From Candidatus Latescibacterota bacterium (GTDB lineage Bacteria; Latescibacterota; UBA2968): a DNA stretch of 64,000 nucleotides. The position numbers were made by a program, and so were the translations under genes. The notes under the pieces were generated by a model. The model was not told the origin of the DNA. It searched no databases and saw only the letters and a program-made list of their open reading frames with translations. Every line of letters starts with the position of its first letter. Position 1 is the first letter of the stretch. The stretch covers positions 2,848,001-2,912,000 of the forward strand of contig OZ242195.1 in assembly GCA_965205975.1 (NCBI GenBank). The letters are read 5' to 3'. This document shows, in pieces, positions 1-64,000 of the stretch.

Positions 1-330
1 TTTCAACATTTTGAAGTGCCTGTTGCATCGAATCTTGCGCTTGCCCGCCTTGTGTTTGCGAGGGTGTAGCAACCGAGCTGCTATTCTCATTCCTAACAGG
101 TTGATCTTTTAATACACCTTCCATGTATTCGCGTGCAGCTTCTGCAACAGCTTCCTGGTCTTCACTATCCTTGCCAGCATACGCAATCGCCGCAGCACCT
201 ATAAGCGCGGTGGCCGTACGGAAACCATCTCCTTGCGATTTTCCCGTTATCTTTGTCTGGGTGGCCCCGGCAGCGCGCAGAATCCTGGCAACATCCGGCC
301 TGTCCTTATCTTCGGTCGCAAAATATGCAT
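1..330 (-). CDS. Open frame running off the left edge; start unclear (possible gene fragment)
   Basis: Minus-strand frame reads ...YFATEDKDRPDVARILRAAGATQTK...QQALQNVE with no stop to position 1. DVARILRAAGA resembles the end of an ankyrin repeat. No good start codon or RBS. Confidence 0.4.
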
Positions 331-515
331 AAATTTTTATACAAAATAAGGGCGATATATCGTTCAATCGAGACAATATATCGCCTTTATTAAGAAAATC
401 AAATTCTATTTACATAACTTTCTTATACCAGTAAACTGCGATGCCTGTCCCTGCATGTGGTAAGCAGGGATCTGTTCATCTTCTACTAACGCCGGAAGAA
501 TGAGCAACGACAAAG

Positions 516-550
516 AAAGCCCGTCAATCGGTAATGATCAACGGGCTTTT
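516..550. terminator. Hairpin, possible terminator downstream of the ankyrin gene
   Basis: aaagcccgt...acgggctttt inverted repeat with A/T flanks. Confidence 0.5.
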
Positions 551-643
551 GTATTGCCTTCAGCGGCGAGTTATGCTGCTGTTTGGAGGGAATCGCTCCA
601 CACTGCGGAGCGTTTTGAAAAGGTTCGGTAAAATTGTCGCAAT

Positions 644-1561
644 CTACCCGATCACACCGCGCTTGCGCAGCACATCATCTACCTTATCATCGCCCGTCGC
701 TTTGTCGGAAAAGTTGAACTCCGATCCCGCATTGAGCAACAACTCGATCACCCCGGCGTAATCGGCATCTAACACGGGATGATTTGCCAGAAAATACATC
801 GTTGAACCAAGCGCTGTACCACCATAGTCATTTTTCAGCTCAACAGACGCCCCGCAATCCAGAAGCATCTCGACCGTATCTCTTCGACCGCGTTGTGATG
901 CCAGCATCAACCCCGTATTATTCGCCCCGCCCCTTGCGTCTATATCCAAGCCGCGCTTGAGAAGACATTCTGCCACCTCAGTGTAGCCATACTTGCAAGC
1001 AGACCAGAATGCCTCCTCCAACTCCCTGCGGGATGCACCTTTCCCATCGACAAATTTCTCGACCAGTTCAAGCTCTCCCAAACCAGCGGCGACTTCGACA
1101 TTCATGATCTTTGCACCGCATTTGAGAAGAGCCTGAACCGACTCGGGATACTCAAAACTAAGCGCGAGCCTCAGTGGTTCGCCATCTCCCTTTAACCCAT
1201 CTACCCTGGCACCTGCATTGACGAATACGCTCACAAGCTCAGCGGCAACACCCGATTTATGTGGGTGAAAACTGGTCACCAATGAAACAAGAGGTGTGGT
1301 ACCCGATCCCCCATCCAGGAAAGTAGCATCTATTTCGGCACCAGCATCAATGAGCACATTTGCTACATCGACCGCGTTAGTTGGTGTACTCTGCCGCTCA
1401 TCTTCCACGCCATTTGCCGCCACATAGTGAATCAACATCGCCCTATGCGCCTTGGATGATCGCATGCGAATCAGATCAGGCTCTCTCTTAAGCAGCGATT
1501 TAAGCGTCTCAATATCACCGGAAATCACGGCATCAACTGCTTCCTCAAATTCCTCAGTCAT
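644..1561 (-). CDS. Ankyrin-repeat protein
   Basis: Repeated ankyrin-like motifs (TPLVSL, EPLRLA, TGLMLASQRG, VEMLLDCGA, LLLNAGS). Confidence 0.9.
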   Translation of the reverse strand: MTEEFEEAVDAVISGDIETLKSLLKREPDLIRMRSSKAHRAMLIHYVAANGVEDERQSTPTNAVDVANVLIDAGAEIDATFLDGGSGTTPLVSLVTSFHPHKSGVAAELVSVFVNAGARVDGLKGDGEPLRLALSFEYPESVQALLKCGAKIMNVEVAAGLGELELVEKFVDGKGASRRELEEAFWSACKYGYTEVAECLLKRGLDIDARGGANNTGLMLASQRGRRDTVEMLLDCGASVELKNDYGGTALGSTMYFLANHPVLDADYAGVIELLLNAGSEFNFSDKATGDDKVDDVLRKRGVIG

Positions 1562-1588
1562 CTTTCACACTCCCTCATCTTTCACCAC

Positions 1589-1957
1589 TTCCCCATCGAG
1601 CAGATGCACAATGCGTTTGCTATAGCCCGCCCAACTGCTTCCTCAAATTCCTCAACAGAAGAGAGTCATGCTTTCACATGGCTCTGAAGAATCTCATCCA
1701 CCATGCTTCCCCATCACCTCCTCGACCAACACCTTGAGCATGCACGTTATGAATCTCGCATGCGTTTGCTTGCGGCCACTCCCGCCCACTTTTCAGAATG
1801 ACACCACAAAATGTGAATCTATATCTTCTAACACCTGCAAAATGATTTAAGACAATCGTTTCAGAAGGACATCCGCAAGCGCCAACTGCCTCCCTTGATC
1901 CCCACCCCCTCATTCCCCATCGAGCAGATGCACAATGCGTTTGCTATAGCCCGCCCA
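1589..1957. repeat. 45-bp exact direct repeat (1589-1633 and 1913-1957) flanking a degenerate copy of the same junction
   Basis: ttccccatcgagcagatgcacaatgcgtttgctatagcccgccca occurs twice; caactgcttcctcaaattcctca occurs at about 1534 and 1632. Confidence 0.9.
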
Positions 1958-2563
1958 CTTTTCCGAATGCGTCACCTGCACAATCGTTGTCCCACCCTCG
2001 TGCAATCTGGTGAACAAATCCATCACATGTTCGCCCTGCGTCGAATTTAAGTTTCCAGTAGGTTCATCGGCCAGAATCACACGCGGTTTAATCACCACGG
2101 CACGCGCGACACCCACGCGCTGTTGTTCGCCGCCGGACAATTGGTGGGGAAACAAATCCTTCTTCTCCACCAGATCAAACTCATCCAGCATCGCATTCAC
2201 CATCTCCTCCCGTTCATCCCCCTTCACCTTCTTGTACAACAAAGGCGTCTCGATATTGCCGTACACCGTCAGCTCATCAATCAAATGATAGCTCTGAAAC
2301 ACAAAACCAATATTATTCTTGTGACAATCTGACCGCTCGCGCTCGCGCATCTTATGCACGGCTTCGCCATCAAACAAATATTCCCCTCTATTCGACGAAT
2401 CCAGCATCCCCATAATGTGCAACAACGTAGATTTGCCCGAACCAGAAGGTCCCATAATAGATACAAACTCCCCGGACGCAACCCCCAGATCAATACCCTG
2501 CAACACAACCGTCCGAATAAAACGCGACGAATACCACTTTTGAACACCCGACATCTGAATCAT
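1910..2563 (-). CDS. ABC transporter ATP-binding protein (LolD/MacB-type); native C-terminus VVKDEGV probably encoded at 1565-1588
   Basis: GPSGSGKS, LSGGEQQR, ILADEPTGNL, VTH motifs. Confidence 0.93.
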   Translation of the reverse strand: MIQMSGVQKWYSSRFIRTVVLQGIDLGVASGEFVSIMGPSGSGKSTLLHIMGMLDSSNRGEYLFDGEAVHKMRERERSDCHKNNIGFVFQSYHLIDELTVYGNIETPLLYKKVKGDEREEMVNAMLDEFDLVEKKDLFPHQLSGGEQQRVGVARAVVIKPRVILADEPTGNLNSTQGEHVMDLFTRLHEGGTTIVQVTHSEKWAGYSKRIVHLLDGE

Positions 2564-2622
2564 CTCGAACCTCCTCTATAAACTAATTTTGAACGACGGA
2601 TCAAATTGTAACTCCCATCCTA

Positions 2623-2638
2623 TGCAATATCCGTGCCA
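2623..2638 (-). promoter_or_regulatory. Sigma54 -24/-12 promoter
   Basis: Reverse complement reads TGGCACGGATATTGCA, about 60 bp upstream of the ATG at 2563. Confidence 0.85.
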
Positions 2639-2657
2639 AAATATTTATCTCATTATT

Positions 2658-2670
2658 TATCAACCTGTTA
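2658..2670. promoter_or_regulatory. IHF site
   Basis: TATCAAcctgTTA matches WATCAA-N4-TTR and lies between the sigma54 promoter and upstream repeats. Confidence 0.65.
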
Positions 2671-2701
2671 TAAAAAATCAAAAAGTTCCACAACGCCACA
2701 A

Positions 2702-2740
2702 GTGTCCGAAAATGATACACAAGTGTCCGAAAATGAACAC
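2702..2740. promoter_or_regulatory. Tandem enhancer-like (bEBP UAS) sites
   Basis: gtgtccgaaaatgatacac and gtgtccgaaaatgaacac, 21-bp period, GTGT...ACAC dyad. Confidence 0.65.
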
Positions 2741-2750
2741 TTAAAACCAA

Positions 2751-3647
2751 CTATACCTTCACCTTCAACGCACCCGGAACAACCTCAATCTTTGCGGGCA
2801 CCTCACACATCGGTTCTCCATCTGCAAAAATCCACAAAAGATCATCGGACTCAATCTGCAAAGTACTGGTCTGCACAACGCGCACAGCAGAATGACCAAT
2901 ATGAGCGCCGGAATACGCACGCAAAAACATCCTCAAAACCGTCCAGCGCGAAACATCTGCCACAATGCACACATCCAGCACCCCATCGTCAATAATGGCA
3001 TCAGGTACAATTTTAATCCCACTCCCATAAAAAGGCGCGTTTGCCGTTGCCGCCAGCAAAATACGCCCTTCAAAAACGCCAAAATCTCCTCGCAGACGCA
3101 CAAGGGAAGACCGATATCCGACCAGTGTTCGCAAAACTGTCAGCCCATAAGACACTTTTCCTCCCACCTCCAAAGCCCGTGTGAGAAAACCAGCCCTCTG
3201 ACTCCGCATCCTTTGCGCCACCGCCGTATCGAAACCCAAACTCGCAACAGTCGCAAAAAATCGGTCACCCGCTTTCCCCAGATCAATCGCGCGATCCACC
3301 CCATGCACCAGCGTATTGACCACATCCACCACATCTTTGGACAATCCCAATGCCCGCGCCAGATCATTCCCGCGACCACAGGGAATAACCCCCAAAATCG
3401 CATCTGAATTTACGAGACCATTGACCACCTCATGCACTGTCCCATCACCCCCACACGCAGCAACCTGGCGTGCCCCACGCGCCAACGCTTCCCGCGCTAA
3501 CCGCTCGCAATCGCCCGGTGCCCCCGACATCATCAAATCGGCATTTACACCGTGCTCGCACAACAAATCCGCAACCCGCTCACCTATGCGCCTTGCACGA
3601 CCACGTCCCGAAACGGGATTTGCAATAATTGTCCAATGATTTGACAT
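2751..3647 (-). CDS. Diacylglycerol/lipid kinase family protein (YegS/DgkB-like)
   Basis: ANPVSG, GGDGTVHEVVNG, PCGRGNDLA, ADGE motifs. Confidence 0.92.
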   Translation of the reverse strand: MSNHWTIIANPVSGRGRARRIGERVADLLCEHGVNADLMMSGAPGDCERLAREALARGARQVAACGGDGTVHEVVNGLVNSDAILGVIPCGRGNDLARALGLSKDVVDVVNTLVHGVDRAIDLGKAGDRFFATVASLGFDTAVAQRMRSQRAGFLTRALEVGGKVSYGLTVLRTLVGYRSSLVRLRGDFGVFEGRILLAATANAPFYGSGIKIVPDAIIDDGVLDVCIVADVSRWTVLRMFLRAYSGAHIGHSAVRVVQTSTLQIESDDLLWIFADGEPMCEVPAKIEVVPGALKVKV

Positions 3648-3732
3648 AAAGCTAATCACTCAAAAAGAAAACTCACCTCACAGTGAGATGAGTAGGATCG
3701 AACCCGATACAGACGGGAACGATTCTATCGAG

Positions 3733-3792
3733 CTTAGGGGGTAACTTAGGGGGTAACTTGGATGGTAACTTAGATGGTAACTTGGATGGTAA
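3733..3792. repeat. Five copies of a 12-bp tandem repeat
   Basis: (cttRgRKggtaa)x5 seen directly. Confidence 0.85.
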
Positions 3793-3866
3793 TTGCCAAC
3801 CGGGCATCCGCCTCAGATCGCACTTCTGGGTTTGGATGCAGGTCAGAATACGTCACGTTCTCTCCC

Positions 3867-4535
3867 TTAAATCCCGAACCTCTGTTTCAATCTTTGAATC
3901 CGATTAAAAGATTCGCAAATGCGATCTTCTCTAACAACGCCATCTGCTACCGCCTGTACAATAGCATTTTTAACATCGTACACCTGATCAATATTGTATT
4001 CCCCAATCTGGTTGGCGAGCAGAATCATATCAACACCTGCTTTTACGGCTTCAACAACCGCTTCTATCAACCCATACGCCTCAACAATCGCTCCCATTTG
4101 CATATCATCGGAAATAACGACCCCATCAAAGCCCATCTCATCCCTCAGGAGCTTTGTCATAATATCATGCGACAACGTCGCCGGTCTTCCGCTCTTATCG
4201 AGCTTCCGATTCACAATATGCGCGGTAAGAATCGGACCTTCATAGCCTCTCTGAATAAATTTTTGATACGGCAAAAGCTCTTTTGCACGTCGGTATGTCT
4301 CCGTGACATCGGTAACACCGAGATGCGTATCGTCCGCCGCACTTCCGTGTCCGGGAAAGTGTTTCAGCGTCGGTATCACCTGCTGTTCTCGATGCGCCTT
4401 AACAAACGCATTGGCATGCGCTACCACAGCCCTCGGAACATCGCTAAACGACCGCTCTATTGCGCCAACAGCAGGACTTTGGGGATCTATTCCCACGGCT
4501 TCTTCTACAGAAATTCCAAGATCACCAGGTGTCAC
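3867..4535 (-). pseudogene. nagZ: N-terminally truncated GH3 beta-N-acetylhexosaminidase (NagZ-like)
   Basis: ERSFS, KHFPGHG, DTH and SDDMQMGA are present. The N-terminal part including DQEGG is missing. A GTG start overlaps the SDR stop. Confidence 0.7.
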
Positions 4536-5344
4536 GCCACATCCCCCAAACCCTGCCCCCTCATCTTCCTCCTCACCAGCCACTCGACAATTTTGGGATG
4601 AATCAATTGCAGATAGGGCAATGCGCGGTGGTGCCAGGGAAGCACCAGTTCGCGCCTCTGCTTTCGCATAGCTTTCAAAATTGCCCTGCAACAATATTCT
4701 ACAGAAAGTGCCTCTTTATTGTGCCGCTGTGAGGAATCGCCCAGTGCTTCACCATCCTTCCCAAAAGCGCGTCGTCTCAAATTCGTCCCCTGAAGCCAAT
4801 GCGGCAAAACCGTCAAAACATGAACATCTTCCACTTCCAGACGCAGAGCATTTAAAAAACCCAGCACCGCGTGCTTTGATGCGCCATATCCCGTATGCAG
4901 AGGCACGCCAAATTTGCCCTGCAAAGATGCAATGGCCACAATCATACCCTTCGAAACTTTCAAATGTGGCAATGCCGCATGCACGCAATAAACCAGACCG
5001 AGATAATTGGTCTCCATCAGCTTGCGAAACACGTCCAGATCTTCCACCTCGTCAAACCGCGCCCACATACTAATCCCGGCATTGGCAATCAAATAATCAA
5101 TGCGACCAAATGCAGTAACCGTCGCCTCAATTAATTGTTCACAATCTTCGATCTTCGTAACATCTCCCACCACGGTCACCACCTGTGCGCCCAAATCCCG
5201 ACACTGCTCAGCCGTCTCGCTCAGCTTTTCCTCCCGCCGAGCAAACAATGTTAGGTGTGCGCCCTGTTTCGCCAGTTCCAGAGCCAACACAGCCCCAAGC
5301 CCCGAAGACGCGCCCGTAATAATCGCTACTTTATCGCAAAACAT
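4532..5344 (-). CDS. SDR oxidoreductase (DHRS7B-like; candidate acyl/alkyl-DHAP reductase)
   Basis: TGASSGLG, NAG, YGASK motifs; last gene of the lipid operon. Confidence 0.9.
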   Translation of the reverse strand: MFCDKVAIITGASSGLGAVLALELAKQGAHLTLFARREEKLSETAEQCRDLGAQVVTVVGDVTKIEDCEQLIEATVTAFGRIDYLIANAGISMWARFDEVEDLDVFRKLMETNYLGLVYCVHAALPHLKVSKGMIVAIASLQGKFGVPLHTGYGASKHAVLGFLNALRLEVEDVHVLTVLPHWLQGTNLRRRAFGKDGEALGDSSQRHNKEALSVEYCCRAILKAMRKQRRELVLPWHHRALPYLQLIHPKIVEWLVRRKMRGQGLGDVA

Positions 5345-5378
5345 TGCGCCGCTCAAAATCAATAGTTCCTTTCCATTT

Positions 5379-7211
5379 TCAATCCGCAAACGCCCCATTG
5401 CCAATGGCAAAGATATTATTTGGATCCATCGCCTTTTTCATCTGCCGCAGCACCGCAAGACTATTTTCGCTTTGAATCTGCGGCAAAAATCCACTGCGGA
5501 GCTTGCCCACGCCGTGATGGTGTGACAAAGACCCGCCGTGGTCTAAAATCTCCTGCCGCAACCGGCGCTCAATCGCGTGATAAACGCCAACCGCATCCTC
5601 AAGCCCCTGCGCACAAAAACCCATAGTAAAATAAATGCACACACCCGTGTGATAGGTCTGCGTCACGCGATAAGCCAAAAAGGGCTTGCCCGGCACGCTG
5701 TATTCTTCACACAAAACAACCAACTTCTTTTCCACCGCACCAATAACATCGTGAATATTAGTCCACGGCACAGAAGTCTCAAATGTCTCGCCCAAAATGT
5801 GAAACTGAGTAAAAAAATCGCGAATATACGCAATCCCAAACGTCAACATATACCCCCGCTCGCCTCTGTGCGCCCCGCCCGAAATACCGCCGTATTTCTT
5901 CGCCAAACGAAAAATCGTCTTTGCCTGCTGCCGAACCTCGTCTTTTGTTCCCTCCATCACAATCGTACACGCCACCAACTGCTTTGGATCAAACCCCTTG
6001 ACCTTAACCAAAAAAAATTGCTGAATATCCTGCTGGAGCTTCTTGAACCCTTTTGCCTCGGGCTTCAGCGCCTGCCCAAGCTGTAATTCCGTATTGTTCA
6101 CCAGCCGAATACTCGCCGGAACTTGCCCCGTTGGCCGAAGTGCTTTTAAGTAACTTACACCTCGTTCAAATGACGGAAACACCAGCGAACCAAACGCCTG
6201 TGCCTCGGGCTGTTTGTGGATCTTGATCGTCGCCCGGGTAATAATCCCCAAATTACCCTCACTCCCAAACAAAAATGACCTGGGCTGCACACCCGTTGAA
6301 TTGCGCGGCGTCGCATGGTGTGTCTCCACCTCCCCCGTTGGCGTTACCAGCGTGGCCTCTATCACAATATCCTCAATATTGCCATACCGATTCTTTTTCA
6401 TACCACTGGCATTGGTCGCAATCCATCCCCCCAGAGTTGAAAACTCCAGACTATCTGGATCGTGTCCCGATGTGTATCCCAACTCATTCAGCGCAATCTC
6501 CAATTGCTTACCCGAAATCCCTGATTGTACACACGCTTGAAAATTCTCTTCATCCACCTGCACAATGCGATTCATGCGACGCATATCCACCGACGCGACC
6601 ATCCGCGTCTCTGAAGTCGGAATTGCGAGCGCACCGCTCACATTCGTCCCGCCGCCATAGGGCACCAGCACCACATCGTGTTCATTTGCAAGCTGGATAA
6701 TAGCCTGAATATCCGCGTCTTCCTCTGGGAACAACACCACATCCACCAGGCGTTCGGGCGGCCGATGGTACAAAATTTGATACACCTCATCCACACTCAA
6801 CTGCCCGTGGCTATGTACCAGACGCTCTATGTCCTCTTGAGAAACGCCATTTTCGCTGAGCGCATCGCGCACCGCCCTCAAAAATTCGTCATTTGCCACG
6901 GGCGCGGGCAAATCGCGGTGCTCAACCTCTTGCCCCATATCTTCGGGACGGATCGGCACCTCGAGCACCTCTTCGACAAAAGGCAAAAAATAAGGCATCC
7001 GATAGCCACACAACGGATACCGCGTTCCCGTCACCTGCACAGTCCTGTCATCGTCAAACTCAAACCGCGTATCCTTATACCCCCACTTGTGTGCAAACCG
7101 CTCGCCTTCTGCCCCCTCAGAAAAACGGTCTTTACTGGCAAAAGCGCGACGCCCTCGAACGAGCAAAAATACCAGCACCAGCAAAAATGCGACAACCATC
7201 AGTTCATTCAT
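5379..7211 (-). CDS. Alkyl-dihydroxyacetone-phosphate synthase (AGPS-like FAD oxidoreductase) with N-terminal hydrophobic anchor
   Basis: WGYKDT, PYGGGTNV, GHDPDSLEFSTLGGWIATNASGMKKNRYGNIED, RVTQTY, SLSHHHGVGKLR; RBS gaggtg before MNELM. Confidence 0.9.
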   Translation of the reverse strand: MNELMVVAFLLVLVFLLVRGRRAFASKDRFSEGAEGERFAHKWGYKDTRFEFDDDRTVQVTGTRYPLCGYRMPYFLPFVEEVLEVPIRPEDMGQEVEHRDLPAPVANDEFLRAVRDALSENGVSQEDIERLVHSHGQLSVDEVYQILYHRPPERLVDVVLFPEEDADIQAIIQLANEHDVVLVPYGGGTNVSGALAIPTSETRMVASVDMRRMNRIVQVDEENFQACVQSGISGKQLEIALNELGYTSGHDPDSLEFSTLGGWIATNASGMKKNRYGNIEDIVIEATLVTPTGEVETHHATPRNSTGVQPRSFLFGSEGNLGIITRATIKIHKQPEAQAFGSLVFPSFERGVSYLKALRPTGQVPASIRLVNNTELQLGQALKPEAKGFKKLQQDIQQFFLVKVKGFDPKQLVACTIVMEGTKDEVRQQAKTIFRLAKKYGGISGGAHRGERGYMLTFGIAYIRDFFTQFHILGETFETSVPWTNIHDVIGAVEKKLVVLCEEYSVPGKPFLAYRVTQTYHTGVCIYFTMGFCAQGLEDAVGVYHAIERRLRQEILDHGGSLSHHHGVGKLRSGFLPQIQSENSLAVLRQMKKAMDPNNIFAIGNGAFAD

Positions 7212-7226
7212 TTCACACCTCAATTT

Positions 7227-9173
7227 TCAAGACTCTTCCGGATTCAACAACGTCGCAATATGCACCGCTTGAAACAGCGCAGCAGCCTCGGACTGAATCC
7301 GCAGCGATCGTCTTTTGGGCAACAGGGTCGTCTCTCCCAACATCGGCGGTGAGACCCACACATCGACCTGCCCCGGATTGATATTGATATTGCCCTTTGG
7401 ACACTTGGGCCACAGCGCGTGAAGCCCGCGATACGCAATCGGCACAATCACCACATCCTGGGGCAATTGTGCAAACACTCCGTGTTGAAGCGGAAATTGT
7501 TGAATCGCAAAAGCCGCCGTCGTCGCCATGGGATAAATAACACCCGGTCGCTCTGTCAATGCCTGTGCCACGCGCTGTGTCGTATGGCCCGCAGCACGGG
7601 ATCGCTCGAGCATCACATAGCCATCGACATTTTCCAAGATCTGATCAAAAACCTCCGACGTCATCCCAAACTGCGTGATCTGTTTCGACCCAATTTTGAT
7701 ACCCGAGCGCGCCAGCCCAGTACGCGCCAGAATCACACAAGGTTCGGGTCTTTCCCATCCCATTGCATTCATAAATTCTCGAGACTGCAAAACCCTGTAC
7801 AAAACGGGATGGTCAAATAAACTCTGATGCGTTGGCAAAAAAATAAGACGCCGACCTTCCGCATCGGCTCCCAAATCTCGCACAATGGCTTCAAAATGGG
7901 GATCGATATAAACGTTGACGCGAATATCAAAAATATCCAGCGTGCGACGCCCCCAATCGAGCCAGGTGCGCCATCCGGCTTCGCGGCGACGGATGGGATC
8001 GGCTTCTCTTTCCAACAATTTCTTTTTTTGACGTCCCACCTTGAACGAAGTCCCCATCCACCTGACAAAACGCATCCCTCGCTGCAACTTTGAAAATTGC
8101 CCCCGACGCCCGACATTGGGATATTCCAAAAATCGCCCGCGCGCCGTATCTGCGAGCAAAGTGGGCATTTCTATACGCGAGCCTTTTTGTCCAACGCGAT
8201 CGATTTGCGCGTTCAAATCGCATATTAGCTTAACCGACAAATCAATCATATCCCGCGTCAAATAACTATACTCCTGCCCATACCAATACAGCCGGGGACG
8301 CAATTTGGTAGGATCTTCTTGATGCGCATGCAAAAATTCAATCAACAGCGCCTTGATGTGCAACACATCATCATCTATCCCATCCATCTCCACATCACTC
8401 GCCTCGTGCAACTGCGCCAAAGCCACCTCAGCATCCACAATAACCTTCCACACCGATACGCCAAACCAGCCAAAATTTGTCAAATAATTATACCGCGTTG
8501 ACAGCAACCCCCCCGCGGCGATCAAATTGAGCGTGCGCTGTGCCACATCTTGCAACAAATCGCGCAAAGAGCCCTCAATTCTCTCGCCATCTCGTTCACA
8601 ACTGTACTCCTCAGCCCAGTGCGCGTCCTCATCCGCCTCCACATTGTCAAGAGCCTCTGCAACGGCGCGGGCATGCGACATCGGCACCTGTGTAATATGC
8701 ACCTGAGCCAGAGCCTCTTCAACGGCTTCGGGCGCGTGCAACTCCGCCTGTGCCAAAGCCTTCAAATACAGAGACTGATACAACTTCAAAAAATCTTTCG
8801 CATCCCCGCGTCCACGCTCGACAAATTGTCGTCGCAGTTGCAAATAAATTTGGCTGCCCGTGTGATATTGCGGAAGCAACCGCGCAAAAGGACGGTACGC
8901 CTCGTCCAAACGCTCATTGCGGACCTCGGGCAGGTCTCGAAAAATCGCATCCACAAGCTGAGCGCGAAATTGAAGTGCCTCCATATCCATCGCCCCACTC
9001 TTACTTTTGGGCCAGACCAGCGCATCTGGATCGAACGCGTCAAAATAGCCATCGTGACGCACGGCTTCGAGCATAAGCTGAACCGATTGGTCATAAATAG
9101 ACAACATCTGCTCCAGATCCTCGAGCAGTGTTTCGTGCAATGGGCGAGTATCCGATTTATTGCGTAAGGTCAT
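7227..9173 (-). CDS. Large protein with C-terminal PlsC/GPAT-type acyltransferase domain
   Basis: PTHQSLFD (HX4D) and VIVPIAYRG; N-terminal ~400 aa not recognised. Confidence 0.75.
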   Translation of the reverse strand: MTLRNKSDTRPLHETLLEDLEQMLSIYDQSVQLMLEAVRHDGYFDAFDPDALVWPKSKSGAMDMEALQFRAQLVDAIFRDLPEVRNERLDEAYRPFARLLPQYHTGSQIYLQLRRQFVERGRGDAKDFLKLYQSLYLKALAQAELHAPEAVEEALAQVHITQVPMSHARAVAEALDNVEADEDAHWAEEYSCERDGERIEGSLRDLLQDVAQRTLNLIAAGGLLSTRYNYLTNFGWFGVSVWKVIVDAEVALAQLHEASDVEMDGIDDDVLHIKALLIEFLHAHQEDPTKLRPRLYWYGQEYSYLTRDMIDLSVKLICDLNAQIDRVGQKGSRIEMPTLLADTARGRFLEYPNVGRRGQFSKLQRGMRFVRWMGTSFKVGRQKKKLLEREADPIRRREAGWRTWLDWGRRTLDIFDIRVNVYIDPHFEAIVRDLGADAEGRRLIFLPTHQSLFDHPVLYRVLQSREFMNAMGWERPEPCVILARTGLARSGIKIGSKQITQFGMTSEVFDQILENVDGYVMLERSRAAGHTTQRVAQALTERPGVIYPMATTAAFAIQQFPLQHGVFAQLPQDVVIVPIAYRGLHALWPKCPKGNININPGQVDVWVSPPMLGETTLLPKRRSLRIQSEAAALFQAVHIATLLNPEES

Positions 9174-9182
9174 AAGAGAAGC

Positions 9183-10787
9183 CTAAACACCTGTCTTGAG
9201 CACATGCCGTTGCAAGCCGGGAATATGAATATCTTTTACGTAAACGGGCCAATCTATGCGCGAAACATCACAATTAAAAATCTCTTTGTCTTCTGCATCC
9301 AGGCTGTCAAACAACCGATTCATATTGTCGTTTTGAAACACGCAATCCAGAGAAATATAAGAACCGTAAATATCGGTAAGTGCCAGCGTATTTTCCAAAG
9401 TGGCATTCAAAATCGATAATTGGCGTTTGCGTTTTGAGACATTGGCCATTGGCACCCAATCCAGTGCCCGTTGCAAAATTTTGAGTGGCAATAGATACTT
9501 ATAGCGCAACTTTCGACGAAATTGTGACAATGTCGGATAGGTCCACGGCGTCACCGCAATGGGTTTGCCATTGCGATCGCGCATTGGATTGTTCACAAAA
9601 TACTCGTACACATACTGGACGACCTCACCCACCGTGACCGGATTTTTTGCACTTGTCGTCACATGATAAACCTTCAAATCGGCATTTGCACGGATAGAAG
9701 GCAAAACACTGATAATAACATTGATAATAATATCCACGGGAATAACGTCTAAAACCGCTTCTGGACGCGCTGGAAAATCCGTCAAACGCCCCTTGCCGTA
9801 GTGTGCAATAAGCGGATCGGCCACTTTTAGCCCCTCCAGCCATCCCGGCTCTGGATCGGACAAACTGCTCTCAATAATAGAAGGGCGCACGATCACGGTT
9901 GGCAAATCGCCCCGGGTCTTGGCAATCATCTGCTCACCCATGGCTTTGGTAAAAGAATAACTGTCGTGCCAGCCCAACTCTCGCCCGCGCTTTATGCCGC
10001 GTGCCACCATCCGTTCCCGCACCCAGCGCTGGCGCAAGGCCTCCAACTGATGTTCTCGCCGATGTGCTGTAACGCGCTTGCCCCGGTCCTGCCGGTCCAG
10101 CAACCGCGTAAATTCCGCAAATCGCTCGGGACTCCGCGACGACGCCTCTACTTCGCGGCTATACGTTAGAATATCTTCAATTTCCGAATCCAGACTATAA
10201 TCGGGCGCGCGACCATTTCCCATCTGTTGTGCCACCGTTTGATCGGGCACGGGCGCGTCTTCAGAAATAATTCTCTTTTGCCGCCCATTGACATAAGCCG
10301 TTGAAACATGCACCAGCACAGCATCTCGACATGCTTTGGCAAATTCGACAACGCGCCTGGCTCCAAGTGTATTTTGCGCCAGGGCCAAATCCAGTGGCGC
10401 GTCAAAAACCACATTGGCCGCGCTATTTATCACAATATCAACTTCATGGATCAACCGCGCATATGTCTCCGCGTCCATGCCGAGATGATCTTGTGTCAAA
10501 TCGCTCGGCACTGCAATGACTTTTTCGCGCATCACAGAATCAAAACGATCCCCGAGTTCTGTGCGCAATCGCGTAAAGGCACTGGATTGCAAAATCTCCC
10601 TTTGCAATCGATCTTCGGCACTAATGGGCTTGCCCCCTCCTCGCCTTTGAGGTCGCACCATGAGATAAATGCGCCCAACATCTGGCGCATGGCAAAGGAT
10701 TTTTCCCACCAATCCCTTGGCCAAAAAACCAGTTGCACCTGTAACAAACAGAACCTTGTGATTCAAAAATGGAATAACGGCACTCAT
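9183..10787 (-). CDS. Alcohol-forming fatty acyl-CoA reductase (FAR, male-sterility family)
   Basis: TGATGFLAK, HVSTAYV, YSFTKAMGE, RPSIIES..EPGW, C-terminal FNCDVSRIDW..Y...IPGL. Confidence 0.92.
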   Translation of the reverse strand: MSAVIPFLNHKVLFVTGATGFLAKGLVGKILCHAPDVGRIYLMVRPQRRGGGKPISAEDRLQREILQSSAFTRLRTELGDRFDSVMREKVIAVPSDLTQDHLGMDAETYARLIHEVDIVINSAANVVFDAPLDLALAQNTLGARRVVEFAKACRDAVLVHVSTAYVNGRQKRIISEDAPVPDQTVAQQMGNGRAPDYSLDSEIEDILTYSREVEASSRSPERFAEFTRLLDRQDRGKRVTAHRREHQLEALRQRWVRERMVARGIKRGRELGWHDSYSFTKAMGEQMIAKTRGDLPTVIVRPSIIESSLSDPEPGWLEGLKVADPLIAHYGKGRLTDFPARPEAVLDVIPVDIIINVIISVLPSIRANADLKVYHVTTSAKNPVTVGEVVQYVYEYFVNNPMRDRNGKPIAVTPWTYPTLSQFRRKLRYKYLLPLKILQRALDWVPMANVSKRKRQLSILNATLENTLALTDIYGSYISLDCVFQNDNMNRLFDSLDAEDKEIFNCDVSRIDWPVYVKDIHIPGLQRHVLKTGV

Positions 10788-10847
10788 AAAAAGACCCCGG
10801 CATTTCCAAAAAAATTAAAACGCAACAGCACGAAAACCACCATCCCA

Positions 10848-10876
10848 ATTAAAGGCGACCATTAGACTTGTGTCAA
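10848..10876 (-). promoter_or_regulatory. Sigma70-type promoter for the FAR operon
   Basis: Minus strand TTGACA-N17-TTTAAT. Confidence 0.65.
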
Positions 10877-10924
10877 CCCCTTTCTCGCGCAGTTCACAAG
10901 CGCAAATCCTTATCAAAAATGGGG

Positions 10925-10953
10925 TTGACAAAAAAAAGCTCAACTCCTATCTT
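10925..10953 (+). promoter_or_regulatory. Sigma70-type promoter for the ndk/fab operon
   Basis: TTGACA-N17-TATCTT. Confidence 0.7.
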
Positions 10954-11002
10954 GTCCATCTTCGAGCCGATATGAGCCTATTTTCTTTATGGAATTTTAT
11001 GC

Positions 11003-11401
11003 ATGGAACGCACCTTGCTCATCGTCAAACCCGACGCTGTTGCACAAAATGTAATCGGTGAAATTATTCACCGTCTCGAAAAAAAAAGCTTTCGGATTGT
11101 AAATCTGGAAATGGTTCGCCTCACGCGCAAACAGGCCGCCGAATTTTATGCAGTACATCGCCAACGACCTTTTTACAACGACTTGCTCGATTTTATGACC
11201 TCCGGTCCCTGTGTACCCATGGCACTCGAGCGAGACAACGCCGTCGCATTTTTGCGCGAAGTCATTGGCAACACCAATCCTGAAGAAGCCGCAGAAGGAA
11301 CCATTCGCAAAGACTTTGCAACCGATATTCAAAACAATGCCGTACACGCCTCAGATTCACTGGAAAATGCAGCCAAAGAAGTGGCTTTCTTTTTTGGGTA
11401 A
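11003..11401 (+). CDS. ndk: Nucleoside diphosphate kinase
   Basis: [27 protein letters not shown]. Confidence 0.97.
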
Positions 11402-11418
11402 AAGAGATCAACTACCTT

Positions 11419-11934
11419 ATGAAAATCGACCTGAGAGATATACAAGAAGGCGAGACCGAACTTTCGTTTGAAGAAACGCCTGCCGACCTGCACATTACCG
11501 AAGAAGACACCCAATTTGCAGGTGCCATAAACACCCGTCTCGTCGTGTACAAATTTGGCGACTCGCTCTCCGCCAAAGGGCAAACCACCTGTCTGGTGCG
11601 CCCCGAATGCGCGCGGTGCCTGGAACCCATCGAATTTCCCATCGCCATCTCATACACATTCGTTTTTCAAAAAGGGCGTCCCGACCAGATGAATGATGAC
11701 GATGACGAAACGCTGGTCTGGCTCAATGAAGAACCCGGAGAGATAGACCTAGGCAATGACGTGAAAGATTATATTTTGCTCGAACTGCCCATGATTCCAA
11801 CCTGTGCTGCATCGCCTTCTGGCCCTTGTGAACGCTATGAGCAAGACCCCCATGAATTGCTGGAATACGAGCGTGAAAAGAGTCTCGACCCGCGCTGGGA
11901 TGCTCTCCGCGCACTAAAAGAAAACGAACAGTAA
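11419..11934 (+). CDS. yceD: YceD/DUF177 family protein
   Basis: CARCL, LELPM..C, DPRWDAL; upstream of rpmF. Confidence 0.9.
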   Translation: MKIDLRDIQEGETELSFEETPADLHITEEDTQFAGAINTRLVVYKFGDSLSAKGQTTCLVRPECARCLEPIEFPIAISYTFVFQKGRPDQMNDDDDETLVWLNEEPGEIDLGNDVKDYILLELPMIPTCAASPSGPCERYEQDPHELLEYEREKSLDPRWDALRALKENEQ

Positions 11935-11963
11935 ACAGAGCATCAATCAAAAAGGATACCACC

Positions 11964-12146
11964 ATGGCCAACCCCAAACGAAAAAGTTCAAATTCCCGCA
12001 CAGGTAAACGCCGTGCCAATTGGAAGCTGCGTCAACCCACTTTTAACGCCTGTCCCAACTGTGGGCAGCAAAAAATACCCCATCGGGTCTGTGGAAATTG
12101 CGGTTATTACAATGGACGCGAAGTGGTTGAAACCGATGGCTTTTAG
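11964..12146 (+). CDS. rpmF: 50S ribosomal protein L32 (zinc-ribbon type)
   Basis: MANPKRK, CPNC..PHRVCGNCGYY. Confidence 0.97.
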   Translation: MANPKRKSSNSRTGKRRANWKLRQPTFNACPNCGQQKIPHRVCGNCGYYNGREVVETDGF

Positions 12147-12190
12147 TTTGGTCTAACATCGCGCAGACTTTGAGGAGCAGAGTAATTATC

Positions 12191-13183
12191 ATGTACCCCC
12201 TTACAGCCACCATTACCGGGGTTGGGCACTATGTCCCAGAACAAAAGCTGACCAATACCGACCTCGAAAAAATGGTCGATACATCCGACGAGTGGATCAC
12301 ATCCCGCACTGGCATCAAAGAACGCCGCATTCTCGACGAGGGATTGGGCACATCTTTTATGGCTCTAAAATCTCTGGAATCCATTCTGCACAACAAAGGA
12401 CTCGATGCCAGAGATATCGATCTGATCATCGTTGCGACCATCACGCCCGACATGGTATTTCCATCAACGGCCTGTCTGGTACAGGACCAAATTGGTGCCA
12501 CAAATGCCTGGGCTTTTGATCTGGCGGCAGCCTGTAGCGGTTTTTTATATGCTCTGATGGTAGGGGGGCAATTTATTGAAACGGGCGCACACAAACGCGT
12601 AGTCGTCATCGGAGCCGACAAAATGAGCAGCATTACAGACTACGCCGATCGCGACACCTGTGTGCTCTTTGGCGATGGCGCGGGTGCCGTTTTACTCGAA
12701 TCAGGCGAGCCCGGTTTCGGGCTTAAAGACTTTATCCTCTATTCTGATGGCAGCGGCGTAAAATATCTGCGGCAACCCGCTGGCGGCAGTCTGCTTCCCG
12801 CCTCTCGTGAAACCGTTGAAAAAAAAATGCATTATATTTATCAAGATGGTCGCGAAGTTTTCAAATTTGCAGTCCCCAAAATGGCGGAAGTTTCCGCTCA
12901 AATTCTCGAACGAAACGGCCTTATCGGCAAAGACATCGCGCTTTTTGTGCCGCATCAGGCCAACAAACGCATCATTGACGCCTGTGTCAAACGTACAGAT
13001 ATACCCGAAGATCGCGTTGTGGTCAATATCGACCGCTATGCCAACACTTCGGCTGCCACCATTCCCCTTGGTCTATCTGAAGCAGCCGAACAGGGCCGTC
13101 TCAATCGCGGTGACAACGTGTTGCTCGCCAGTGCCGGTGCGGGATATACCTGGGGCAGCACCCTGCTAACCTGGGCTTATTAG
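12191..13183 (+). CDS. fabH: 3-oxoacyl-ACP synthase III
   Basis: DTSDEWITSRTGI, AACSGF, PHQAN, NTSAA. Confidence 0.97.
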   Translation: MYPLTATITGVGHYVPEQKLTNTDLEKMVDTSDEWITSRTGIKERRILDEGLGTSFMALKSLESILHNKGLDARDIDLIIVATITPDMVFPSTACLVQDQIGATNAWAFDLAAACSGFLYALMVGGQFIETGAHKRVVVIGADKMSSITDYADRDTCVLFGDGAGAVLLESGEPGFGLKDFILYSDGSGVKYLRQPAGGSLLPASRETVEKKMHYIYQDGREVFKFAVPKMAEVSAQILERNGLIGKDIALFVPHQANKRIIDACVKRTDIPEDRVVVNIDRYANTSAATIPLGLSEAAEQGRLNRGDNVLLASAGAGYTWGSTLLTWAY

Positions 13184-14116
13184 ATGGAAAAAAAAACTTT
13201 CCTATTTCCAGGACAAGGCTCCCAATTCGTTGGCATGGGATACGATCTGTATAGAAGCGCACCGGAAGCGCACCAAATTTTTGATCTTGCCGACGATGTG
13301 CTCGATATAGACATTAAGTCATTCTGCTTCAATGGTCCTGCCGAGTCACTCAAACAAACCGCAGTCACACAACCGGCAATTTTTGCCCACAGCATTGCCG
13401 CTCTTGAAGTAATTAAAAGCCGGGGACTGCACCCCGACCTCGTGGCAGGACACAGTGTTGGAGAACTCGCCGCGCTTGTTGCGGCGGGTGTTATGCGCGT
13501 CGAAGATGGCTTTCGAGTCGTCAGCGTTCGCGGACATGCCATGCAAGTCGCGGGAAAAATTCGGCCAGGTGCCATGGCAGCTGTGCTCGGTCTCGACGAC
13601 GACGTAATGATTCGGCTTTGCGACGACCTCAGTTCTTCGGGTCATGTCACAACAGCCAATTTCAATTGTCCGGGGCAAGTAGTCTTATCTGGCGAGGAAA
13701 ATGCCATTGACGAAGCACTTGAAAAAGCCAAAGCACTGGGAGCCAAACGCGCTGTGCTCTTGCCCGTAGGCGGCGCATTTCATTCGGCCCTGATGCAACC
13801 AGCCGTAACAGCACTGACCGATATACTCGAAGATGTGCCATTTGTGCGGGCGCAAATTCCCGTGATCCCCAATGTCACGGCTGAACCCACACGCGATCCA
13901 GACCTGCTCAAAGACCTGTTGATCAAGCAAGTTATTTCGCCTGTTCGATGGACAGAATCCATGCAACGGCTCATAGCAGAAGGCATGACCGAAGCCCTCG
14001 AAGTGGGACCAGGCAATGTGCTCAAGGGTCTCATGCGCCGAATCGACCGCAATATGTTAGTCCGCGAAGCCGGCACATTGGAAGCCATTGAACAACTGAA
14101 AGGCAGTAGTCAGTAG
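13184..14116 (+). CDS. fabD: Malonyl-CoA:ACP transacylase
   Basis: FPGQGSQ, GHSVGE, AFHS. Confidence 0.97.
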   Translation: MEKKTFLFPGQGSQFVGMGYDLYRSAPEAHQIFDLADDVLDIDIKSFCFNGPAESLKQTAVTQPAIFAHSIAALEVIKSRGLHPDLVAGHSVGELAALVAAGVMRVEDGFRVVSVRGHAMQVAGKIRPGAMAAVLGLDDDVMIRLCDDLSSSGHVTTANFNCPGQVVLSGEENAIDEALEKAKALGAKRAVLLPVGGAFHSALMQPAVTALTDILEDVPFVRAQIPVIPNVTAEPTRDPDLLKDLLIKQVISPVRWTESMQRLIAEGMTEALEVGPGNVLKGLMRRIDRNMLVREAGTLEAIEQLKGSSQ

Positions 14117-14177
14117 CCAGTAGCCAGTGACCCCGCACAGCCACCCTGGGTTGGGTGGTTGGGACTGACAACTGACA
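14105..14177. repeat. Intergenic element with inverted short tandem repeats
   Basis: agtagtcagtagccagtagccagt ... actgacaactgac. Confidence 0.55.
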
Positions 14178-14185
14178 ATCATCTC

Positions 14186-14932
14186 ATGAACCGACTCACA
14201 GATAAAACAGCTCTTATAACAGGTGGGTCTCGCGGTATTGGCGCGGCCATTGCCCTGCGCCTTGCGCGCGAAGGAGCCAACATCGCCGTATGTGCCAGCC
14301 AAAGCACGGAAGCTGCAGAAGTCGTGGCCAAAAAAATCCGCGAACAGGGCAGAGAGGCCATTGTACGACAAACCGATGTATCCAATGCCGAATCAGTTGA
14401 AGCCCTTGTAGAGACCGTCCTCGACACCTGGGGCAAAATTGATATACTCGTCAACAATGCGGGTATCACCCGCGACAATTTGCTGATGCGTATGAAAGAA
14501 GATCAGTGGGATGCTGTTCTTGACGTCAACCTCAAAGGTGCGTACCATTGTATCAAAGCCGTCACCCGTCCCATGATGAAGGCGCGAACCGGTCGTATCA
14601 TCAACGTCTCATCGGTCGTCGGACTCACGGGCAATGCAGGGCAGATCAATTACGCCGCATCCAAATCGGGCCTTATTGGCCTGACCAAATCGGTAGCCAG
14701 AGAATTAGCCAGCCGCAATATTACGGCCAACGCCATTGCGCCCGGATTTATCCCAACTGACATGACCGCCAAACTCAACCCTAAAATACAAGAACAGTTG
14801 ATCGCACAGATTCCACTGGGCAAACTCGGTAGCCCCGACGATGTCGCTGCTGCCACAGCCTTTCTCGCCTCTGACGACGCTGCTTATATTACTGGACAGG
14901 TTCTCGTTGTCGATGGCGGAATGGTGATGTAA
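14186..14932 (+). CDS. fabG: 3-oxoacyl-ACP reductase
   Basis: TGGSRGIG, NNAGITRDNL, YAASK. Confidence 0.97.
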   Translation: MNRLTDKTALITGGSRGIGAAIALRLAREGANIAVCASQSTEAAEVVAKKIREQGREAIVRQTDVSNAESVEALVETVLDTWGKIDILVNNAGITRDNLLMRMKEDQWDAVLDVNLKGAYHCIKAVTRPMMKARTGRIINVSSVVGLTGNAGQINYAASKSGLIGLTKSVARELASRNITANAIAPGFIPTDMTAKLNPKIQEQLIAQIPLGKLGSPDDVAAATAFLASDDAAYITGQVLVVDGGMVM

Positions 14933-14966
14933 ATAATCACTACACACTACACACGGAGGGCTTCAC

Positions 14967-15206
14967 ATGACCGATGATATTCAACAAAAAGTTACCGACC
15001 TGATCGTTGACCAACTCGGGGTCGATGCCGATAGCGTCAATGCCGACGCCCATTTTATTGACGATCTGGGCGCAGACTCACTCGACACAGTCGAACTGGT
15101 CATGGCTTTCGAAGAAGAATTTGACATGGAAATCTCAGATGAAGACGCTGAAAAGCTCGAAACAGTTGGCGATGCCATTGCATACTTAGACGAACGTCTG
15201 GATTAA
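14967..15206 (+). CDS. acpP: Acyl carrier protein
   Basis: [14 protein letters not shown]. Confidence 0.98.
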
Positions 15207-15214
15207 TTCGGAAA

Positions 15215-15247
15215 CTGAAGACTGGAAACCCTATCTCCAGCCTTCAG
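15215..15247 (+). other. Intergenic hairpin between acpP and fabF
   Basis: ctgaagactgga ... tccagccttcag. Confidence 0.5.
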
Positions 15248-15258
15248 GAGGTCATTCT

Positions 15259-16509
15259 TTGAACAAACAACGCAGAGTGGTCATCACCGGCATGGGCACA
15301 CTTGCTCCCAATGGCAATACCACACAAAGCTATTGGGAAGCACTGTGCAATGGACAAACAGGTGTTGGCCCCATAACAAAATTTGACGCCACCGATTTCC
15401 GCGTGCAATTTGCTGCCGAAATCAAAAACTTTGATCCAGAACACTTTGGCATTGATCGTCGCAGCCAGCGTCGTATGGACCTCTTTACCCAATACGCCAT
15501 AGCATCATCTGTTCAAGCCGTGGGAAACGCGGGGCTCGACATCTGCAATGAACAGGCCGAACGCATCGGGGTTGTATTTGGCTCGGGCATTGGCGGCATC
15601 CAAACCTTTGAAGATCAGCACGAAGCCTATCGCAAAGATGGTCCAAGACGCATCAGTCCGCTTTTTGTGCCCATGATGATCCCTGACATGTCCGCAGGTC
15701 AAGTGTCCATCCACCTTGGTGCCAAAGGTCCCAATTATACCACCGTCACAGCTTGCGCCTCGGCAGCCCATGCCATTGGCAATGCAGCCCGCGAAATTTG
15801 GGACGACGAAGCCGATATCATGATCACAGGGGGGGCAGAAGCCGCCATTACACCGATGTCAGTCGGTGGATTTGCCTCAGCGCGAACGCTTTCAACCCGC
15901 AACGACGCCCCAACGCAAGCCAGTCGCCCCTTTGACGCAGACCGAGATGGGTTTGTAATTGGAGAAGGTGCCGGTGGGCTTGTTCTGGAAGAACTCGAAC
16001 ACGCAACACAACGAGGCGCCACTATTTATGCCGAAGTGGTAGGAGCCGGTTACACGGGTGATGCCTATCACATTACCGGTATGGCCCCTGGCGGTGAGGG
16101 GGGTGCCCGCGCCATGTGCCGCGCCATGCGACAGGCGCAGATCAATCCCGAAGACGTGTCTTACATCAACGCACACGGCACATCAACACCCGTGGGTGAC
16201 CCGGCAGAAACAGCTGCCATCAAATCCGTATTTGGCGACTATGCCAAAAAGCTCGCCGTCAGTTCGACAAAATCTATGACTGGCCATCTTTTGGGAGCTT
16301 CGGGTGCGATTGAAACTATCGCGGCAACCCTATCAGTTCATCACAATGTGGTGCCGCCCACGATCAACTATGAAACACCCGATCCAGAATGCGATCTCGA
16401 TTACGTGCCCAACGAAGCGCGAGAAATACCCGTTGAAATAGCCATCAGCAACTCCTTCGGCTTCGGTGGTCACAACGCAGTCCTCATCCTGCGTAAGTTT
16501 CGCAACTAA
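15259..16509 (+). CDS. fabF: 3-oxoacyl-ACP synthase II
   Basis: TACAS, NAHGTST, KSMTGHLLGA, NSFGFGG. Confidence 0.97.
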   Translation: MNKQRRVVITGMGTLAPNGNTTQSYWEALCNGQTGVGPITKFDATDFRVQFAAEIKNFDPEHFGIDRRSQRRMDLFTQYAIASSVQAVGNAGLDICNEQAERIGVVFGSGIGGIQTFEDQHEAYRKDGPRRISPLFVPMMIPDMSAGQVSIHLGAKGPNYTTVTACASAAHAIGNAAREIWDDEADIMITGGAEAAITPMSVGGFASARTLSTRNDAPTQASRPFDADRDGFVIGEGAGGLVLEELEHATQRGATIYAEVVGAGYTGDAYHITGMAPGGEGGARAMCRAMRQAQINPEDVSYINAHGTSTPVGDPAETAAIKSVFGDYAKKLAVSSTKSMTGHLLGASGAIETIAATLSVHHNVVPPTINYETPDPECDLDYVPNEAREIPVEIAISNSFGFGGHNAVLILRKFRN

Positions 16510-16520
16510 CGAGACCATAC

Positions 16521-17297
16521 ATGTTACGCGACTTGAAAGGGGGCGGTTTTATCCGACTCGGAACCGTCTTACAAACAATCAGACGCTGGTCCGCAGGCAG
16601 CACAGTGCGTTCTCAAGAAGAGCTCCAGCGCAACCTCAGCTATACCTTCTCCAATACCGCTTTACTCGAACAAGCACTCAAACACCGATCCTATGTTTAC
16701 GTCACTCAGGAAGGCAGCATTGCGTCCAATGAACGTCTGGAATTTTTGGGCGATGCCGTGCTCGATCTTATTGTGACAGAATATCTCTACAATCGATTTA
16801 AAAATAAAAGAGAAGGCGAACTCACACAGATCAAGTCTCTGCTCGTCAGCAAGGTGGTCCTGGCCGAAAAAGGCCGAAAAATCCAACTTGGAGAATATCT
16901 CTATTTGAGCAAAGAAGAAATCTCATCTGGCGGACGCCAACGCACCTCGATTATAGGCGATGCTTTTGAAGCACTCTTAGGTGCGATTTACCTCGACGGT
17001 GGCCTTGAAGCTGCCCGCACATTTGTAGAGCGCACAATTCTAACCGATGTTGAAGAAATACTCTCCGATGGCAACTATCTCAACTTCAAAAGCCTGCTTC
17101 TCGAACATACGCAGAGTACGGGAAAGGGTTATCCGCGATATCAACCCATATCCGAAGAAGGCCCAGATCATCGAAAAATTTTCTTTATTGAAGTAACCCT
17201 CCAGGGCGATCGATTGGGCGAGGGACAGGGGCGCAGTAAAAAAGAAGCCCAACAGATGGCCGCAAAAGACGCGCTCAGACATCTGGGCCTACACTAA
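16521..17297 (+). CDS. rnc: Ribonuclease III
   Basis: NERLEFLGDAVL plus C-terminal dsRBD (SKKEAQQMAA). Confidence 0.96.
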   Translation: MLRDLKGGGFIRLGTVLQTIRRWSAGSTVRSQEELQRNLSYTFSNTALLEQALKHRSYVYVTQEGSIASNERLEFLGDAVLDLIVTEYLYNRFKNKREGELTQIKSLLVSKVVLAEKGRKIQLGEYLYLSKEEISSGGRQRTSIIGDAFEALLGAIYLDGGLEAARTFVERTILTDVEEILSDGNYLNFKSLLLEHTQSTGKGYPRYQPISEEGPDHRKIFFIEVTLQGDRLGEGQGRSKKEAQQMAAKDALRHLGLH

Positions 17298-17299
17298 CC

Positions 17300-18133
17300 A
17301 TGACACAATGCAATCCCCCCACATGGCGTTTCCTGAATACTCAACACGGAAACGCCTTTTTTAATATGGCAGTCGATGAAGCTCTCGTGCGCTCGATAGG
17401 TGCTCAGCCCGCATTTCGCGTTTACGGGTGGCAACCGCCCGCGGTCTCTTTTGGATATGCACAGCGCATCAGCCGCGAAGTCGATGCTCAAAAAGTTCGC
17501 GAGCGCGGTATCGACATTGTCCGCCGTCCCACTGGTGGTCGCGCTGTCTTGCACTGGAACGAACTGACCTATAGCGTTATCTGCCCTGCCGATAATCCCG
17601 TGATGGGGGGCAATATCAACGAAGCCTATCGCAGAATCAGCGAGGGCCTTTTGGCGGGTATTTGCGATCTCGGTATTGATGCGACCTTTGAATCCCGCCG
17701 CCAGACACAGCCCTCACCGCGCGGCAAAGAACTCACCGCGCCCTGTTTTACCAGCACAGCGCAATACGAAGTCAAATTCAAGGGACGCAAACTCATCGGT
17801 AGCGCGCAACAGCGCATCGGCACAATGCTCTTGCAGCACGGGTCTCTCCTGCTCGGCCCAGAGCACAAACAAATCGCCGATCTTCTGCCCAGCGACAAAC
17901 CCGGCCTGAAAAAGCGTTTTGAACGCGAACTCGACCGCCACACCATCTCTCTCTCTGAAGCCCTCGCATCCCCCATCGATTTTAATACGGCGGCTGCCGC
18001 CATCCGACAAGGCATTCAAAAGACCTTTAACATCCAACTTATTGAAGCCGCACTCAGCAAAACCGAAATCGCCGAAACCCAACGCCTCATCGCCGAGAAA
18101 TACGCAACGCATGAATGGAATGACAAGTATTGA
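17300..18133 (+). CDS. Lipoate-protein ligase family (LipM/LplA-like)
   Basis: NMAVDEAL, RRPTGGRAVLH, KLIGSAQ, LQHGS. Confidence 0.92.
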   Translation: MTQCNPPTWRFLNTQHGNAFFNMAVDEALVRSIGAQPAFRVYGWQPPAVSFGYAQRISREVDAQKVRERGIDIVRRPTGGRAVLHWNELTYSVICPADNPVMGGNINEAYRRISEGLLAGICDLGIDATFESRRQTQPSPRGKELTAPCFTSTAQYEVKFKGRKLIGSAQQRIGTMLLQHGSLLLGPEHKQIADLLPSDKPGLKKRFERELDRHTISLSEALASPIDFNTAAAAIRQGIQKTFNIQLIEAALSKTEIAETQRLIAEKYATHEWNDKY

Positions 18134-18542
18134 ATCTTCAAAAACCTGGACCTCACATCCCCTGCGCGAAGAGCCTTTGGCAAAATCTTTTTTACTCGTG
18201 CTCATCATCCTGAGCGTCGCGTCTATTGTCGGCGTGAGCTTTCAAAGCATCACCTTCGCCTCTCTGTCACTCATATTGCTCACCGCGGCGATGTCCCGTT
18301 ATCTCTTTATAACGCGCTATGCTATTGACGCTCACGGTTTTACCATTTCACATATCGGTATGCGCAGGCAGTATTTGTGGACAAATTTTCGCCGTGTCTC
18401 AATCCATCCCGACGGCATCTTCTTAAGTCCTTTTGTCAAACCGCATCGTCTCGATACCTTTCGCGGTCAATTTCTGCGCTCCAAAAACCCCGCTGAGATC
18501 TACCATGTCGTCGAAAAACACATCGCTATTGACCCGGCTTAA
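18120..18542 (+). CDS. Small two-TM membrane protein
   Basis: Two hydrophobic segments; overlaps both neighbouring genes. Confidence 0.75.
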   Translation: MTSIESSKTWTSHPLREEPLAKSFLLVLIILSVASIVGVSFQSITFASLSLILLTAAMSRYLFITRYAIDAHGFTISHIGMRRQYLWTNFRRVSIHPDGIFLSPFVKPHRLDTFRGQFLRSKNPAEIYHVVEKHIAIDPA

Positions 18543-18858
18543 GAATTATTGCGCCCATGCCTTTGCCGTCTCTCCCCCCGAAAGTGCCATCACCAAAGAA
18601 GACGAAATTCTCGCCGAAAAAGCCGCCGCCTTCATCGTAGGGCGCAAACTCACAGCACCAGCCATCATGCTACTTGAAACCGGGCGCCCCTTTAACTATA
18701 TTGGCAGCCAACTTTTGACTTTTTTGTCGCCCTTCGTATCTATCATTTTTTCCTCAACAGCTGAGTTTGATCGCTTCACGCGCTTTCTGGAAAAACGGGA
18801 AAGCATTCCCTGCCTCATTCGCCACATTGAAACCCTGGAAAACAAAAACCATGGATAA
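18505..18858 (+). CDS. Hypothetical protein
   Basis: MSSKNTSLL...; coupled to the GlmL-like gene. Confidence 0.7.
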   Translation: MSSKNTSLLTRLKNYCAHAFAVSPPESAITKEDEILAEKAAAFIVGRKLTAPAIMLLETGRPFNYIGSQLLTFLSPFVSIIFSSTAEFDRFTRFLEKRESIPCLIRHIETLENKNHG

Positions 18859-20638
18859 ACTCGATGTCATCATCGCTACCGATTGCGGCAGCACCACCAC
18901 CAAAGCCATCCTGATTGAAAAAAAGGACGATGTCTATCGCCAGACCTATCGAGGCGAAGCACCAACCACAGTTGAAGCTCCCTACGAGGACGTCACGCGC
19001 GGCGTACTCAACGCCATTCAAGAAGTCGAAGAACTCTCCGGCAGACAAATTCTCGACGGCGAAACCATCATCACACCCGCAGAAGACCATCGCGGAGTTG
19101 ACATCTACATTTCCACCAGCAGCGCAGGCGGCGGCCTGCAAATGATGGTCGGCGGTGTCATTCAGGCCATGACCGGCGAAAGCGCACAGCGTTGCGCGCT
19201 CGGCGCAGGTGCAATTGTCATGGACATTCTCGCATCCAACGATGGTCGGCAGCCCCACGAAAAAATCGAACGCATTCGCCAGTTGCGCCCCGATATGGTG
19301 CTCCTTTCGGGCGGCACAGATGGCGGTACTATTTCGCACGTTGTCGAACTGGCCGAATTTATTTCGGCAGCCGATCCCAAACCGCGATTTGGATCTGGAT
19401 ATCAACTGCCCGTCATTTTCGCTGGGAACAAAGATGCTGCACAGGAAATTGAACGCACCCTGGGCGACAAAACAGCCCTCACCGTCACGGAAAATATCCG
19501 CCCCACGCTCGAAGCGGAAAACCTCGGACCTGCTCGCCATGTGATCCACGACCTATTTCTCGAACACGTCATGGCGCAAGCACCTGGCTATCGAAAACTC
19601 ATTTCCTGGACAGGTGCGCCCATCATGCCCACGCCCGGCGCAGTTGGCCTCATGATGCAAACCGTATCCAAACAACAGAATATCAATGTCGTGGGCGTTG
19701 ATATAGGTGGTGCTACCACCGATGTATTCAGCGTCTTCGAAGATATCTTCAACCGCACGGTATCTGCCAACCTCGGCATGTCCTACAGCGTGTCCAACGT
19801 ACTCGCCGAAGCGGGCCTCGACGATGTCATGCGCTGGGTACCTTTCAAAATCGACGAAGCCGACCTGCGGGACCGCATCAAAAACAAAATGATCCGCCCC
19901 ACCACAATTCCGCAAATGCTCGAAGAACTTCAGATCGAACAGGCCATTGCCCGCGAAGCCCTGCGTCTGGCCTTTGTCCAGCACCGCGCACTGGCGGTGG
20001 GGCTCAAAGGCGTACAGGCAGAGCGCACCCTGTCCGATGTATTCGACCAATCCGCAGGCGGCGAAAGCCTCATCAAAATGCGCGACCTCGATCTTCTTGT
20101 CGGAAGCGGCGGCGTTTTATCTCACGCCCCACGTCGAATGCAAACAGCCGCCATGCTCATCGACGCCTTCCAGCCCGAAGGCATCACGCGCCTCGCTGTT
20201 GACAGCATCTTTATGATGCCACACCTCGGCGTGCTCTCATCGGTCAACGAAATCGCCGCCACCCAGGTTTTTGAACGCGATTGCCTCATTTACCTCGGCA
20301 CGTGTATCGCACCCATCGTCCAGGGCAAACAGAGCGCACCTTGTGCGCAATACGAAATCGGCCTTCCTGACGGAACCCAATCGGGCACACTCAATATAGG
20401 CGATCTTCTGCACTTCTCCCTCGAAGCCGATCAAGAAGCACATCTCACCTTACAACCCGAGCACAACACAGACGCAGGTGCCGGACCGGGACGCGAACTG
20501 AACACCACAGTCAAAGGAGGCACCGCCGGGCTAATCCTCGACGGACGCGGTCGTCCCATTATATTTGCCGAAAATCAATCCGAACGCACCGATCAAATAA
20601 GTCGGTGGAGCGAGACCCTCGACCTCTATCCTCGGTAA
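18851..20638 (+). CDS. GlmL (glutamate mutase L)-family actin-like ATPase
   Basis: DCGSTTTK, SSAGGGL, LLSGGTDGG, MPTPGAV, DIGGATTDVFS, RTVSANLGM. Confidence 0.88.
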   Translation: MDKLDVIIATDCGSTTTKAILIEKKDDVYRQTYRGEAPTTVEAPYEDVTRGVLNAIQEVEELSGRQILDGETIITPAEDHRGVDIYISTSSAGGGLQMMVGGVIQAMTGESAQRCALGAGAIVMDILASNDGRQPHEKIERIRQLRPDMVLLSGGTDGGTISHVVELAEFISAADPKPRFGSGYQLPVIFAGNKDAAQEIERTLGDKTALTVTENIRPTLEAENLGPARHVIHDLFLEHVMAQAPGYRKLISWTGAPIMPTPGAVGLMMQTVSKQQNINVVGVDIGGATTDVFSVFEDIFNRTVSANLGMSYSVSNVLAEAGLDDVMRWVPFKIDEADLRDRIKNKMIRPTTIPQMLEELQIEQAIAREALRLAFVQHRALAVGLKGVQAERTLSDVFDQSAGGESLIKMRDLDLLVGSGGVLSHAPRRMQTAAMLIDAFQPEGITRLAVDSIFMMPHLGVLSSVNEIAATQVFERDCLIYLGTCIAPIVQGKQSAPCAQYEIGLPDGTQSGTLNIGDLLHFSLEADQEAHLTLQPEHNTDAGAGPGRELNTTVKGGTAGLILDGRGRPIIFAENQSERTDQISRWSETLDLYPR

Positions 20639-20730
20639 GAGAAAGAACAAGGCTATGATTTAATTTATTTTTCTTGTAAAGTACTCCTCGCATTGTATAT
20701 TCCGTTATCCGTAACCTCAGGTATTACTCT

Positions 20731-21849
20731 ATGGCACACGCATACACACCCGGTCTTCGCGTTACCCCACAGACCCTTCTTCAACGCCAGCGCCAACTTC
20801 CCCTCAAAGGCGAGGTCGTCGTATCACAAGGCGATAGCGTGACGCGCGATCAGGTCGTTGCCCACACGCACCTACCCGGCAACGTCACCACCCTCAACCT
20901 GGTCAACATCTTGAGCTGTACGCCAGAAGAACTGCCCAATTACATGCTCAAAAGTGAAGGCGACCCCGTCGAAGCCAACGAACCCATTGCCGAAACCCGC
21001 CCCTTCATAAAATGGTTTAAAACCACCGTTAAAGCACCTATCAGTGGCACCCTCGAAAACATCTCCAAAATCACCGGGCAGGTCATCTTTCGCGCGCCCC
21101 CGCGCCCCGTTCAGGTACAGGCATACATCGATGGAAACGTGATCGAAATCCTGCCCGAAGAAGGTGTCATTGTCGAAACCACAGGTGCATTTGTGCAGGG
21201 CATCTTTGGCATAGGCGGAGAAACCTGGGGACCTCTACACGTCATCTCCGAGGAGCCAGATCAAATTTTAACCCCCGATCAAATCGACGACTCGTGCGCG
21301 GGTAAAATCCTCGTGGGCGGCAACTTGCTCACCCTTGATGTAATCAACAAAGCGCGGGAAATCGACGCCGTTGGCATCATTGGCGGCGGCATCCGCGATT
21401 CCGATTTGCGCGACATGCTCGGCTACGACCTCGGCGTAGCCATCACCGGCACCGAGAATATCGGCCTCACCGTCATTGTCACCGAAGGCTTTGGCTCCAT
21501 CGCAATGGCGCGCAAAACCTTTGACATACTGAGCGAAAACAACGGCAAAGAGGCCTCGATCTCTGGTGCCACCCAGATCCGCGCCGGAGTTTTGCGTCCC
21601 GAAATCATCATTCCAGAATCCCGCATCCACGAACAAGCCGAAGAATCCGATCATCCGGGCCTCATCGAAGGGGCACTCTTGCGCGTAATTCGCGCACCCC
21701 ATTTTGGTCAGGTGGGAAAAGTCACGGCCCTACCACCCGAACTGCAAACAGTCGAATCCGAAACCCATGTGCGCGTACTCGAAGTAGAATTTGACAATAG
21801 TGACCGCGCCACTGTCCCGCGCGCCAACGTCGAACTCATCCAGGAGTAA
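20731..21849 (+). CDS. Hypothetical protein with barrel-sandwich-hybrid-like repeats and C-terminal SH3/KOW-like segment
   Basis: GEVVVSQGDSV, KSEGDPV, VKAPISG, VRVIRAPHFG-like tail. Confidence 0.8.
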   Translation: MAHAYTPGLRVTPQTLLQRQRQLPLKGEVVVSQGDSVTRDQVVAHTHLPGNVTTLNLVNILSCTPEELPNYMLKSEGDPVEANEPIAETRPFIKWFKTTVKAPISGTLENISKITGQVIFRAPPRPVQVQAYIDGNVIEILPEEGVIVETTGAFVQGIFGIGGETWGPLHVISEEPDQILTPDQIDDSCAGKILVGGNLLTLDVINKAREIDAVGIIGGGIRDSDLRDMLGYDLGVAITGTENIGLTVIVTEGFGSIAMARKTFDILSENNGKEASISGATQIRAGVLRPEIIIPESRIHEQAEESDHPGLIEGALLRVIRAPHFGQVGKVTALPPELQTVESETHVRVLEVEFDNSDRATVPRANVELIQE

Positions 21850-21872
21850 ACGACTCCATCGGGAGATTGCGT

Positions 21873-23081
21873 ATGAGATATTTTTTAATCTGCATCACAC
21901 TCGTGCTTTGCACAGCACAGGTGCATGCACAACAACCCACCGGTGTCAAAGCCGAAGACACCCCCAACGACTCGGGAGGCAGCATCACCGTCACCTGGGA
22001 CTACCCAGAATCCTATGAGAAAATCGAACAAATCAGATACGTAATTTACGTTAGCGAATCTGAAAATGGACCTTTTCATTCTGCCAAGATCAACGCGGGA
22101 GATTTGCAATCCAGCGATCCAGCCACCTTTGGGCATGGCGAAGAAACATTCCACAAGTTTTTTGCCAAAATCTCCGTATATGTTGATCCTGCTGACCCAT
22201 CTAAAAGAATCGCCATAGAAAATGGTAAAACCTATTATGTACAGGTCACGGCCCACCTCCCATCTGGCGGATCATTTCCCTCTGCAATCGCGAGCGCAGA
22301 AGCTTATCAAAATTTTTTCAACCAGGCCAAAACCAATAACTTCGTTATCGGCACAATCTTCTCTCTCATCATTTTGATCAGCATTTTCCTCGCCCAAAAA
22401 CGCGAACTCTTCATCCGGCGCATCGCCGGTCTCGAAGCACTCGACGAAGCCCTCGGTCGCGCCACTGAAATGGGCAAACCCGTGCTCTTTGCACACGGAT
22501 TGGCGTCTATGGGCAGCGTATCGACCATTGCAGCAATCAATGTGCTTTCCCGTGTGGCCAATCGCACTGCCGAATTTAACACCGAATTGCGCGTAGCCAA
22601 CAATGACCCCGTCGTCATGGCCGTGAGTCAAGAGGTCGTCAAAGAATCCTATCTCAACGCCGGTCGTCCCGATGCCTACTCAGAAGACTCGGTCTTTATG
22701 GTCGCCACCGAGCAATTCAGCTATGCCGCAGCCCTCGACGGCATGATGGTGCGCGATAGACCTGCCACCAATATCATGATGGGCTACTTCTTTGCCGAAT
22801 CTCTGCTTTTAGCAGAAACGGGTGCTTCCATAGGTGCGATCCAGATCGCAGGTACTGACGCTTATACGCAGTTGCCCTTTTTCATCACTACCTGTGACTA
22901 TACGCTCATGGGCGAAGAACTCTATGCTGCAAGCGCGTATCTTTCCCGAGAACCCAAATTGCTGGGCAGCCTTAAAGGGCAGGACATCGGTAAAGCAGTG
23001 CTCTTGATCGCCATGATTTTGGGCACACTTCTGGCGACTCTTGAAATTCAAACACTCACGCATATTTTTACCGCATATTAA
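21873..23081 (+). CDS. DUF6754-like membrane protein with signal peptide and FN3-like N-terminal domain
   Basis: Signal peptide, DTPNDSGGSITVTW, TM, IRRIAGL..QIAGT..QLPFF..CDY..GEELYAASAY. Confidence 0.8.
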   Translation: MRYFLICITLVLCTAQVHAQQPTGVKAEDTPNDSGGSITVTWDYPESYEKIEQIRYVIYVSESENGPFHSAKINAGDLQSSDPATFGHGEETFHKFFAKISVYVDPADPSKRIAIENGKTYYVQVTAHLPSGGSFPSAIASAEAYQNFFNQAKTNNFVIGTIFSLIILISIFLAQKRELFIRRIAGLEALDEALGRATEMGKPVLFAHGLASMGSVSTIAAINVLSRVANRTAEFNTELRVANNDPVVMAVSQEVVKESYLNAGRPDAYSEDSVFMVATEQFSYAAALDGMMVRDRPATNIMMGYFFAESLLLAETGASIGAIQIAGTDAYTQLPFFITTCDYTLMGEELYAASAYLSREPKLLGSLKGQDIGKAVLLIAMILGTLLATLEIQTLTHIFTAY

Positions 23082-23096
23082 GCAGGGGATTCTTTC

Positions 23097-23756
23097 ATGC
23101 TTTTTTTAAGACGCACACTACCGCTAATCATCGCCTTTGTTCTGGGTATGATTGGCATTCTCGTTTTCTATATCCCACACAGCGGTGCCCAGGCTCTTGA
23201 ACAAGAATTGACAAAATGGGATCGCATTGTCGCTGCTTTTGCTATGGTGTTGGGCATCTACAGCTTGATGCGCTTGCACTGGAGCCGCGTGCGGCGGCAA
23301 CATGCAGGATGGGCATATAGCTTTCTGGTTTTTGTCGGTTTCACGGTCATGTTTATTTTTTCCATCTACAATGATGGACAAGGTCCTTTCAACTCCCAGG
23401 TCATTGATTCAGGTCCTTTTGTGTGGATGTTTGATAATGTGCAGGTACCAGCCGATGCCACCATGTTCTCCATCCTCGCGTTTTTCATTGCATCTGCAGC
23501 CTATCGCACCTTTCGCGCACGCACACCCGAAGCGGCAATTCTGCTCGTATCCGCCATTATCGTGATGATCGGTCGTGTACCCATTGGCGCGTCAATTTAT
23601 CAGGGGCTTCCCGAAATTGCCCAATGGATGATGGATGTGCCAAATCTGGCAGCCAAACGCGGCATCTTGCTCGGCGTCAGTCTTGGCATTGTTGCAACGT
23701 CATTGCGCATCATCTTTGGCATTGAACGCTCTTATCTCGGCGGAGGTGAAGAATGA
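23097..23756 (+). CDS. Multi-pass membrane protein
   Basis: About six hydrophobic segments; ATMFSILAFFIASAAYRTFRAR. Confidence 0.85.
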   Translation: MLFLRRTLPLIIAFVLGMIGILVFYIPHSGAQALEQELTKWDRIVAAFAMVLGIYSLMRLHWSRVRRQHAGWAYSFLVFVGFTVMFIFSIYNDGQGPFNSQVIDSGPFVWMFDNVQVPADATMFSILAFFIASAAYRTFRARTPEAAILLVSAIIVMIGRVPIGASIYQGLPEIAQWMMDVPNLAAKRGILLGVSLGIVATSLRIIFGIERSYLGGGEE

Positions 23757-24583
23757 AAGAATTATTGCTCAATATCGACCGCCGAATCATCTTTGTTTTT
23801 GTCGCGCTCGGCGTCATCATTCCCTCGTTGGCTACCTTGCGCTTGCCTATTCCCGTTACCAAAGATGTGAAAGCGATTTACGACACTATCGAAGAAGTCG
23901 GAGCAAAAAACGGCACTGTACTCATCTCCTTTGACTACGGCCCTGGCTCCATGCCCGAAGTACAGCCCATGGCCCTTGCTGTTTTGCGCCACTGTTTCAA
24001 GCGCAACGTCAAAGTAGTGGGCATGTGCCTTTGGCCCCAGGCGGTGGGGCTGGCCCAACAAGCCCTCGATAAAGCCTCACAAGAACTGGAGACCGAATAC
24101 GGCAGCGACTATGTCTTTCTCGGATTTAAAACCGGATTCCAGTCCCTGGTTATCAACATGGGCCACGATTTTCACGGCACTTTCCCACAAGATTTGCATG
24201 GCAACAACACAACTGAATTACCTGTCACCCAAAATATAAAGGGCTTGGCGAACTTCGACTATGTGATCTGCCTGGCAGCGGGCAACACACCAGATGGTAT
24301 CTGGATACCCTACGGACAAGAACGCTACAAATTCAAATTTGGCATTGGCTGTACCGCTGTGATGGCACCCGATCAATATCCCTATTTGCAATCGGGCCAA
24401 ATGAACGGCATGATGGGAGGATTAGCCGGTGCCGCCGAATATGAAACCCTGATTGAAACATCGGACAAAGCCACCGCAGGCATGGGTGCACAGTCCTTTG
24501 TCCATCTCATCATCATCGCCTTCATCATCCTGGGCAATGTAATGTACTTCCTCTATGGTCGGCAGAAAGGTGGTGCCCAGTGA
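23753..24583 (+). CDS. Membrane-anchored hypothetical protein
   Basis: N- and C-terminal TM; DYGPG, YPYLQSGQ, GGLAGAAEYE; ATGA overlap with previous gene. Confidence 0.85.
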   Translation: MKELLLNIDRRIIFVFVALGVIIPSLATLRLPIPVTKDVKAIYDTIEEVGAKNGTVLISFDYGPGSMPEVQPMALAVLRHCFKRNVKVVGMCLWPQAVGLAQQALDKASQELETEYGSDYVFLGFKTGFQSLVINMGHDFHGTFPQDLHGNNTTELPVTQNIKGLANFDYVICLAAGNTPDGIWIPYGQERYKFKFGIGCTAVMAPDQYPYLQSGQMNGMMGGLAGAAEYETLIETSDKATAGMGAQSFVHLIIIAFIILGNVMYFLYGRQKGGAQ

Positions 24584-25311
24584 GCCGCGATCATATAATT
24601 TTTATTGTCTTCTTGTTCATCTTTGCTGTCGTCAATATTATTCTCTTCATTTCTGGTCGCCTATCTGCGGATTGGACCGGCTTTGGCACATTTATCGCCG
24701 CTGGCATTACCCTGTCGCTTTACAGCTTTCTCTACAAGGACAATCCTCTCTTCAAATTTGCCGAAAATCTCTATGTGGGTGTAGCAGCCGCATACACACT
24801 CAATCAAATATGGTACACAGTACTTTTGGCCGATGTCGTGGAGCCCCTCTCCAAACTCAACAGCGAAAGTATGGGCAACTTGTGGCTCATCGTGCCCACA
24901 TTGCTCGGCCTTTTTATGCTCACCCAACTCTCCTCGGCGAAATTTAGCTGGCTCAGCCGCATTGCATTCGCCTTTGTGGTCGGCCTGGGGGCGGGACTGG
25001 CTATTCCACGCACCATTTCGGCCAATTTGTTGGCACAAATACAGCCCACCATGGGACCTATAACAGCCGATCTGGCTGGATTCAATCTATTTATTATTCT
25101 GGTCGGCGTCGTTACAGTACTCGTGTATTTCTTTTACTCTGTCGAACACACTGGCCCCGTCGGTGTAGCGTCAAAAATTGGTATCTGGTTCCTCATGATC
25201 TCATTTGGCGCGTCATTTGGCTACACCATCATGGCGCGTCTTTCACTGCTGATTGGGCGCGTCGGGTTCCTACTCGAAGACTGGCTCGTGCTCCCATTGC
25301 CTTTATTTTGA
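24580..25311 (+). CDS. Multi-pass membrane protein
   Basis: Hydrophobic; YSFLYKDNPLFKFAE, MISFGASFGYTIMARL; GTGA overlap. Confidence 0.85.
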   Translation: MSRDHIIFIVFLFIFAVVNIILFISGRLSADWTGFGTFIAAGITLSLYSFLYKDNPLFKFAENLYVGVAAAYTLNQIWYTVLLADVVEPLSKLNSESMGNLWLIVPTLLGLFMLTQLSSAKFSWLSRIAFAFVVGLGAGLAIPRTISANLLAQIQPTMGPITADLAGFNLFIILVGVVTVLVYFFYSVEHTGPVGVASKIGIWFLMISFGASFGYTIMARLSLLIGRVGFLLEDWLVLPLPLF

Positions 25312-25398
25312 TTCGAAGAGAAGCGCGTGTCCATCCGCGCATCTCCCAAAAAAACGGGAACGTTCAAACCCATATAGAAGTCCAAAGAAAAATCGTAC

Positions 25399-26361
25399 AT
25401 GCCCAATTCCGTGCTGACAGTTAACAACCTCCAAACGCATTTTCATACAGACAGCGGAACAGCGAGGGCGGTAGATGGCGTATCATTCACACTCAACAAG
25501 GGCGAAACTTATGGCCTTGTTGGTGAATCGGGGTGCGGAAAAAGTGTCACTTCGCTGTCAATCATGCGATTGGTGCCTCATCCTGGCCGCATTGAAAGTG
25601 GGCATATTTTTTTTCAAGACAGAGACCTGGTATCTCTTTCAGATACTGAAATGCGCGACATACGCGGCAATGACATTGCCATGATCTTTCAGGAACCCAT
25701 GACCAGCCTCAACCCGGTTTACACCTGTGGGTTCCAGATTGACGAAGCCGTGAGGCGGCATCAGGGATTAGAAAAAACAGAAGCGCGAAAAAAAACAGTT
25801 GAAATGCTCCACCTCGTGGGCCTTCCCGATCCCGAACAACGCGCAAACGAATACCCGCACCAGTTATCTGGCGGGCAACGCCAGCGCGTGATGATCGCCA
25901 TGGCCCTCTCGTGCAATCCCAAAGTGCTGATAGCCGACGAACCCACAACAGCACTCGATGTCACCATACAAGCGCAAATCCTGGATTTATTGCGCGACTT
26001 GCAGCAACAACTCGGCATGGCAGTCCTGCTCATCACACACGATTTGGGCGTTATTGCCGAAGCCGCCGATCAAGTCGCGGTCATGTACGCAGGCAAAATT
26101 GTAGAAACTGGTCCGGCAGACGCGATTTTTCACAACCCCAAGCATCCTTACACGCAGGGGTTACTCGCATCGGTCCCCCGTCTGGACATCGCGAACAATC
26201 GCCTCAAAACTATTCCGGGCACTGTTCCCGAAGCCACGCAATTTCCATCGGGATGTCGATTTGCGGATCGCTGTGAAAAGGTCGATTCAATTTGTCGGGA
26301 AACCACACCACAATTGCAAACAATTAGCGGCAACCACCAGACCGCGTGTTGGATGACATAA
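25399..26361 (+). CDS. oppD: Oligopeptide/dipeptide ABC ATPase (OppD-like)
   Basis: [27 protein letters not shown]-terminal Cys domain. Confidence 0.93.
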
Positions 26362-26372
26362 GGCGAGAAATA

Positions 26373-27323
26373 TTGCTTCTTCAAGTACAAAATCTAAAAA
26401 AACACTACCCCATTTCTCAGGGACTTTGGGGGCGCAACGCCGGGCATGTCAAAGCAGTAGATGACGTGAGTTTCGATATCTCCCCCGGCGAAACCCTCGG
26501 CCTGGTCGGCGAATCGGGATGCGGAAAAACGACAACTGGACGCGCCATCTTGCGCCTTATTGATGTGACATCGGGCACCGTGCGATTCAAAAATACCGAC
26601 ATTCTCTCCCTAGACAAAAAACAACTTCGAGCACTGCGGCGGCATATGCAAATCATCTTTCAGGATCCTTACGGATCTCTAAACCCCCGTCTCACCATCG
26701 GCGGCATCCTCTCGGAACCCTTGAAAATCCACGGTGACCGAACAAAAGATCGAGTCGCCGACCTGCTCAACACCGTGGGCTTATCTCCCGACGTCGCGCG
26801 CCGATATCCGCACGAATTTTCCGGTGGACAGCGACAGCGCATTGGCATTGCCCGCGCATTGGCAGTAAAACCGCAATTCATTATCGCGGACGAACCCGTA
26901 TCTGCACTCGACGTATCGATTCAGGCTCAAATAGTAAACTTACTCCAGGATTTGCAGGCTCAGTTTGGCCTTTCATATCTCTTTATCGCTCACGACCTGA
27001 GCGTGGTCAAACACATCTCCAACCGCGTGGCAGTCATGTATCTGGGCAAAATTGTCGAACTGGCCGAAAGCCAGGTACTCTACGAGAATCCGCAGCATCC
27101 CTATACGCGCGCATTGCTCTCATCAATCCCCATACCCGATCCGCGCGTCAGGGGATCGCGCACCATTTTAACAGGCGACGTGCCCAGCCCGGTTAACGTA
27201 CCTTCGGGCTGTGCATTTCATCCGCGCTGTCCCGAAGCAACGCCGGACTGCGCCCACCGCAAACCCGAACTCTTAGACATTGAACCCGGCCACAGCGTGG
27301 CCTGTATCTTGCGGCACAATTAG
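26373..27323 (+). CDS. oppF: Oligopeptide/dipeptide ABC ATPase (OppF-like)
   Basis: [32 protein letters not shown] start inferred. Confidence 0.93.
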
Positions 27324-27433
27324 AGACGAATAGACGAATAGACGAATAGACGAACCCCGCTCCACCCACCAAAATCACTACAAGCTTCGATTCGTTGATT
27401 CGTTGATTCGCTGATTCGTTCAATCCACCCACC
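27324..27433. repeat. Inverted 8-bp tandem arrays (agacgaat)4 and (gattcgtt)4
   Basis: Seen directly; the second array is flanked by direct copies of tccacccacc. Confidence 0.85.
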
Positions 27434-27450
27434 ATTTCAAGGAGTCATAA

Positions 27451-30400
27451 GTGAAGGTCTTAAAAATTTTAACGATGCTGTGTCTCACCGGCCTCATATC
27501 CCACACCGCCCTGGCACAGCCCCCCTCTTTAGGTCCCGCCAAAGCCATTGGGGTTGACCTTGCCAATACCCCGTTAAACCGTCCGTCCCCCGACCAAAAA
27601 AGCTACACCTATTGGAAACCCGAAACAGTCGATGGCTTTTTCCCCTCGCTTTTGGGACTGCGGACAGCTGGCGCTCGGATGATTCGCACCAGATATTTCA
27701 ACATCTACTTCTCTACTGCTGAAAAAACCGCCCGCCAAATTGCCGACTTCTGCGATGAGGTTCTGTCAAATCTCATGCGCCATTACCCCACCTTTGTCGA
27801 TCGCATTGCACCCATCCACGTCGTCGTTGACGATCAGGCGGATTATTTGGGCAATGCCTTTGCCGTGTACAGTGCCAATTACATCCACTTTTGGACCAAC
27901 CCCATTGACTGGGAAATCCGCGGCACCAGCGACTGGGTACGCAATGTTTTTGTCCACGAACTCGCCCACATCGTAACATTAAAAGCCGCCTATAAGGGCC
28001 TGCCATTTCAAATTGGCATAGTCAACGCCTCTCGCGCCAATGAAAATCCCGACTTTAGCTTTACACTCGGCCTGTATCACCTCGCCATGAATTCGGGTTT
28101 TGCCGAAGGCATCTCGCAATACGAAGCCACCGAATACGGTGACGACCACTGGGACACACACCGCGATATGCTCCTGCGCATGGCCGCGCTCGAAAATGAT
28201 CTGCTCTCCCTATCCAGCATGGGACAACTCGGCGGCAAGGGCAATTTCCACGGTGAAATGGTCTATAATCAGGGATATGCCATACTCAACTACATTGGCG
28301 AACGCTTTAGCCCCGCTGTTGTCAGACAAATTTTTGAACACAGACCGATTATCAACTTCAACTCCTCGCTAAAAAAAGCCACAGGCGTATCGGCCAAACA
28401 ACTCTACCGCGATTGGAAAACGCATATTGGGGAACAATACGGCGCGGTTCAAAGCGGCATCCAGGAAGCCGGCGAACGCGAAGGCGAATTGATCGTGGAT
28501 AGAGGCGGTTTGGACTATCACCCGGTCTATTCCCCGCAAGGCGATAAGCTGGGCTTTATCTCCAACGACGACAGCGACTATTTCATTACCGAACTCAAAG
28601 TGATGGATCTGGCCACAAAAAAAGTCAAAAAAATAGCCGACCGCGTAGATAATCGCTTTGTCTGGACAGCCAGCGGCGACAGCCTGATGTACATCAAAGC
28701 CGTAGGCGCGCGTTGGGACATCTTCACATACAACTTAAAAACGAAAAAAGAAACCCGCGTCACCGTTGGTCTGCGCGGCAAAGACCCCACCCTCTCACCC
28801 GACGGCAAACAAATCGCCTTTGTAACCATGAGAGATGGCACAGCGAACATCGGCCTTGTAAACACCGACGGCACCGATGTGCGATACCTCACACATAACA
28901 ACGACGCCACACAGTATTTTGGCCCAAAATGGTCGCCCGACGGCAAACACCTGCTCTTCAGTGTATTCCGCACAGGCGAAGACCGCGACATTGCCATTAT
29001 CGACGTGGATGCCACAACCTGGGAAAAGAAAAAGGGCCGGCGCTCGCTAAAGAAAGAAGAAGTTGACACACAACTCGACAGCCTCCAGCAGGCAAAGGCC
29101 GACAGCCTCAAGGCATTTCCCGATAGCCTCGCCTATGCCAACAATGCCAACTTCAAAGCCATTGTACACTCCACAGCCGACGAACGAGACCCCGTCTGGC
29201 TACCCGATGGCAGTGGGTTTGTCTTCAGTTCAGACCGTACGGGCATCTTCAACCTCTACACCCACGACATGGCGACCGGGGAACAAAAGCAACTGACCAA
29301 TGTTGTCGGCGGCGCGTTTTTGCCCACTATTTCTCCCGATGCCAAAGACGTAATCTACGCAGGATATCACGCAGCGAACTACAACCTCTATCGCATACCC
29401 CTATCCGAGGCCGTTGCCGTCGATCCCCCCGAAGGTGTTGAGCGGGACTACGCCGAGATTTACAACGGCAAATCCATCACCGAACTTCACGACATCGGGA
29501 GGTACTCCACGCGCCTCGTCTCCTACGGCATCACACCCATCGCATTGCTGGGTCCCACATTTATCGGCAACCGATTCGGCCTGGATCAACTCAGCGCGGG
29601 TGTTCAATGGGCCTGGGGCGACCTGCTCGGCAGCGACGTTTTTGTAACCACCGCCCTGATCGGCAAAAACTTCAGACGGCAACAAGACTTCAACTCGGAA
29701 TTTGCCTTCTACTACCAGAACAGCCTCACCCCCATTCTATCTGAACAAAGCACGTATGTCCCCCGCATCTTCTTTGGAGGCAGCAGGCAAACCATCAACA
29801 GCATCGTGGATTTGGGAACCGTCCAAACCGTGCGCGATACACTGAGCGGCACATTGATCACCCAAAACGACGAAGGACAACAGGTTTTAATCCCCAATGT
29901 CACGCAGCACTTAGACCTCACGGTCACAGAAGAAGACGATTTTAAGGATGTATTCTCCGATTTTACGGTAGGCGCCGAAATGGGGGTAGGCCGCGGACAC
30001 TATTTCAGTCTGGCCTATGGCTACCGCAAGTATTCTGAAAACTTGCACGCCGTTCAGGTCCTCCACGACAGCTCTCGCGTCTTTCAGACCGATTTAGGGA
30101 CAGGTGAGGTTGAAGACATTACCGATCAGATCCCCGGTCCGGGCTATGCATCGCAGGAAACCCTTCTCGACGATTTTCTCTACAAAGAGCTCGACTTCTT
30201 CAAAAGTAACGAATGGATGGGTGGTTGGAGCTACATCACCCTCAAACCCGCAACCGACCTCTACATCAACCCGTCGGGTGGTCGCGCATTATCCTTCCGC
30301 TATCGGCGCATCAACGCAACCGTGATAGATTCGCTGGCCCGCACGCCAGATCTGGATGAAGACTTTACCCCAGACCCCATCGGCGAAGACCTGTCACCCG

Positions 30401-31026
30401 CATTTTTCCGGGGCGATAAAGTCAACGTGGGATTCAACGAATACATCGCCTCCTTCAATGAATTTATCCCGCTCGTTGGCCGCTCAACACTCGCCCTCCA
30501 GGTCTTTGGGGCCTATAAAGACGGCTATGTCAAAGAAGTACAACAAGAAGGCGGCACATTTGAAGGCGTATTCTATTATCCCCTGCGCTATTATCTCGGT
30601 GGTCTGGGCACCTTGCGCGGCTATCCATATTTCACGATCTCAGGTGGCAAAGCCCTCTTTGGCCGCACCACGCTGACCCTGCCCATCTTTAAGCACATCG
30701 GTGCGGAACTGCCGCCTCTCTTTTTTGACAAAATTTACGCCTCGCTCTTTTTTGAGTTTGGCGGCACATCCAATGCCGCCAGCATCGGCGATATTTTCGA
30801 CGTAAATGAAGAAGTACACAGTGGGCGATGGGACAAATTCAAAAACTCTTTCCTATTTGACTACGGCGCCGAAATCCGATTCCAGATATTTTCACATTAC
30901 CGCTTACCCATGTTCGGCTATTTCATCGTCGCCCGTCCCACCAAACTCGAAGTACCATCCCGCAATAACCCCGATATCCTCGAAGAGGTCAGTGGGACGC
31001 GATTCTATTTTGGCCTATCATTGTAA
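27451..31026 (+). CDS. Exported protein: zinc metallopeptidase, PD40/TolB propellers, probable C-terminal beta-barrel (Omp85-like)
   Basis: Signal peptide, VHELAH..FAEG, SPDGK/WLPDG repeats, LGGLGTLRGY, terminal RFYFGLSL. Confidence 0.8.
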   Translation: MKVLKILTMLCLTGLISHTALAQPPSLGPAKAIGVDLANTPLNRPSPDQKSYTYWKPETVDGFFPSLLGLRTAGARMIRTRYFNIYFSTAEKTARQIADFCDEVLSNLMRHYPTFVDRIAPIHVVVDDQADYLGNAFAVYSANYIHFWTNPIDWEIRGTSDWVRNVFVHELAHIVTLKAAYKGLPFQIGIVNASRANENPDFSFTLGLYHLAMNSGFAEGISQYEATEYGDDHWDTHRDMLLRMAALENDLLSLSSMGQLGGKGNFHGEMVYNQGYAILNYIGERFSPAVVRQIFEHRPIINFNSSLKKATGVSAKQLYRDWKTHIGEQYGAVQSGIQEAGEREGELIVDRGGLDYHPVYSPQGDKLGFISNDDSDYFITELKVMDLATKKVKKIADRVDNRFVWTASGDSLMYIKAVGARWDIFTYNLKTKKETRVTVGLRGKDPTLSPDGKQIAFVTMRDGTANIGLVNTDGTDVRYLTHNNDATQYFGPKWSPDGKHLLFSVFRTGEDRDIAIIDVDATTWEKKKGRRSLKKEEVDTQLDSLQQAKADSLKAFPDSLAYANNANFKAIVHSTADERDPVWLPDGSGFVFSSDRTGIFNLYTHDMATGEQKQLTNVVGGAFLPTISPDAKDVIYAGYHAANYNLYRIPLSEAVAVDPPEGVERDYAEIYNGKSITELHDIGRYSTRLVSYGITPIALLGPTFIGNRFGLDQLSAGVQWAWGDLLGSDVFVTTALIGKNFRRQQDFNSEFAFYYQNSLTPILSEQSTYVPRIFFGGSRQTINSIVDLGTVQTVRDTLSGTLITQNDEGQQVLIPNVTQHLDLTVTEEDDFKDVFSDFTVGAEMGVGRGHYFSLAYGYRKYSENLHAVQVLHDSSRVFQTDLGTGEVEDITDQIPGPGYASQETLLDDFLYKELDFFKSNEWMGGWSYITLKPATDLYINPSGGRALSFRYRRINATVIDSLARTPDLDEDFTPDPIGEDLSPAFFRGDKVNVGFNEYIASFNEFIPLVGRSTLALQVFGAYKDGYVKEVQQEGGTFEGVFYYPLRYYLGGLGTLRGYPYFTISGGKALFGRTTLTLPIFKHIGAELPPLFFDKIYASLFFEFGGTSNAASIGDIFDVNEEVHSGRWDKFKNSFLFDYGAEIRFQIFSHYRLPMFGYFIVARPTKLEVPSRNNPDILEEVSGTRFYFGLSL

Positions 31027-31044
31027 AGCCATCTCTCGCAATCC

Positions 31045-31079
31045 AGTGCTCCGCCTTATAACACAGGCGGAGCACTTTT
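31045..31079 (+). terminator. Rho-independent terminator
   Basis: agtgctccgcct-N8-aggcggagcact-ttt. Confidence 0.75.
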
Positions 31080-31095
31080 CGCTGTTTTAACGCTT

Positions 31096-31962
31096 ATGTC
31101 TCCACTCATCCACGCGGTGCGTCCACGCGAATGGGTCAAAAATGTCTTTGTATTGGCCGCTCTTGTTTTTACCAAACGCATTTTTGACCCCGACGACCTC
31201 CTGCAAGGCATCCTGGCCCTGGTCTGTTTTTGCCTCATCTCTGGCGCAACGTACCTTTTCAACGACATCCGAGACAGAGAAAACGACCGCCAGCATCCTC
31301 TGAAACGCCATCGCCCGATCGCCTCGGGTGCGTTGCGTATCTCCGTTGCCGCCATCGCCGCTATCCTCTTTGCCCTGATCGCCCTGATCGGGGGATTTTA
31401 TGTACATCCCCATTTTGGTATCGTCATCCTGATCTATGCAGTACTGAACATCGCCTATACGCTGTACCTCAAACACATCGTCATCCTCGATGTTATGATC
31501 ATTGCCGCGGGATTTCTTCTGCGCGCCATCGGCGGTGCAGTGGCGATTCAGGTCGCCATTTCCTCCTGGTTCATCCTCTGTACCATGCTGCTGGCACTAT
31601 TTCTCGGCTTTGCCAAGCGCCGGCATGAACTCGCCCTGCTCGAAGGAGATGCCAGCATCCACCGCCGCATCCTCGCAGAATATTCTCCACAATTTCTCGA
31701 CCAGATGATCGCCATCGTCACAGCCAGCGCACTGGTATCCTATGCGCTTTACACCATGTCGTCCGAAGTTATTGAAAAACTCGGCACCAAATATCTCAAT
31801 CTCACCATCCCCTTTGTAATTTACGGTATGTTGCGCTACCTCTATCTCATCTACAAAAAAGATGGGGGCGGCAATCCCACCTCCACCGTATTGGGTGATC
31901 TCCCTCTTCTGATCGCCTGCGCCCTGTGGTTGCTAACCCTGAGTTTAATACTCTACGTTTGA
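31096..31962 (+). CDS. UbiA-family prenyltransferase (decaprenyl-phosphate phosphoribosyltransferase-like)
   Basis: RPREWVKN, NDIRDRENDRQHPLK..RPIASG, KRRHEL. Confidence 0.9.
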   Translation: MSPLIHAVRPREWVKNVFVLAALVFTKRIFDPDDLLQGILALVCFCLISGATYLFNDIRDRENDRQHPLKRHRPIASGALRISVAAIAAILFALIALIGGFYVHPHFGIVILIYAVLNIAYTLYLKHIVILDVMIIAAGFLLRAIGGAVAIQVAISSWFILCTMLLALFLGFAKRRHELALLEGDASIHRRILAEYSPQFLDQMIAIVTASALVSYALYTMSSEVIEKLGTKYLNLTIPFVIYGMLRYLYLIYKKDGGGNPTSTVLGDLPLLIACALWLLTLSLILYV

Positions 31963-31963
31963 C

Positions 31964-31983
31964 GGGCGAAAAATTTTTCGCCC
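31964..31983. repeat. REP-like perfect palindrome
   Basis: gggcgaaaaatttttcgccc. Confidence 0.7.
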
Positions 31984-32085
31984 CTATCATTTTTTACCCC
32001 TGCACGCGGGCATTGTGAAAAGACCTGGTATTTTGTATTTTCAACCCCTAATCCTTTTTAACCCCCTCACATAAGGAGTTTCCGA

Positions 32086-33654
32086 ATGGCAGAGCGACCA
32101 AATATTTTGCTGATTATGAACGACGATATGGGCTATTCTGATCTTGGATGTTACGGCGGTGAGATCCACACGCCAAATTTAGATCGACTTGCTGCCAATG
32201 GGTTGCGACTCACTCAATTTTACAACACGGCGCGGTGCTGCCCCACGCGGGCATCGCTGCTTACGGGATTGCATCCCCATCAAGCCAGCGTAGGGCACAT
32301 GATGGATGACCGGGAATACGAAGGGTATCGGGGCGACCTGAACTTTAAGAGCGTAACCATTGCCGAAGTACTCAAAACCGTGGGGTATGCGACCTATATG
32401 AGTGGCAAATGGCATATCACGCGGCATACAGATGCGGACGGTCCCAAACACAGTTGGCCCTGTCAGCGCGGATTTGATCGCTTTTTCGGCATCATTACCG
32501 GTGCCGCCAATTATTGGAAGCCGCAAACACTCACGCGGGACAACGAGCAAATTACAGTGGATGAATTTCCAGAAGATTTCTTTTTGACCGACGCCATCAG
32601 CGATCAGGCGGCGGATTATATCCGCGAACACGCGCAGACAAACGGAGATCAGCCATTCTTCTTATACACCGCATATACCGCACCCCATTGGCCCCTGCAC
32701 GCGCACGAGGAAGATATTGCAAAATACAAAGACCGTTTTGCCGCCGGATGGGATCAACTGCGCGAAGAGCGTTTGGCGCGCATGCGCGAAATGGGCATCT
32801 TGAAACCCGAATGGGGACTGAGCGACCGCGATCCTTCTCAAGTGCCCTGGGAAGAAGCCGATCACAAGGCGTGGCAGCAACGGCGCATGGAAGTCTATGC
32901 CGCACAAGTCGATCGCATGGATCAGGGCATTGGGCGCATTGTCCAATCCCTCGAAGAGACCGGACAACTGGACAACACCCTGATCGTATTTCTGGCCGAC
33001 AATGGGGGATGCGCCGAAGAGCTGGGAGGCGGCATGCGACGCAGCGCGATTGCGCCAGCCACCACGCGCGATGGTCGCCCAGTCCAACGCGGCAACGATC
33101 CAAACATCATGCCGGGTGACGAAACCACGTACCAGAGCTACGGCGTACCCTGGGCTAACGTATCCAACACCCCATTTCGCCTGTACAAGCACTGGGTTCA
33201 CGAAGGCGGCATTGCAACGCCCTTTATCGTACATTGGCCTGCTCATGTAACAGATCACGGCACATTGCGCGAGCAACCCGGCCAGCTCACCGATGTCATG
33301 GCAACCTGCCTTGATATAGCGGGTGCCGAGTATCCCGAGACCTATAATGGACACGAAATTTTACCACTCGAAGGCACCTCGCTAACGCCGATCTTTGACA
33401 ACCAGGACAACGGCAAAGAATATCTAATCTGGGAACACGAAGGCAATGGCGCAGTTCGCAAAGGCAAGTGGAAACTGGTCAAGCGCTACCCGGGCGATTG
33501 GGAGCTATACGATATTGAAGCCGACAGATCGGAACTCGACGATCTGGCAAATGAAAAAACCGATGTCTTATCCGAACTCGCGGCAATTTACGACACATGG
33601 GCAGAGCGTTGTGGGATAGAACCCTGGGACAATATCCTCGCAAAGCGCGGGTAA
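32086..33654 (+). CDS. Arylsulfatase (Cys-type)
   Basis: NDDMGY, CCPTRASLLTG, GKWH, EGGI. Confidence 0.95.
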   Translation: MAERPNILLIMNDDMGYSDLGCYGGEIHTPNLDRLAANGLRLTQFYNTARCCPTRASLLTGLHPHQASVGHMMDDREYEGYRGDLNFKSVTIAEVLKTVGYATYMSGKWHITRHTDADGPKHSWPCQRGFDRFFGIITGAANYWKPQTLTRDNEQITVDEFPEDFFLTDAISDQAADYIREHAQTNGDQPFFLYTAYTAPHWPLHAHEEDIAKYKDRFAAGWDQLREERLARMREMGILKPEWGLSDRDPSQVPWEEADHKAWQQRRMEVYAAQVDRMDQGIGRIVQSLEETGQLDNTLIVFLADNGGCAEELGGGMRRSAIAPATTRDGRPVQRGNDPNIMPGDETTYQSYGVPWANVSNTPFRLYKHWVHEGGIATPFIVHWPAHVTDHGTLREQPGQLTDVMATCLDIAGAEYPETYNGHEILPLEGTSLTPIFDNQDNGKEYLIWEHEGNGAVRKGKWKLVKRYPGDWELYDIEADRSELDDLANEKTDVLSELAAIYDTWAERCGIEPWDNILAKRG

Positions 33655-33671
33655 GCAAAAAGGAAAAAACC

Positions 33672-34427
33672 ATGACACCGACAGATATCACAGATGAAAT
33701 GCTGGCAACATACCGACGCAATGGCGTCATAAAAATCCCGCAAATTATATCGCCGGATGAAGTGACGAAATTTCGTCAGGCATCCCTGGATATTCTCGAA
33801 GCCATGCCAAAGGATCCAAACCGGCCATTCAATCAAAAAGTGAATGTATGGCGAGAAGACGAAGTATTGCGAAACTTGACGCAACACCCGAATGTCGCTG
33901 CAGTCGCAGAGAAAATTTCGGGTGTGCGATTGCGGATCTGGCACGATCACATCCTGGCAAAAATGCCAGAGCTCGAAGTGCCGACAGCATTCCATCAAGA
34001 CCTGGTGAAATGGCCCTATGATCGCAATTCCAATGCCCTATCTGCGTGGGTCGCGCTACAGGATACACCCGTAGAAATGGGATGCATGTCATTCGTGCAG
34101 GGATCGCACGAAATGAAAAACGTGCCTGACATGGCGACAAATAACCAGGAGGGATGGCGGGAATTCGCACCGGAAATCGCGTGGCGTACCAGGGTGACGC
34201 ATCCGCTTCAAGCGGGAGATTGTACATTTCACCACGGAATGACATTTCACACCGCGGGACCAAATCAAACCGATGATTGGCGGGTCGGATACGTGATTAT
34301 TTTTGTCGATGCAGCAGCAAAATACACCGGCAAAAAACATGTCGTCACAGATCCCCTGGAATTGACACCCGATACATTGCCTCCAGATGATCATTTTCCA
34401 CCCGTAGTAAAATTTTATGGAGACTAA
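33672..34427 (+). CDS. PhyH-family Fe(II)/2OG dioxygenase
   Basis: FHQD...FHHGMTFH. Confidence 0.9.
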   Translation: MTPTDITDEMLATYRRNGVIKIPQIISPDEVTKFRQASLDILEAMPKDPNRPFNQKVNVWREDEVLRNLTQHPNVAAVAEKISGVRLRIWHDHILAKMPELEVPTAFHQDLVKWPYDRNSNALSAWVALQDTPVEMGCMSFVQGSHEMKNVPDMATNNQEGWREFAPEIAWRTRVTHPLQAGDCTFHHGMTFHTAGPNQTDDWRVGYVIIFVDAAAKYTGKKHVVTDPLELTPDTLPPDDHFPPVVKFYGD

Positions 34428-34430
34428 AAA

Positions 34431-35852
34431 ATGAGCACCCCCAACATAATTTTAATGATGTGTGACGACCTGGGATATGGCGACGTGGGATTTAACGGGA
34501 ACGAAGTGATCAAAACCCCGAATTTAGACCGCCTGGCGAGCAATGGAATCCGATTCACGCGATTTTATGCGGGAGGACCAGTGTGTTCCCCAACGCGGGG
34601 AACGTGTTTAACCGGACGACATTATTTTCGATATGGCGTAACACATGCCAATCGCGGACACTTACCCGCACAGGAAATAACACTGGCGCGAATGTCGAAA
34701 TCCTTCGGCTATACAACCGGACACTTTGGCAAATGGCATCTGGGAACGCTGGACCCGAATTATTCGGGCAAATCCAATCGCAATCCAGCGCGCAATTACG
34801 CCCCACCGTGGGAGCGGGATTACGATGAGACATTTGCCACAGAGTACGCGGTTCCCACCTGGGATCCAACAGTAGATATTAACAATAGAACCGGAGAACG
34901 ACTGGATCGCCCCTGGGCATCTCCGTATTACGAAAATGGAAAACTGGCAACGGAAAATCTGGAAGGATGTGACTCCCGAGTCTTGATGGATCGCGCAATT
35001 CCATTTATCGAACAAGCTGTTGAAAATGGCGAGCAATTCCTTACGACAATCTGGTTTCACGCGCCCCATAGCCCGGTCGTTGCCGGGCCGGAATATCGCG
35101 CTATGTATTCCGAATACAGCGAAGATGAACAGCACTATTACGGCTGTATTACAGCGATAGACGATCAGGTGGGGCGGTTGTATCACGCATTGGAAGCCTG
35201 GGGCGTAGCCGACAACACCATGATCTGGTTCTGTTCGGACAACGGTCCAGAAGGCCGCACAGGTCAAAGTGGCCGTCACCGGGGATCAACAGGCGGTTTA
35301 CGCGGGCGCAAACGGTCTCTATTTGACGGCGGCGTGGGCGTACCCGCGCTATTACACTGGCCGGGCCATGCAGAACCCGGGCGCACAGTAGAAATGCCGT
35401 GCAGCACACTGGATTACTTCCCCACAATTGCCGAGGTCATGGGATATGAAATGCCCGATAATCGCCCCATTGACGGCATCAGCCTCCTGCCCGTAATTGA
35501 AGGAAACATGACAGAACGCCCCACTCCCATTCCGTATCGGTTCAACAGTGGCAAAAACTCGATGTTTGACGCCCCGACCATCTCAATGATCGACAACCGT
35601 TATAAATGCTTGACCAATCTATCGAGCGATGGCAGCGAAGATTTGTGTTTTGACATGATTGAAGACCGCGCAGAAACGACCAATTTGGCGAACGAGCAAC
35701 GCGAACGGATGGGGCAAACCCGCGAGACCCTGCGCCAATGGCTCCGATCATGCGAAGCCAGTCACAACGGCGGGGATTACGACGAGGTATTTGAACCCGT
35801 CGCGCCATTTGAAGAAATCACCGGAGATTGGCCTGGTAGAAATAGAAATTAG
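34431..35852 (+). CDS. Sulfatase (Cys-type)
   Basis: CDDLGYGD, CSPTRG, GKWHLG, SDNG. Confidence 0.95.
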   Translation: MSTPNIILMMCDDLGYGDVGFNGNEVIKTPNLDRLASNGIRFTRFYAGGPVCSPTRGTCLTGRHYFRYGVTHANRGHLPAQEITLARMSKSFGYTTGHFGKWHLGTLDPNYSGKSNRNPARNYAPPWERDYDETFATEYAVPTWDPTVDINNRTGERLDRPWASPYYENGKLATENLEGCDSRVLMDRAIPFIEQAVENGEQFLTTIWFHAPHSPVVAGPEYRAMYSEYSEDEQHYYGCITAIDDQVGRLYHALEAWGVADNTMIWFCSDNGPEGRTGQSGRHRGSTGGLRGRKRSLFDGGVGVPALLHWPGHAEPGRTVEMPCSTLDYFPTIAEVMGYEMPDNRPIDGISLLPVIEGNMTERPTPIPYRFNSGKNSMFDAPTISMIDNRYKCLTNLSSDGSEDLCFDMIEDRAETTNLANEQRERMGQTRETLRQWLRSCEASHNGGDYDEVFEPVAPFEEITGDWPGRNRN

Positions 35853-35861
35853 AGGTACAGA

Positions 35862-37100
35862 ATGGCAACTCGATTTGGCGATGAACGCGATTGGTTTTTG
35901 GAAAAGCGATTTGGGATGTTCGTTCACTGGGGAATTTACGCAATCCCCGGATGGCACGAACAACACCAGTGGCGCGGACGCATGCCCGCAAATGAATACG
36001 TGAAATTAGCCGAGCAGTGGAATCCCACAAACTTCAATCCCGACGCGTGGTTAGATCTCGCAGAAGAAGCCGGGATGCAATACATCATCGCGACAACCAA
36101 ACACCACGATGGATTCTGCTTGTGGGATACATCACATACGGCATTCAACACCATGAATACGCCGTACGGCAAAGACCTGATGGCAATGCTCGCCGATGCG
36201 TGTCACAAACGCAACTTCCCCCTGGGCTTTTATTATTCAATTGCCGACTGGCACCACCCCAATTACCCCAATCAGGGACGACATCACGAACTGCCCCAAC
36301 CCAAGCCTGGAGATAATCCCGACTTGATGAAATACCTCGATTTTCTAAAGGCGCAGGTATGGGAATTGTGTACCCATTACGGAAAACTACACGCATTCTG
36401 GTGGGACATGAATGTAGATGAACACTTCGACCCATCCATCAACGCGATGATTCGGTCGCTGCAACCCGCGGCAGTAATCAACAATCGGGGATTTGATCCG
36501 GGTGATTTTGGAACACCCGAACGCGATCATGTGCAAGGCATAGATACCCAACAGTCATTTGAACGACTGACCGAAGCGTGTCAGTCCGTGGGAATCGAAA
36601 GCTGGGGCTATCGGATAGATGAGGATTATTATACGGATCGCCATTTGATACGGAGCATTGACCGGTATCTCGCGCGCGACGCAAACTATTTGCTCAACGT
36701 AGGCCCCAAACCCGACGGCACAATTCCAGACGCATCCGAACGCATCTTGAAACGCATAGGAAAATGGTATCGCGCAGTAGAAGAAGCGGTCAAAGACGTA
36801 GAACCCGCGTCGCACCTGACGCGCAACCGCGATATACTATTGACGCGCCGGGACAATGTGATCTACGTACATCTGGTAAACGATCCGCGAACAAGCGGCG
36901 TAAAACTCGATCCCATTGCCGTCGCACCAAAAAGTGCCACATTACTAAACACAGGTGAAACCGTAGATTTTACCGTGGACCTGGTACCGACCAATCACAT
37001 AGAACACAAACCCTATTTGCGGTTGCAAAACCTGCTAGTAAACGAACTGGTCAATACCGTGATGGTAGTAAAACTTGAATTTGATATAGTGCCTGAGTAG
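35862..37100 (+). CDS. Alpha-L-fucosidase (GH29)
   Basis: FGMFVHWG, TKHHDGFCLW, WWD, INNR, LLNVGP. Confidence 0.92.
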   Translation: MATRFGDERDWFLEKRFGMFVHWGIYAIPGWHEQHQWRGRMPANEYVKLAEQWNPTNFNPDAWLDLAEEAGMQYIIATTKHHDGFCLWDTSHTAFNTMNTPYGKDLMAMLADACHKRNFPLGFYYSIADWHHPNYPNQGRHHELPQPKPGDNPDLMKYLDFLKAQVWELCTHYGKLHAFWWDMNVDEHFDPSINAMIRSLQPAAVINNRGFDPGDFGTPERDHVQGIDTQQSFERLTEACQSVGIESWGYRIDEDYYTDRHLIRSIDRYLARDANYLLNVGPKPDGTIPDASERILKRIGKWYRAVEEAVKDVEPASHLTRNRDILLTRRDNVIYVHLVNDPRTSGVKLDPIAVAPKSATLLNTGETVDFTVDLVPTNHIEHKPYLRLQNLLVNELVNTVMVVKLEFDIVPE

Positions 37101-37370
37101 AGTGCAAGTCGGGATGACTTAGGTTTATTGTGGGCGGGCAATGAGAGCCGATTCCAGTTCTCTTTCGCTGTGTTCATCTTTGTGCAACCAGCGGTTGCAC
37201 TTTTGGCAGATCGCGGTAGATCAGGTAAAATTCTCGCTCCAGCGGGTCCTTGCAGCACCCTATTATGACCAGATTTTTAGCCCAACTAATTTCTCCAACC
37301 AGTGGTTGGAGCATTACATTCGTATATCAACGTCTATGAATGGTAACGCGATTGATTTTTGGAGAAAATC

Positions 37371-38096
37371 ATGTTTGGAGAAATCCGAAATAAAAACGGT
37401 GAAAAACTCGACTATGCTTTTCATATAGGAAATGCCGAAAGCAAACACATCGTAGTCCTGGGTCATGGCGTAACCGGCAACAAAGACAGACCATTTTTGG
37501 TCGCACTGGCGCAGGCACTGGAAGCCGAAGGATTCAACGTCCTGCGTTTCTCTTTTGCCGGTAATGGAGACTCAGAAGGACGCTTTCAGGACGCAACCAT
37601 AACAAAAGAAGTAGATGATCTGGGTTCCATCCTGGACGCTCTGGACGGATATACAATCTGTTATGCCGGGCACAGCATGGGAGGTGCCGTAGGTGTATTG
37701 CGGGCGAGCACAGATACGCGCATTCAACATCTCATCTCGCTGGCGGGCATGGTAGATACAAAGGGATTTGCACAGCGCGAATTTGGAGATGTCACCCCCG
37801 ATGAAGGCAACATGTGGGACGACCCGGATTGCCCGCTATCCAGCGCATATATGGACGACCTGACAGCGATTGACACCGTCGTAGATCGCGCGTCTCAAAT
37901 CTCGATCCCGTGGTTGCTCGTACACGGCACAGAAGACGATGTGGTGCCCATTGAAGATTCTCAGGCAATCTTTGAGCGAGCCAACGAACCAAAAGAACTG
38001 GTAGTACTACCCGGTGCAGATCACGTATTCAGCGATGATGCAACACCCGCCATGATACAGGCCGTTATCAATTGGATTGCGAAACAGGAGAGCTAA
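37371..38096 (+). CDS. Alpha/beta hydrolase
   Basis: GHSMGG, HGTEDDVV, ADH. Confidence 0.9.
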   Translation: MFGEIRNKNGEKLDYAFHIGNAESKHIVVLGHGVTGNKDRPFLVALAQALEAEGFNVLRFSFAGNGDSEGRFQDATITKEVDDLGSILDALDGYTICYAGHSMGGAVGVLRASTDTRIQHLISLAGMVDTKGFAQREFGDVTPDEGNMWDDPDCPLSSAYMDDLTAIDTVVDRASQISIPWLLVHGTEDDVVPIEDSQAIFERANEPKELVVLPGADHVFSDDATPAMIQAVINWIAKQES

Positions 38097-39133
38097 TGTC
38101 TTCTAAAACATACCGAGCCGCGGTAATCGGCCTGGGAATGATCGGCGGAGCAGATCAAGTCTCAGGAGATGTATTGGGTCAGCGCGTGGACAGTATGGAC
38201 GGCACGCATACTTTTGCGTATCAAAACCATCCGCGCATCGACCTCGTGGCCGGATCAAGCCGCGACCAGGGGCGACGCGAGCGCTATGAAGCGCGCACGG
38301 GTGCTATAACATATGAAAATTGGCGTGAAATGATCGCCAACGAAACACTCGATATTGTCAGCATAGCGACCTACACCCCTACCCACGCGGAAATTGCCAT
38401 AGCCTGTGCCGAACGCGGCATTCCCGTCATCTACTGCGAAAAACCCGCGGCGACGACCGTAATAGACGCCCAGCGCATGCTCGAAGCGCAAAAAGGCGGA
38501 TTACTGGTTTTCAACCATCAGCGCAGATTTGATCCCAATTACCGTCGACTCAGCGCACTAATTGCCGAAGGAAAACTGGGCACACTTATTTCCGCTTCTC
38601 TCCAATGGCCCACGGGACGATTGGGCAATGTGGGGACCCATGTAATTGACGCGCTCTTAATGCTCACCGGGCATCGCATTCAATCGGTCTCCGCGATCCT
38701 TGACCTGGCGGGAAAGCCAGATTGTCGCGGCGATGAATTTCGCGATCCAGGAGGGTGGGGTGTCATGCGTATGAACGATGGACTAATGGTCACAGTGAGC
38801 GCACCCGATTATTCCACCGCACCGCCGCGCACGGAAATTAACGGACATAAGGGACGGGCAATTATTGAGGCAAAAGGCATCACACTCGAATACTGGACTG
38901 GTGAGACAGAACAATGGCCGCCCCATGAGGATAGCGATTCGGGAATGGACCGCGCCGTATCGGAAATCGTCGCCTATCTGGATGATCGCGTCCCATTCTC
39001 TTATAACCCCGAAGAAGCCGTTCACACACTCGAAGCCATTGTCGCTTTCCACGCCTCTCACAAACAAAACGCAGCCTATGTTGATCTTCCCCTGTCAGGA
39101 AGTGACCGCGAGATAGTTGTGTTAAGTGGATAG
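38096..39133 (+). CDS. Gfo/Idh/MocA oxidoreductase
   Basis: IGLGMIG, CEKP, NHQRRF, GTHVID. Confidence 0.9.
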   Translation: MSSKTYRAAVIGLGMIGGADQVSGDVLGQRVDSMDGTHTFAYQNHPRIDLVAGSSRDQGRRERYEARTGAITYENWREMIANETLDIVSIATYTPTHAEIAIACAERGIPVIYCEKPAATTVIDAQRMLEAQKGGLLVFNHQRRFDPNYRRLSALIAEGKLGTLISASLQWPTGRLGNVGTHVIDALLMLTGHRIQSVSAILDLAGKPDCRGDEFRDPGGWGVMRMNDGLMVTVSAPDYSTAPPRTEINGHKGRAIIEAKGITLEYWTGETEQWPPHEDSDSGMDRAVSEIVAYLDDRVPFSYNPEEAVHTLEAIVAFHASHKQNAAYVDLPLSGSDREIVVLSG

Positions 39134-39194
39134 CGATGGCTTTCTTATGAATATTAGACAGTAGGGGGCACATCAAGAATGAAACGGAGGTACC

Positions 39195-39389
39195 ATGAAA
39201 TTTACACGTATCACAATTGATCCCAACGTATTTGGCGGTAAGCCTTGTATTCGAGGGATGCGCTTTCCCGTGTCGCGTCTTTTGGGACTTCTGGCATCTC
39301 ACGAAACCGAAGAAACCATACTCAAGGCATATCCCTATTTAGAGGCAGAGGACATCCAAGAGGCATTGCAATATGCAGCTTTTAAATAA
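39195..39389 (+). CDS. DUF433 family (antitoxin-like) protein
   Basis: IDPNVFGGKPCIRGMRFPV..YPYL..EDI..AL.YA. Confidence 0.9.
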   Translation: MKFTRITIDPNVFGGKPCIRGMRFPVSRLLGLLASHETEETILKAYPYLEAEDIQEALQYAAFK

Positions 39390-39402
39390 ATGAAAGGAAT
39401 AT

Positions 39403-40584
39403 ATGCCAATCATTGGAACACCGCTTTCACCCACCGCAACCAGAGTTATGATGTGTGGCTCTGGCGAATTGGGAAAAGAAGTTGTCATTGAACTCCAGCG
39501 CTATGGCGTTGAAGTAATTGCCGTAGATCGCTATGCCAATGCGCCCGCGATGCAAGTAGCACATCGGTCGCATGTCATTACCATGCTGGATGGAGCTGCC
39601 CTGCGCGAAGTCATAAAAAAAGAACAACCCGACTTAATCGTGCCCGAAATTGAAGCAATCGCCACAGATACACTCGTCGAATTGGAAAAAGAAGGATTCA
39701 CAGTAATCCCAACAGCCCGAGCAACTCGCCTGACAATGAACCGCGAGGGCATCCGTCGGTTAGCCTCCGAAGAACTGGGACTAAAGACCTCGCCCTATCG
39801 GTTTGCGTCGAATTTAGAAGAATACCGCGCAGCAGTTCGTGAAATCGGCGTACCGTGCGTCATAAAACCAATCATGAGTTCATCGGGCAAAGGACAAAGC
39901 ACCGTAAAAAACATGGCCGACGCCGAAAAATCGTGGACCTATGCACAGGAAGGGGCGCGCGGAGGCGCAGATGCGGTCATTGTAGAAGGCTTTGTGGATT
40001 TCGATTATGAAATTACGCTATTAACCCTGCGCTATGAAGGAGGCACGAGTTTTTGCGCGCCAATAGGACATCGACAGGTAGATGGCGACTATCACGAATC
40101 GTGGCAACTACAGCCAATGAGCGAAGCTGCTCTTGCAGAATCACAACGGATGGGCAAGGCCATCACCGACGCACTGGGCGGCCGCGGCATATTTGGAGTA
40201 GAGCTATTTGTGAAAGGCGATGACATCTACTTCAGCGAAGTATCACCCCGCCCACACGACACAGGCATGGTAACCATGATCTCGCAAGACCTCTCTGAAT
40301 TTGCCCTGCATGCGCGGGCAATCCTGGGATTGCCAATACCAAACATCAAACACCACGGCCCATCTGCTTCGCATGTAATTCTGGTAGAAGGGCATTCGCA
40401 ACAGGTACAATTCGGCAACCTGAGCGCAGCACTCGCCGAACCCGATACAGAAATCCGCTTATTTGGCAAACCCGAAGTACAGGGAGAACGGCGAATGGGA
40501 GTCGTCCTCGCGAGAGGCGCAACACTGAAGGAAGCGCGCGAAAAGGCAAAAGCGGGAGCAAAGGCGGTCAGTATCGCACTGTGA
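39403..40584 (+). CDS. purT: Formate-dependent GAR transformylase
   Basis: [41 protein letters not shown]. Confidence 0.97.
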
Positions 40585-40603
40585 GAAAACTCTTATAATG
40601 TGT

Positions 40604-40635
40604 AAAACAGCCGGGCTTATTGCGCGGCAGTTTTT
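40604..40635. terminator. Probable bidirectional terminator between convergent genes
   Basis: aaaacagccg...cggcagttttt imperfect stem. Confidence 0.45.
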
Positions 40636-40637
40636 AT

Positions 40638-41843
40638 TTATGATAAAATCAGCCGGGCAACAGCATCCTCATTAAGCGTAATACCCAAACCGGGTTCTTC
40701 ACTCAGAGTAACATGCCCATCTTCGAGCAACAAAGGCTCTGCAAGAAGCTCATTGCCAAAAGGCCCGCGCGCAAAACCGCTGGGACATTCAGAAATAAAG
40801 CAATTGGGAGTCGCCGCGCCGACATGCAGACCCGCCATGAGATGGACAGGCGTACTCGTACTCACATGGGACGCCCATGACACGCCAAACACATCGGCTA
40901 ATTGTGCGATACGCAGCGTCTCAGAAATACCCCCAGCCCGGCAAACATCGGGCAGAATGAGATCGCACTCTTTATTCAGCAACCGGTCTCGCACGACATA
41001 GCGGTTGCAGTCTGTCTCCCCAACAGCGATCCGAATAGAAGTCGATTGGGTCAACTGCCGATACCCCTGATGATCTTCGGGCAACAGAGCATCTTCAAAC
41101 CATTCCACATTGCCGAGATCTTCGAGCAATCGGACAAAGCGAAGAGCGTCTTTAATATCGAATCCACCGTGCGCATCAACGAGCAGCTTGCCGCGATCTC
41201 CCACAGCCCGGGACATCTCGCGGACGACGTGCATCTGTTCCTCTATCGACCCTCGTCCGCAGGACGTCTTCACCACAGAAAACCCATCATCCAGAACCCT
41301 TCCAATCTCCTCGCAACGAGATTCAATAGTCTGACCCGGCGTCCCCGATGAATACACGGGAATTTGCAAGCGGTAAGGACCGCCAAGCAAACGCCAGATC
41401 GGTTCGTTGTAATACTTACCGCGTATATCCCAAAGCGCAATATCGATCCCTGCAATCGCCTCCAGGGTAAATCCCTGCGTATGGGAGCGCAGGCGCATCG
41501 TCGAAAACATGCGCTCCCACAAAACATCAATCGAGCGCGGATCCTCCCCGATGAGCACAGGACACAACAAATCTTCTACAATCGTTTTGACAACGCGAGG
41601 CGCAGCCGGAGCGTGGGCTTCGCCAATGCCCTCAATACCGTTATCTGTACGCACGCGAATAAGCGCTGTCGAACGCCCCGAAGGATAGACACAGAGATGT
41701 CGCGTATCGGCTCTGCCGGGAAAGGTCTGTGTGGATTGGGGAGCGACTTGCGGAAATTTTAATCCTGCGGTATCTTCATATCGCGTCGCACCCTGCTGGC
41801 GAGCGGTAGAGAGAATATCGCAGGTAATATCGGTAATTTTCAT
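40638..41843 (-). CDS. Mandelate racemase/muconate lactonizing (enolase superfamily) protein
   Basis: GIGEA, AGIDIALWD, VDAH, WFED, VGE, PGLG. Confidence 0.9.
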   Translation of the reverse strand: MKITDITCDILSTARQQGATRYEDTAGLKFPQVAPQSTQTFPGRADTRHLCVYPSGRSTALIRVRTDNGIEGIGEAHAPAAPRVVKTIVEDLLCPVLIGEDPRSIDVLWERMFSTMRLRSHTQGFTLEAIAGIDIALWDIRGKYYNEPIWRLLGGPYRLQIPVYSSGTPGQTIESRCEEIGRVLDDGFSVVKTSCGRGSIEEQMHVVREMSRAVGDRGKLLVDAHGGFDIKDALRFVRLLEDLGNVEWFEDALLPEDHQGYRQLTQSTSIRIAVGETDCNRYVVRDRLLNKECDLILPDVCRAGGISETLRIAQLADVFGVSWASHVSTSTPVHLMAGLHVGAATPNCFISECPSGFARGPFGNELLAEPLLLEDGHVTLSEEPGLGITLNEDAVARLILS

Positions 41844-41944
41844 TAGCGGCTCCTGGGGTGTATTGTAAAAAATACGGACAGATAAAAAATAGAGTGAAAT
41901 CTCACTATTTGCAAATCTCTGTCCGCACTGTGAAAGAGGATTAG

Positions 41945-42289
41945 ATGAATACGATTGAAGCCCATATTGACCGGGCCACTATCCAGGCCATAACGCGACT
42001 GATTGTCGAACGCTTTGATCCGGAGCAGATCATTCTCTTCGGAAGCCATGCACGCGGAGAGGCTAACGAGCACAGCGATTTGGATCTGCTGGTCGTGATG
42101 CATACAGATGCAGGACGACGCCAGCAAGGCAATCCTATTCGTCGGGCAATTGCCGAGCATTTCGTGTTGCCCGTCGATATAATTATTCGCCCTCCTGATG
42201 TCTTAGCCGAGCAGCGTAACAATCCATATTCCCTGATTCACAAGGTACTGGAAGAAGGAGAAGTGGTATATGAACGACGAGTCGCCTGA
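41945..42289 (+). CDS. Minimal nucleotidyltransferase (MNT)
   Basis: LFGSHARG..SDLDLLVV. Confidence 0.92.
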   Translation: MNTIEAHIDRATIQAITRLIVERFDPEQIILFGSHARGEANEHSDLDLLVVMHTDAGRRQQGNPIRRAIAEHFVLPVDIIIRPPDVLAEQRNNPYSLIHKVLEEGEVVYERRVA

Positions 42290-42653
42290 ACGAGATTGGT
42301 TTGAGAAAGCAGGTCAGGATTTGGAGATGGCGCGTCGGGCATTGAAACCAGGACAACCTCTGCCGGAGATGGCCTGCTATCACGCCCAGCAATGCGCTGA
42401 GAAATATCTAAAGGGCTATCTAATCGCCCATTCTGTCCCCTTCCGCTTCGTACACGATCTCATTTATCTCATGCAGTTATGCATAGCACGCAACCCGACT
42501 TTTGAGAAACTGATGCCTGCTGTCGAGATTTTAAACGAATATGGAGCGACAATGCGCTATCCGATGGAAGGCTCTGTGGAGCCTGATATAGAGACAGCCA
42601 GAGAGGCGATTCGTCTGGCCGAACAAATTGCTACTTTAGTCAAGAAAGGTTAG
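42270..42653 (+). CDS. HEPN domain protein (MNT partner)
   Basis: CYHAQQCAEKYLK, HDL, RYP; overlaps MNT. Confidence 0.9.
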   Translation: MNDESPERDWFEKAGQDLEMARRALKPGQPLPEMACYHAQQCAEKYLKGYLIAHSVPFRFVHDLIYLMQLCIARNPTFEKLMPAVEILNEYGATMRYPMEGSVEPDIETAREAIRLAEQIATLVKKG

Positions 42654-42656
42654 ACG

Positions 42657-43445
42657 ATGAGAGAGTGTAAAGTGAGAATAAAAATACCAAAAGAGGAAGA
42701 ATGCTTAGAACTGCGAAAGAGATTGCAGAAAGCAAGATATCAAGTCTTAGAAGACGGAGAAAACTGGTTAGGGATAGCACAGGCAATTGAGGCAGTGGGG
42801 AAGGCAATAGTAAAGGGAGATAAGGATAAAGACACGCTGGGCAAGCTGAAGGAGGCACTTCAAAAATTTGTAAAAAAATGCCATCCGACAACAGATCAAG
42901 GACAATATGAGATAGAAGAGGGGCCCTTTGAGAGCACGTTTAAAAACCTCTTGGAAGAGATAAAAGAAGCGCGGAATGACGAGGCACACACGGGAACAGC
43001 AGCACGAGCAGCAGCGAGAATAGCAACCGTGGTCGGAATCTATCTGGAGGATACCTTAATGGCAGCAAGCGGCGCAGAGAAGGATGGCGTGAAAGCATAC
43101 ATACAAGAACAGGTTGTACGAGCCTACACCTGGCAGAGGTTGGGAGAGTGCAGGAGACTGATGTTGACACACTCTTTCTCATACCTGCCCGTACAAATAG
43201 AAAATGAATGGAAAATGTTATCGGATGCGGAACTGGCAAAATACCTGGCGGACAAAGGTCCCGATGGGCGAAAAGAGACAATAAAAGAAGCAATAAAAAA
43301 CGGACTGAACGTAAAAGACGCCCCCGAAGTGAAATCTATCTACTGCAAAGAGAAAGCTCTAAAAAAAATGAAAGGGCAGGCAGCAGTTGTCATAAATAAA
43401 GAAAAAGAACTCTTGGGTATTATAACTCCATTTGACTTACTTTAG
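42657..43445 (+). CDS. Putative HEPN (RX4H) plus CBS-pair protein
   Basis: Helical N-half with ARNDEAH; C-half MLTHSFSYLPV...LLGIITPFDLL (CBS-like); A-rich composition. Confidence 0.7.
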   Translation: MRECKVRIKIPKEEECLELRKRLQKARYQVLEDGENWLGIAQAIEAVGKAIVKGDKDKDTLGKLKEALQKFVKKCHPTTDQGQYEIEEGPFESTFKNLLEEIKEARNDEAHTGTAARAAARIATVVGIYLEDTLMAASGAEKDGVKAYIQEQVVRAYTWQRLGECRRLMLTHSFSYLPVQIENEWKMLSDAELAKYLADKGPDGRKETIKEAIKNGLNVKDAPEVKSIYCKEKALKKMKGQAAVVINKEKELLGIITPFDLL

Positions 43446-43485
43446 GGGTGGCGCACAGGGGTAGCCAAAACAAAAGGAGGATCGC

Positions 43486-43560
43486 ATGCTGAAACAAGTG
43501 CTTGGAGACGGAGATTCATTTTACAAACAACTTGCTCAATATCGCTTGAAAATTCGGTAA
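43486..43560 (+). CDS. 24-aa small ORF
   Basis: Strong RBS aaaggagg 5 nt before ATG; MLKQVLGDGDSFYKQLAQYRLKIR. Confidence 0.3.
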   Translation: MLKQVLGDGDSFYKQLAQYRLKIR

Positions 43561-43626
43561 CTTGATTTCTGATCTCTAAATCAACACGCTTGCAAGAAAA
43601 TTTTTAATTTTAACAGGAGGCAAACA

Positions 43627-44988
43627 GTGGCTCGTCAATCACATTTATTAAACGACGAAACAATATTGCATTTTATAGCGCGTGGATATTGCGTCGTCAA
43701 AACAAGTGTTGCGCCGCATATCCACGCACAAATACTGACAGACGCAAAAAAAACTCTGGTACAGGGGAACCCGGGCAATGACATATTGCATGCCGCACCG
43801 GGATTGCGCGAAATTTTCGACGACCCAGCGATGGTCGGCGCGCTATCGAGCATCCTCGGCGATTCTTATGTCATGCACTGCCACAGACATTGCCATCTCA
43901 ACCGCGCGGGCACAGAAGGCCGAAGATTTCACCAGGACGGATCACCGCGTCGTTTTGCCGGCTGGAGCCGACCCTGGCAGCGTCACCATCGCCCGCGAAC
44001 TGTCATGGCGATTTGTTATCCACACCAAACACCGGTTGAGATGGGCCCCACGGGCGTCATTCCCGGAACGCAGTATTACAGCGCGAAACCGAAAAATGAA
44101 TTTGATTATGAATTCCCATTTGCAGTTGTCGATCCTGGCGATGTATTGCTCGTACATTTTGATTTGTTCCATCGCGTATCCAGCAACACGAGCGATCACG
44201 ACCGGTATATGATGAAATTTTTGTTCAAACGCACAGAAGAACCAACAGCGCCGAGTTGGCAGGCCGCATCGGATTTCGATCCCGATTTCGACACCCTTGC
44301 CCACCGGATAAAACCCGACCATCCATCCGACGTCTTATTGCGCCATCCCCTCGTATGGGAATTTATGTGGCGCTGGATGCGCGGTGAACCCCTGCCCGAG
44401 TGGGATGATGACGCACCCGTCTCTGTGGATGACATGATGCACAACCTGAACAGCGATGATCCAGGTATCGTGATAGATGCGACTTATGCACTGGGGCGAT
44501 TGGGCAAACGCGCAGTACCAGCATTAATGGACGTATTACTGGGACAAGATGAAGCACTTCGAGAGCAAGTACCCGCAGCACTATCAGCAGCAGGTGGCCA
44601 CGCAGTAGATCCACTCATCCGTGCATTGACACACTCGGATGACTGGGTGCGTGCAACGGCTGCGGATACCCTGGGCGACATTGGTTTGCCTGCCCTTGAC
44701 GCGCTACCCGCTATTCGCAGCGCACTCTCAGACCGCGACGACTGGGTGCGCCACAATGCCACGCGCGCATTGACCATCTGGAGCAAAGCTGCCGAAATCA
44801 CCCGCGATGACTTGCTCACAGCACTAAAAGACGCCGAGCCTTTTGTCGGCTTCAACGCGCTAACAGCTCTGGAACACATGGATCGCGTTGACGATGCACA
44901 GGTACTGCCATTGCTAAAAGCAATGCAAAACCATGAACACAGCCGACTGCGCTACCAGGTAAACGAAATGCTACAGCGCGTAGCCTGA
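43627..44988 (+). CDS. PhyH dioxygenase fused to HEAT/PBS-lyase repeats
   Basis: FHQDG...LFHR followed by repeated DDWVR..AA..LG units. Confidence 0.88.
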   Translation: MARQSHLLNDETILHFIARGYCVVKTSVAPHIHAQILTDAKKTLVQGNPGNDILHAAPGLREIFDDPAMVGALSSILGDSYVMHCHRHCHLNRAGTEGRRFHQDGSPRRFAGWSRPWQRHHRPRTVMAICYPHQTPVEMGPTGVIPGTQYYSAKPKNEFDYEFPFAVVDPGDVLLVHFDLFHRVSSNTSDHDRYMMKFLFKRTEEPTAPSWQAASDFDPDFDTLAHRIKPDHPSDVLLRHPLVWEFMWRWMRGEPLPEWDDDAPVSVDDMMHNLNSDDPGIVIDATYALGRLGKRAVPALMDVLLGQDEALREQVPAALSAAGGHAVDPLIRALTHSDDWVRATAADTLGDIGLPALDALPAIRSALSDRDDWVRHNATRALTIWSKAAEITRDDLLTALKDAEPFVGFNALTALEHMDRVDDAQVLPLLKAMQNHEHSRLRYQVNEMLQRVA

Positions 44989-45010
44989 CCGAATGTTAAA
45001 AATATGTTAC

Positions 45011-45042
45011 AAGTATTGACTTTTGCGTTGAATACTTATAAT
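45011..45042 (+). promoter_or_regulatory. Promoter-like hexamers with overlapping inverted repeat
   Basis: TTGACT-N15-TATAAT (short spacer); AAGTATT-N13-AATACTT dyad. Confidence 0.45.
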
Positions 45043-45093
45043 GTTGCCCGTGCTTGAGACAAATTTCCACGTTTCTATTCAGCGAGGACTACA

Positions 45094-45351
45094 ATGTCAG
45101 ACAAAAAACGGGTTTACTTCCAAGTGGAAGCACCCAGAGCGGGTGCAGTTGTCGTATTGGGCGATTTTAACAACTGGGAACAACGGTCTTTGAAACTGAA
45201 TAAAAAGGGCCAATGGACAACCTGGACAACGCTAACACCGGGGCGGTATGAATATCGGTATCAGATCGACGGTGAATGGCGCAATGATCCCGCAGCACCT
45301 GCTGTACCCAATGATTTTGGGTCGGAGAACAATGTCGTGGTTGTAGGATAA
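45094..45351 (+). CDS. Stand-alone glycogen-binding (CBM48/AMPK-type) domain protein
   Basis: VVLGDFNNW, GRYEYRYQIDGEW.NDP, NDFGSENN. Confidence 0.88.
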   Translation: MSDKKRVYFQVEAPRAGAVVVLGDFNNWEQRSLKLNKKGQWTTWTTLTPGRYEYRYQIDGEWRNDPAAPAVPNDFGSENNVVVVG

Positions 45352-45375
45352 AACCCACTCAAAATTCCAATACAG

Positions 45376-45410
45376 AATCGCCTGTCCTCTATCTCGGGCA
45401 GGCGATTTTT
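45376..45410 (+). terminator. Rho-independent terminator
   Basis: aatcgcctgtcc...gggcaggcgattttt. Confidence 0.75.
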
Positions 45411-45482
45411 GCGTTTTTTAACACTTTCATATATTTTCTCGTATGCGTATTTTGCACGACCATCAAGCACTGAGGAGATATT

Positions 45483-46310
45483 ATGTCTTCCAAACGCGAA
45501 CAGTTAATTCAGAACGGGTTCTGTGTATTTGAAAAAGTACTCACTCCCGAGATGGTTGCGCGCACAAACGCGGTATCCAATCGCTTGTTAGACGCGCAAG
45601 ATGCCGAGTACTTTGAAGCACAGAAATCCACGGGAAGTTTGATCAGCATTTACAATGATGACTTTTTTGCCGAACTGGTCACATGGCCAAAAGCACTAAA
45701 TGCTTTGCGAGAAATGGGCTTTGATCACCCCAACTTTTCATCGGGCTTTATAATCAGCAAACCCCCGCACAGTCCACCGCTATTCTGGCATCAGGACTGG
45801 TGGGGATGGAATGATCCCATCAGCTATGAAACTCTACCGCAGCAGGTATTTCTGATGTATTATCTCGTAGATACTTCGCGTGAAAACGGGTGTTTGAGAT
45901 TAATCGAAGGTTCGCACTTAAAACGACATCCCCTGCACGACATAACCCCCGAAGCACACACCGATGATTTGAGGCGCGTATCTGATCCAGACCATCCGGC
46001 CTATCAGTCGTATCCCGATGAGCGAGATGTTCCCGTACGTGCTGGCGATCTGGTCATCGGCGATTCGCGGTTATTGCACAGCGCACACGCCAACAAAACG
46101 GATCAGCGGCGGACAGTCATCACACTGTGGTATCACCCGATATACAACGAACTACCCGACGGCATGCGCGCCCGCCTGGCGAACCGGCACCCGATTCCAG
46201 ATTACTGGTCTGAAGAAGCCACCTGCAAAATCACGCCATTGATGCCCGTTTATACAGGTGACTGCGAAGAACTCGAATGGAATCGCATTCCCGGACCGAC
46301 GTTGGTGTGA
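45483..46310 (+). CDS. PhyH-family dioxygenase
   Basis: WHQD, NGCL..IEGSH, GD..LLH. Confidence 0.9.
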   Translation: MSSKREQLIQNGFCVFEKVLTPEMVARTNAVSNRLLDAQDAEYFEAQKSTGSLISIYNDDFFAELVTWPKALNALREMGFDHPNFSSGFIISKPPHSPPLFWHQDWWGWNDPISYETLPQQVFLMYYLVDTSRENGCLRLIEGSHLKRHPLHDITPEAHTDDLRRVSDPDHPAYQSYPDERDVPVRAGDLVIGDSRLLHSAHANKTDQRRTVITLWYHPIYNELPDGMRARLANRHPIPDYWSEEATCKITPLMPVYTGDCEELEWNRIPGPTLV

Positions 46311-46315
46311 TAATT

Positions 46316-46570
46316 ATGACAAAACCAAAACTATATGAAGAAGTGGCAATAGCGTGCAACATACCGGAAGAAAACTTAATACAGGGTGATGTTGCTGTCG
46401 TGGTCGAATATGTACCGCATCCTGCGGGTGAAGAAGAAGGTGCAATTTTAGAGATTTTTAATGCCATTGGCGAATCCGTAGCCGTGGTCACAGTGCCCAT
46501 CTCCGCGATTAAATCGCTACGTGCTGATCAAGTGCTCATGGTGCGGGAGATGGCTCCTGCAACATCGTAA
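46316..46570 (+). CDS. DUF4926-family small protein
   Basis: VAIACNIPEENLIQGDVAVVVE..GAILEIFNAIGESVAV. Confidence 0.75.
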   Translation: MTKPKLYEEVAIACNIPEENLIQGDVAVVVEYVPHPAGEEEGAILEIFNAIGESVAVVTVPISAIKSLRADQVLMVREMAPATS

Positions 46571-46591
46571 AAACCACAAAGCGAAAACAAT

Positions 46592-47644
46592 ATGAAAATC
46601 GCCGCTCTCATCTCTGGTGGTGTCGATAGTTCTGTGGCTTTGAACATATTGAAAAATGAAGGCCACGACCTGACGGCATTTTACTTAAAAGTATGGCTCG
46701 AAAACGAACTCGCTTTTTTGGGGGAGTGTCCCTGGGAAGCCGACCTGGAATTTGTCCGTGCCGTATGCGATCAACTCGATGTACCGCTGGAGATAATCTC
46801 CCTACAATCGGAATACCTCGAACGCGTCGTATCTTATGCACTCGAAGAACTGCGCGCTGGACGCACACCCAGCCCAGATATATTTTGCAACCAGCGGATC
46901 AAATTCGGCGCATTCTTTGACCACATAGACAGCAGTTATGAAAAAGTGGCAACCGGGCACTACGCACAAATCGCACAGAGCAACGGAACTTATCATCTCA
47001 AACGCGCACCCGACCCCATCAAAGATCAGACCTACTTCTTATCCGGCATGTATCAATCTCAGGTCGCGCGGGCATTATTTCCCATCGGAAACCTGATGAA
47101 AAGCGAAGTGCGCCAACTCGCGCGAGATTTTAACCTGCCAAATCAAGCGCGAAAAGACAGCCAGGGAATATGTTTCCTGGGCAAAATCAGATATCCAGAC
47201 TTTATCGCATTTCACCTGGGCGAAAAAAAAGGCGATATTATCGACAGAGAAACCGGACAAATCCTGGGACCGCATCGGGGCTACTATTATTACACAATAG
47301 GACAGCGGTATGGCCTGGGATTGGGCGGAGGCCCCTGGTACGTCGTGCAAAAAGATATCGGGCGCAACATCATCTTTGTATCCCACGCCACGAAGCACAA
47401 GAATACATCGCGGAACCAATTTGTTGCGACAAATCCCAATTGGATAGCAGAACCACCTGACAAAACCGCCCTACAATTAAAACTGCGTCACGGCCCAGAA
47501 CTGATCAACTGCGAAATCGAAGCAACAGATGACAACCGATTATCCGTAACCATAGCAGAAAAAGATTCCGGCATAGCCCCCGGACAATTCGCCGTATTTT
47601 ACGACGGCGATCTCTGTCTCGGCAGCGCAGTAATTGACCATTGA
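46592..47644 (+). CDS. mnmA: tRNA 2-thiouridylase
   Basis: SGGVDSS, TPSPDIFCN, ATGHYA, KDQTYFL, DSQGICF, PGQ. Confidence 0.96.
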   Translation: MKIAALISGGVDSSVALNILKNEGHDLTAFYLKVWLENELAFLGECPWEADLEFVRAVCDQLDVPLEIISLQSEYLERVVSYALEELRAGRTPSPDIFCNQRIKFGAFFDHIDSSYEKVATGHYAQIAQSNGTYHLKRAPDPIKDQTYFLSGMYQSQVARALFPIGNLMKSEVRQLARDFNLPNQARKDSQGICFLGKIRYPDFIAFHLGEKKGDIIDRETGQILGPHRGYYYYTIGQRYGLGLGGGPWYVVQKDIGRNIIFVSHATKHKNTSRNQFVATNPNWIAEPPDKTALQLKLRHGPELINCEIEATDDNRLSVTIAEKDSGIAPGQFAVFYDGDLCLGSAVIDH

Positions 47645-47660
47645 ACACAGGAAACCCAAC

Positions 47661-48605
47661 ATGAACAAAGTAGGACTGGTACAACATCCCGATTTTCAAA
47701 AACACGACACAGGAGGCGCGCATCCCGAGCGTCCCGAGCGCTTACAAACACTACATGCCCATCTGGACGCAACGGGCCTGACAAAAGACCTCATAACACT
47801 CGAACCCCGACATGTCGATACATCCTATTTGGAAAAAGCGCACACCCCCGAACATATTGCAAACGTAAAATCTCGATGTACACAAGGCATCACGTACATG
47901 GACGATTTTGACACCAGAATCTGTCCACTATCTTTTGACATAGCCCGACTCGCTGTTGGCGCCACATTTGAAGCCATTGACGCAGTTATGGACGCGCGCG
48001 TACACACGGCTTTTTGTGCCGTGCGCCCCCCCGGGCACCACGCTGAACGCAATCACGCAATGGGATTTTGTCTATTCAGCAACGCGGTCATAGCCGCGCG
48101 ATATATACAAGAAACATATTCCCTTGAACGCGTGGCAATTGTAGATTGGGACGTGCATCACGGCAATGGCACACAGCACATATTGGAAACCGACCCCTCG
48201 GTATTCTTCTTTAGCATCCACCAATACCCCCATTACCCCGGCACGGGACGAGCAGACGAAACAGGTATTGGCGCAGGCAAAGGATTCACATTAAATGCAC
48301 CCGTGCCCGCAGGCAGCGATGACGCCGTGTATTTGCGCATATTCGACGACGTATTTCTACCCGCCATGCACGCATTTAAACCGCAATTTGTCATTATCTC
48401 CGCTGGATTTGACGCGCATCGGTCCGATCCCTTATCGGCCACTCAAGTGACAGAATCCGGTTTTGCCGAAATGACAAAGCGCGTAATGGCTGTCGCACGA
48501 GATCACGCAGATGGAAGACTAATCTCTCTCCTGGAAGGCGGATATGATCTCGTCGGCCTATCGCGCAGCGTCGAATCCCATATAAAGGAACTGATGAATG
48601 GGTGA
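47661..48605 (+). CDS. Histone deacetylase family protein
   Basis: HPERPER, RPPGHHA, DWDVHHGNGTQ, SAGFDAH, LEGGY. Confidence 0.95.
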   Translation: MNKVGLVQHPDFQKHDTGGAHPERPERLQTLHAHLDATGLTKDLITLEPRHVDTSYLEKAHTPEHIANVKSRCTQGITYMDDFDTRICPLSFDIARLAVGATFEAIDAVMDARVHTAFCAVRPPGHHAERNHAMGFCLFSNAVIAARYIQETYSLERVAIVDWDVHHGNGTQHILETDPSVFFFSIHQYPHYPGTGRADETGIGAGKGFTLNAPVPAGSDDAVYLRIFDDVFLPAMHAFKPQFVIISAGFDAHRSDPLSATQVTESGFAEMTKRVMAVARDHADGRLISLLEGGYDLVGLSRSVESHIKELMNG

Positions 48606-49485
48606 TACGAAAAAAATAGTCGCATTTCAAGGTGAACGCGGTGCATTCAGTGAAATGGCCGCGCGCTCGTACTTTGGCAAAGACGTCGAAGTCGTACCGC
48701 AACGCAATTTCTCAGCCCTGTTTGCCGCCGTCGAACACGAAGAATGTACGCATGGCATGGTACCCATTGAAAATTCATTAATGGGCAGCATCCACGAAAA
48801 TTACGATCACCTGTCGGCGCACCATTTACAGATCGTCGGCGAACTGAAGTTGCGCATCGTACACAATCTAATTGTAAACCCCGGGGTAAAATTAGAAGAC
48901 ATCCGCCATATCTATTCCCAGGCACCAGCACTGGCGCAATGTACGCAATTCACTGCATCTCTATCGCAAGCCGAAACAGTTATGGCCTCCGATACCGCAG
49001 GAGCCGTAAAAGCTTTGAAAACATCGGGCGCACGCGATGCCGCTGCAATAGCGAGTGCCCAAGCAGCCTGGGATTACGATCTGGAAATTTTGCAGACGGG
49101 CATAGAAGACGACCATCAAAACTACACGCGATTTTTAGTCGTCACATCCGAGGCGCTATCACCTGAAAATCCAGACATCCAAATGCCCGCAAAAACATCA
49201 ATCGTATTCGCCATGAAAAATGTGCCCGGCGCATTGTTTAAAAGTCTGAGCGTATTTGCATTGCGCGACCTCAATCTGCTCAAAATTGAATCTCGCCCCC
49301 TTGCGGGCAAACCCTGGGAATACGCCTTCTCGCTCGACTTTGAGGGCCATATCCGTCAAGAACCCTGTGCCCGCGCCATTGAACACCTGCGCGAAATCGC
49401 CACCTTTGTAAAAATCCTCGGTTCTTATCGACAAGGGGACATGGTCGAAGGCAAAGTTTGGAAACGCGAAAAAAATAAAGTGTGA
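48598..49485 (+). CDS. pheA: Prephenate dehydratase with ACT domain
   Basis: FQGERGAFSE, PIENS, NYTRF, KIESRP. Confidence 0.93.
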   Translation: MGDTKKIVAFQGERGAFSEMAARSYFGKDVEVVPQRNFSALFAAVEHEECTHGMVPIENSLMGSIHENYDHLSAHHLQIVGELKLRIVHNLIVNPGVKLEDIRHIYSQAPALAQCTQFTASLSQAETVMASDTAGAVKALKTSGARDAAAIASAQAAWDYDLEILQTGIEDDHQNYTRFLVVTSEALSPENPDIQMPAKTSIVFAMKNVPGALFKSLSVFALRDLNLLKIESRPLAGKPWEYAFSLDFEGHIRQEPCARAIEHLREIATFVKILGSYRQGDMVEGKVWKREKNKV

Positions 49486-49496
49486 AAGGATTCTAC

Positions 49497-51623
49497 ATGG
49501 CAAGCCAAAGATACAAAAATCTGTATGCACAAATAGAAACAGCATTGCGAGAAAAACCCAAACGCACGCAACTCTACAACGCAGTCAAACGAGCGCGAGA
49601 TGCCCGGCGCACGGCAATTGATATTTTGCCACAAGGAGAGGCATTTCGCAAAGAAGTCCGCGACATCAAAGTGCGGTGCCTGCACAAACTGGACGACCTG
49701 GTCAATCAATTTGCCGCGAAAGTCGAATCGCGCGGGGCAAAGGTCTTTCTCGCAAAAGACGGTGCTGCTGCAATTGACTATATCTTAAAGCTATCAGCAG
49801 AGAAAAACGCCGAGACAGTGGCAAAATCAAAATCGCTAACAAGCGAAGAGATTGAAGTCAATCACCCGATGGAGGACGCGGGCTTAGAAGTAATCGAGAC
49901 CGACCTCGGCGAGCTTATTATCCAAAAAGTCCACGAAAAACCATTCCATCTGGTATTCCCCGCAGTCCACAAAACCGCCGTTGAAGTAGCCGCAATATTT
50001 AAAAAAGAAACAGGTGAAGACGTCCCCAACGATGTGGATGCGATCATGAAAATCGTGCGCAAATACCTGCGACCAATTTTTCTCAACGCCGACATCGGCA
50101 TGACAGGTGCAAACGTGGGCGTCGCCGAATCGGGCACAATCCTGATCGAAACCAACGAAGGCAATGCCCGTCTGGTATCGAGTATTCCAGATGTACACAT
50201 CTGCATTATGGGACGCGAAAAAGTAGTGGAAACAGTAGAAGATGCATTGCAAATGATGTTGGCACATCCCGTCAGCGCTGTCGGCCAGCATACGACAACC
50301 TATGTAACGTGGATGAGTGGCAGGTCGCCTCTGGGCGAGGGCGAGGGACGCGCACCGAGGGAATCGCATATCATCATCCTGGACAATGGTCGCACCAGAA
50401 TGCAAGAAGACCCCCTATTCTCGGACGCGCTCAACTGTATCCGCTGCGGTGCCTGCATGAATATTTGTCCGACTTACGGCGTAGTCGGCGGCCATGCATT
50501 TGGATACATATACCCAGGACCAATTGGCATACCCTGGACAGCTGAAGTTCACGGCGTAGATAAAGCTGGCGACTTCGCCCCACTGTGTATTTCGTGTGGA
50601 TTGTGCAAAGAAATATGTCCAGCAGAAATCGACATCCCAATGATGATAGCCGGGGTAAAAGACCGCGACAGCGAAGTCAATCCGCATCCACGCGTCAACA
50701 AAATGCTAATGGCCGCTGAAAAAGCCGCAAAAATGGGCAGCTTAACAGCACCCATATCCAATTGGATAATGGGCATTGGACTGGTGCGATGGGCAATGGA
50801 AAAAGCAATGGGCATTGACCGGCGACGCCAGCTACCCAAATTCAGCCGAAAAACACTCGTAAAACGCTTCGCAAAACGCGGGCCTTCTCCCGTATCGAAC
50901 CCCGTTCGCAAAGTGGCCTTTTTTACAGACCTATTTGCCAATTACAACGACCCAGACCTGGGAATGGCGGCAATTGAACGCCTGGAAGCACTCGGTTGCG
51001 AAGTCATCATCCCCCCGCAAAAAAGCAGCGGATACCCCTACATCGGCTACGGCGACCTGAAAAACGCGAAAAAAATTGCACGCGAGAACGTAGATCTCCT
51101 CCTCCCCTATATACAGCAGGGCTATGATGTCGTTGCAACAGAACCCACGGCAACGTATTGCCTGAAAATTTCATACCCCAAGTTACTCGACAAAGCAGAC
51201 GACGCCGTCTCTGTCGCCGAACACACTTATGAGTTTTTCGAGTTCCTATCCCTGCTCGAAAGCAATATTGCAGATGAAGAGCAAAATACTCTACGCGGAC
51301 GCGCATTTGGATTCCACATCCCCTGCCACCAGCGTCCTCTGGGTGCAGGCGAACACGCAATGGCATTCTTGCGCCAGCGCGGTGCAGACGTCGCCCTCAT
51401 CGAAACAGGCACCTGCTGTGGTATGGCGGGAACATTTGGCCTGAAAGCCGGACCCCTCGGTTACGAACTCGCACAGGCTGTTGGAGAACCACTCTTCGAA
51501 GGCTTTCGCGAAGCCGATGTAGAAGCCATCGTAACAGAAAGCAGCGTATGCGCCATCCACCTATCTGAAGGAACCGAACTCGAAGTCTGGCATCCCTTAA
51601 ACCTGCTTCGTCTCCTGGATTAG
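49497..51623 (+). CDS. LutB/LldF-type LUD-ferredoxin protein fused to CCG (GlpC-like) domains
   Basis: KSKS, ETDLGE, NEGNARL, CIRCGAC..CP, CISCGLC..CP, HIPCH, CCGMAG. Confidence 0.88.
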   Translation: MASQRYKNLYAQIETALREKPKRTQLYNAVKRARDARRTAIDILPQGEAFRKEVRDIKVRCLHKLDDLVNQFAAKVESRGAKVFLAKDGAAAIDYILKLSAEKNAETVAKSKSLTSEEIEVNHPMEDAGLEVIETDLGELIIQKVHEKPFHLVFPAVHKTAVEVAAIFKKETGEDVPNDVDAIMKIVRKYLRPIFLNADIGMTGANVGVAESGTILIETNEGNARLVSSIPDVHICIMGREKVVETVEDALQMMLAHPVSAVGQHTTTYVTWMSGRSPLGEGEGRAPRESHIIILDNGRTRMQEDPLFSDALNCIRCGACMNICPTYGVVGGHAFGYIYPGPIGIPWTAEVHGVDKAGDFAPLCISCGLCKEICPAEIDIPMMIAGVKDRDSEVNPHPRVNKMLMAAEKAAKMGSLTAPISNWIMGIGLVRWAMEKAMGIDRRRQLPKFSRKTLVKRFAKRGPSPVSNPVRKVAFFTDLFANYNDPDLGMAAIERLEALGCEVIIPPQKSSGYPYIGYGDLKNAKKIARENVDLLLPYIQQGYDVVATEPTATYCLKISYPKLLDKADDAVSVAEHTYEFFEFLSLLESNIADEEQNTLRGRAFGFHIPCHQRPLGAGEHAMAFLRQRGADVALIETGTCCGMAGTFGLKAGPLGYELAQAVGEPLFEGFREADVEAIVTESSVCAIHLSEGTELEVWHPLNLLRLLD

Positions 51624-51643
51624 AGCACATCCTATCCTGTAGG

Positions 51644-51716
51644 ACCTACCCCCCTAACCCCCCTTCCTGCGAGGAAGGGGGGATCATGTCTCCCCTCTTC
51701 GTCTTGGGGAGAGGTC
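51644..51716. repeat. REP-like intergenic element
   Basis: cccctaaccccccttcctgcgaggaagggggg hairpin followed by ctcccc...ggggag. Confidence 0.65.
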
Positions 51717-51763
51717 AGAATTATTTTTGAAACAATTAAAAAAAACTTGCATTTTAACAGAAG

Positions 51764-51783
51764 TGTATTATATTAGTAATACA
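51764..51783. promoter_or_regulatory. YtrA-type GntR operator
   Basis: TGTATTA-N6-TAATACA palindrome upstream of the regulator; ttgcat -35-like hexamer at 51747. Confidence 0.75.
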
Positions 51784-51811
51784 GTAATTCACCCATTGAG
51801 AGAATTACCCT

Positions 51812-52207
51812 ATGTTGATCTCGATTGACCACCACAATGGCATACCCGTTTTTCGCCAGATCATCGACCAGGTGAAATTCCACGTCGTCAGCGGACTACT
51901 CGCGCCGGGAGACGAATTGCCCTCGACCCGCGCGTTATCGGGGCAACTGGGACTCAACCCAATGACAATAAGCAAAGCGTATAGCCTGTTGGAAGCAGAA
52001 GGATTGGTCGAGCGGCGGCGCGGGCGCCCCTTAACCGTAAAACCCTTACGAGATCAGACCGTACACGCCGAAAAACTGGCACAACTCAAACCACAACTCA
52101 CACAATTGGCAACAATGGTTCGGCAGCTGGGGGTTGATCGGGCGGAAGTCGTAGATCTTTTTCTCTCCATCTTAGATGCCCTGGAGGAACATAATGATGG
52201 CACCTGA
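51812..52207 (+). CDS. GntR-family regulator (YtrA subfamily)
   Basis: IPVFRQI..GDELPSTR.L..LNPMTISKAY..LE; short C-terminus. Confidence 0.92.
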   Translation: MLISIDHHNGIPVFRQIIDQVKFHVVSGLLAPGDELPSTRALSGQLGLNPMTISKAYSLLEAEGLVERRRGRPLTVKPLRDQTVHAEKLAQLKPQLTQLATMVRQLGVDRAEVVDLFLSILDALEEHNDGT

Positions 52208-53088
52208 CCAGACATCTGTATTTGAAGCCACATCACTGACCAAAAAATTCGGTGACACCTGTAGCGCTCAATTCCGTAACGCTCTCTCTTGGATCGCATC
52301 GCGTAATTGGATTGATCGGACGAAATGGCGGAGGCAAAACCACCTTAATCCAGCACATGATCGGCCTGTATTTGCCCACAGAGGGCACGTGTAAAACACT
52401 GGGACGCGCGTGCGATCAATTGGGAACAAACGAACTCTCGCGCATAGGCGTGGTGCATCAGGAAAACCGCTTTTTTGAATGGATGACCGTCAAACAGCAT
52501 CTGCGCTACGTGTCCTCATTTTACGAAATATGGGACCGCGACCTGGAAGCGCATCTGCTGCGCGAACTCGAACTGGAAACCTCCGCACGCGTGGGCAACC
52601 TGTCTTCGGGTAACATGCAAAAATTGGGAATCATACTGGCAGTATGTCATCATCCCGAGCTATTGATCTTAGATGAGCCAGTCAGCGGCCTGGACCCTAT
52701 CGCGAGAGAGACATTGTTGAAATTTCTAATGACACTCCTATCTGAAGACGAAAACACAATCGTGATCTCCTCCCACATTCTGCGAGACATCGAAAAAATA
52801 GTAGATTGGGTCGTATGCCTCGACGAAGGTGTGGTCAAAGCCGACAAATCGCTGGACGATCTGCACCAGACCTACGCAAAGTGGACAGTCACAGGAAACA
52901 ACCTGCCCCAGCAATTTTCTGAACCTTATATCCTGTCGCAAACAGTGAACGGAGTACAGGCACAATTGATCGTCAATCAGACACTGGGCAATGCAGATCA
53001 ATTCAAGCGGACTTATCAGGCTAATATCACCAGTCAGTCCCTGAACCTCGACCAACTATTTCCCATCCTGATTCGGGAGGGCGCGTAA
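52194..53088 (+). CDS. ABC transporter ATP-binding protein with +1 frameshift near 52260
   Basis: MMAPDQTSVFEATSLTKKFGDT in one frame continues as VALNSV..GRNGGGKTT..LSSG..LILDEP..SSH in another. Confidence 0.85.
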
Positions 53089-54560
53089 TGGGTATTTTAT
53101 CATTTTTCACATTTCTGCGAAGCCCTGTTTACATTGTTAGCATATTTATTGTAGGCAGCTTCTTTTTCTTTCACGTCTCGTCGTCTTCCCACATACATCG
53201 GCTCTCTGTATTCTTTTTATTTTTATTTATTGAATTTTGTGGCGGGACTATTGGCAGTATTGTAGGAGAGAACCAGCACCGGATGCTCACCTGGACCCTG
53301 CCGCATTTTCGCAAGCGTCTGATGATCTGGTCAATAATTGTCGGACTATTTTCTGTGGTAGCGTGGACGATTATACTGACTTATGCCTCCCTCAATGCGT
53401 CCTGGTCAACGATTTTGCTCCTGAATATGTGCCTCTATTGTTTGGGATTTGCCTTTTTAGGGGGTTGGAGTTTAGATACTAATCGTCCCGGATTGATTTA
53501 CAAGTACCGAATCCCCCTCATATTCATGGGACTGGCACCAGCCTATTTGTGGCAAGAGGTACTCGCTTTTGGAGAACAACAGAAGTTGGGGTTGGCTCTC
53601 ATCGCATTCGCCATCGCAATTGGAACTCATTATTTTGCCTTTAATCAGACAGCTTTTCGCAGGAAGCCATTTTCTTTTTTGGTTGGGTCAATCCACTCGG
53701 GTTCTGATCCTCAAACCCGGGAGATTTGGAAACAGAATGCAATGATGATGCGAAAGACGAGTACCGGGGTATGGCATCTCGATCACATCGGTACAGGCAT
53801 CTTCAATTGGCTGCGTGCCGGTCAGTACGAAAATTATGGTCAGGGTGGGTGGAAATGGCCTATTTCCGCGTTTAGCGCAGCATTGGCAATGGTATTCTTT
53901 TTTCTGAGCATGGAGACGCGTTTCTTCGGGTTGTTGTGGCGGTCTCCTTACGATTTTGAGACCGTCTTGAAAATGATTTATCACATGATGTTTTATTTTC
54001 ATCAACTGGATCCCAAGATCGCCATTAATATATCGCTTTCAGTGTTCTTCGGCATTTGTATGTTTATGCTTTTTCCTTCTTGTTTCTTAAAAAGAGGATA
54101 TGTCTATCCGCTTTCTCGCACCCGGCGGATGTGGATTCAGTATAGCGGTTTGCTGGTACAAAATATTTCTTTTATTACCGCATCTATTCTGGTATTGGGC
54201 GTTCTGGGCATCCTATCTGGGGCAAAGATCGGGTTTGTGTCTGAAGGAGACGTTTCTCTGGGAATACTCCGCGTTTTTGGATGGGTAGTGGTTCTGATAC
54301 CGGTATTGCAGTGGTTGCAATTCAAATATGACCTGTATGGATTTCAAAGAACGCGGGGACAAAGATGGGGCATAGCTCTTGGGTTACTGATCATGATTTT
54401 AAGTATTGGAATCGGTGGTTTCACCAGTCTAATGCGCGTCTGGTATCCCGATTTGATGCTGATCTATGAAGTGCCAATCCTTCTTGTCTGCTTTATTCTT
54501 CTGCAATGGTTCCTATTGTCTCGTCTCAAACGGTATTACGCCACACAGGATCTAATTTAG
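53088..54560 (+). CDS. Polytopic membrane protein (probable ABC permease)
   Basis: About 12 hydrophobic segments; TAATG overlap with the ATPase. Confidence 0.8.
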   Translation: MGILSFFTFLRSPVYIVSIFIVGSFFFFHVSSSSHIHRLSVFFLFLFIEFCGGTIGSIVGENQHRMLTWTLPHFRKRLMIWSIIVGLFSVVAWTIILTYASLNASWSTILLLNMCLYCLGFAFLGGWSLDTNRPGLIYKYRIPLIFMGLAPAYLWQEVLAFGEQQKLGLALIAFAIAIGTHYFAFNQTAFRRKPFSFLVGSIHSGSDPQTREIWKQNAMMMRKTSTGVWHLDHIGTGIFNWLRAGQYENYGQGGWKWPISAFSAALAMVFFFLSMETRFFGLLWRSPYDFETVLKMIYHMMFYFHQLDPKIAINISLSVFFGICMFMLFPSCFLKRGYVYPLSRTRRMWIQYSGLLVQNISFITASILVLGVLGILSGAKIGFVSEGDVSLGILRVFGWVVVLIPVLQWLQFKYDLYGFQRTRGQRWGIALGLLIMILSIGIGGFTSLMRVWYPDLMLIYEVPILLVCFILLQWFLLSRLKRYYATQDLI

Positions 54561-54781
54561 TAACCGAGAGTTTTTAAGTCGCAGAACAAAAAGCATAATT
54601 TTTGTATAATTATGCATATATGCATTTGTTTTCTCATAGATTTTTTAATTTTTTATACACGTTAATAGCATTTAATAAATTGCAGCGTGTCGCCAGGGTT
54701 ACGACAATAAGAGACACGAAGTATTGGCGTATCCATTCTTTCGCACACGTATGCGTTCCTATACCTGCGAAAATAACGTGT

Positions 54782-57700
54782 ATGTTTGAAACCGGAACGA
54801 TTCTCGACAACAAATACCAAATCCAGACACATCTCGGAACCGGGGGCATGGGGGAAGTGTATCGGGTGTTGGACCTGGAGCAAGGCCAGGACTGCGCGCT
54901 CAAAATTTTGAATACCATGGTGGATAAGAAGGCGGTACATCGCCGCTTTCGCAGAGAATTTCAAGTATTGAACCGATTCCAGCACCCGCGCCTGATCCGC
55001 ACATACACCTGGGGCTTTGCCGAAGATCGCCCCTATTTTACAATGGAATATTTGCCCGGAAAGACATTGGAAAAAATAATTACCGATCATGCATATTTGG
55101 GACAATTCCGGGCGTCTCACTTTTTCGATTTAATACAACAACTTGCCGAAGGATTGGCTTATGTCCACGCGCAGGGTGCGGTGCATCGCGATCTCAAACC
55201 ATCCAATATTATGGTTTTGGAAACGGAAGAGGGGATTGAGACCACGATCCTGGACCTGGGGCTGGCGAAATTTAGGCACCTACATAGCGTTTCCATTACG
55301 CAGACAGGCGCAACGATTGGCACGGCAGAATATATGTCGCCAGAGCAGGGTAAGGGTTTGTGGGTGGACCATCGGTCAGATCTGTACTCATTGGGTGTGG
55401 TTTTATACGAGATGCTCACAGACACACCACCTTTTTCTGGACAAAATCCAATATCTGTTATTATGAAGCATATTCGAGAATCCCCGCCACCAATGGGCGA
55501 AGTCAATATCGAGATTTCTGAACAGACGCAACAAATTGTGTTGAAATTGCTGGCAAAAGAGCCTGTTGATCGTTATCAGTCGGCAGAGGAATTGTTGCAG
55601 ACCTTAAATGATGTGGCACCATCGAAGCTTGTGCTATCCGATGACGAGCAGCGCGATGTGCATAGAAAAGTTATGCGCCCGCAATTTGTCGGGCGTGAAT
55701 CCGAAATGAAGATGTTGCGCACGATGTTACGGGATGTACAGACTGGTGAGCAGCGCGTGGTTCTGATCTCCGGTGAGTCTGGTGTGGGAAAAACGAGACT
55801 TATTGAGGAACTATTGGGCGATGCGCTAATCCATGACTTTCTGTGTCTGAAAGGCGCGAGTCAGGAAGAAGGTGGACAAATATACGGTGCGTTGATCAGC
55901 GCTTTTCAAGGGAAGGTGGATTTGGTGACAGAGTTACCCGACCCTGCAGAATCGGACAAGTTTTCTGTTATGGAGCGCTGGTTGCAGTTACTAAAAAATC
56001 TGCGACAGCAACAGCCCATTGTGTTGTGTTTGGAAGATATTCAATGGCTTGATGAATTGACCCTGGAATTTTTGCAGTATATATTGCGCGACCCAGAACC
56101 GTGCCCGTTTTTGTTGTGCTTGACCTGTCAATGGTCTAATCTGGAACCGCTTTCAGAGGAAATTGGAAATTTTATACACAGCAATACATTTGCAGTGGCA
56201 ACCCGGATTCAGTTGAAGAATCTACCGCGAGAAGAAGTGGGGTATTTAGCGGCGTCGATGTTGGGCGAGCGATCTATACCGCGAGATGCCTTACAAACCC
56301 TGTTCAGAGAAACGGGCGGGCAACCCCTATTTGTCGTAGAGGCGGTGCGGACACTGGTAAATGCCGATGTGGTTCGACAGAATGTGTCCGGCGATTGGCA
56401 ATGGGGAGAATTTCCCGAAACATTATTATCCGATGATATTTCAGAGATTCTGCACAGGCGCATAGCAACCCTACCTGCTATGCAACAGAGGGTACTGGAA
56501 TATGCCTGTGTTTTTCTGAATGATTTTTCTTTCGACTTATTGGCAGCGGTTTGGCGCGGTGATGAGTTGGAACTGTTAGATGTGCTGGATGACCTAATTG
56601 CAGAAGGACTTTTGACAGCTTGTGGAGAAGATGAAGATCAATATCGATTTTCGCAGGAGTTGTGTCGGCGTACAATTTACGGCCGCCTGCAAGATGTGCG
56701 GCGGCGTCTGTTACATCGAGAAATTGGCAATGCTCTGGAAGAGACGGGTGATGCAGAAGAACTGACAGAAGAATTAGCGGATCATTTCGCGGCGGCAGAA
56801 GAACGAGATAAAGCAATAAAATATATGCGTCTATCAGGCAAAAAAGCATTGGAAAAACACGCTTATCGCCAGGCAAGGATGCGGTTTGAGGCCGTGCGAG
56901 ACTGGGCAGCGGATGACGCTTTTGAATCACAAGCAGATGCCATCGATTTTTTGTGCGATTATGCAAACGTTTTACGCTGTTGTAGTCAGCACAATAACGC
57001 ACTGGAACTTTTAGACGAGGCACAGGCGTTATTGCCCGATGATCGGAACGATTTGAAGGCGCGTATTTTGTGGAATGAAGGCATTATTCACAGCGTACTG
57101 CAACATGGGGGAATAGCAGAAAAATATATGCTGGAGGCATTGCGGCTTTATCGGGAGATGGATGATCTCGACGGAGAAATTCAGGCGTTAAGGAGTTTGG
57201 CTTATTTGTGCGATGTATCTGGGCGACACAAAGAAGCTATTGCATATATGCGTCGAGAAATGGCGAAATATGCTATGCTGGGAGACACCCAAAACAAGGC
57301 TATTGTACGAGTGCGAGAAGGTATGGTTGCATTGGTGGCATTTCGATTTGAGACAGCCAAAGTGCATTTGGAAGCTACTGTAAGAATATCTCAACAACCT
57401 GGACTTGAACACCATCGCATTGGAGCACTCAATTTACTTCAAAGAGTTTATTTTTTTCGGAGTGATCTCAACCGTGCAGAAGCCGTTTGCCACGAAGCCA
57501 TTGGCGAGGGGCGAAAACGAGGCGATGCGTACTGGGAAGCAGTAAATTTTCTCTATTTGGGAGAATTGGCTCTGGAAGGCGGTGATTTTTCAGAAGCATT
57601 GGAATATGCCAAGATTTCGGCAGAGCAATTTTTGCAAACACCGCGAAAAGATTATGTCTATCGCGCTTATGCGATTGCGGCAACGGCTGCTGCAAAAATG

Positions 57701-59602
57701 GGAGATACAGAAATAGCGCTCGAATGGGCAGAAAAAGCCAGTGAAGGTGTACAGCAAACGTCGGGTATGTACACGGGCATATTGCCCCTGGTTTATTGCG
57801 GTATTGGTGTTGCTCTGACTCAAGCAGGACGGATAGCCGAGGCTGAAGAGGCTTTTGAGCAGGCTATTAAATGCCGAAGAGAATCCAAAGGTGATCACTG
57901 GGCACGCGCATTGTTGATGGCAGGGGAGTTTTATCTCCAGCGCGATGATATGACAAGAGCTACGGAGTATCTCGAAGCGGCAAAACAGGCATTTGGAGAA
58001 ATGGAAATGTCCTATTTTTTGGAGAAAACACAGGTGCTATTAAATCAATTATCTCACGACAAAGATGGTCACGACAGGGAGGCCGCACCCAGTTCTGAAA
58101 ATTCAGTCGATACGTTGTCTGTTGATCGCTTGCGCTTGCTTTACCATGTGAGTCGGGAATTGACAACAGAGCGCGATGTCAAAGTGTTATTGGATCGGAC
58201 TTTGGGTAATTTATTGGCTGTTTATTCAGCAGAGCGGGTGCTTATTGCGATTAAAAATGAGACCCAAAAAGGCTTTGCGGTCGATGCGGTACGTTACCAC
58301 AATGTAGAAGCAGATGATGCGGAAGCACTGAGTCGGGGTATTATTCGTAGAGTTATTGAAACAAATGAACCCATTTTGAGCATTGATGCCCAGACAGACG
58401 ACAGGCTCAATCAATATCAAAGCGTGATAGACTACAATATCCGGTCTGTATTGTGTGTGCCTGTATTCCATCTGAACGAAGGTGTGATGGGTGCGCTATA
58501 TGTGGATCATCGCGGCATAGATAACGCATTTTCTGAAGCAGATCAGACGTTTTTACAGGCATTTGCGAATCTGGTGGGTGTAGCACTGGTCAATGCGAGG
58601 ATGTACGAACAATTGGAAGAGAAAGCGCGATATTTGCAGCAAGAGGTCGAAAGACGGCACCAGCTTGGCGATCTGTTTGGGCAAAGTGATGCGATGCAGA
58701 CGATCTACTATCTTATCGAACGCGCTGCAAAGAGTGATATTCCCGTGCTTGTGCAAGGCGAAACAGGTACGGGCAAAGAATTGGCTGCGCGTGCCATACA
58801 CTACAATAGCACGCGCAAAGACCAGCCGTTTTTGTCGCAAAATTGCGCTGCATTATCACCAGAGTTGTTACAGAGCGAGTTGTTTGGGCACAAAAAAGGT
58901 GCGTTTACTGGCGCGAATGAAGATCATAAGGGGATTTTTGAGGCGGCCAATGAGGGTACGGTTTTTTTAGATGAAATCGCCGATGCCCCGCCACAGTTGC
59001 AAAGGAGTTTGTTGCGGGTGTTGCAAGAGGGTGAGGTGCGGCGCGTGGGAGAAACAGAGGATCGCACAGTGGATGTACGCATTATTGCAGCGACCAATCG
59101 AGACTTAAAAAAAGAAGTTGAGAAAGGCTCTTTCCGCGAAGATTTGTATTATCGGTTGCATGGGATTCAGATCGATATGCCGCCTTTGCGAGAACGCATT
59201 GAAGATGTGCCGTTATTGGCTGAACATCTGCTTATTCGGGCAAAAGAAGGTACAAACAAGTCGGTTGGGGGGCTAACAGTAGGTGCAATAAAGACCCTTG
59301 TAAGTTACAACTGGCCTGGCAATGTGCGCGAGTTGGAGAATAAAATTCGGCGTGCGGTTGCATTGGCAGAAGAAGAGGGTGATATTACGCCCGATTTGTT
59401 TTCAGAAGCTGTCGAGCACGCGGGGTCAGGTACCTCTGTTGAATACCAGGGGCATTTACAAGATCGTGTTCGGGAATATGAGAAACGGTTGATTCGAGAC
59501 ACGCTCGAGAAATGCGAGGGCAATATTACGCATACGGCTAAAGAATTAGGGATGACGCGCGCTGGCCTACAAAAAAAGATCAATCGTTTGGGGTTGAGAT
59601 AG
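54782..59602 (+). CDS. Ser/Thr kinase - AAA/STAND-like NTPase - TPR - GAF - sigma54 activator - Fis HTH
   Basis: GTGGMG, HRDLKPSN, DLG, YMSPEQ; GESGVGKT, LEDIQW; helical repeats; SVLCVP/GALYVD; GETGTGKE, GAFTGA, WPGNVREL; GNITHTAKELG. Confidence 0.93.
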   Translation: MFETGTILDNKYQIQTHLGTGGMGEVYRVLDLEQGQDCALKILNTMVDKKAVHRRFRREFQVLNRFQHPRLIRTYTWGFAEDRPYFTMEYLPGKTLEKIITDHAYLGQFRASHFFDLIQQLAEGLAYVHAQGAVHRDLKPSNIMVLETEEGIETTILDLGLAKFRHLHSVSITQTGATIGTAEYMSPEQGKGLWVDHRSDLYSLGVVLYEMLTDTPPFSGQNPISVIMKHIRESPPPMGEVNIEISEQTQQIVLKLLAKEPVDRYQSAEELLQTLNDVAPSKLVLSDDEQRDVHRKVMRPQFVGRESEMKMLRTMLRDVQTGEQRVVLISGESGVGKTRLIEELLGDALIHDFLCLKGASQEEGGQIYGALISAFQGKVDLVTELPDPAESDKFSVMERWLQLLKNLRQQQPIVLCLEDIQWLDELTLEFLQYILRDPEPCPFLLCLTCQWSNLEPLSEEIGNFIHSNTFAVATRIQLKNLPREEVGYLAASMLGERSIPRDALQTLFRETGGQPLFVVEAVRTLVNADVVRQNVSGDWQWGEFPETLLSDDISEILHRRIATLPAMQQRVLEYACVFLNDFSFDLLAAVWRGDELELLDVLDDLIAEGLLTACGEDEDQYRFSQELCRRTIYGRLQDVRRRLLHREIGNALEETGDAEELTEELADHFAAAEERDKAIKYMRLSGKKALEKHAYRQARMRFEAVRDWAADDAFESQADAIDFLCDYANVLRCCSQHNNALELLDEAQALLPDDRNDLKARILWNEGIIHSVLQHGGIAEKYMLEALRLYREMDDLDGEIQALRSLAYLCDVSGRHKEAIAYMRREMAKYAMLGDTQNKAIVRVREGMVALVAFRFETAKVHLEATVRISQQPGLEHHRIGALNLLQRVYFFRSDLNRAEAVCHEAIGEGRKRGDAYWEAVNFLYLGELALEGGDFSEALEYAKISAEQFLQTPRKDYVYRAYAIAATAAAKMGDTEIALEWAEKASEGVQQTSGMYTGILPLVYCGIGVALTQAGRIAEAEEAFEQAIKCRRESKGDHWARALLMAGEFYLQRDDMTRATEYLEAAKQAFGEMEMSYFLEKTQVLLNQLSHDKDGHDREAAPSSENSVDTLSVDRLRLLYHVSRELTTERDVKVLLDRTLGNLLAVYSAERVLIAIKNETQKGFAVDAVRYHNVEADDAEALSRGIIRRVIETNEPILSIDAQTDDRLNQYQSVIDYNIRSVLCVPVFHLNEGVMGALYVDHRGIDNAFSEADQTFLQAFANLVGVALVNARMYEQLEEKARYLQQEVERRHQLGDLFGQSDAMQTIYYLIERAAKSDIPVLVQGETGTGKELAARAIHYNSTRKDQPFLSQNCAALSPELLQSELFGHKKGAFTGANEDHKGIFEAANEGTVFLDEIADAPPQLQRSLLRVLQEGEVRRVGETEDRTVDVRIIAATNRDLKKEVEKGSFREDLYYRLHGIQIDMPPLRERIEDVPLLAEHLLIRAKEGTNKSVGGLTVGAIKTLVSYNWPGNVRELENKIRRAVALAEEEGDITPDLFSEAVEHAGSGTSVEYQGHLQDRVREYEKRLIRDTLEKCEGNITHTAKELGMTRAGLQKKINRLGLR

Positions 59603-59613
59603 ACGTTGAACAG

Positions 59614-59736
59614 GTGCATCCAACTGTATGCAGTAGTGCATCCAATTGTATGCGTCTATATATCCTTATATAATTCAGATAGTTATTCTGATTTTCTTTA
59701 AATAAGCAATTTATAGGTGCATCCAACTGTATGCAC
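59614..59736. promoter_or_regulatory. Three near-identical dyad sites (candidate bEBP enhancer)
   Basis: gtgcatccaaYtgtatgc at 59614, 59636 and 59717. Confidence 0.8.
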
Positions 59737-59845
59737 TTGCGCCAGAATCTCGTAGATATAGCACAAATAATTCTCAAATTTTATCTCGTTGTTTTTCAAG
59801 CATTTGAACACATTCAAGTGCTTTTTTTTGTGCTGAGACGATTTT

Positions 59846-59860
59846 GGGCACGGATCTTGC
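59846..59860 (+). promoter_or_regulatory. Sigma54 -24/-12 promoter
   Basis: GGGCACGGATCTTGC, about 55 bp upstream of the ATG at 59916. Confidence 0.8.
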
Positions 59861-59915
59861 GATATGAAAAGGGCAAACAGTTATGGCACAGGTTTTTCCC
59901 TTAAAGGAGGATAAC

Positions 59916-60095
59916 ATGGCAACACGACGCAAGTTGAATTTGATCAATGGAGCGATAGATCAAGAAGGTAGCATTCTTATGTATCAAACTGTGAATAGTT
60001 TTGAAATTGGCTGCGCCCCTTATTCTTTTACCGTTCCCCTCGTGCCTTTCCCTGATAATGATGACGATTGGGACGATTTTGATCAGTCTGAGTGA
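59916..60095 (+). CDS. Putative RiPP precursor peptide (59 aa)
   Basis: RBS aaaggagg; MATRRKLNLINGAIDQEGSILMYQTVNSFEIGCAPYSFTVPLVPFPDNDDDWDDFDQSE; directly upstream of the rSAM gene. Confidence 0.75.
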   Translation: MATRRKLNLINGAIDQEGSILMYQTVNSFEIGCAPYSFTVPLVPFPDNDDDWDDFDQSE

Positions 60096-60124
60096 ATCAT
60101 CATCTATTCCAAGGAGTACGTGCT

Positions 60125-61555
60125 ATGCTATGCATTAAAAAATGCGACATGCATCTTTTTCAAACTGAAGAGCAAAATCAGCCGATTGTATATCAGATTA
60201 AAACCGGTCTGTTTTTTAAACTGGATACCCTTTTTCAGTCAATTTTAGCGTGTTGCGAAGGCTTGTCTGCTTCACAGGTTGTCCAGACGTTGGCCGATCA
60301 ATACGAAGCAGAGGAAATTGCCGAGGCCATCGAGGAACTGTCTCAGGTGGGCTTGATTTCGGATGGTGCTCTACCTGTGGTAGCCAATGTGCCGACAGCA
60401 GAAGGGGTGGCAGCCTGTGGGGTTTCGCAGACAGACCGTTTGCAGGTGTCCTTGCACGTTTCGCATACGTGCAATATTCAATGTGCTTATTGCTTTGCAC
60501 ACGGTGGGGATTACGGCGGTAAGGCCATGCTGATGCAACCCGATGTTGCCGAGCAATCCATACGATGGATCATCACTGAGGCTCAGGTGTTCGGACGGTG
60601 CCAGATTGATTTTTTTGGCGGGGAGCCGCTTCTGAACTTTCCGCTTCTACTCAAGCTCGTACCATTTGCCAAATCCCTGGGCGCGCGGTTGGGTGTGCAG
60701 GTTGGTTTTGGTATTGTGACCAATGGCACGTTGTTGACCGACGAGATGAAGCAGTTTTTGGTTGATGAAAAGTTTCAGATTAAGGTCAGCCTGGATGGTG
60801 GGCGTAAGACACAAGATCGCATTCGCAAGTTTCACAATGGTTCTGGGACTTATGATGTTGTGGCAAAGAATGTGCAGAAACTGACTGCTGAGGTGCCTGA
60901 GCGCGTATATCTGCAAGCCATTATGACAGCGTATGATATGGACGAGGATCAGATTGCCGATGCGTTGCGTTCCCTCGGTACTGATAACGCGCTTGTTGGT
61001 CCCGCTGTTGTCTCCCCCAATGCACCCTACGCTATTCGAGAAGAACACCTACCCGTTTTGAAGCAACAGATTTACAGGCGGAGTAGGCGTGCGCTTGAAG
61101 CTATTTTAAGTGGTGAAGAGAGTGAGGAGTTTGATCCGCGGATTCAAAAATTGCTGACGCGCCAAAAATCGTGTCACGGATGTCTCGGTGGTAAGCAGTA
61201 TTTGGCGATTGCAGCAGATGGGTCGATTTATTTTTGCTCGAGTTTGGCCGATGCGCCCGAGTTTAAGATGGGTGATGTGTTTGCGGGTATCGACCGCGAA
61301 AAGCAGCAGCATTTTGACGTGCAGTTCAATGTGAATAATCGGCCTGAGTGCAAGACGTGCTGGGCGCGCAACCTGTGTGGTGGGGGGTGTCTTTGGGATG
61401 CGCGGACGACGACGGGTGATCCGATGTATCCAAACCCTATTGCTTGTGAGCAGACGCGCTATCGCTATGAACTGGCGATGGAGATGTGTATGGAAATTTC
61501 AGAAGCCGATGCGTCTTTGTTGCAACGACGTTATGATCTGGAAGTGGCTTCATAA
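60125..61555 (+). CDS. Radical SAM/SPASM peptide maturase with N-terminal RRE-like domain (CteB/PapB/QhpD-like)
   Basis: CNIQCAYC, FFGGEPLL, VTNGTLL, SLDG; SPASM C..G..IYFC..CKTCWARNLCGGGC..C; RBS aaggag. Confidence 0.92.
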   Translation: MLCIKKCDMHLFQTEEQNQPIVYQIKTGLFFKLDTLFQSILACCEGLSASQVVQTLADQYEAEEIAEAIEELSQVGLISDGALPVVANVPTAEGVAACGVSQTDRLQVSLHVSHTCNIQCAYCFAHGGDYGGKAMLMQPDVAEQSIRWIITEAQVFGRCQIDFFGGEPLLNFPLLLKLVPFAKSLGARLGVQVGFGIVTNGTLLTDEMKQFLVDEKFQIKVSLDGGRKTQDRIRKFHNGSGTYDVVAKNVQKLTAEVPERVYLQAIMTAYDMDEDQIADALRSLGTDNALVGPAVVSPNAPYAIREEHLPVLKQQIYRRSRRALEAILSGEESEEFDPRIQKLLTRQKSCHGCLGGKQYLAIAADGSIYFCSSLADAPEFKMGDVFAGIDREKQQHFDVQFNVNNRPECKTCWARNLCGGGCLWDARTTTGDPMYPNPIACEQTRYRYELAMEMCMEISEADASLLQRRYDLEVAS

Positions 61556-61588
61556 GCAGAATTGACTGTATATCAAGTACTTGCTTAA

Positions 61589-61633
61589 AAACGGCATCCA
61601 AATGGGGAGCGCTCTATTAGATGCCGTTTGTTT
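61589..61633 (+). terminator. Hairpin/terminator after the rSAM gene
   Basis: aaacggcatc...gatgccgttt followed by a T-rich tract. Confidence 0.55.
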
Positions 61634-61665
61634 TGCTTTTTTGGGTGGGCGACAGATTGTTGGTG

Positions 61666-62656
61666 ATGGGAGAAATATATCAATCAAAAATTCGGCCTCG
61701 ATAAATGGCCACTCATTGGACAGCATTCCTCACTCTTAGACGTGCAAAAGCGCGCGTACCGCGTGGCAAATAGCGAATTGCCCGTCAACATCAGTGGAGA
61801 AACTGGCACGGGTAAGGAACTGCTCGCCCGTTATGTTCACGGCATTAGCCACCGCAACAGGGGACCATTTGTAACTGTTGACTGTGGCATACTCTCTTCT
61901 GAAATGTCGCGCAGCGAGTTATTTGGACACGTTCGAGGTGCTTTTACCGGCGCCAGCGAAACGCGCACCGGACTGGTTGAATCTGCCCGGGGCGGTACAC
62001 TATTCCTCGATGAAGTGGGCGAATTGCCAGCCAACCTTCAGTTGCAATTGCTACGCCTGGTACAGGAACAGGAATTTCGCCGCGTAGGCGAAGCATCCAT
62101 GCGCCGGTCCGACGTGCGCCTGATCACTGCGACACACTGTAACTTGCGAAAAATGGTGCGAAAAGGGACTTTCCGAGAAGATCTCTATTACCGCTTAACT
62201 GTCGTACCTCTACATTTGCCACCCTTGCGGAAGCGACTGAGCGACTTGCCTCTTTTAATCACGCATTTTTGCAAAAGTATGAAAGAATACAATCGCGCAT
62301 TTTCCCCCGAAGTAATTCAAAGGATGTCGCGTTATGCATGGCCTGGCAATGTTCGGGAACTACAACACGAAGTTGCCCGATTGATGGTCATGGCCGAAGG
62401 TAAAATTATCCGAGTATCCGACCTGCGCCCCCGCATTCGAGGGGCAAACGCCGAGGTTGATGTCTTTGACCTCCCGTTTAAGGAAGCCAGACAACTGGCG
62501 AACAGCCGGTTTATGCGAGAGTATCTTCACAGAGCTTTGCAGAGAACACAGGGCAATGTAACCCAAGCAGCGCAACAATGCGGCATTGGCCGACAGTATT
62601 TCCAGTTGCGTATGTCCGAATACGGTCTAAAGTCGGCATCTTACAAACAAAAATAA
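61666..62656 (+). CDS. Sigma54-dependent activator lacking a sensory domain; start apparently frameshifted by an extra G
   Basis: LIGQHSS.., GETGTGKE, GAFTGA, FLDEVGEL, WPGNVREL, GNVTQAA HTH; the ATG at 61666 is one base out of frame. Confidence 0.85.
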
Positions 62657-62672
62657 TATCTCGCGGTGTACC

Positions 62673-62708
62673 AAAAAACGTCAATGGAAAAACCCATTGA
62701 CGTTTTTT
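62673..62708 (+). terminator. Rho-independent terminator
   Basis: aaaaaacgtcaatgg-N6-ccattgacgtttttt perfect stem. Confidence 0.85.
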
Positions 62709-62757
62709 CTTGCAAGACTTTTCTTGAACTTATCTCAACTCTTCACAAGGACCTGTC

Positions 62758-64000
62758 ATGCAATATATCGCCGACGTACACCTGCATTCGCGTTTTGCCC
62801 GCGCAACCAGCAAAACCTTAAACCCCGAAAATCTGTATCGGTGGAGCCTCATCAAAGGTCTGACAGTAGTGGGCACTGGGGATTTCACCCATCCCGTATG
62901 GTTTGAAGAACTGCGCGACCAACTCGAACCAGCCGAAGAAGGGTTATATCAATTGCGATCGGACCTCAGACGAGGTATCGACGCCGAGTTGCCGCCAGCC
63001 TGCCGCGGACAAATGCGATTTGTACTCTCCGTCGAAATCAGCCTCATCTACAAAAAAAACGACAAAACCAGAAAAATTCATCACGTCGTCCTGATGCCAA
63101 ATTTTGATGCTGTGGCGCGTTTAAATGCCCGACTCGGCGCAATTGGCAACCTGAAATCCGACGGACGCCCCATCCTGGGCCTGGACAGCCGGGACCTGGT
63201 GGAAATATGTCTGGAAGCGTGTGACGAGGTACTCTTTATACCCGCCCACATCTGGACCCCTCACTTCGCGGTCCTGGGCGCGAGTTCTGGATTCGACACC
63301 CTCGAAGAATGTTTTGAAGACATGCTCCCCCACATCTTCGCCGTAGAAACCGGCCTGTCTTCCGACCCACCGATGAATTGGCGCCTATCCATGCTGGACA
63401 ACTACGCAATCGTCTCCAATTCGGACGCACATTCCCCGCAAAAACTCGCCCGAGAAGCCACCTGTTTTAACACCGATCTATCATTCCGCGGAATGTATAA
63501 CGCATTAAAAGACCGCGATCCAACGCGCTTCACGGGCACACTGGAATTTTATCCCGAAGAAGGCAAATATCACTTTGACGGACACAGAAAATGCGATATA
63601 TGCTGGAAACCCGCGCAAACCCTCGACGCCGACGAAATCTGCCCGGTATGTAATCGCAAATTGACCGTTGGCGTACTCCACCGCGTTGAAAAACTCGCAG
63701 ACCGCGCAGAAGGCGTCCACCCCGACGTGGCGATGCCCTTTGAAAACCTGATCCCACTGCCAGAAATCATCGGCTCAGTCCTCCAGGTGGGACCAACCAG
63801 CAAGCGCGTACAATCCGTGTACGAACAAATGCTATCAACACACGGAGCAGAACTAAAAATATTGCGCGAACTGCCCATCGAAGAAATCGCAAAAACAGGA
63901 GACCCCCTCATCGCCGAAGGCATTCGACGCATGCGCGAAGGCACAGTTCACATTGATCCGGGATACGATGGCGTGTACGGAAAAATTCAAGTCTTCTCCG
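62758..64000 (+). CDS. Endonuclease Q / PHP-domain protein (often fused to a UvrD helicase), partial
   Basis: Not in the ORF track because it runs off the end. Reads MQYIADVHLHSRFARATS..GTGDFTHP..PAHIWTP..ETGLSSD..SNSDAHS..EEGKYH.DGHRKC..CPVC..PGYDGVYG. Confidence 0.9.
   Translation, partial: MQYIADVHLHSRFARATSKTLNPENLYRWSLIKGLTVVGTGDFTHPVWFEELRDQLEPAEEGLYQLRSDLRRGIDAELPPACRGQMRFVLSVEISLIYKKNDKTRKIHHVVLMPNFDAVARLNARLGAIGNLKSDGRPILGLDSRDLVEICLEACDEVLFIPAHIWTPHFAVLGASSGFDTLEECFEDMLPHIFAVETGLSSDPPMNWRLSMLDNYAIVSNSDAHSPQKLAREATCFNTDLSFRGMYNALKDRDPTRFTGTLEFYPEEGKYHFDGHRKCDICWKPAQTLDADEICPVCNRKLTVGVLHRVEKLADRAEGVHPDVAMPFENLIPLPEIIGSVLQVGPTSKRVQSVYEQMLSTHGAELKILRELPIEEIAKTGDPLIAEGIRRMREGTVHIDPGYDGVYGKIQVFS

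Follow-up and report, generated by a model that had tools for sequence, protein, structure and literature searches.

Results

What is new at the locus described here is an orphan protein family, ORF2, together with the near absence of PlsX, PlsY and GpsA across Latescibacterota class UBA2968; the initial annotation had noted neither, although they are the most interesting features. The window (the whole stretch of 64,000 nucleotides analysed) is from a genome of this class (G000; other G numbers denote compared genomes) and carries ORF2 within a four-gene operon. We consider this operon rather likely to encode an acyl-DHAP/alkyl-DHAP route, in which ORF2 puts the first acyl chain on dihydroxyacetone phosphate (DHAP) and replaces PlsX/PlsY, which were not found in G000. 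The alkyl-DHAP route had been proposed in the initial annotation and remains the best reading of the operon.

Organization of the locus

The four genes are co-directional and tightly spaced on the minus strand, at coordinates that agree with the initial annotation, and its description of four stand-alone enzymes holds, each being a separate ORF. ORF1 (9183..10787, 534 aa), a stand-alone FAR of ElbD lineage and predicted fatty alcohol producer, is separated by 9 nt from ORF2 (7227..9173, 648 aa), the orphan, predicted sn-1 (DHAP) acyltransferase. After a further 3 nt follows ORF3 (5379..7223, 614 aa), encoding the alkyl-DHAP synthase AGPS with a clade-specific N-terminal hydrophobic anchor. ORF4, a classical SDR and predicted acyl/alkyl-DHAP reductase, occupies the frame 4532-5410; its start is probably the ATG at 5344, since close relatives align from residue 1 of the resulting 270-aa form, so that the probable gene is 4532..5344 and begins 34 nt past the AGPS stop. 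Each operon gene is present as a single copy in the genome. A gene for a YegS/DAG-kinase-family lipid kinase (PF00781 and PF19279; 2751..3659, minus strand) is a probable accessory of the system; it immediately follows the SDR gene in G080, G089 and G081 and is present in elb-like clusters, too.

A divergent intergenic region (10788..11002) lies between the operon and an ndk-fab cluster. On the plus strand, rpmF is followed after 23 nt by fabH, with an empty plsX slot (11964..13183), and fabH-fabD-fabG-acpP-fabF extend over 12170..16509 as the probable acyl-ACP source for the operon (gene names presumed from the sequence, not from a family scan). The divergent arrangement was also found in G080, G029, G021, G026, G001, G089, G081 and G016. 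RNA-library contigs of related strains end at 10831 and 10814 and resume at 10986 and 11024 (one study, a weak hint); being contigs only, with small shares in 15 of the 18 RNA rows, they are silent on a single transcript or on levels. Sponge libraries contain related strains. A promoter/terminator scan was uninformative (15 versus 9.0 ± 3.3 expected; 12 versus 10.0 ± 3.6 expected).

ORF2 is an orphan family of predicted acyltransferases

ORF2 had no sequence match in NCBIfam or PDB, and Pfam gave just NBD_C below cut-off. Its AF2 model (pLDDT 88.7, pTM 0.92) contains an N-terminal helical domain (residues 1-350; 8124..9173, minus strand) in which a cluster of polar residues is conserved (R227, N229, N233, H284, E286, Y298, Y302, T306-R307-D308 and D311). 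For this domain, Foldseek returned nothing at E ≤ 0.001, the Atlas search was blank and the best VIA match (Z 9.6) was a designed helical filament, below the meaningful level for helical bundles; from these searches, neither novelty of the fold nor a functional role can be concluded.

Behind this domain, two basic amphipathic helices (from helix moments) precede an acyltransferase domain (residues 361-645; 7239..8093, minus strand) modelled with a PlsC/GPAT fold. It superimposes on T. maritima PlsC 5kym with Z 15.0 (rmsd 3.3, 222 aligned; Foldseek E 6.8e-5), on human GPAT1 with Z 9.3 and on squash GPAT with Z 8.5. HQSLFD at 449 provides the predicted catalytic dyad H449-x4-D454, and among the ORF2 homologues aligned H449 is present in 108/108 and D/E454 in 108/108. 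The motif III glutamate of PlsC/GNPAT is missing, position 549 being M55/A45/V4/T3; motif III is presumably of the FPEGTR type, and its glutamate was seen in aligned ElbD/PlsC rows. Against the GNPAT/PlsB family profiles, ORF2 matched neither PF01553 nor GPAT_C; myxobacterial FARATs likewise lack GPAT_C but are recognised by PF01553. In hhalign, ORF2 came nearer to the acyltransferase profile of ElbD (88.5%, E 2.8e-6) than to FARAT, a remote relative only (54%, E 1.3e-4).

ORF2 was detected as a single copy in 130 of the 132 class genomes and in 2 of 36 genomes outside the class. A search of 1.84 billion representatives returned 65 matches, 7 of them near full length. The ORF2 tree agrees with the division into families, requiring the minimum of 5 changes. 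By coordinates, FAR lies next to ORF2 in 56/56 genomes of f1-f3, and in 49/53 genomes of f1-f2 no more than 2 kb separate ORF2 from AGPS. ORF2 was found in none of 80 AGPS loci from other phyla, the top-ranking ones among at least 564 (loci, not genomes). A candidate ORF2-AGPS fusion, P0318, was rejected; its similarity to ORF2 ends at residue 567, and it is known from one contig and probably a frameshift artefact.

ORF2 is a new orphan family with a modelled PlsC/GPAT fold behind a helical domain, overlooked by Pfam and by the 2026 GNPAT survey (PNAS), in which FAR and AGPS, but no GNPAT, are given for Latescibacterota class UBA2968. ORF2 is very likely an sn-1 acyltransferase; its genomic context points to DHAP as the probable acyl acceptor.

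FAR, AGPS and SDR

ORF1 matched PF07993 (E 2.5e-64) and PF03015 in Pfam and, among solved structures, best the fatty acyl-CoA reductase 7eoz (E 2.5e-91), and very probably is a FAR. In a FastTree phylogeny, it was placed within a 26-row clade of ElbD FAR domains (support 100), apart from FARAT. FAR was detected in 128/132 class genomes. Among the 76 genomes of family f4, 8/8 pairs of loci fetched showed a split operon, and 54 of 72 FAR matches were in frames of >1000 aa. Two of these frames were scanned and are ElbD-like with an acyltransferase domain of their own, which makes them a second candidate for the first acylation in f4.

ORF3 consists of PF01565 and PF02913 (FAD_binding_4 and FAD-oxidase_C). 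Its best solved match was guinea-pig AGPS 4bby (E 1.9e-150, 505.7 bits), compared to E ~1e-23 and 86.5 bits for glycolate oxidase and D-lactate dehydrogenase, and in the AGPS tree it fell inside a clade of 75 AGPS rows (SH-aLRT 98), with the 6 oxidase outgroups apart on long branches. The catalytic residues R352, R447 and Y508 of Dictyostelium AGPS (PMC3509576) correspond to R373, R468 and Y531 of ORF3, each consistent with a chain-numbering offset of 3. The grouping of this FAD enzyme with AGPS is thus borne out by the structure match, the tree and the catalytic residues; a GlcD/D-lactate dehydrogenase identity was ruled out by the solved-structure scores and the tree. ORF3 is almost certainly an AGPS by these sequence comparisons, and its predicted reaction is likely the exchange of acyl for alkyl on acyl-DHAP, the substrate of AGPS (PMC3509576). 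AGPS was found in 125/132 class genomes.

The N-terminal hydrophobic stretch of AGPS pointed out in the initial annotation is real and clade-specific (14/20 Latescibacterota AGPS versus 0/65 other bacterial AGPS scored). The motifs quoted there were all found in ORF3, but they do not indicate special closeness to eukaryotes, as the scored positions were invariant in 12/12 aligned AGPS, bacterial and eukaryotic. Nor is ORF3 specially eukaryote-like overall; an acidobacterial AGPS scores 564 bits against the guinea-pig enzyme, versus 505.7 for ORF3. The AGPS tree, with just 7 eukaryote rows (6 vertebrate) and long outgroup branches, gave no special link to eukaryotic AGPS; its base leaves the order of three groups unsettled, namely the eukaryotes, the clade containing the window's AGPS (24 rows) and a Myxococcota/Acidobacteriota clade (44 rows).

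ORF4 is a classical SDR with TGxxxGxG and YxxxK, scored above the cut-off of NCBIfam PRK06181 (303.9 versus 215 bits) and had clavaldehyde dehydrogenase and 11-beta-HSD1 as best solved matches. Its identity to SDRs that form fusions with AGPS in other bacteria is 33-41%, and it quite probably acts as acyl/alkyl-DHAP reductase. The SDR was found in 119/132 class genomes, tracking native AGPS. ORF2 is accompanied by a keto-reductase candidate, which is this SDR (119/132), a Zn-dehydrogenase (6 AGPS-less genomes) or another SDR beside a replaced AGPS (G078 and G151); the 5 remaining class genomes are drafts of 270-770 contigs.

Distribution of the first-step genes

According to textbooks, bacterial phospholipid synthesis starts with acylation of glycerol-3-phosphate (PlsB, PlsX/PlsY or chlamydial PlsE). 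Profiles were compared between 132 genomes of class UBA2968 and 36 genomes of other classes. PlsY was found in 0/132 versus 29/36, PlsX over cut-off in 1/132 versus 33/36 and GpsA in 0/132 versus 29/36; the PlsB-type GPAT_C was found in 0/168 genomes. The E. coli control was positive for all four profiles. The gap between rpmF and fabH measures 8-230 nt and lacks plsX in the window and 9/9 class loci, whereas plsX lies between both genes in 8/8 genomes of other classes. Because the 132 genomes are kin, this loss probably represents one event, not 132.

There are exceptions. PlsX is present in G145, encoded on a separate contig of 154 kb; GC at the locus is 63%, and contamination is possible. 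G074 has the operon together with PlsX/PlsY/GpsA, and G071 lacks PlsX/PlsY/GpsA as well as ORF2, and has ElbD. In G000, the acyltransferases of this fold were ORF2 and one PlsC, with nothing else found. PF01553 had one match each in G021, G027 and G048. The Ger/PlsA-type PF09989 was absent from G000 and found in one of five genomes (G048). PF13685 gave weak, unspecific matches only; PF01210 matched weakly and partially in G021 and G027, but not in G000; and PF10520 (PEDS1/CarF desaturase) had no match in 5 genomes in a search without positive control.

GlpK was not found in 63/132 class genomes, and the five genomes searched for GlpD and GlpA yielded neither. With GpsA absent as well, the affected genomes are left without an identified source of glycerol-3-phosphate. 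GlpK is present in 31/31 genomes of the window's family, including G000, which also carries a pgsA-like gene; glycerol-3-phosphate can therefore exist there, and ORF2 could use it.

Discussion

Proposed pathway

Since PlsX/PlsY/GpsA are nearly absent from the class, ORF2 likely starts its membrane lipids, and by this gene distribution likely all glycerolipids. In the proposed pathway, ORF2 would transfer the first fatty acyl chain onto DHAP; a DHAP acyltransferase is required, as AGPS acts on acyl-DHAP. The likely donor is acyl-ACP made by the divergent fab cluster, because the operon lacks an acyl-CoA synthetase. FAR would convert acyl chains to fatty alcohol, and the membrane-anchored AGPS would replace acyl by alkyl to give alkyl-DHAP. 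The SDR would then reduce acyl-/alkyl-DHAP to 1-acyl-/1-alkyl-glycerol-3-phosphate, the single PlsC (cmk-plsC-rpsA locus) would acylate the sn-2 position, and the lipid would be completed by CdsA and CDP-alcohol transferases. Predicted products are 1-O-alkyl-2-acyl (plasmanyl) phospholipids, and diacyl lipids for flux bypassing AGPS. This scheme builds on genes, families, folds, residues, gene order and presence or absence; activities, substrates and lipids are predicted. Counting against it are the missing motif III glutamate and the more than half of ORF2 without function assignment, the split operon and ElbD-like second acyltransferase candidate of f4, the exceptions G074, G145 and G071, and the minor role of the AGPS route in M. 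xanthus.

A bolder version, which we regard as doubtful, is that the class rebuilt its envelope without PlsX/PlsY/PlsB/GpsA/LpxC, makes all glycerolipids from DHAP via ORF2, mostly as 1-O-alkyl lipids, and supplies much of the monoalkyl glycerol ether of sponges, and that the replacement module described below (also behind ElbD elsewhere) holds a route that leads from acyl-DHAP to (ether) lipid independently of AGPS.

Alternative explanations

ORF2 might instead be a glycerol-3-phosphate acyltransferase (a PlsE/PlsB analogue) or accept both acceptors, with ether lipids as a minor branch. Its fold is common to plastid GPAT and GPAT1, PlsE sets a precedent for a first acyltransferase other than PlsB/PlsY that uses acyl-ACP (PMC6167442), GlpK is conserved throughout the window's family and ORF2 is retained where AGPS is absent. 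We consider this improbable, given that the class lacks GpsA and nearly half its genomes GlpK, that AGPS requires acyl-DHAP with no other candidate acyltransferase seen in G000, and that a dehydrogenase is still in the cluster of AGPS-less genomes. Somewhat less probable still is an accessory operon, with bulk phospholipid begun by a further enzyme that went unrecognised or by the lone PlsC performing both acylations. Profiles that overlooked ORF2 could overlook another enzyme, the AGPS operon of M. xanthus is itself accessory and the operon is dispersed in f4; yet the distribution of ORF2 is core-gene-like and nearly complementary to PlsX/PlsY phylum-wide, and the operon faces a fab cluster that lost plsX.

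The tight linkage of FAR and ORF2, the tightest pair of the operon, could also reflect wax ester formation, or the genes might recycle ether lipids of a sponge host, in keeping with related strains in sponge libraries and the lipid kinase downstream. Wax synthases differ in fold from PlsC/GPAT, the fold of ORF2. AGPS and SDR would be left unexplained, FAR is unnecessary for salvage, and fab genes, PlsC and CdsA are retained in the genome; we regard both as very improbable.

Comparison with known systems

The initial annotation had assigned myxobacteria the elb route only, but M. xanthus also has an AGPS operon, MXAN_1676-1675-1674, encoding AGPS, the FAR-GNPAT fusion FARAT and an NAD-dependent epimerase/dehydratase (PMC13012113, PMC9131029). 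The route itself is thus known. Both operons bring together AGPS, a FAR function and an acyltransferase function directed at alkyl-DHAP. In the present operon, however, separate genes encode the acyltransferase and an ElbD-type FAR, which falls outside the FARAT clade; AGPS belongs to another clade, and the last position is taken by a classical SDR instead of an epimerase-type gene. With the animal peroxisomal pathway (FAR1, GNPAT, AGPS and DHRS7B) the operon shares the same four predicted reactions, and the C-terminal part of AGPS is 48-50% identical to vertebrate AGPS. Unlike there, ORF2 is not GNPAT by profile, the donor is probably acyl-ACP and the operon apparently takes the place of the glycerol-3-phosphate route instead of working in parallel with it. 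Chlamydial PlsE and plastid GPAT likewise are lineage-specific GPAT-fold starters of phospholipid synthesis without PlsB or PlsX/PlsY (PMC6167442), but PlsE uses glycerol-3-phosphate and yields ester lipids, and ORF2, which has an extra domain of 350 residues, does not match it by sequence.

If ORF2 acylates DHAP, it would represent a further way of starting a bacterial membrane, one that steers lipids to ethers, and Latescibacterota would be candidate producers of sponge alkyl ethers. Since the survey lists FAR and AGPS but no GNPAT for UBA2968, counts of ether-route bacteria are too low.

Relation to elb and replacement of AGPS

An arrangement distinct from elb (ElbD, FAR-ACS-ACP-acyltransferase; ElbB, HAD) was claimed initially, and this stands in part. 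No ElbD, HAD or LarA-like homolog was found in G000, and the ether bond is assigned to AGPS. The FAR lineage is common to both, however, ORF2 is nearer the ElbD acyltransferase than FARAT, some relatives have FAR-ORF2 in an elb-like cluster (ACS-FAR-ORF2-HAD), and ElbD/HAD features are present in f4 relatives and G071. A LarA-like protein as dedicated ether synthase was weakened as a candidate, as, among 28 metagenome loci whose upstream sequence spans 7 kb or more, only 5 have a FAR and 10 a Zn-dehydrogenase. A module of HAD, Zn-dehydrogenase and LarA-like genes is present in 6/7 AGPS-less class genomes, and the LarA-like gene in 0/126 AGPS genomes. One carrier of the module, G079, belongs to the genus of G078, which bears AGPS. 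This strict alternation of AGPS-SDR with HAD/Zn-dehydrogenase/LarA-like genes offers testable candidates for elb-type synthesis steps.

Operon layout and surroundings

Fatty acyl reductase (FAR, 9183-10787), the 648-aa orphan acyltransferase ORF2 (7227-9173), alkyl-DHAP synthase (AGPS, 5379-7223) and the predicted acyl/alkyl-DHAP reductase (SDR, 4532-5410) were located on the minus strand at the coordinates of the initial annotation, with spacings of 9 nt and 3 nt. Position 5344 is the probable start of the SDR. The operon is real and conserved. It is likely to encode an acyl-DHAP/alkyl-DHAP route, with ORF2 predicted to perform the first acylation of DHAP in place of PlsX/PlsY. New here are ORF2 as an orphan acyltransferase, the lack of PlsX/PlsY/GpsA across nearly the whole class and an either/or relation with a LarA-like module.

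The genome (G000) is a single 5.56-Mb contig of 98.3% completeness. For phylum-wide comparison, "class" denotes the 132 genomes of the same class or closer (G000 plus families f1-f4), which is probably Latescibacterota class UBA2968, and "outside" denotes the phylum's other 36 genomes. Facing the operon in the opposite direction is a cluster that we take to be ndk-rpmF-fabH-fabD-fabG-acpP-fabF, in which 23 nt separate rpmF from fabH and no plsX lies between. This plsX slot was empty in 9/9 further class loci and plsX-filled in 8/8 outside genomes.

In sponge RNA libraries X1 and X2 (one study), FAR and ORF2 lay together on an unbroken contig from related strains (~96% alike; 7229-10831 and 7229-10814, respectively), and an X5 contig spanned the ORF2-AGPS junction; such contigs indicate presence in RNA libraries and do not imply a single transcript. 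A minus-strand glycoside hydrolase family 3 ORF (3867-4694) overlaps the SDR end, covers profile positions 130-316 only and looks N-terminally truncated. Near position 4490, related strains carry 388-443 extra bases compared with the window. Between this ORF and a lipid kinase gene lies a short tandem repeat (3771-3820, minus strand) in which a 12-13 nt unit containing AAGTTACC recurs about five times.

Distribution of phospholipid genes

PlsY and GpsA were each found in 0/132 class genomes versus 29/36 outside. PlsX exceeded the cut-off in 1/132 (G145) versus 33/36, with 3 further class genomes below cut-off, and GPAT_C was found in 0/168 genomes. ORF2 was present in 130/132 class versus 2/36 outside genomes, AGPS in 125/132 versus 1/36 and FAR in 128/132 versus 3/36. 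The sole PF01553 gene of G000 is plsC, flanked by cmk and rpsA. Related genomes are not independent, and the absence of PlsX/PlsY/GpsA is probably a single ancestral replacement. LpxC (PF03331) was likewise found in 0/132 class genomes versus 36/36 outside and, judged by this gene, lipid A synthesis appears to have been lost in the same class.

The only class plsX (G145:C8:68072-69016) and the only operon in a PlsX/PlsY-bearing genome (G074:C112, a 7-kb contig; this outside genome also has GpsA) are both on small contigs, and either could be a binning contamination or a recent transfer. Also outside the class, G048 has ORF2 without PlsX/PlsY/GpsA, and G071 has neither ORF2 nor these enzymes, with ElbD present.

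Phosphatidylglycerol synthesis requires glycerol-3-phosphate. In G000, presumed pgsA-like and pgpA-like genes lie ahead of recA (G000:C1:570227-571370), and CdsA and CDP-alcohol transferases were present in 5/5 genomes tested. GlpK was found in 69/132 class genomes, including G000; both GpsA and GlpK are missing in 63/132.

ORF2

ORF2 gave no NCBIfam match and no PDB sequence match, and its only Pfam hit was NBD_C below cut-off. A search of 1.84 billion representatives with a 108-homolog profile returned 65 proteins, 7 of them near full length. By name, homologs belong to Candidatus Latescibacteria and Handelsmanbacteria, and close matches also include entries labelled Gemmatimonadetes by their submitters. 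In the AlphaFold model (pLDDT 88.7), residues 361-645 form a PlsC/GPAT domain (Z 15.0, rmsd 3.3 and 222 residues to 5kym). H449 and D/E454 are kept in 108/108 aligned rows, in which the motif III glutamate was not found. Profile comparison, using small profiles, gave 88.5% with acyltransferase domains of the ElbD type and 54% with those of FARAT, the M. xanthus FAR-acyltransferase fusion. The domain at residues 1-350 is helical, is without clear match among known folds and contains 51 columns conserved at ≥95%, many of them polar. The ORF2 tree is in line with the families, requiring 5 changes, the fewest possible.

AGPS and SDR

Against solved structures, AGPS scored highest with guinea-pig AGPS (505.7 bits), followed by Dictyostelium AGPS (296.3) and by glycolate oxidase and D-lactate dehydrogenase (86.5). 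R373, R468 and Y531 align with Dictyostelium R352, R447 and Y508, reported as catalytic (PMC3509576). Trees were calculated with FastTree and IQ-TREE from 81 rows (75 AGPS including 7 eukaryote rows, 6 oxidase outgroups). The 75 AGPS rows formed one clade (98) with the oxidases apart, which upholds the initial assignment of the FAD enzyme. The window AGPS falls within a 24-row bacterial clade (support 100). A Myxococcota/Acidobacteriota/Gemmatimonadota/Spirochaetota clade (98) and the 7 eukaryote rows lie outside it, and the trees do not resolve the order of the deepest branches; phylogenetic signal in AGPS has been described as too low (PMC13012113).

The motifs had been read as unusually close to the eukaryotic enzyme. 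This reading was not borne out: given the tree placement, an acidobacterial AGPS that scores 564 bits against the mammalian enzyme, above the window AGPS, and at least 564 AGPS relatives in GTDB genomes, the motifs belong to the family as a whole. The N-terminal anchor did prove clade-specific (14/20 Latescibacterota AGPS versus 0/65 other bacterial AGPS). AGPS-PF05721 (PhyH-type) fusions occur in some Latescibacterota and AGPS-PF01553 acyltransferase fusions in other bacteria; proteins of one or the other kind are P0320, P0321 (G109-like), P0326, P0327, P0372, P0390 and P0406.

With up to 15 candidates scored per genome, SDR was detected at E≤1e-60 in 119/132 class genomes and 0/36 outside, where G074 has a partial copy. 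It is absent where native AGPS is absent. Six AGPS-SDR fusion proteins were found in other bacteria; compared with their SDR parts, the window SDR shows 33-41% identity, and it scores above the window FabG against 6/6. Reductases known for this step are Ayr1 and Dhrs7b (PMC13256971).

Candidate alternative modules alongside ORF2

Genomes of f1 and f2 generally have the order FAR-ORF2-AGPS-SDR; in those of f4, ORF2 is solitary and AGPS-SDR is at another site. Seven class genomes lacked an AGPS match. In one of them, the 430-contig draft G013, the contig breaks off at ORF2. A LarA-like gene (PF09861, E≤1e-40) is present in the remaining six (G077, G079, G149, G150, G152, G153) and also in G048 and G071, giving 8/168 genomes, all without AGPS; at this threshold the gene was found in 0/126 AGPS-bearing genomes. 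It sits in a HAD/Zn-dehydrogenase/LarA-like module, often with a lipid kinase gene after it (e.g. L023:2531-7162 in G077, L022:13071-16669 in G048, L062:11857-16415 in G071, and L210-L213). The swap occurs inside genera: G078 has ACS-FAR-ORF2-AGPS-SDR-HAD versus ACS-FAR-ORF2-HAD-ZnADH-LarA-like in G079. AGPS of G078 and G151 fall in the acidobacterial clade.

The module is a candidate non-orthologous replacement of AGPS and SDR. The either/or pattern suggests that the ORF2 product always needs further processing, by one of two unrelated modules; acyl-DHAP would fit. A dedicated lipid role of the LarA-like protein is weakened by metagenome loci with ≥7 kb upstream (n = 28), where FAR was found in 5, ORF2 in 3 and Zn-dehydrogenase in 10.

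Comparison with known systems

In its predicted function the operon resembles the AGPS operon of M. xanthus and the peroxisomal pathway; in composition it differs from both and is a member of neither. Both M. xanthus operons are described in PMC13012113, where the full set of four plasmalogen enzymes is counted in 73 bacterial genomes. For class UBA2968, the tables of that study list 39 FAR rows and 32 AGPS rows, with 0 in the GNPAT table. For contig DJHM01000033.1 they list gene 110 (FAR) and gene 108 (AGPS) only; we infer that gene 109 is ORF2. For sponges, a preprint reports C14-C18 monoalkyl glycerol ethers, along with matches to agps, elbD and ger in Latescibacterota MAGs of sponge origin (bioRxiv 10.64898/2026.06.23.733905); the main text of that preprint, through its conclusion, does not mention plsX or a racemase. 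The elb steps are described as mostly uncharacterised and the AGPS route as minor in M. xanthus (PMC9131029). A chlamydial precedent for a first acyltransferase other than PlsB or PlsY is PlsE (PMC6167442). Literature on the operon, ORF2 or the class-wide loss was not found in a search that covered subscription papers sparsely.

FAR and its neighbours in f4

FAR contains both Pfam FAR domains and clusters with the FAR domains of ElbD, the multidomain protein of the myxobacterial elb cluster, with FARAT apart. The ElbD layout FAR-AMP-binding-acyltransferase was found in G128 and G153 (class) and in G071 (outside). Among f4 FAR matches, 54/72 lie in frames >1000 aa. The 18/72 in short frames belong to G098, G106, G109 and 15 more genomes, in which ElbD is pared down to its FAR domain (3 loci checked). 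In f4, lgt and FMN oxidoreductase genes come after ElbD or solo FAR (L063:4885-7094, L065:6435-8673, L067:1381-3581, L069:7527-9784), and lipid kinase-mlaD-mlaE genes face the ElbD or FAR gene. By gene neighbourhood, the genes for alcohol and ether formation would be connected with the lipidation of lipoproteins and with lipid transport.

Follow-up and report, generated by a model that had tools for sequence, protein, structure and literature searches.

A 64,000-nt stretch of DNA from a Candidatus Latescibacterota bacterium (the window) encodes a three-gene cassette on the forward strand. It contains a regulator, a precursor peptide, and a radical SAM maturase, in that order. We read it as a RiPP cassette that is activated through sigma54 and whose product would carry one Cys-thioether ring. 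The probability of this whole reading is about 0.6. Sequence comparison identifies an undescribed radical SAM RiPP family in the CteB/QhpD/PapB branch; the family is real, and its chemistry is predicted only. It appears to be a thioether-forming type of system, yet it is not a SCIFF, freyrasin, or QHNDH member. An earlier, sequence-only reading of this DNA had proposed an undescribed product, and a full-text literature search (judged from listings and abstract starts, with subscription papers outside its scope) returned no paper that describes the family.

The regulator was located at 54785..59602 (+). It contains 1,605 aa counted from the ATG at 54785, and its open frame begins at 54602. It encodes an enhancer-binding protein with the Pfam domains Ser/Thr kinase, AAA_16 (STAND-type), TPR, GAF, sigma54 AAA, and Fis HTH. 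Residues 356 to 838 match the TOMM kinase/cyclase model TIGR03903 under its cutoff. The sequence-only reading had placed this gene outside the finding; we count it as part of the unit.

The precursor peptide was located at 59916..60095 (+). It contains 59 aa, with a leader motif at K6-G12, a single Cys (C33), a loop at residues 34 to 39, a V40-P46 segment, and a tail at residues 47 to 59. The SD word AAGGAGG stands 5 nt before the ATG. The maturase was located at 60125..61555 (+) and contains 476 aa. Its RRE, radical SAM, and SPASM regions were assigned from Pfam, NCBIfam, alignment, and a structure model. The earlier description of a 59-aa ORF with a strong RBS directly before an RRE-like radical SAM/SPASM gene agrees with these coordinates, SD word, and domains, and the core and acidic tail of the window peptide are as it gave them. 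It had also reported no adjacent peptidase, and no peptidase family match was present among the cassette neighbors within the window. The source genome carries the regulator-peptide-enzyme cassette in three paralogous copies.

The peptide and the maturase are almost certainly a real precursor-maturase pair. The short precursor gene lies beside an RRE-bearing radical SAM gene and is conserved together with it, which is the criterion for a radical SAM RiPP. Relatives of the cassette were retrieved from Candidatus Latescibacterota and a few Gemmatimonadota. The enzyme was matched at E 1e-70 in 26 of 168 genomes of the phylum; one match fell outside the clade in the tree, which leaves the cassette in 25. 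A precursor profile, built from 24 of the peptides counted with it, retrieved 23 of the 168 genomes, and its copy number equaled that of the enzyme in 22 of these 23. The two genomes that it missed contained a contig edge and a frameshifted peptide. Peptide, enzyme, and regulator are jointly absent from five near-complete genomes of the genus.

The complex model of peptide and maturase reached 0.77, and the best control reached 0.02. The mark used was reached by 116 of 157 solved pairs and by 2 of 215 mismatched pairs. At least 77% of contacts are common to the runs, and the partner pLDDT is at least 52. The model lays peptide residues 4 to 27 on the RRE strand; it names only these residues, and the core is not placed confidently. 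The complex is like the CteA-CteB complex that is already solved, so this pass shows likeness.

The maturase encodes the radical SAM motif CxxxCxxC at C116/C120/C123 and SPASM cysteines at C353, C371, C409, C412, C418, C422, and C441. Pfam assigned Radical_SAM and SPASM (PF13186; 22.2 bits, cutoff 21.5). The N-terminus is a weak PqqD/RRE match (18.5 bits, cutoff 23.4). The predicted structure (mean pLDDT, 88) has three strands and three helices before the barrel, which is RRE-like. All NCBIfam scores were below cutoff: 261 bits for ScfB, 252 for QhpD, 249 for the nif11 maturase, 220 for PapB, and 112 for anSME. The closest solved sequence was CteB (E 1e-57; anSME, 2e-16). CteB was also the closest solved fold (Foldseek rank 1), with 28% identity.

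The maturase belongs to a clade of 50 members, set apart by a drop in identity from about 39% to about 32%. The seven SPASM cysteines are invariant in all 50 and, by alignment, appear to follow the three-plus-four scheme of CteB (AuxI/AuxII). In CteB, AuxI is a three-Cys cluster whose open site binds the substrate Cys (PMC10177961). An eighth Cys near AuxI (C350) is present in 32 of the 50 members, the window enzyme included, and CteB too has a spare Cys nearby. C350 could close or saturate the open AuxI site.

Six catalytic-proximity residues have been defined, which in CteB are F112, F152, T186, S210, H363, and Q364 (PMC10288494). The clade has F, F, T/A/V, S, S, and S/A/T at these positions, with V at the third in the window copy. 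Positions 1 to 4 match CteB across the clade. Positions 5 and 6 differ in 50 of 50 members, so the chemistry may differ. S372-S373 of the window enzyme stand where CteB has H363-Q364. Throughout the clade, Ser-Ser/Ala/Thr replaces the His-Gln or His-Arg pair of known ranthisynthase relatives, and Ser372 is present in every member. No clade member has a His after the AuxI Cys; among the 101 outgroup enzymes, 80 have one and 7 were not parsed. In a FastTree tree, with ScfB and QhpD rows labeled from 64 of the 101 outgroups, the clade is monophyletic (15 rows, support 100) and sister to degenerate partner enzymes (support 98). The tree places it outside the His-Gln clade and does not fix its position among ScfB and QhpD.

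Small ORFs upstream of the homologous enzymes were collected, and their cores were aligned. The sequence-only reading had made its case depend on a conserved upstream peptide; the homologues do carry one, and the alignment gave a precursor family with an invariant Cys. We retrieved 33 distinct precursors from the genus; a 34th locus escaped the pattern. The leader K-L-x-L-(I/V)-N-G is near invariant. All 33 contain the core Cys, followed by hypervariable positions +1 to +6. Val is present at Cys+7 in 32 (the remaining one has Val at +6), and Pro is present at Cys+8 in all 33. The motif V(+7)-P(+8)-x-x-P-F-P is held by 32 or 33 of the 33. The spacing from the Cys to V-P is constant, and that from the leader to the Cys is variable. 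There is one Cys in 26 precursors and two in 7, the second of which is non-conserved. The genus precursors contain no conserved Asp/Glu/Thr acceptor, nor any other conserved acceptor side chain.

Pooled pN/pS reached 1.01 in the loop, against 0.36 in the leader, 0.16 in the V-P motif, and 0.13 in the radical SAM gene. Judged by these ratios, the leader and the V-P motif are under purifying selection. The pairs are non-independent and partly saturated, so the loop value fits relaxed or diversifying change and is not proof of positive selection.

Six precursors were recovered from a sister family. They have the form C-x-W-P-x-F-x-(V/I/L)-L-P-P-P, with V/I/L at Cys+7 in all six and no acidic tail. 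Four more distant precursors share L-S-C and otherwise have little in common; they have F, F, Y, and P at Cys+7. In a representative search, 15 in-frame peptides had V/I/L/T at Cys+7, with Thr in one distant peptide. One peptide had no Cys, and four were out of frame (probably indels). Three long non-peptide matches, two of them repeat proteins, were dropped before counting. The residues after the Cys have little that is common to the whole family. The acidic tail, which the sequence-only reading had included in its description, is present in the window peptide; it is absent from 10 of 10 more distant precursors and is therefore genus-specific. What defines the family is the leader word and one Cys, since the distant precursors have neither this tail nor shared aromatics.

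The peptide matches no Pfam or NCBIfam family. A PDB profile search with the precursor alignment gave one match, at chance level (E 2.7). Fibrinogen-like clusters from an ESM Atlas search (0.91) were considered as kin of the peptide and were rejected for having few shared features. Seven motif words were taken from precursors of the genus and the sister family; none matched any of the 3,421 precursors listed in PMC10288494, whose enzyme list consists of bare identifiers.

The best NCBIfam, PDB sequence, and fold matches all lead to CteA/CteB (thermocellin; SCIFF TIGR03974; PDB 5WGG/5WHY). The shared features are a fused RRE, seven SPASM cysteines, and a leader word like KHIKILNG. The leader had been likened to those of CteB/PapB/QhpD-type systems, and this likeness extends to the words in the supplement of Precord et al., which are KHIKILNG for thermocellin, LKQINV for PapA, and KHLKPINH for QhpC (PMC10288494). 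The maturase differs from the SCIFF enzyme ScfB in its score (261 bits; TIGR03974 cutoff, 425), its separate clade, and its Ser-Ser in place of His363-Gln364. The SCIFF precursor has six Cys, whereas this family has one conserved Cys and a dedicated sigma54 activator upstream. PapA/PapB (freyrasin, NF047865) is similar in score (220 bits), leader word, and Cys scheme. The score is below the cutoff of 340, and a CX3D-type Asp/Glu at Cys+4 occurs in only 3 of the 33 precursors. The peptide thus falls outside both the SCIFF and the CX3D patterns, as the single Cys had suggested.

QhpC/QhpD (quinohemoprotein amine dehydrogenase gamma subunit and maturase, TIGR03906) scored 252 bits, below its cutoff of 453. 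Two distant precursors begin with the QhpC-like leader word HLKPIN. His-Arg follows the AuxI Cys in the outgroup that scores as QhpD and does not in the maturase. Descent of the core from QhpC, proposed from the shared leader word and look-alike motifs, was rejected; the profile homology probability was 0.4%, and QhpC (PF08992) was retrieved from 0 of 168 genomes of the phylum in a search that found its positive control. Sactipeptides with one or unnested rings (SKF Cys4-Met12; streptosactin/GggB) are also comparable, and an alpha link that does not depend on the side chain would account for an acceptor that varies. GggB and QmpB have been described as sactisynthases that resemble ranthisynthases (PMC10288494, PMC8172795). 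The maturase scored 74 bits for GggB and E 7e-4 for SkfB, and the precursors have no multi-Cys hairpin.

In the proposed mechanism, the RRE of the maturase would, as modeled, hold the K-L-x-L-I-N-G leader in the way that CteB holds CteA. Cys33 would bind AuxI, the three-Cys auxiliary cluster. The adenosyl radical would then take H from a residue downstream and so form one Cys-S-C thioether ring, as expected from the family. The fixed distance from the Cys to V-P, with a variable distance from the leader to the Cys, points to an acceptor downstream. This acceptor is probably the hydrophobic residue at Cys+7 (Val40), and the ring would enclose the six-residue hypervariable loop. Processing and export would come in trans. 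A Cys thioether is likely. Given a thioether, Cys+7 is the acceptor with slightly better than even odds. Loss of the His-Gln/His-Arg pair fits an acceptor with no polar side chain, if the pair serves in acceptor binding as we infer. The odds between an alpha link and a side-chain carbon link are about even. CteB-type enzymes attack Thr at the gamma carbon (PMC10177961); Val is isosteric with that Thr, and one distant peptide has Thr at +7, which favors a non-alpha link. The acceptor range of V/I/L/T/F/Y at +7 favors an alpha link, as in SKF Cys4-Met12.

The same cassette may perform other chemistry. The Cys may be oxidized or removed (as thioaldehyde, formylglycine, or a dehydro residue), or it may only anchor the peptide on an auxiliary cluster. 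In the anchor version the radical would act on the conserved Val/Pro-rich segment. Under any of these chemistries, glycosyltransferases would decorate the product in larger clusters. The constant Ser372, in place of the His of most relatives, is consistent with this, as are the divergent residues after the Cys and the potential of C350 to saturate AuxI in 32 of the 50 members. The larger clusters, with their second radical SAM enzymes, GT4 genes, and RRE-fused GT9, also argue for it. However, sequence and fold are nearest to thioether formers, and the constant six-residue spacing suits a ring. In anSME, an Asp after the AuxI Cys acts as the base; by alignment this Asp is absent from the maturase. 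We consider these other chemistries unlikely, though they are the strongest of the chemical alternatives. A C-C or C-S cross-link on Tyr36, Phe38, Phe45, or Trp52, of the cyclophane or streptide type, is improbable. The genus precursors contain Phe at Cys+12 in 32 of 33 and Trp in the tail in 28 of 33, and all six sister-family precursors have Trp at Cys+2. However, 8 of the 33 loops contain no aromatic residue, no aromatic column is shared between the groups, and the Cys is the only invariant core residue. The cyclophane-type models scored far lower than ScfB (DynA, 91 bits; YhhB, 85; FxsB, 71; ScfB, 261). The aromatic-crosslinked product that the sequence-only reading had offered as an option is disfavored by these data.

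It is exceedingly improbable that the maturase gene encodes an anaerobic sulfatase maturase or some other housekeeping enzyme and that the ORF beside it is incidental. The two sulfatases reported in the window are present, at 32086 and 34431, about 25 kb away. The anSME model TIGR03942 gave 112 bits against a cutoff of 349, and CteB is the nearest sequence and fold. The RRE-like N-terminal domain, the one-to-one pairing with the peptide, and the purifying selection on the leader and V-P motif also stand against this identity. We rejected it on the sub-cutoff score, the RRE-like domain, and the Ser in place of Asp after the AuxI Cys.

The cassette is very probably regulated by the adjoining activator, judged from the features of its promoter region. 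Three copies of an 18-nt imperfect palindrome, which may be upstream activator sites, lie at 59614-59631, 59636-59653, and 59717-59734 (+). Position 59614, where the feature under study starts, is the first letter of the first copy. A terminator-like hairpin with a T-run lies just before the promoter (59798..59830, +). A sigma54 -24/-12 promoter box, GGCACGGATCTTGC, lies at 59847..59860 (+); we take it to be a sigma54 box from its consensus word. The hairpin region also overlaps what is presumably an IHF-like word. The palindromes, the hairpin with its T-run, and the box all align across 23 loci, and the palindrome positions are kept in this intergenic alignment. The STAND-type enhancer-binding protein would bind the three palindromes and switch on the sigma54 promoter, which would transcribe peptide and maturase together.

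Some of these features are weak alone. The window contains 2 matches to the box against 0.45 expected, and 6 of 100 shuffles reach 2. The terminator scan found 2 against 2.6 expected and by itself is no evidence; the strict hairpin/T-run pattern is present in 22 of 33 genus loci. All 33 genus loci have the box, at most 130 nt away from the ATG of the peptide. A variant box is present in 6 of 6 sister-family loci, and this variant pattern was not found in 5 more distant loci. The source genome encodes an RpoN DNA-binding domain above cutoff. Of 46 clade loci, 44 have upstream DNA (2 are too short). A sigma54 domain is encoded upstream of the radical SAM gene in 43 of these 44, and all three tested regulator domains are present in 37. 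In the outgroup control such a domain is upstream in 1 of 101 loci, 47 of which have at least 5.5 kb upstream. In 4 of 23 loci, the reading frame of the regulator is interrupted. The claim of sigma54 control thus stands on four sequence features, namely the box, the palindromes, the enhancer-binding protein, and RpoN in the genome.

The type of palindrome tracks the type of HTH recognition helix in the adjoining regulator. RAGLQK pairs with TGCA half-sites at 10 loci, RVGLHK with TGTA half-sites at 8, and RASLYR/RISLYR with TGTATCATTT half-sites at 5. These types are three or four paralogue lineages, not independent events, so they fit insulation and are no test of co-evolution.

Larger clusters occur at 11 distant loci. 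A second radical SAM enzyme (24 to 31% identical) is present in 7 of the 11, and 6 of these 7 do not have CxxxCxxC. TrnC/TrnD of thuricin CD is similar in that the distant clusters too have two related radical SAM enzymes, one apparently non-catalytic. TrnD is a still active radical SAM enzyme (PMC12093266), in contrast to the 6 of 7 partners here, and the window cassette has no partner. A GT4 gene is present in seven of the 11, and a GT9-type protein with an RRE-like N-terminus is present in two. RRE-glycosyltransferase fusions have been noted for GT2 (PMC12710340). After the enzyme, 12 genus loci carry a methyltransferase-like gene (Pfam E 0.04), which is confined to cassette-bearing genomes (14 of 168). 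The window cassette contains no second radical SAM, glycosyltransferase, or methyltransferase-like gene and is therefore a minimal form.

Neither a peptidase nor an exporter is conserved next to the cassette. A dedicated protease was rejected; of 35 loci, 4 have an S8 peptidase nearby and 4 have one Rce1-like cluster. A C39-ABC transporter beside one paralogue was rejected as a dedicated exporter; it is present in 21 of 21 genus genomes. It has its own ORF, which we take to be double-glycine-like.

Nine RNA runs contain a small share of the region. RNA contigs of relatives (4 of 14 listed runs, 80% likeness) cover the radical SAM gene in all four runs, two of which are labeled sponge metagenome. 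RNA-library contigs from three studies join the peptide and radical SAM genes of relatives; they are unstranded, and DNA carry-over is possible.

For the role of the product, a strain-variable signal or recognition peptide is favored only slightly. In the full form of this idea, the modified peptide would be a signal specific to its strain. The TPR region of the adjoining activator would sense it, and the activator would then turn on both its own cassette and, in trans, the surface-protein genes that share the promoter module. Taken as a whole this is doubtful. The loop pN/pS of about 1 is consistent with it, and loop types cross the paralogue lineages (P = 0.07 for association). Within the regulator, conservation is lowest in the TPR stretch (0.74 to 0.75 identity), and regulator and enzyme occur in the same 16 of 21 genus genomes. 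The promoter module also occurs with no regulator, in the source genome and its relatives, before FN3/Ig (FN3/He_PIG) surface-protein genes and before lipoprotein-like genes; 20 of the matching sites were inspected. Peptide-TPR co-evolution was proposed from a first test (rho 0.25 for one interval, 23 loci) and rejected, as nothing was significant once relatedness and multiple testing were controlled (partial r 0.12 to 0.15, family-wise P of at least 0.33, 30 loci). Among the 15 genomes of one sister-family genus, 14 encode the regulator and 4 encode the enzyme. One genus regulator has unrelated genes as its cargo, promoters of this kind stand after ordinary response regulators in genomes that lack the cassette, and no export route is conserved. 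The regulator-promoter module thus extends beyond the RiPP, and this makes a strict autoinducer reading less convincing.

A more far-reaching version is less likely still. The Ser-Ser clade may have a chemistry that is new to the CteB/QhpD branch and joins an unactivated aliphatic residue through a single thioether or another radical link, with pseudo-radical SAM help in older clusters and RRE-directed glycosylation. Its product would be a strain-specific signal, and the kinase-STAND-TPR sigma54 activator would read this signal and also control the surface-protein genes of a sponge-associated bacterium.

The cassette is a compact two-gene system to test which active-site residues set the bond site of radical SAM/SPASM enzymes. 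It comes with a natural library of at least 33 precursors that vary only in the six-residue loop, and, provided that the enzyme tolerates as much variation as the sequences indicate, it would suit macrocycle engineering. For sponge Latescibacterota, antiSMASH calls of ranthipeptides and RREs have been given with no detail (PMC12993501). The family gives a name and an anatomy to at least one anonymous RiPP call in Latescibacterota genomes, and it connects a RiPP with a giant sigma54 activator of an unusual kind.

A second sigma54 AAA-HTH protein, which lacks a sensor domain, is encoded behind the window cassette (window 61742-62656, + strand). Its gene follows the cassette in 10 of the 10 loci of the window copy's paralogue lineage. 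The genes directly upstream, on the same (+) strand, encode a GntR regulator, an ABC ATPase and a membrane protein of 490 aa that belongs to no assigned family (window 51812-54560). The membrane protein was found again at eight loci of the cassette's lineage. These genes could encode an exporter, or be simply the insertion site. Elsewhere in the window (18767-24583, + strand), a MutL-type (PF13941) gene precedes a DUF6754 gene and several others for which no strong Pfam family was obtained.

The promoter module also occurs without the cassette. Stand-alone copies were retrieved from the source-genome contig at 4,551,607-4,551,840 (- strand; E = 3e-53) and 3,562,238-3,562,365 (- strand; E = 4e-29). 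Downstream of both are genes for FN3/He_PIG repeat surface proteins. In relatives, similar stand-alone modules lie upstream of large Ig-repeat or lipoprotein-like genes. Two loci of another genome, L260 (G014:C32) and L259 (G014:C49), differ in how much of the regulator they contain. At one of them, the full regulator and promoter drive DUF218 and TPR genes in place of the peptide. The other has just the promoter and a regulator remnant left.

Some cassette genes are broken. In one paralogous cassette of the source genome (3,086,762-3,091,595, - strand), a frameshift behind the kinase domain splits the regulator in two, and broken regulators account for 4 of 23 in the genus. In the distant cluster L043, the precursor gene (about 10330-10565, - strand) is frameshifted just 5' of the core Cys codon. 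It may be a pseudogene or an assembly error. L043 and a second distant cluster, L044, also encode a GT9 glycosyltransferase with an RRE-like N-terminus (L043:7545-8909 and L044:3773-6157), located between the two rSAM genes of each cluster.

Other candidate peptide systems were recovered. Behind a paralogous cassette of the source genome (locus L235; 2,800,000-2,814,000, - strand) are a methyltransferase-like gene, two GT4 genes and genes for an Rce1-like protease, a cNMP-C39-ABC transporter and HlyD. The locus also contains a small ORF with a Gly/Ala-rich core after a double-glycine-like leader. The transporter is present in all 21 of the 21 genus genomes. This gene set looks like a second peptide system, separate from the cassette. 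In the outgroup rSAM/SPASM enzymes L112, L207 and L115, the residues that follow the AuxI Cys are Tyr-Lys or Asp-Ser, and short peptides are encoded upstream of these enzymes. These enzymes and their peptides are possibly further undescribed RiPP families.
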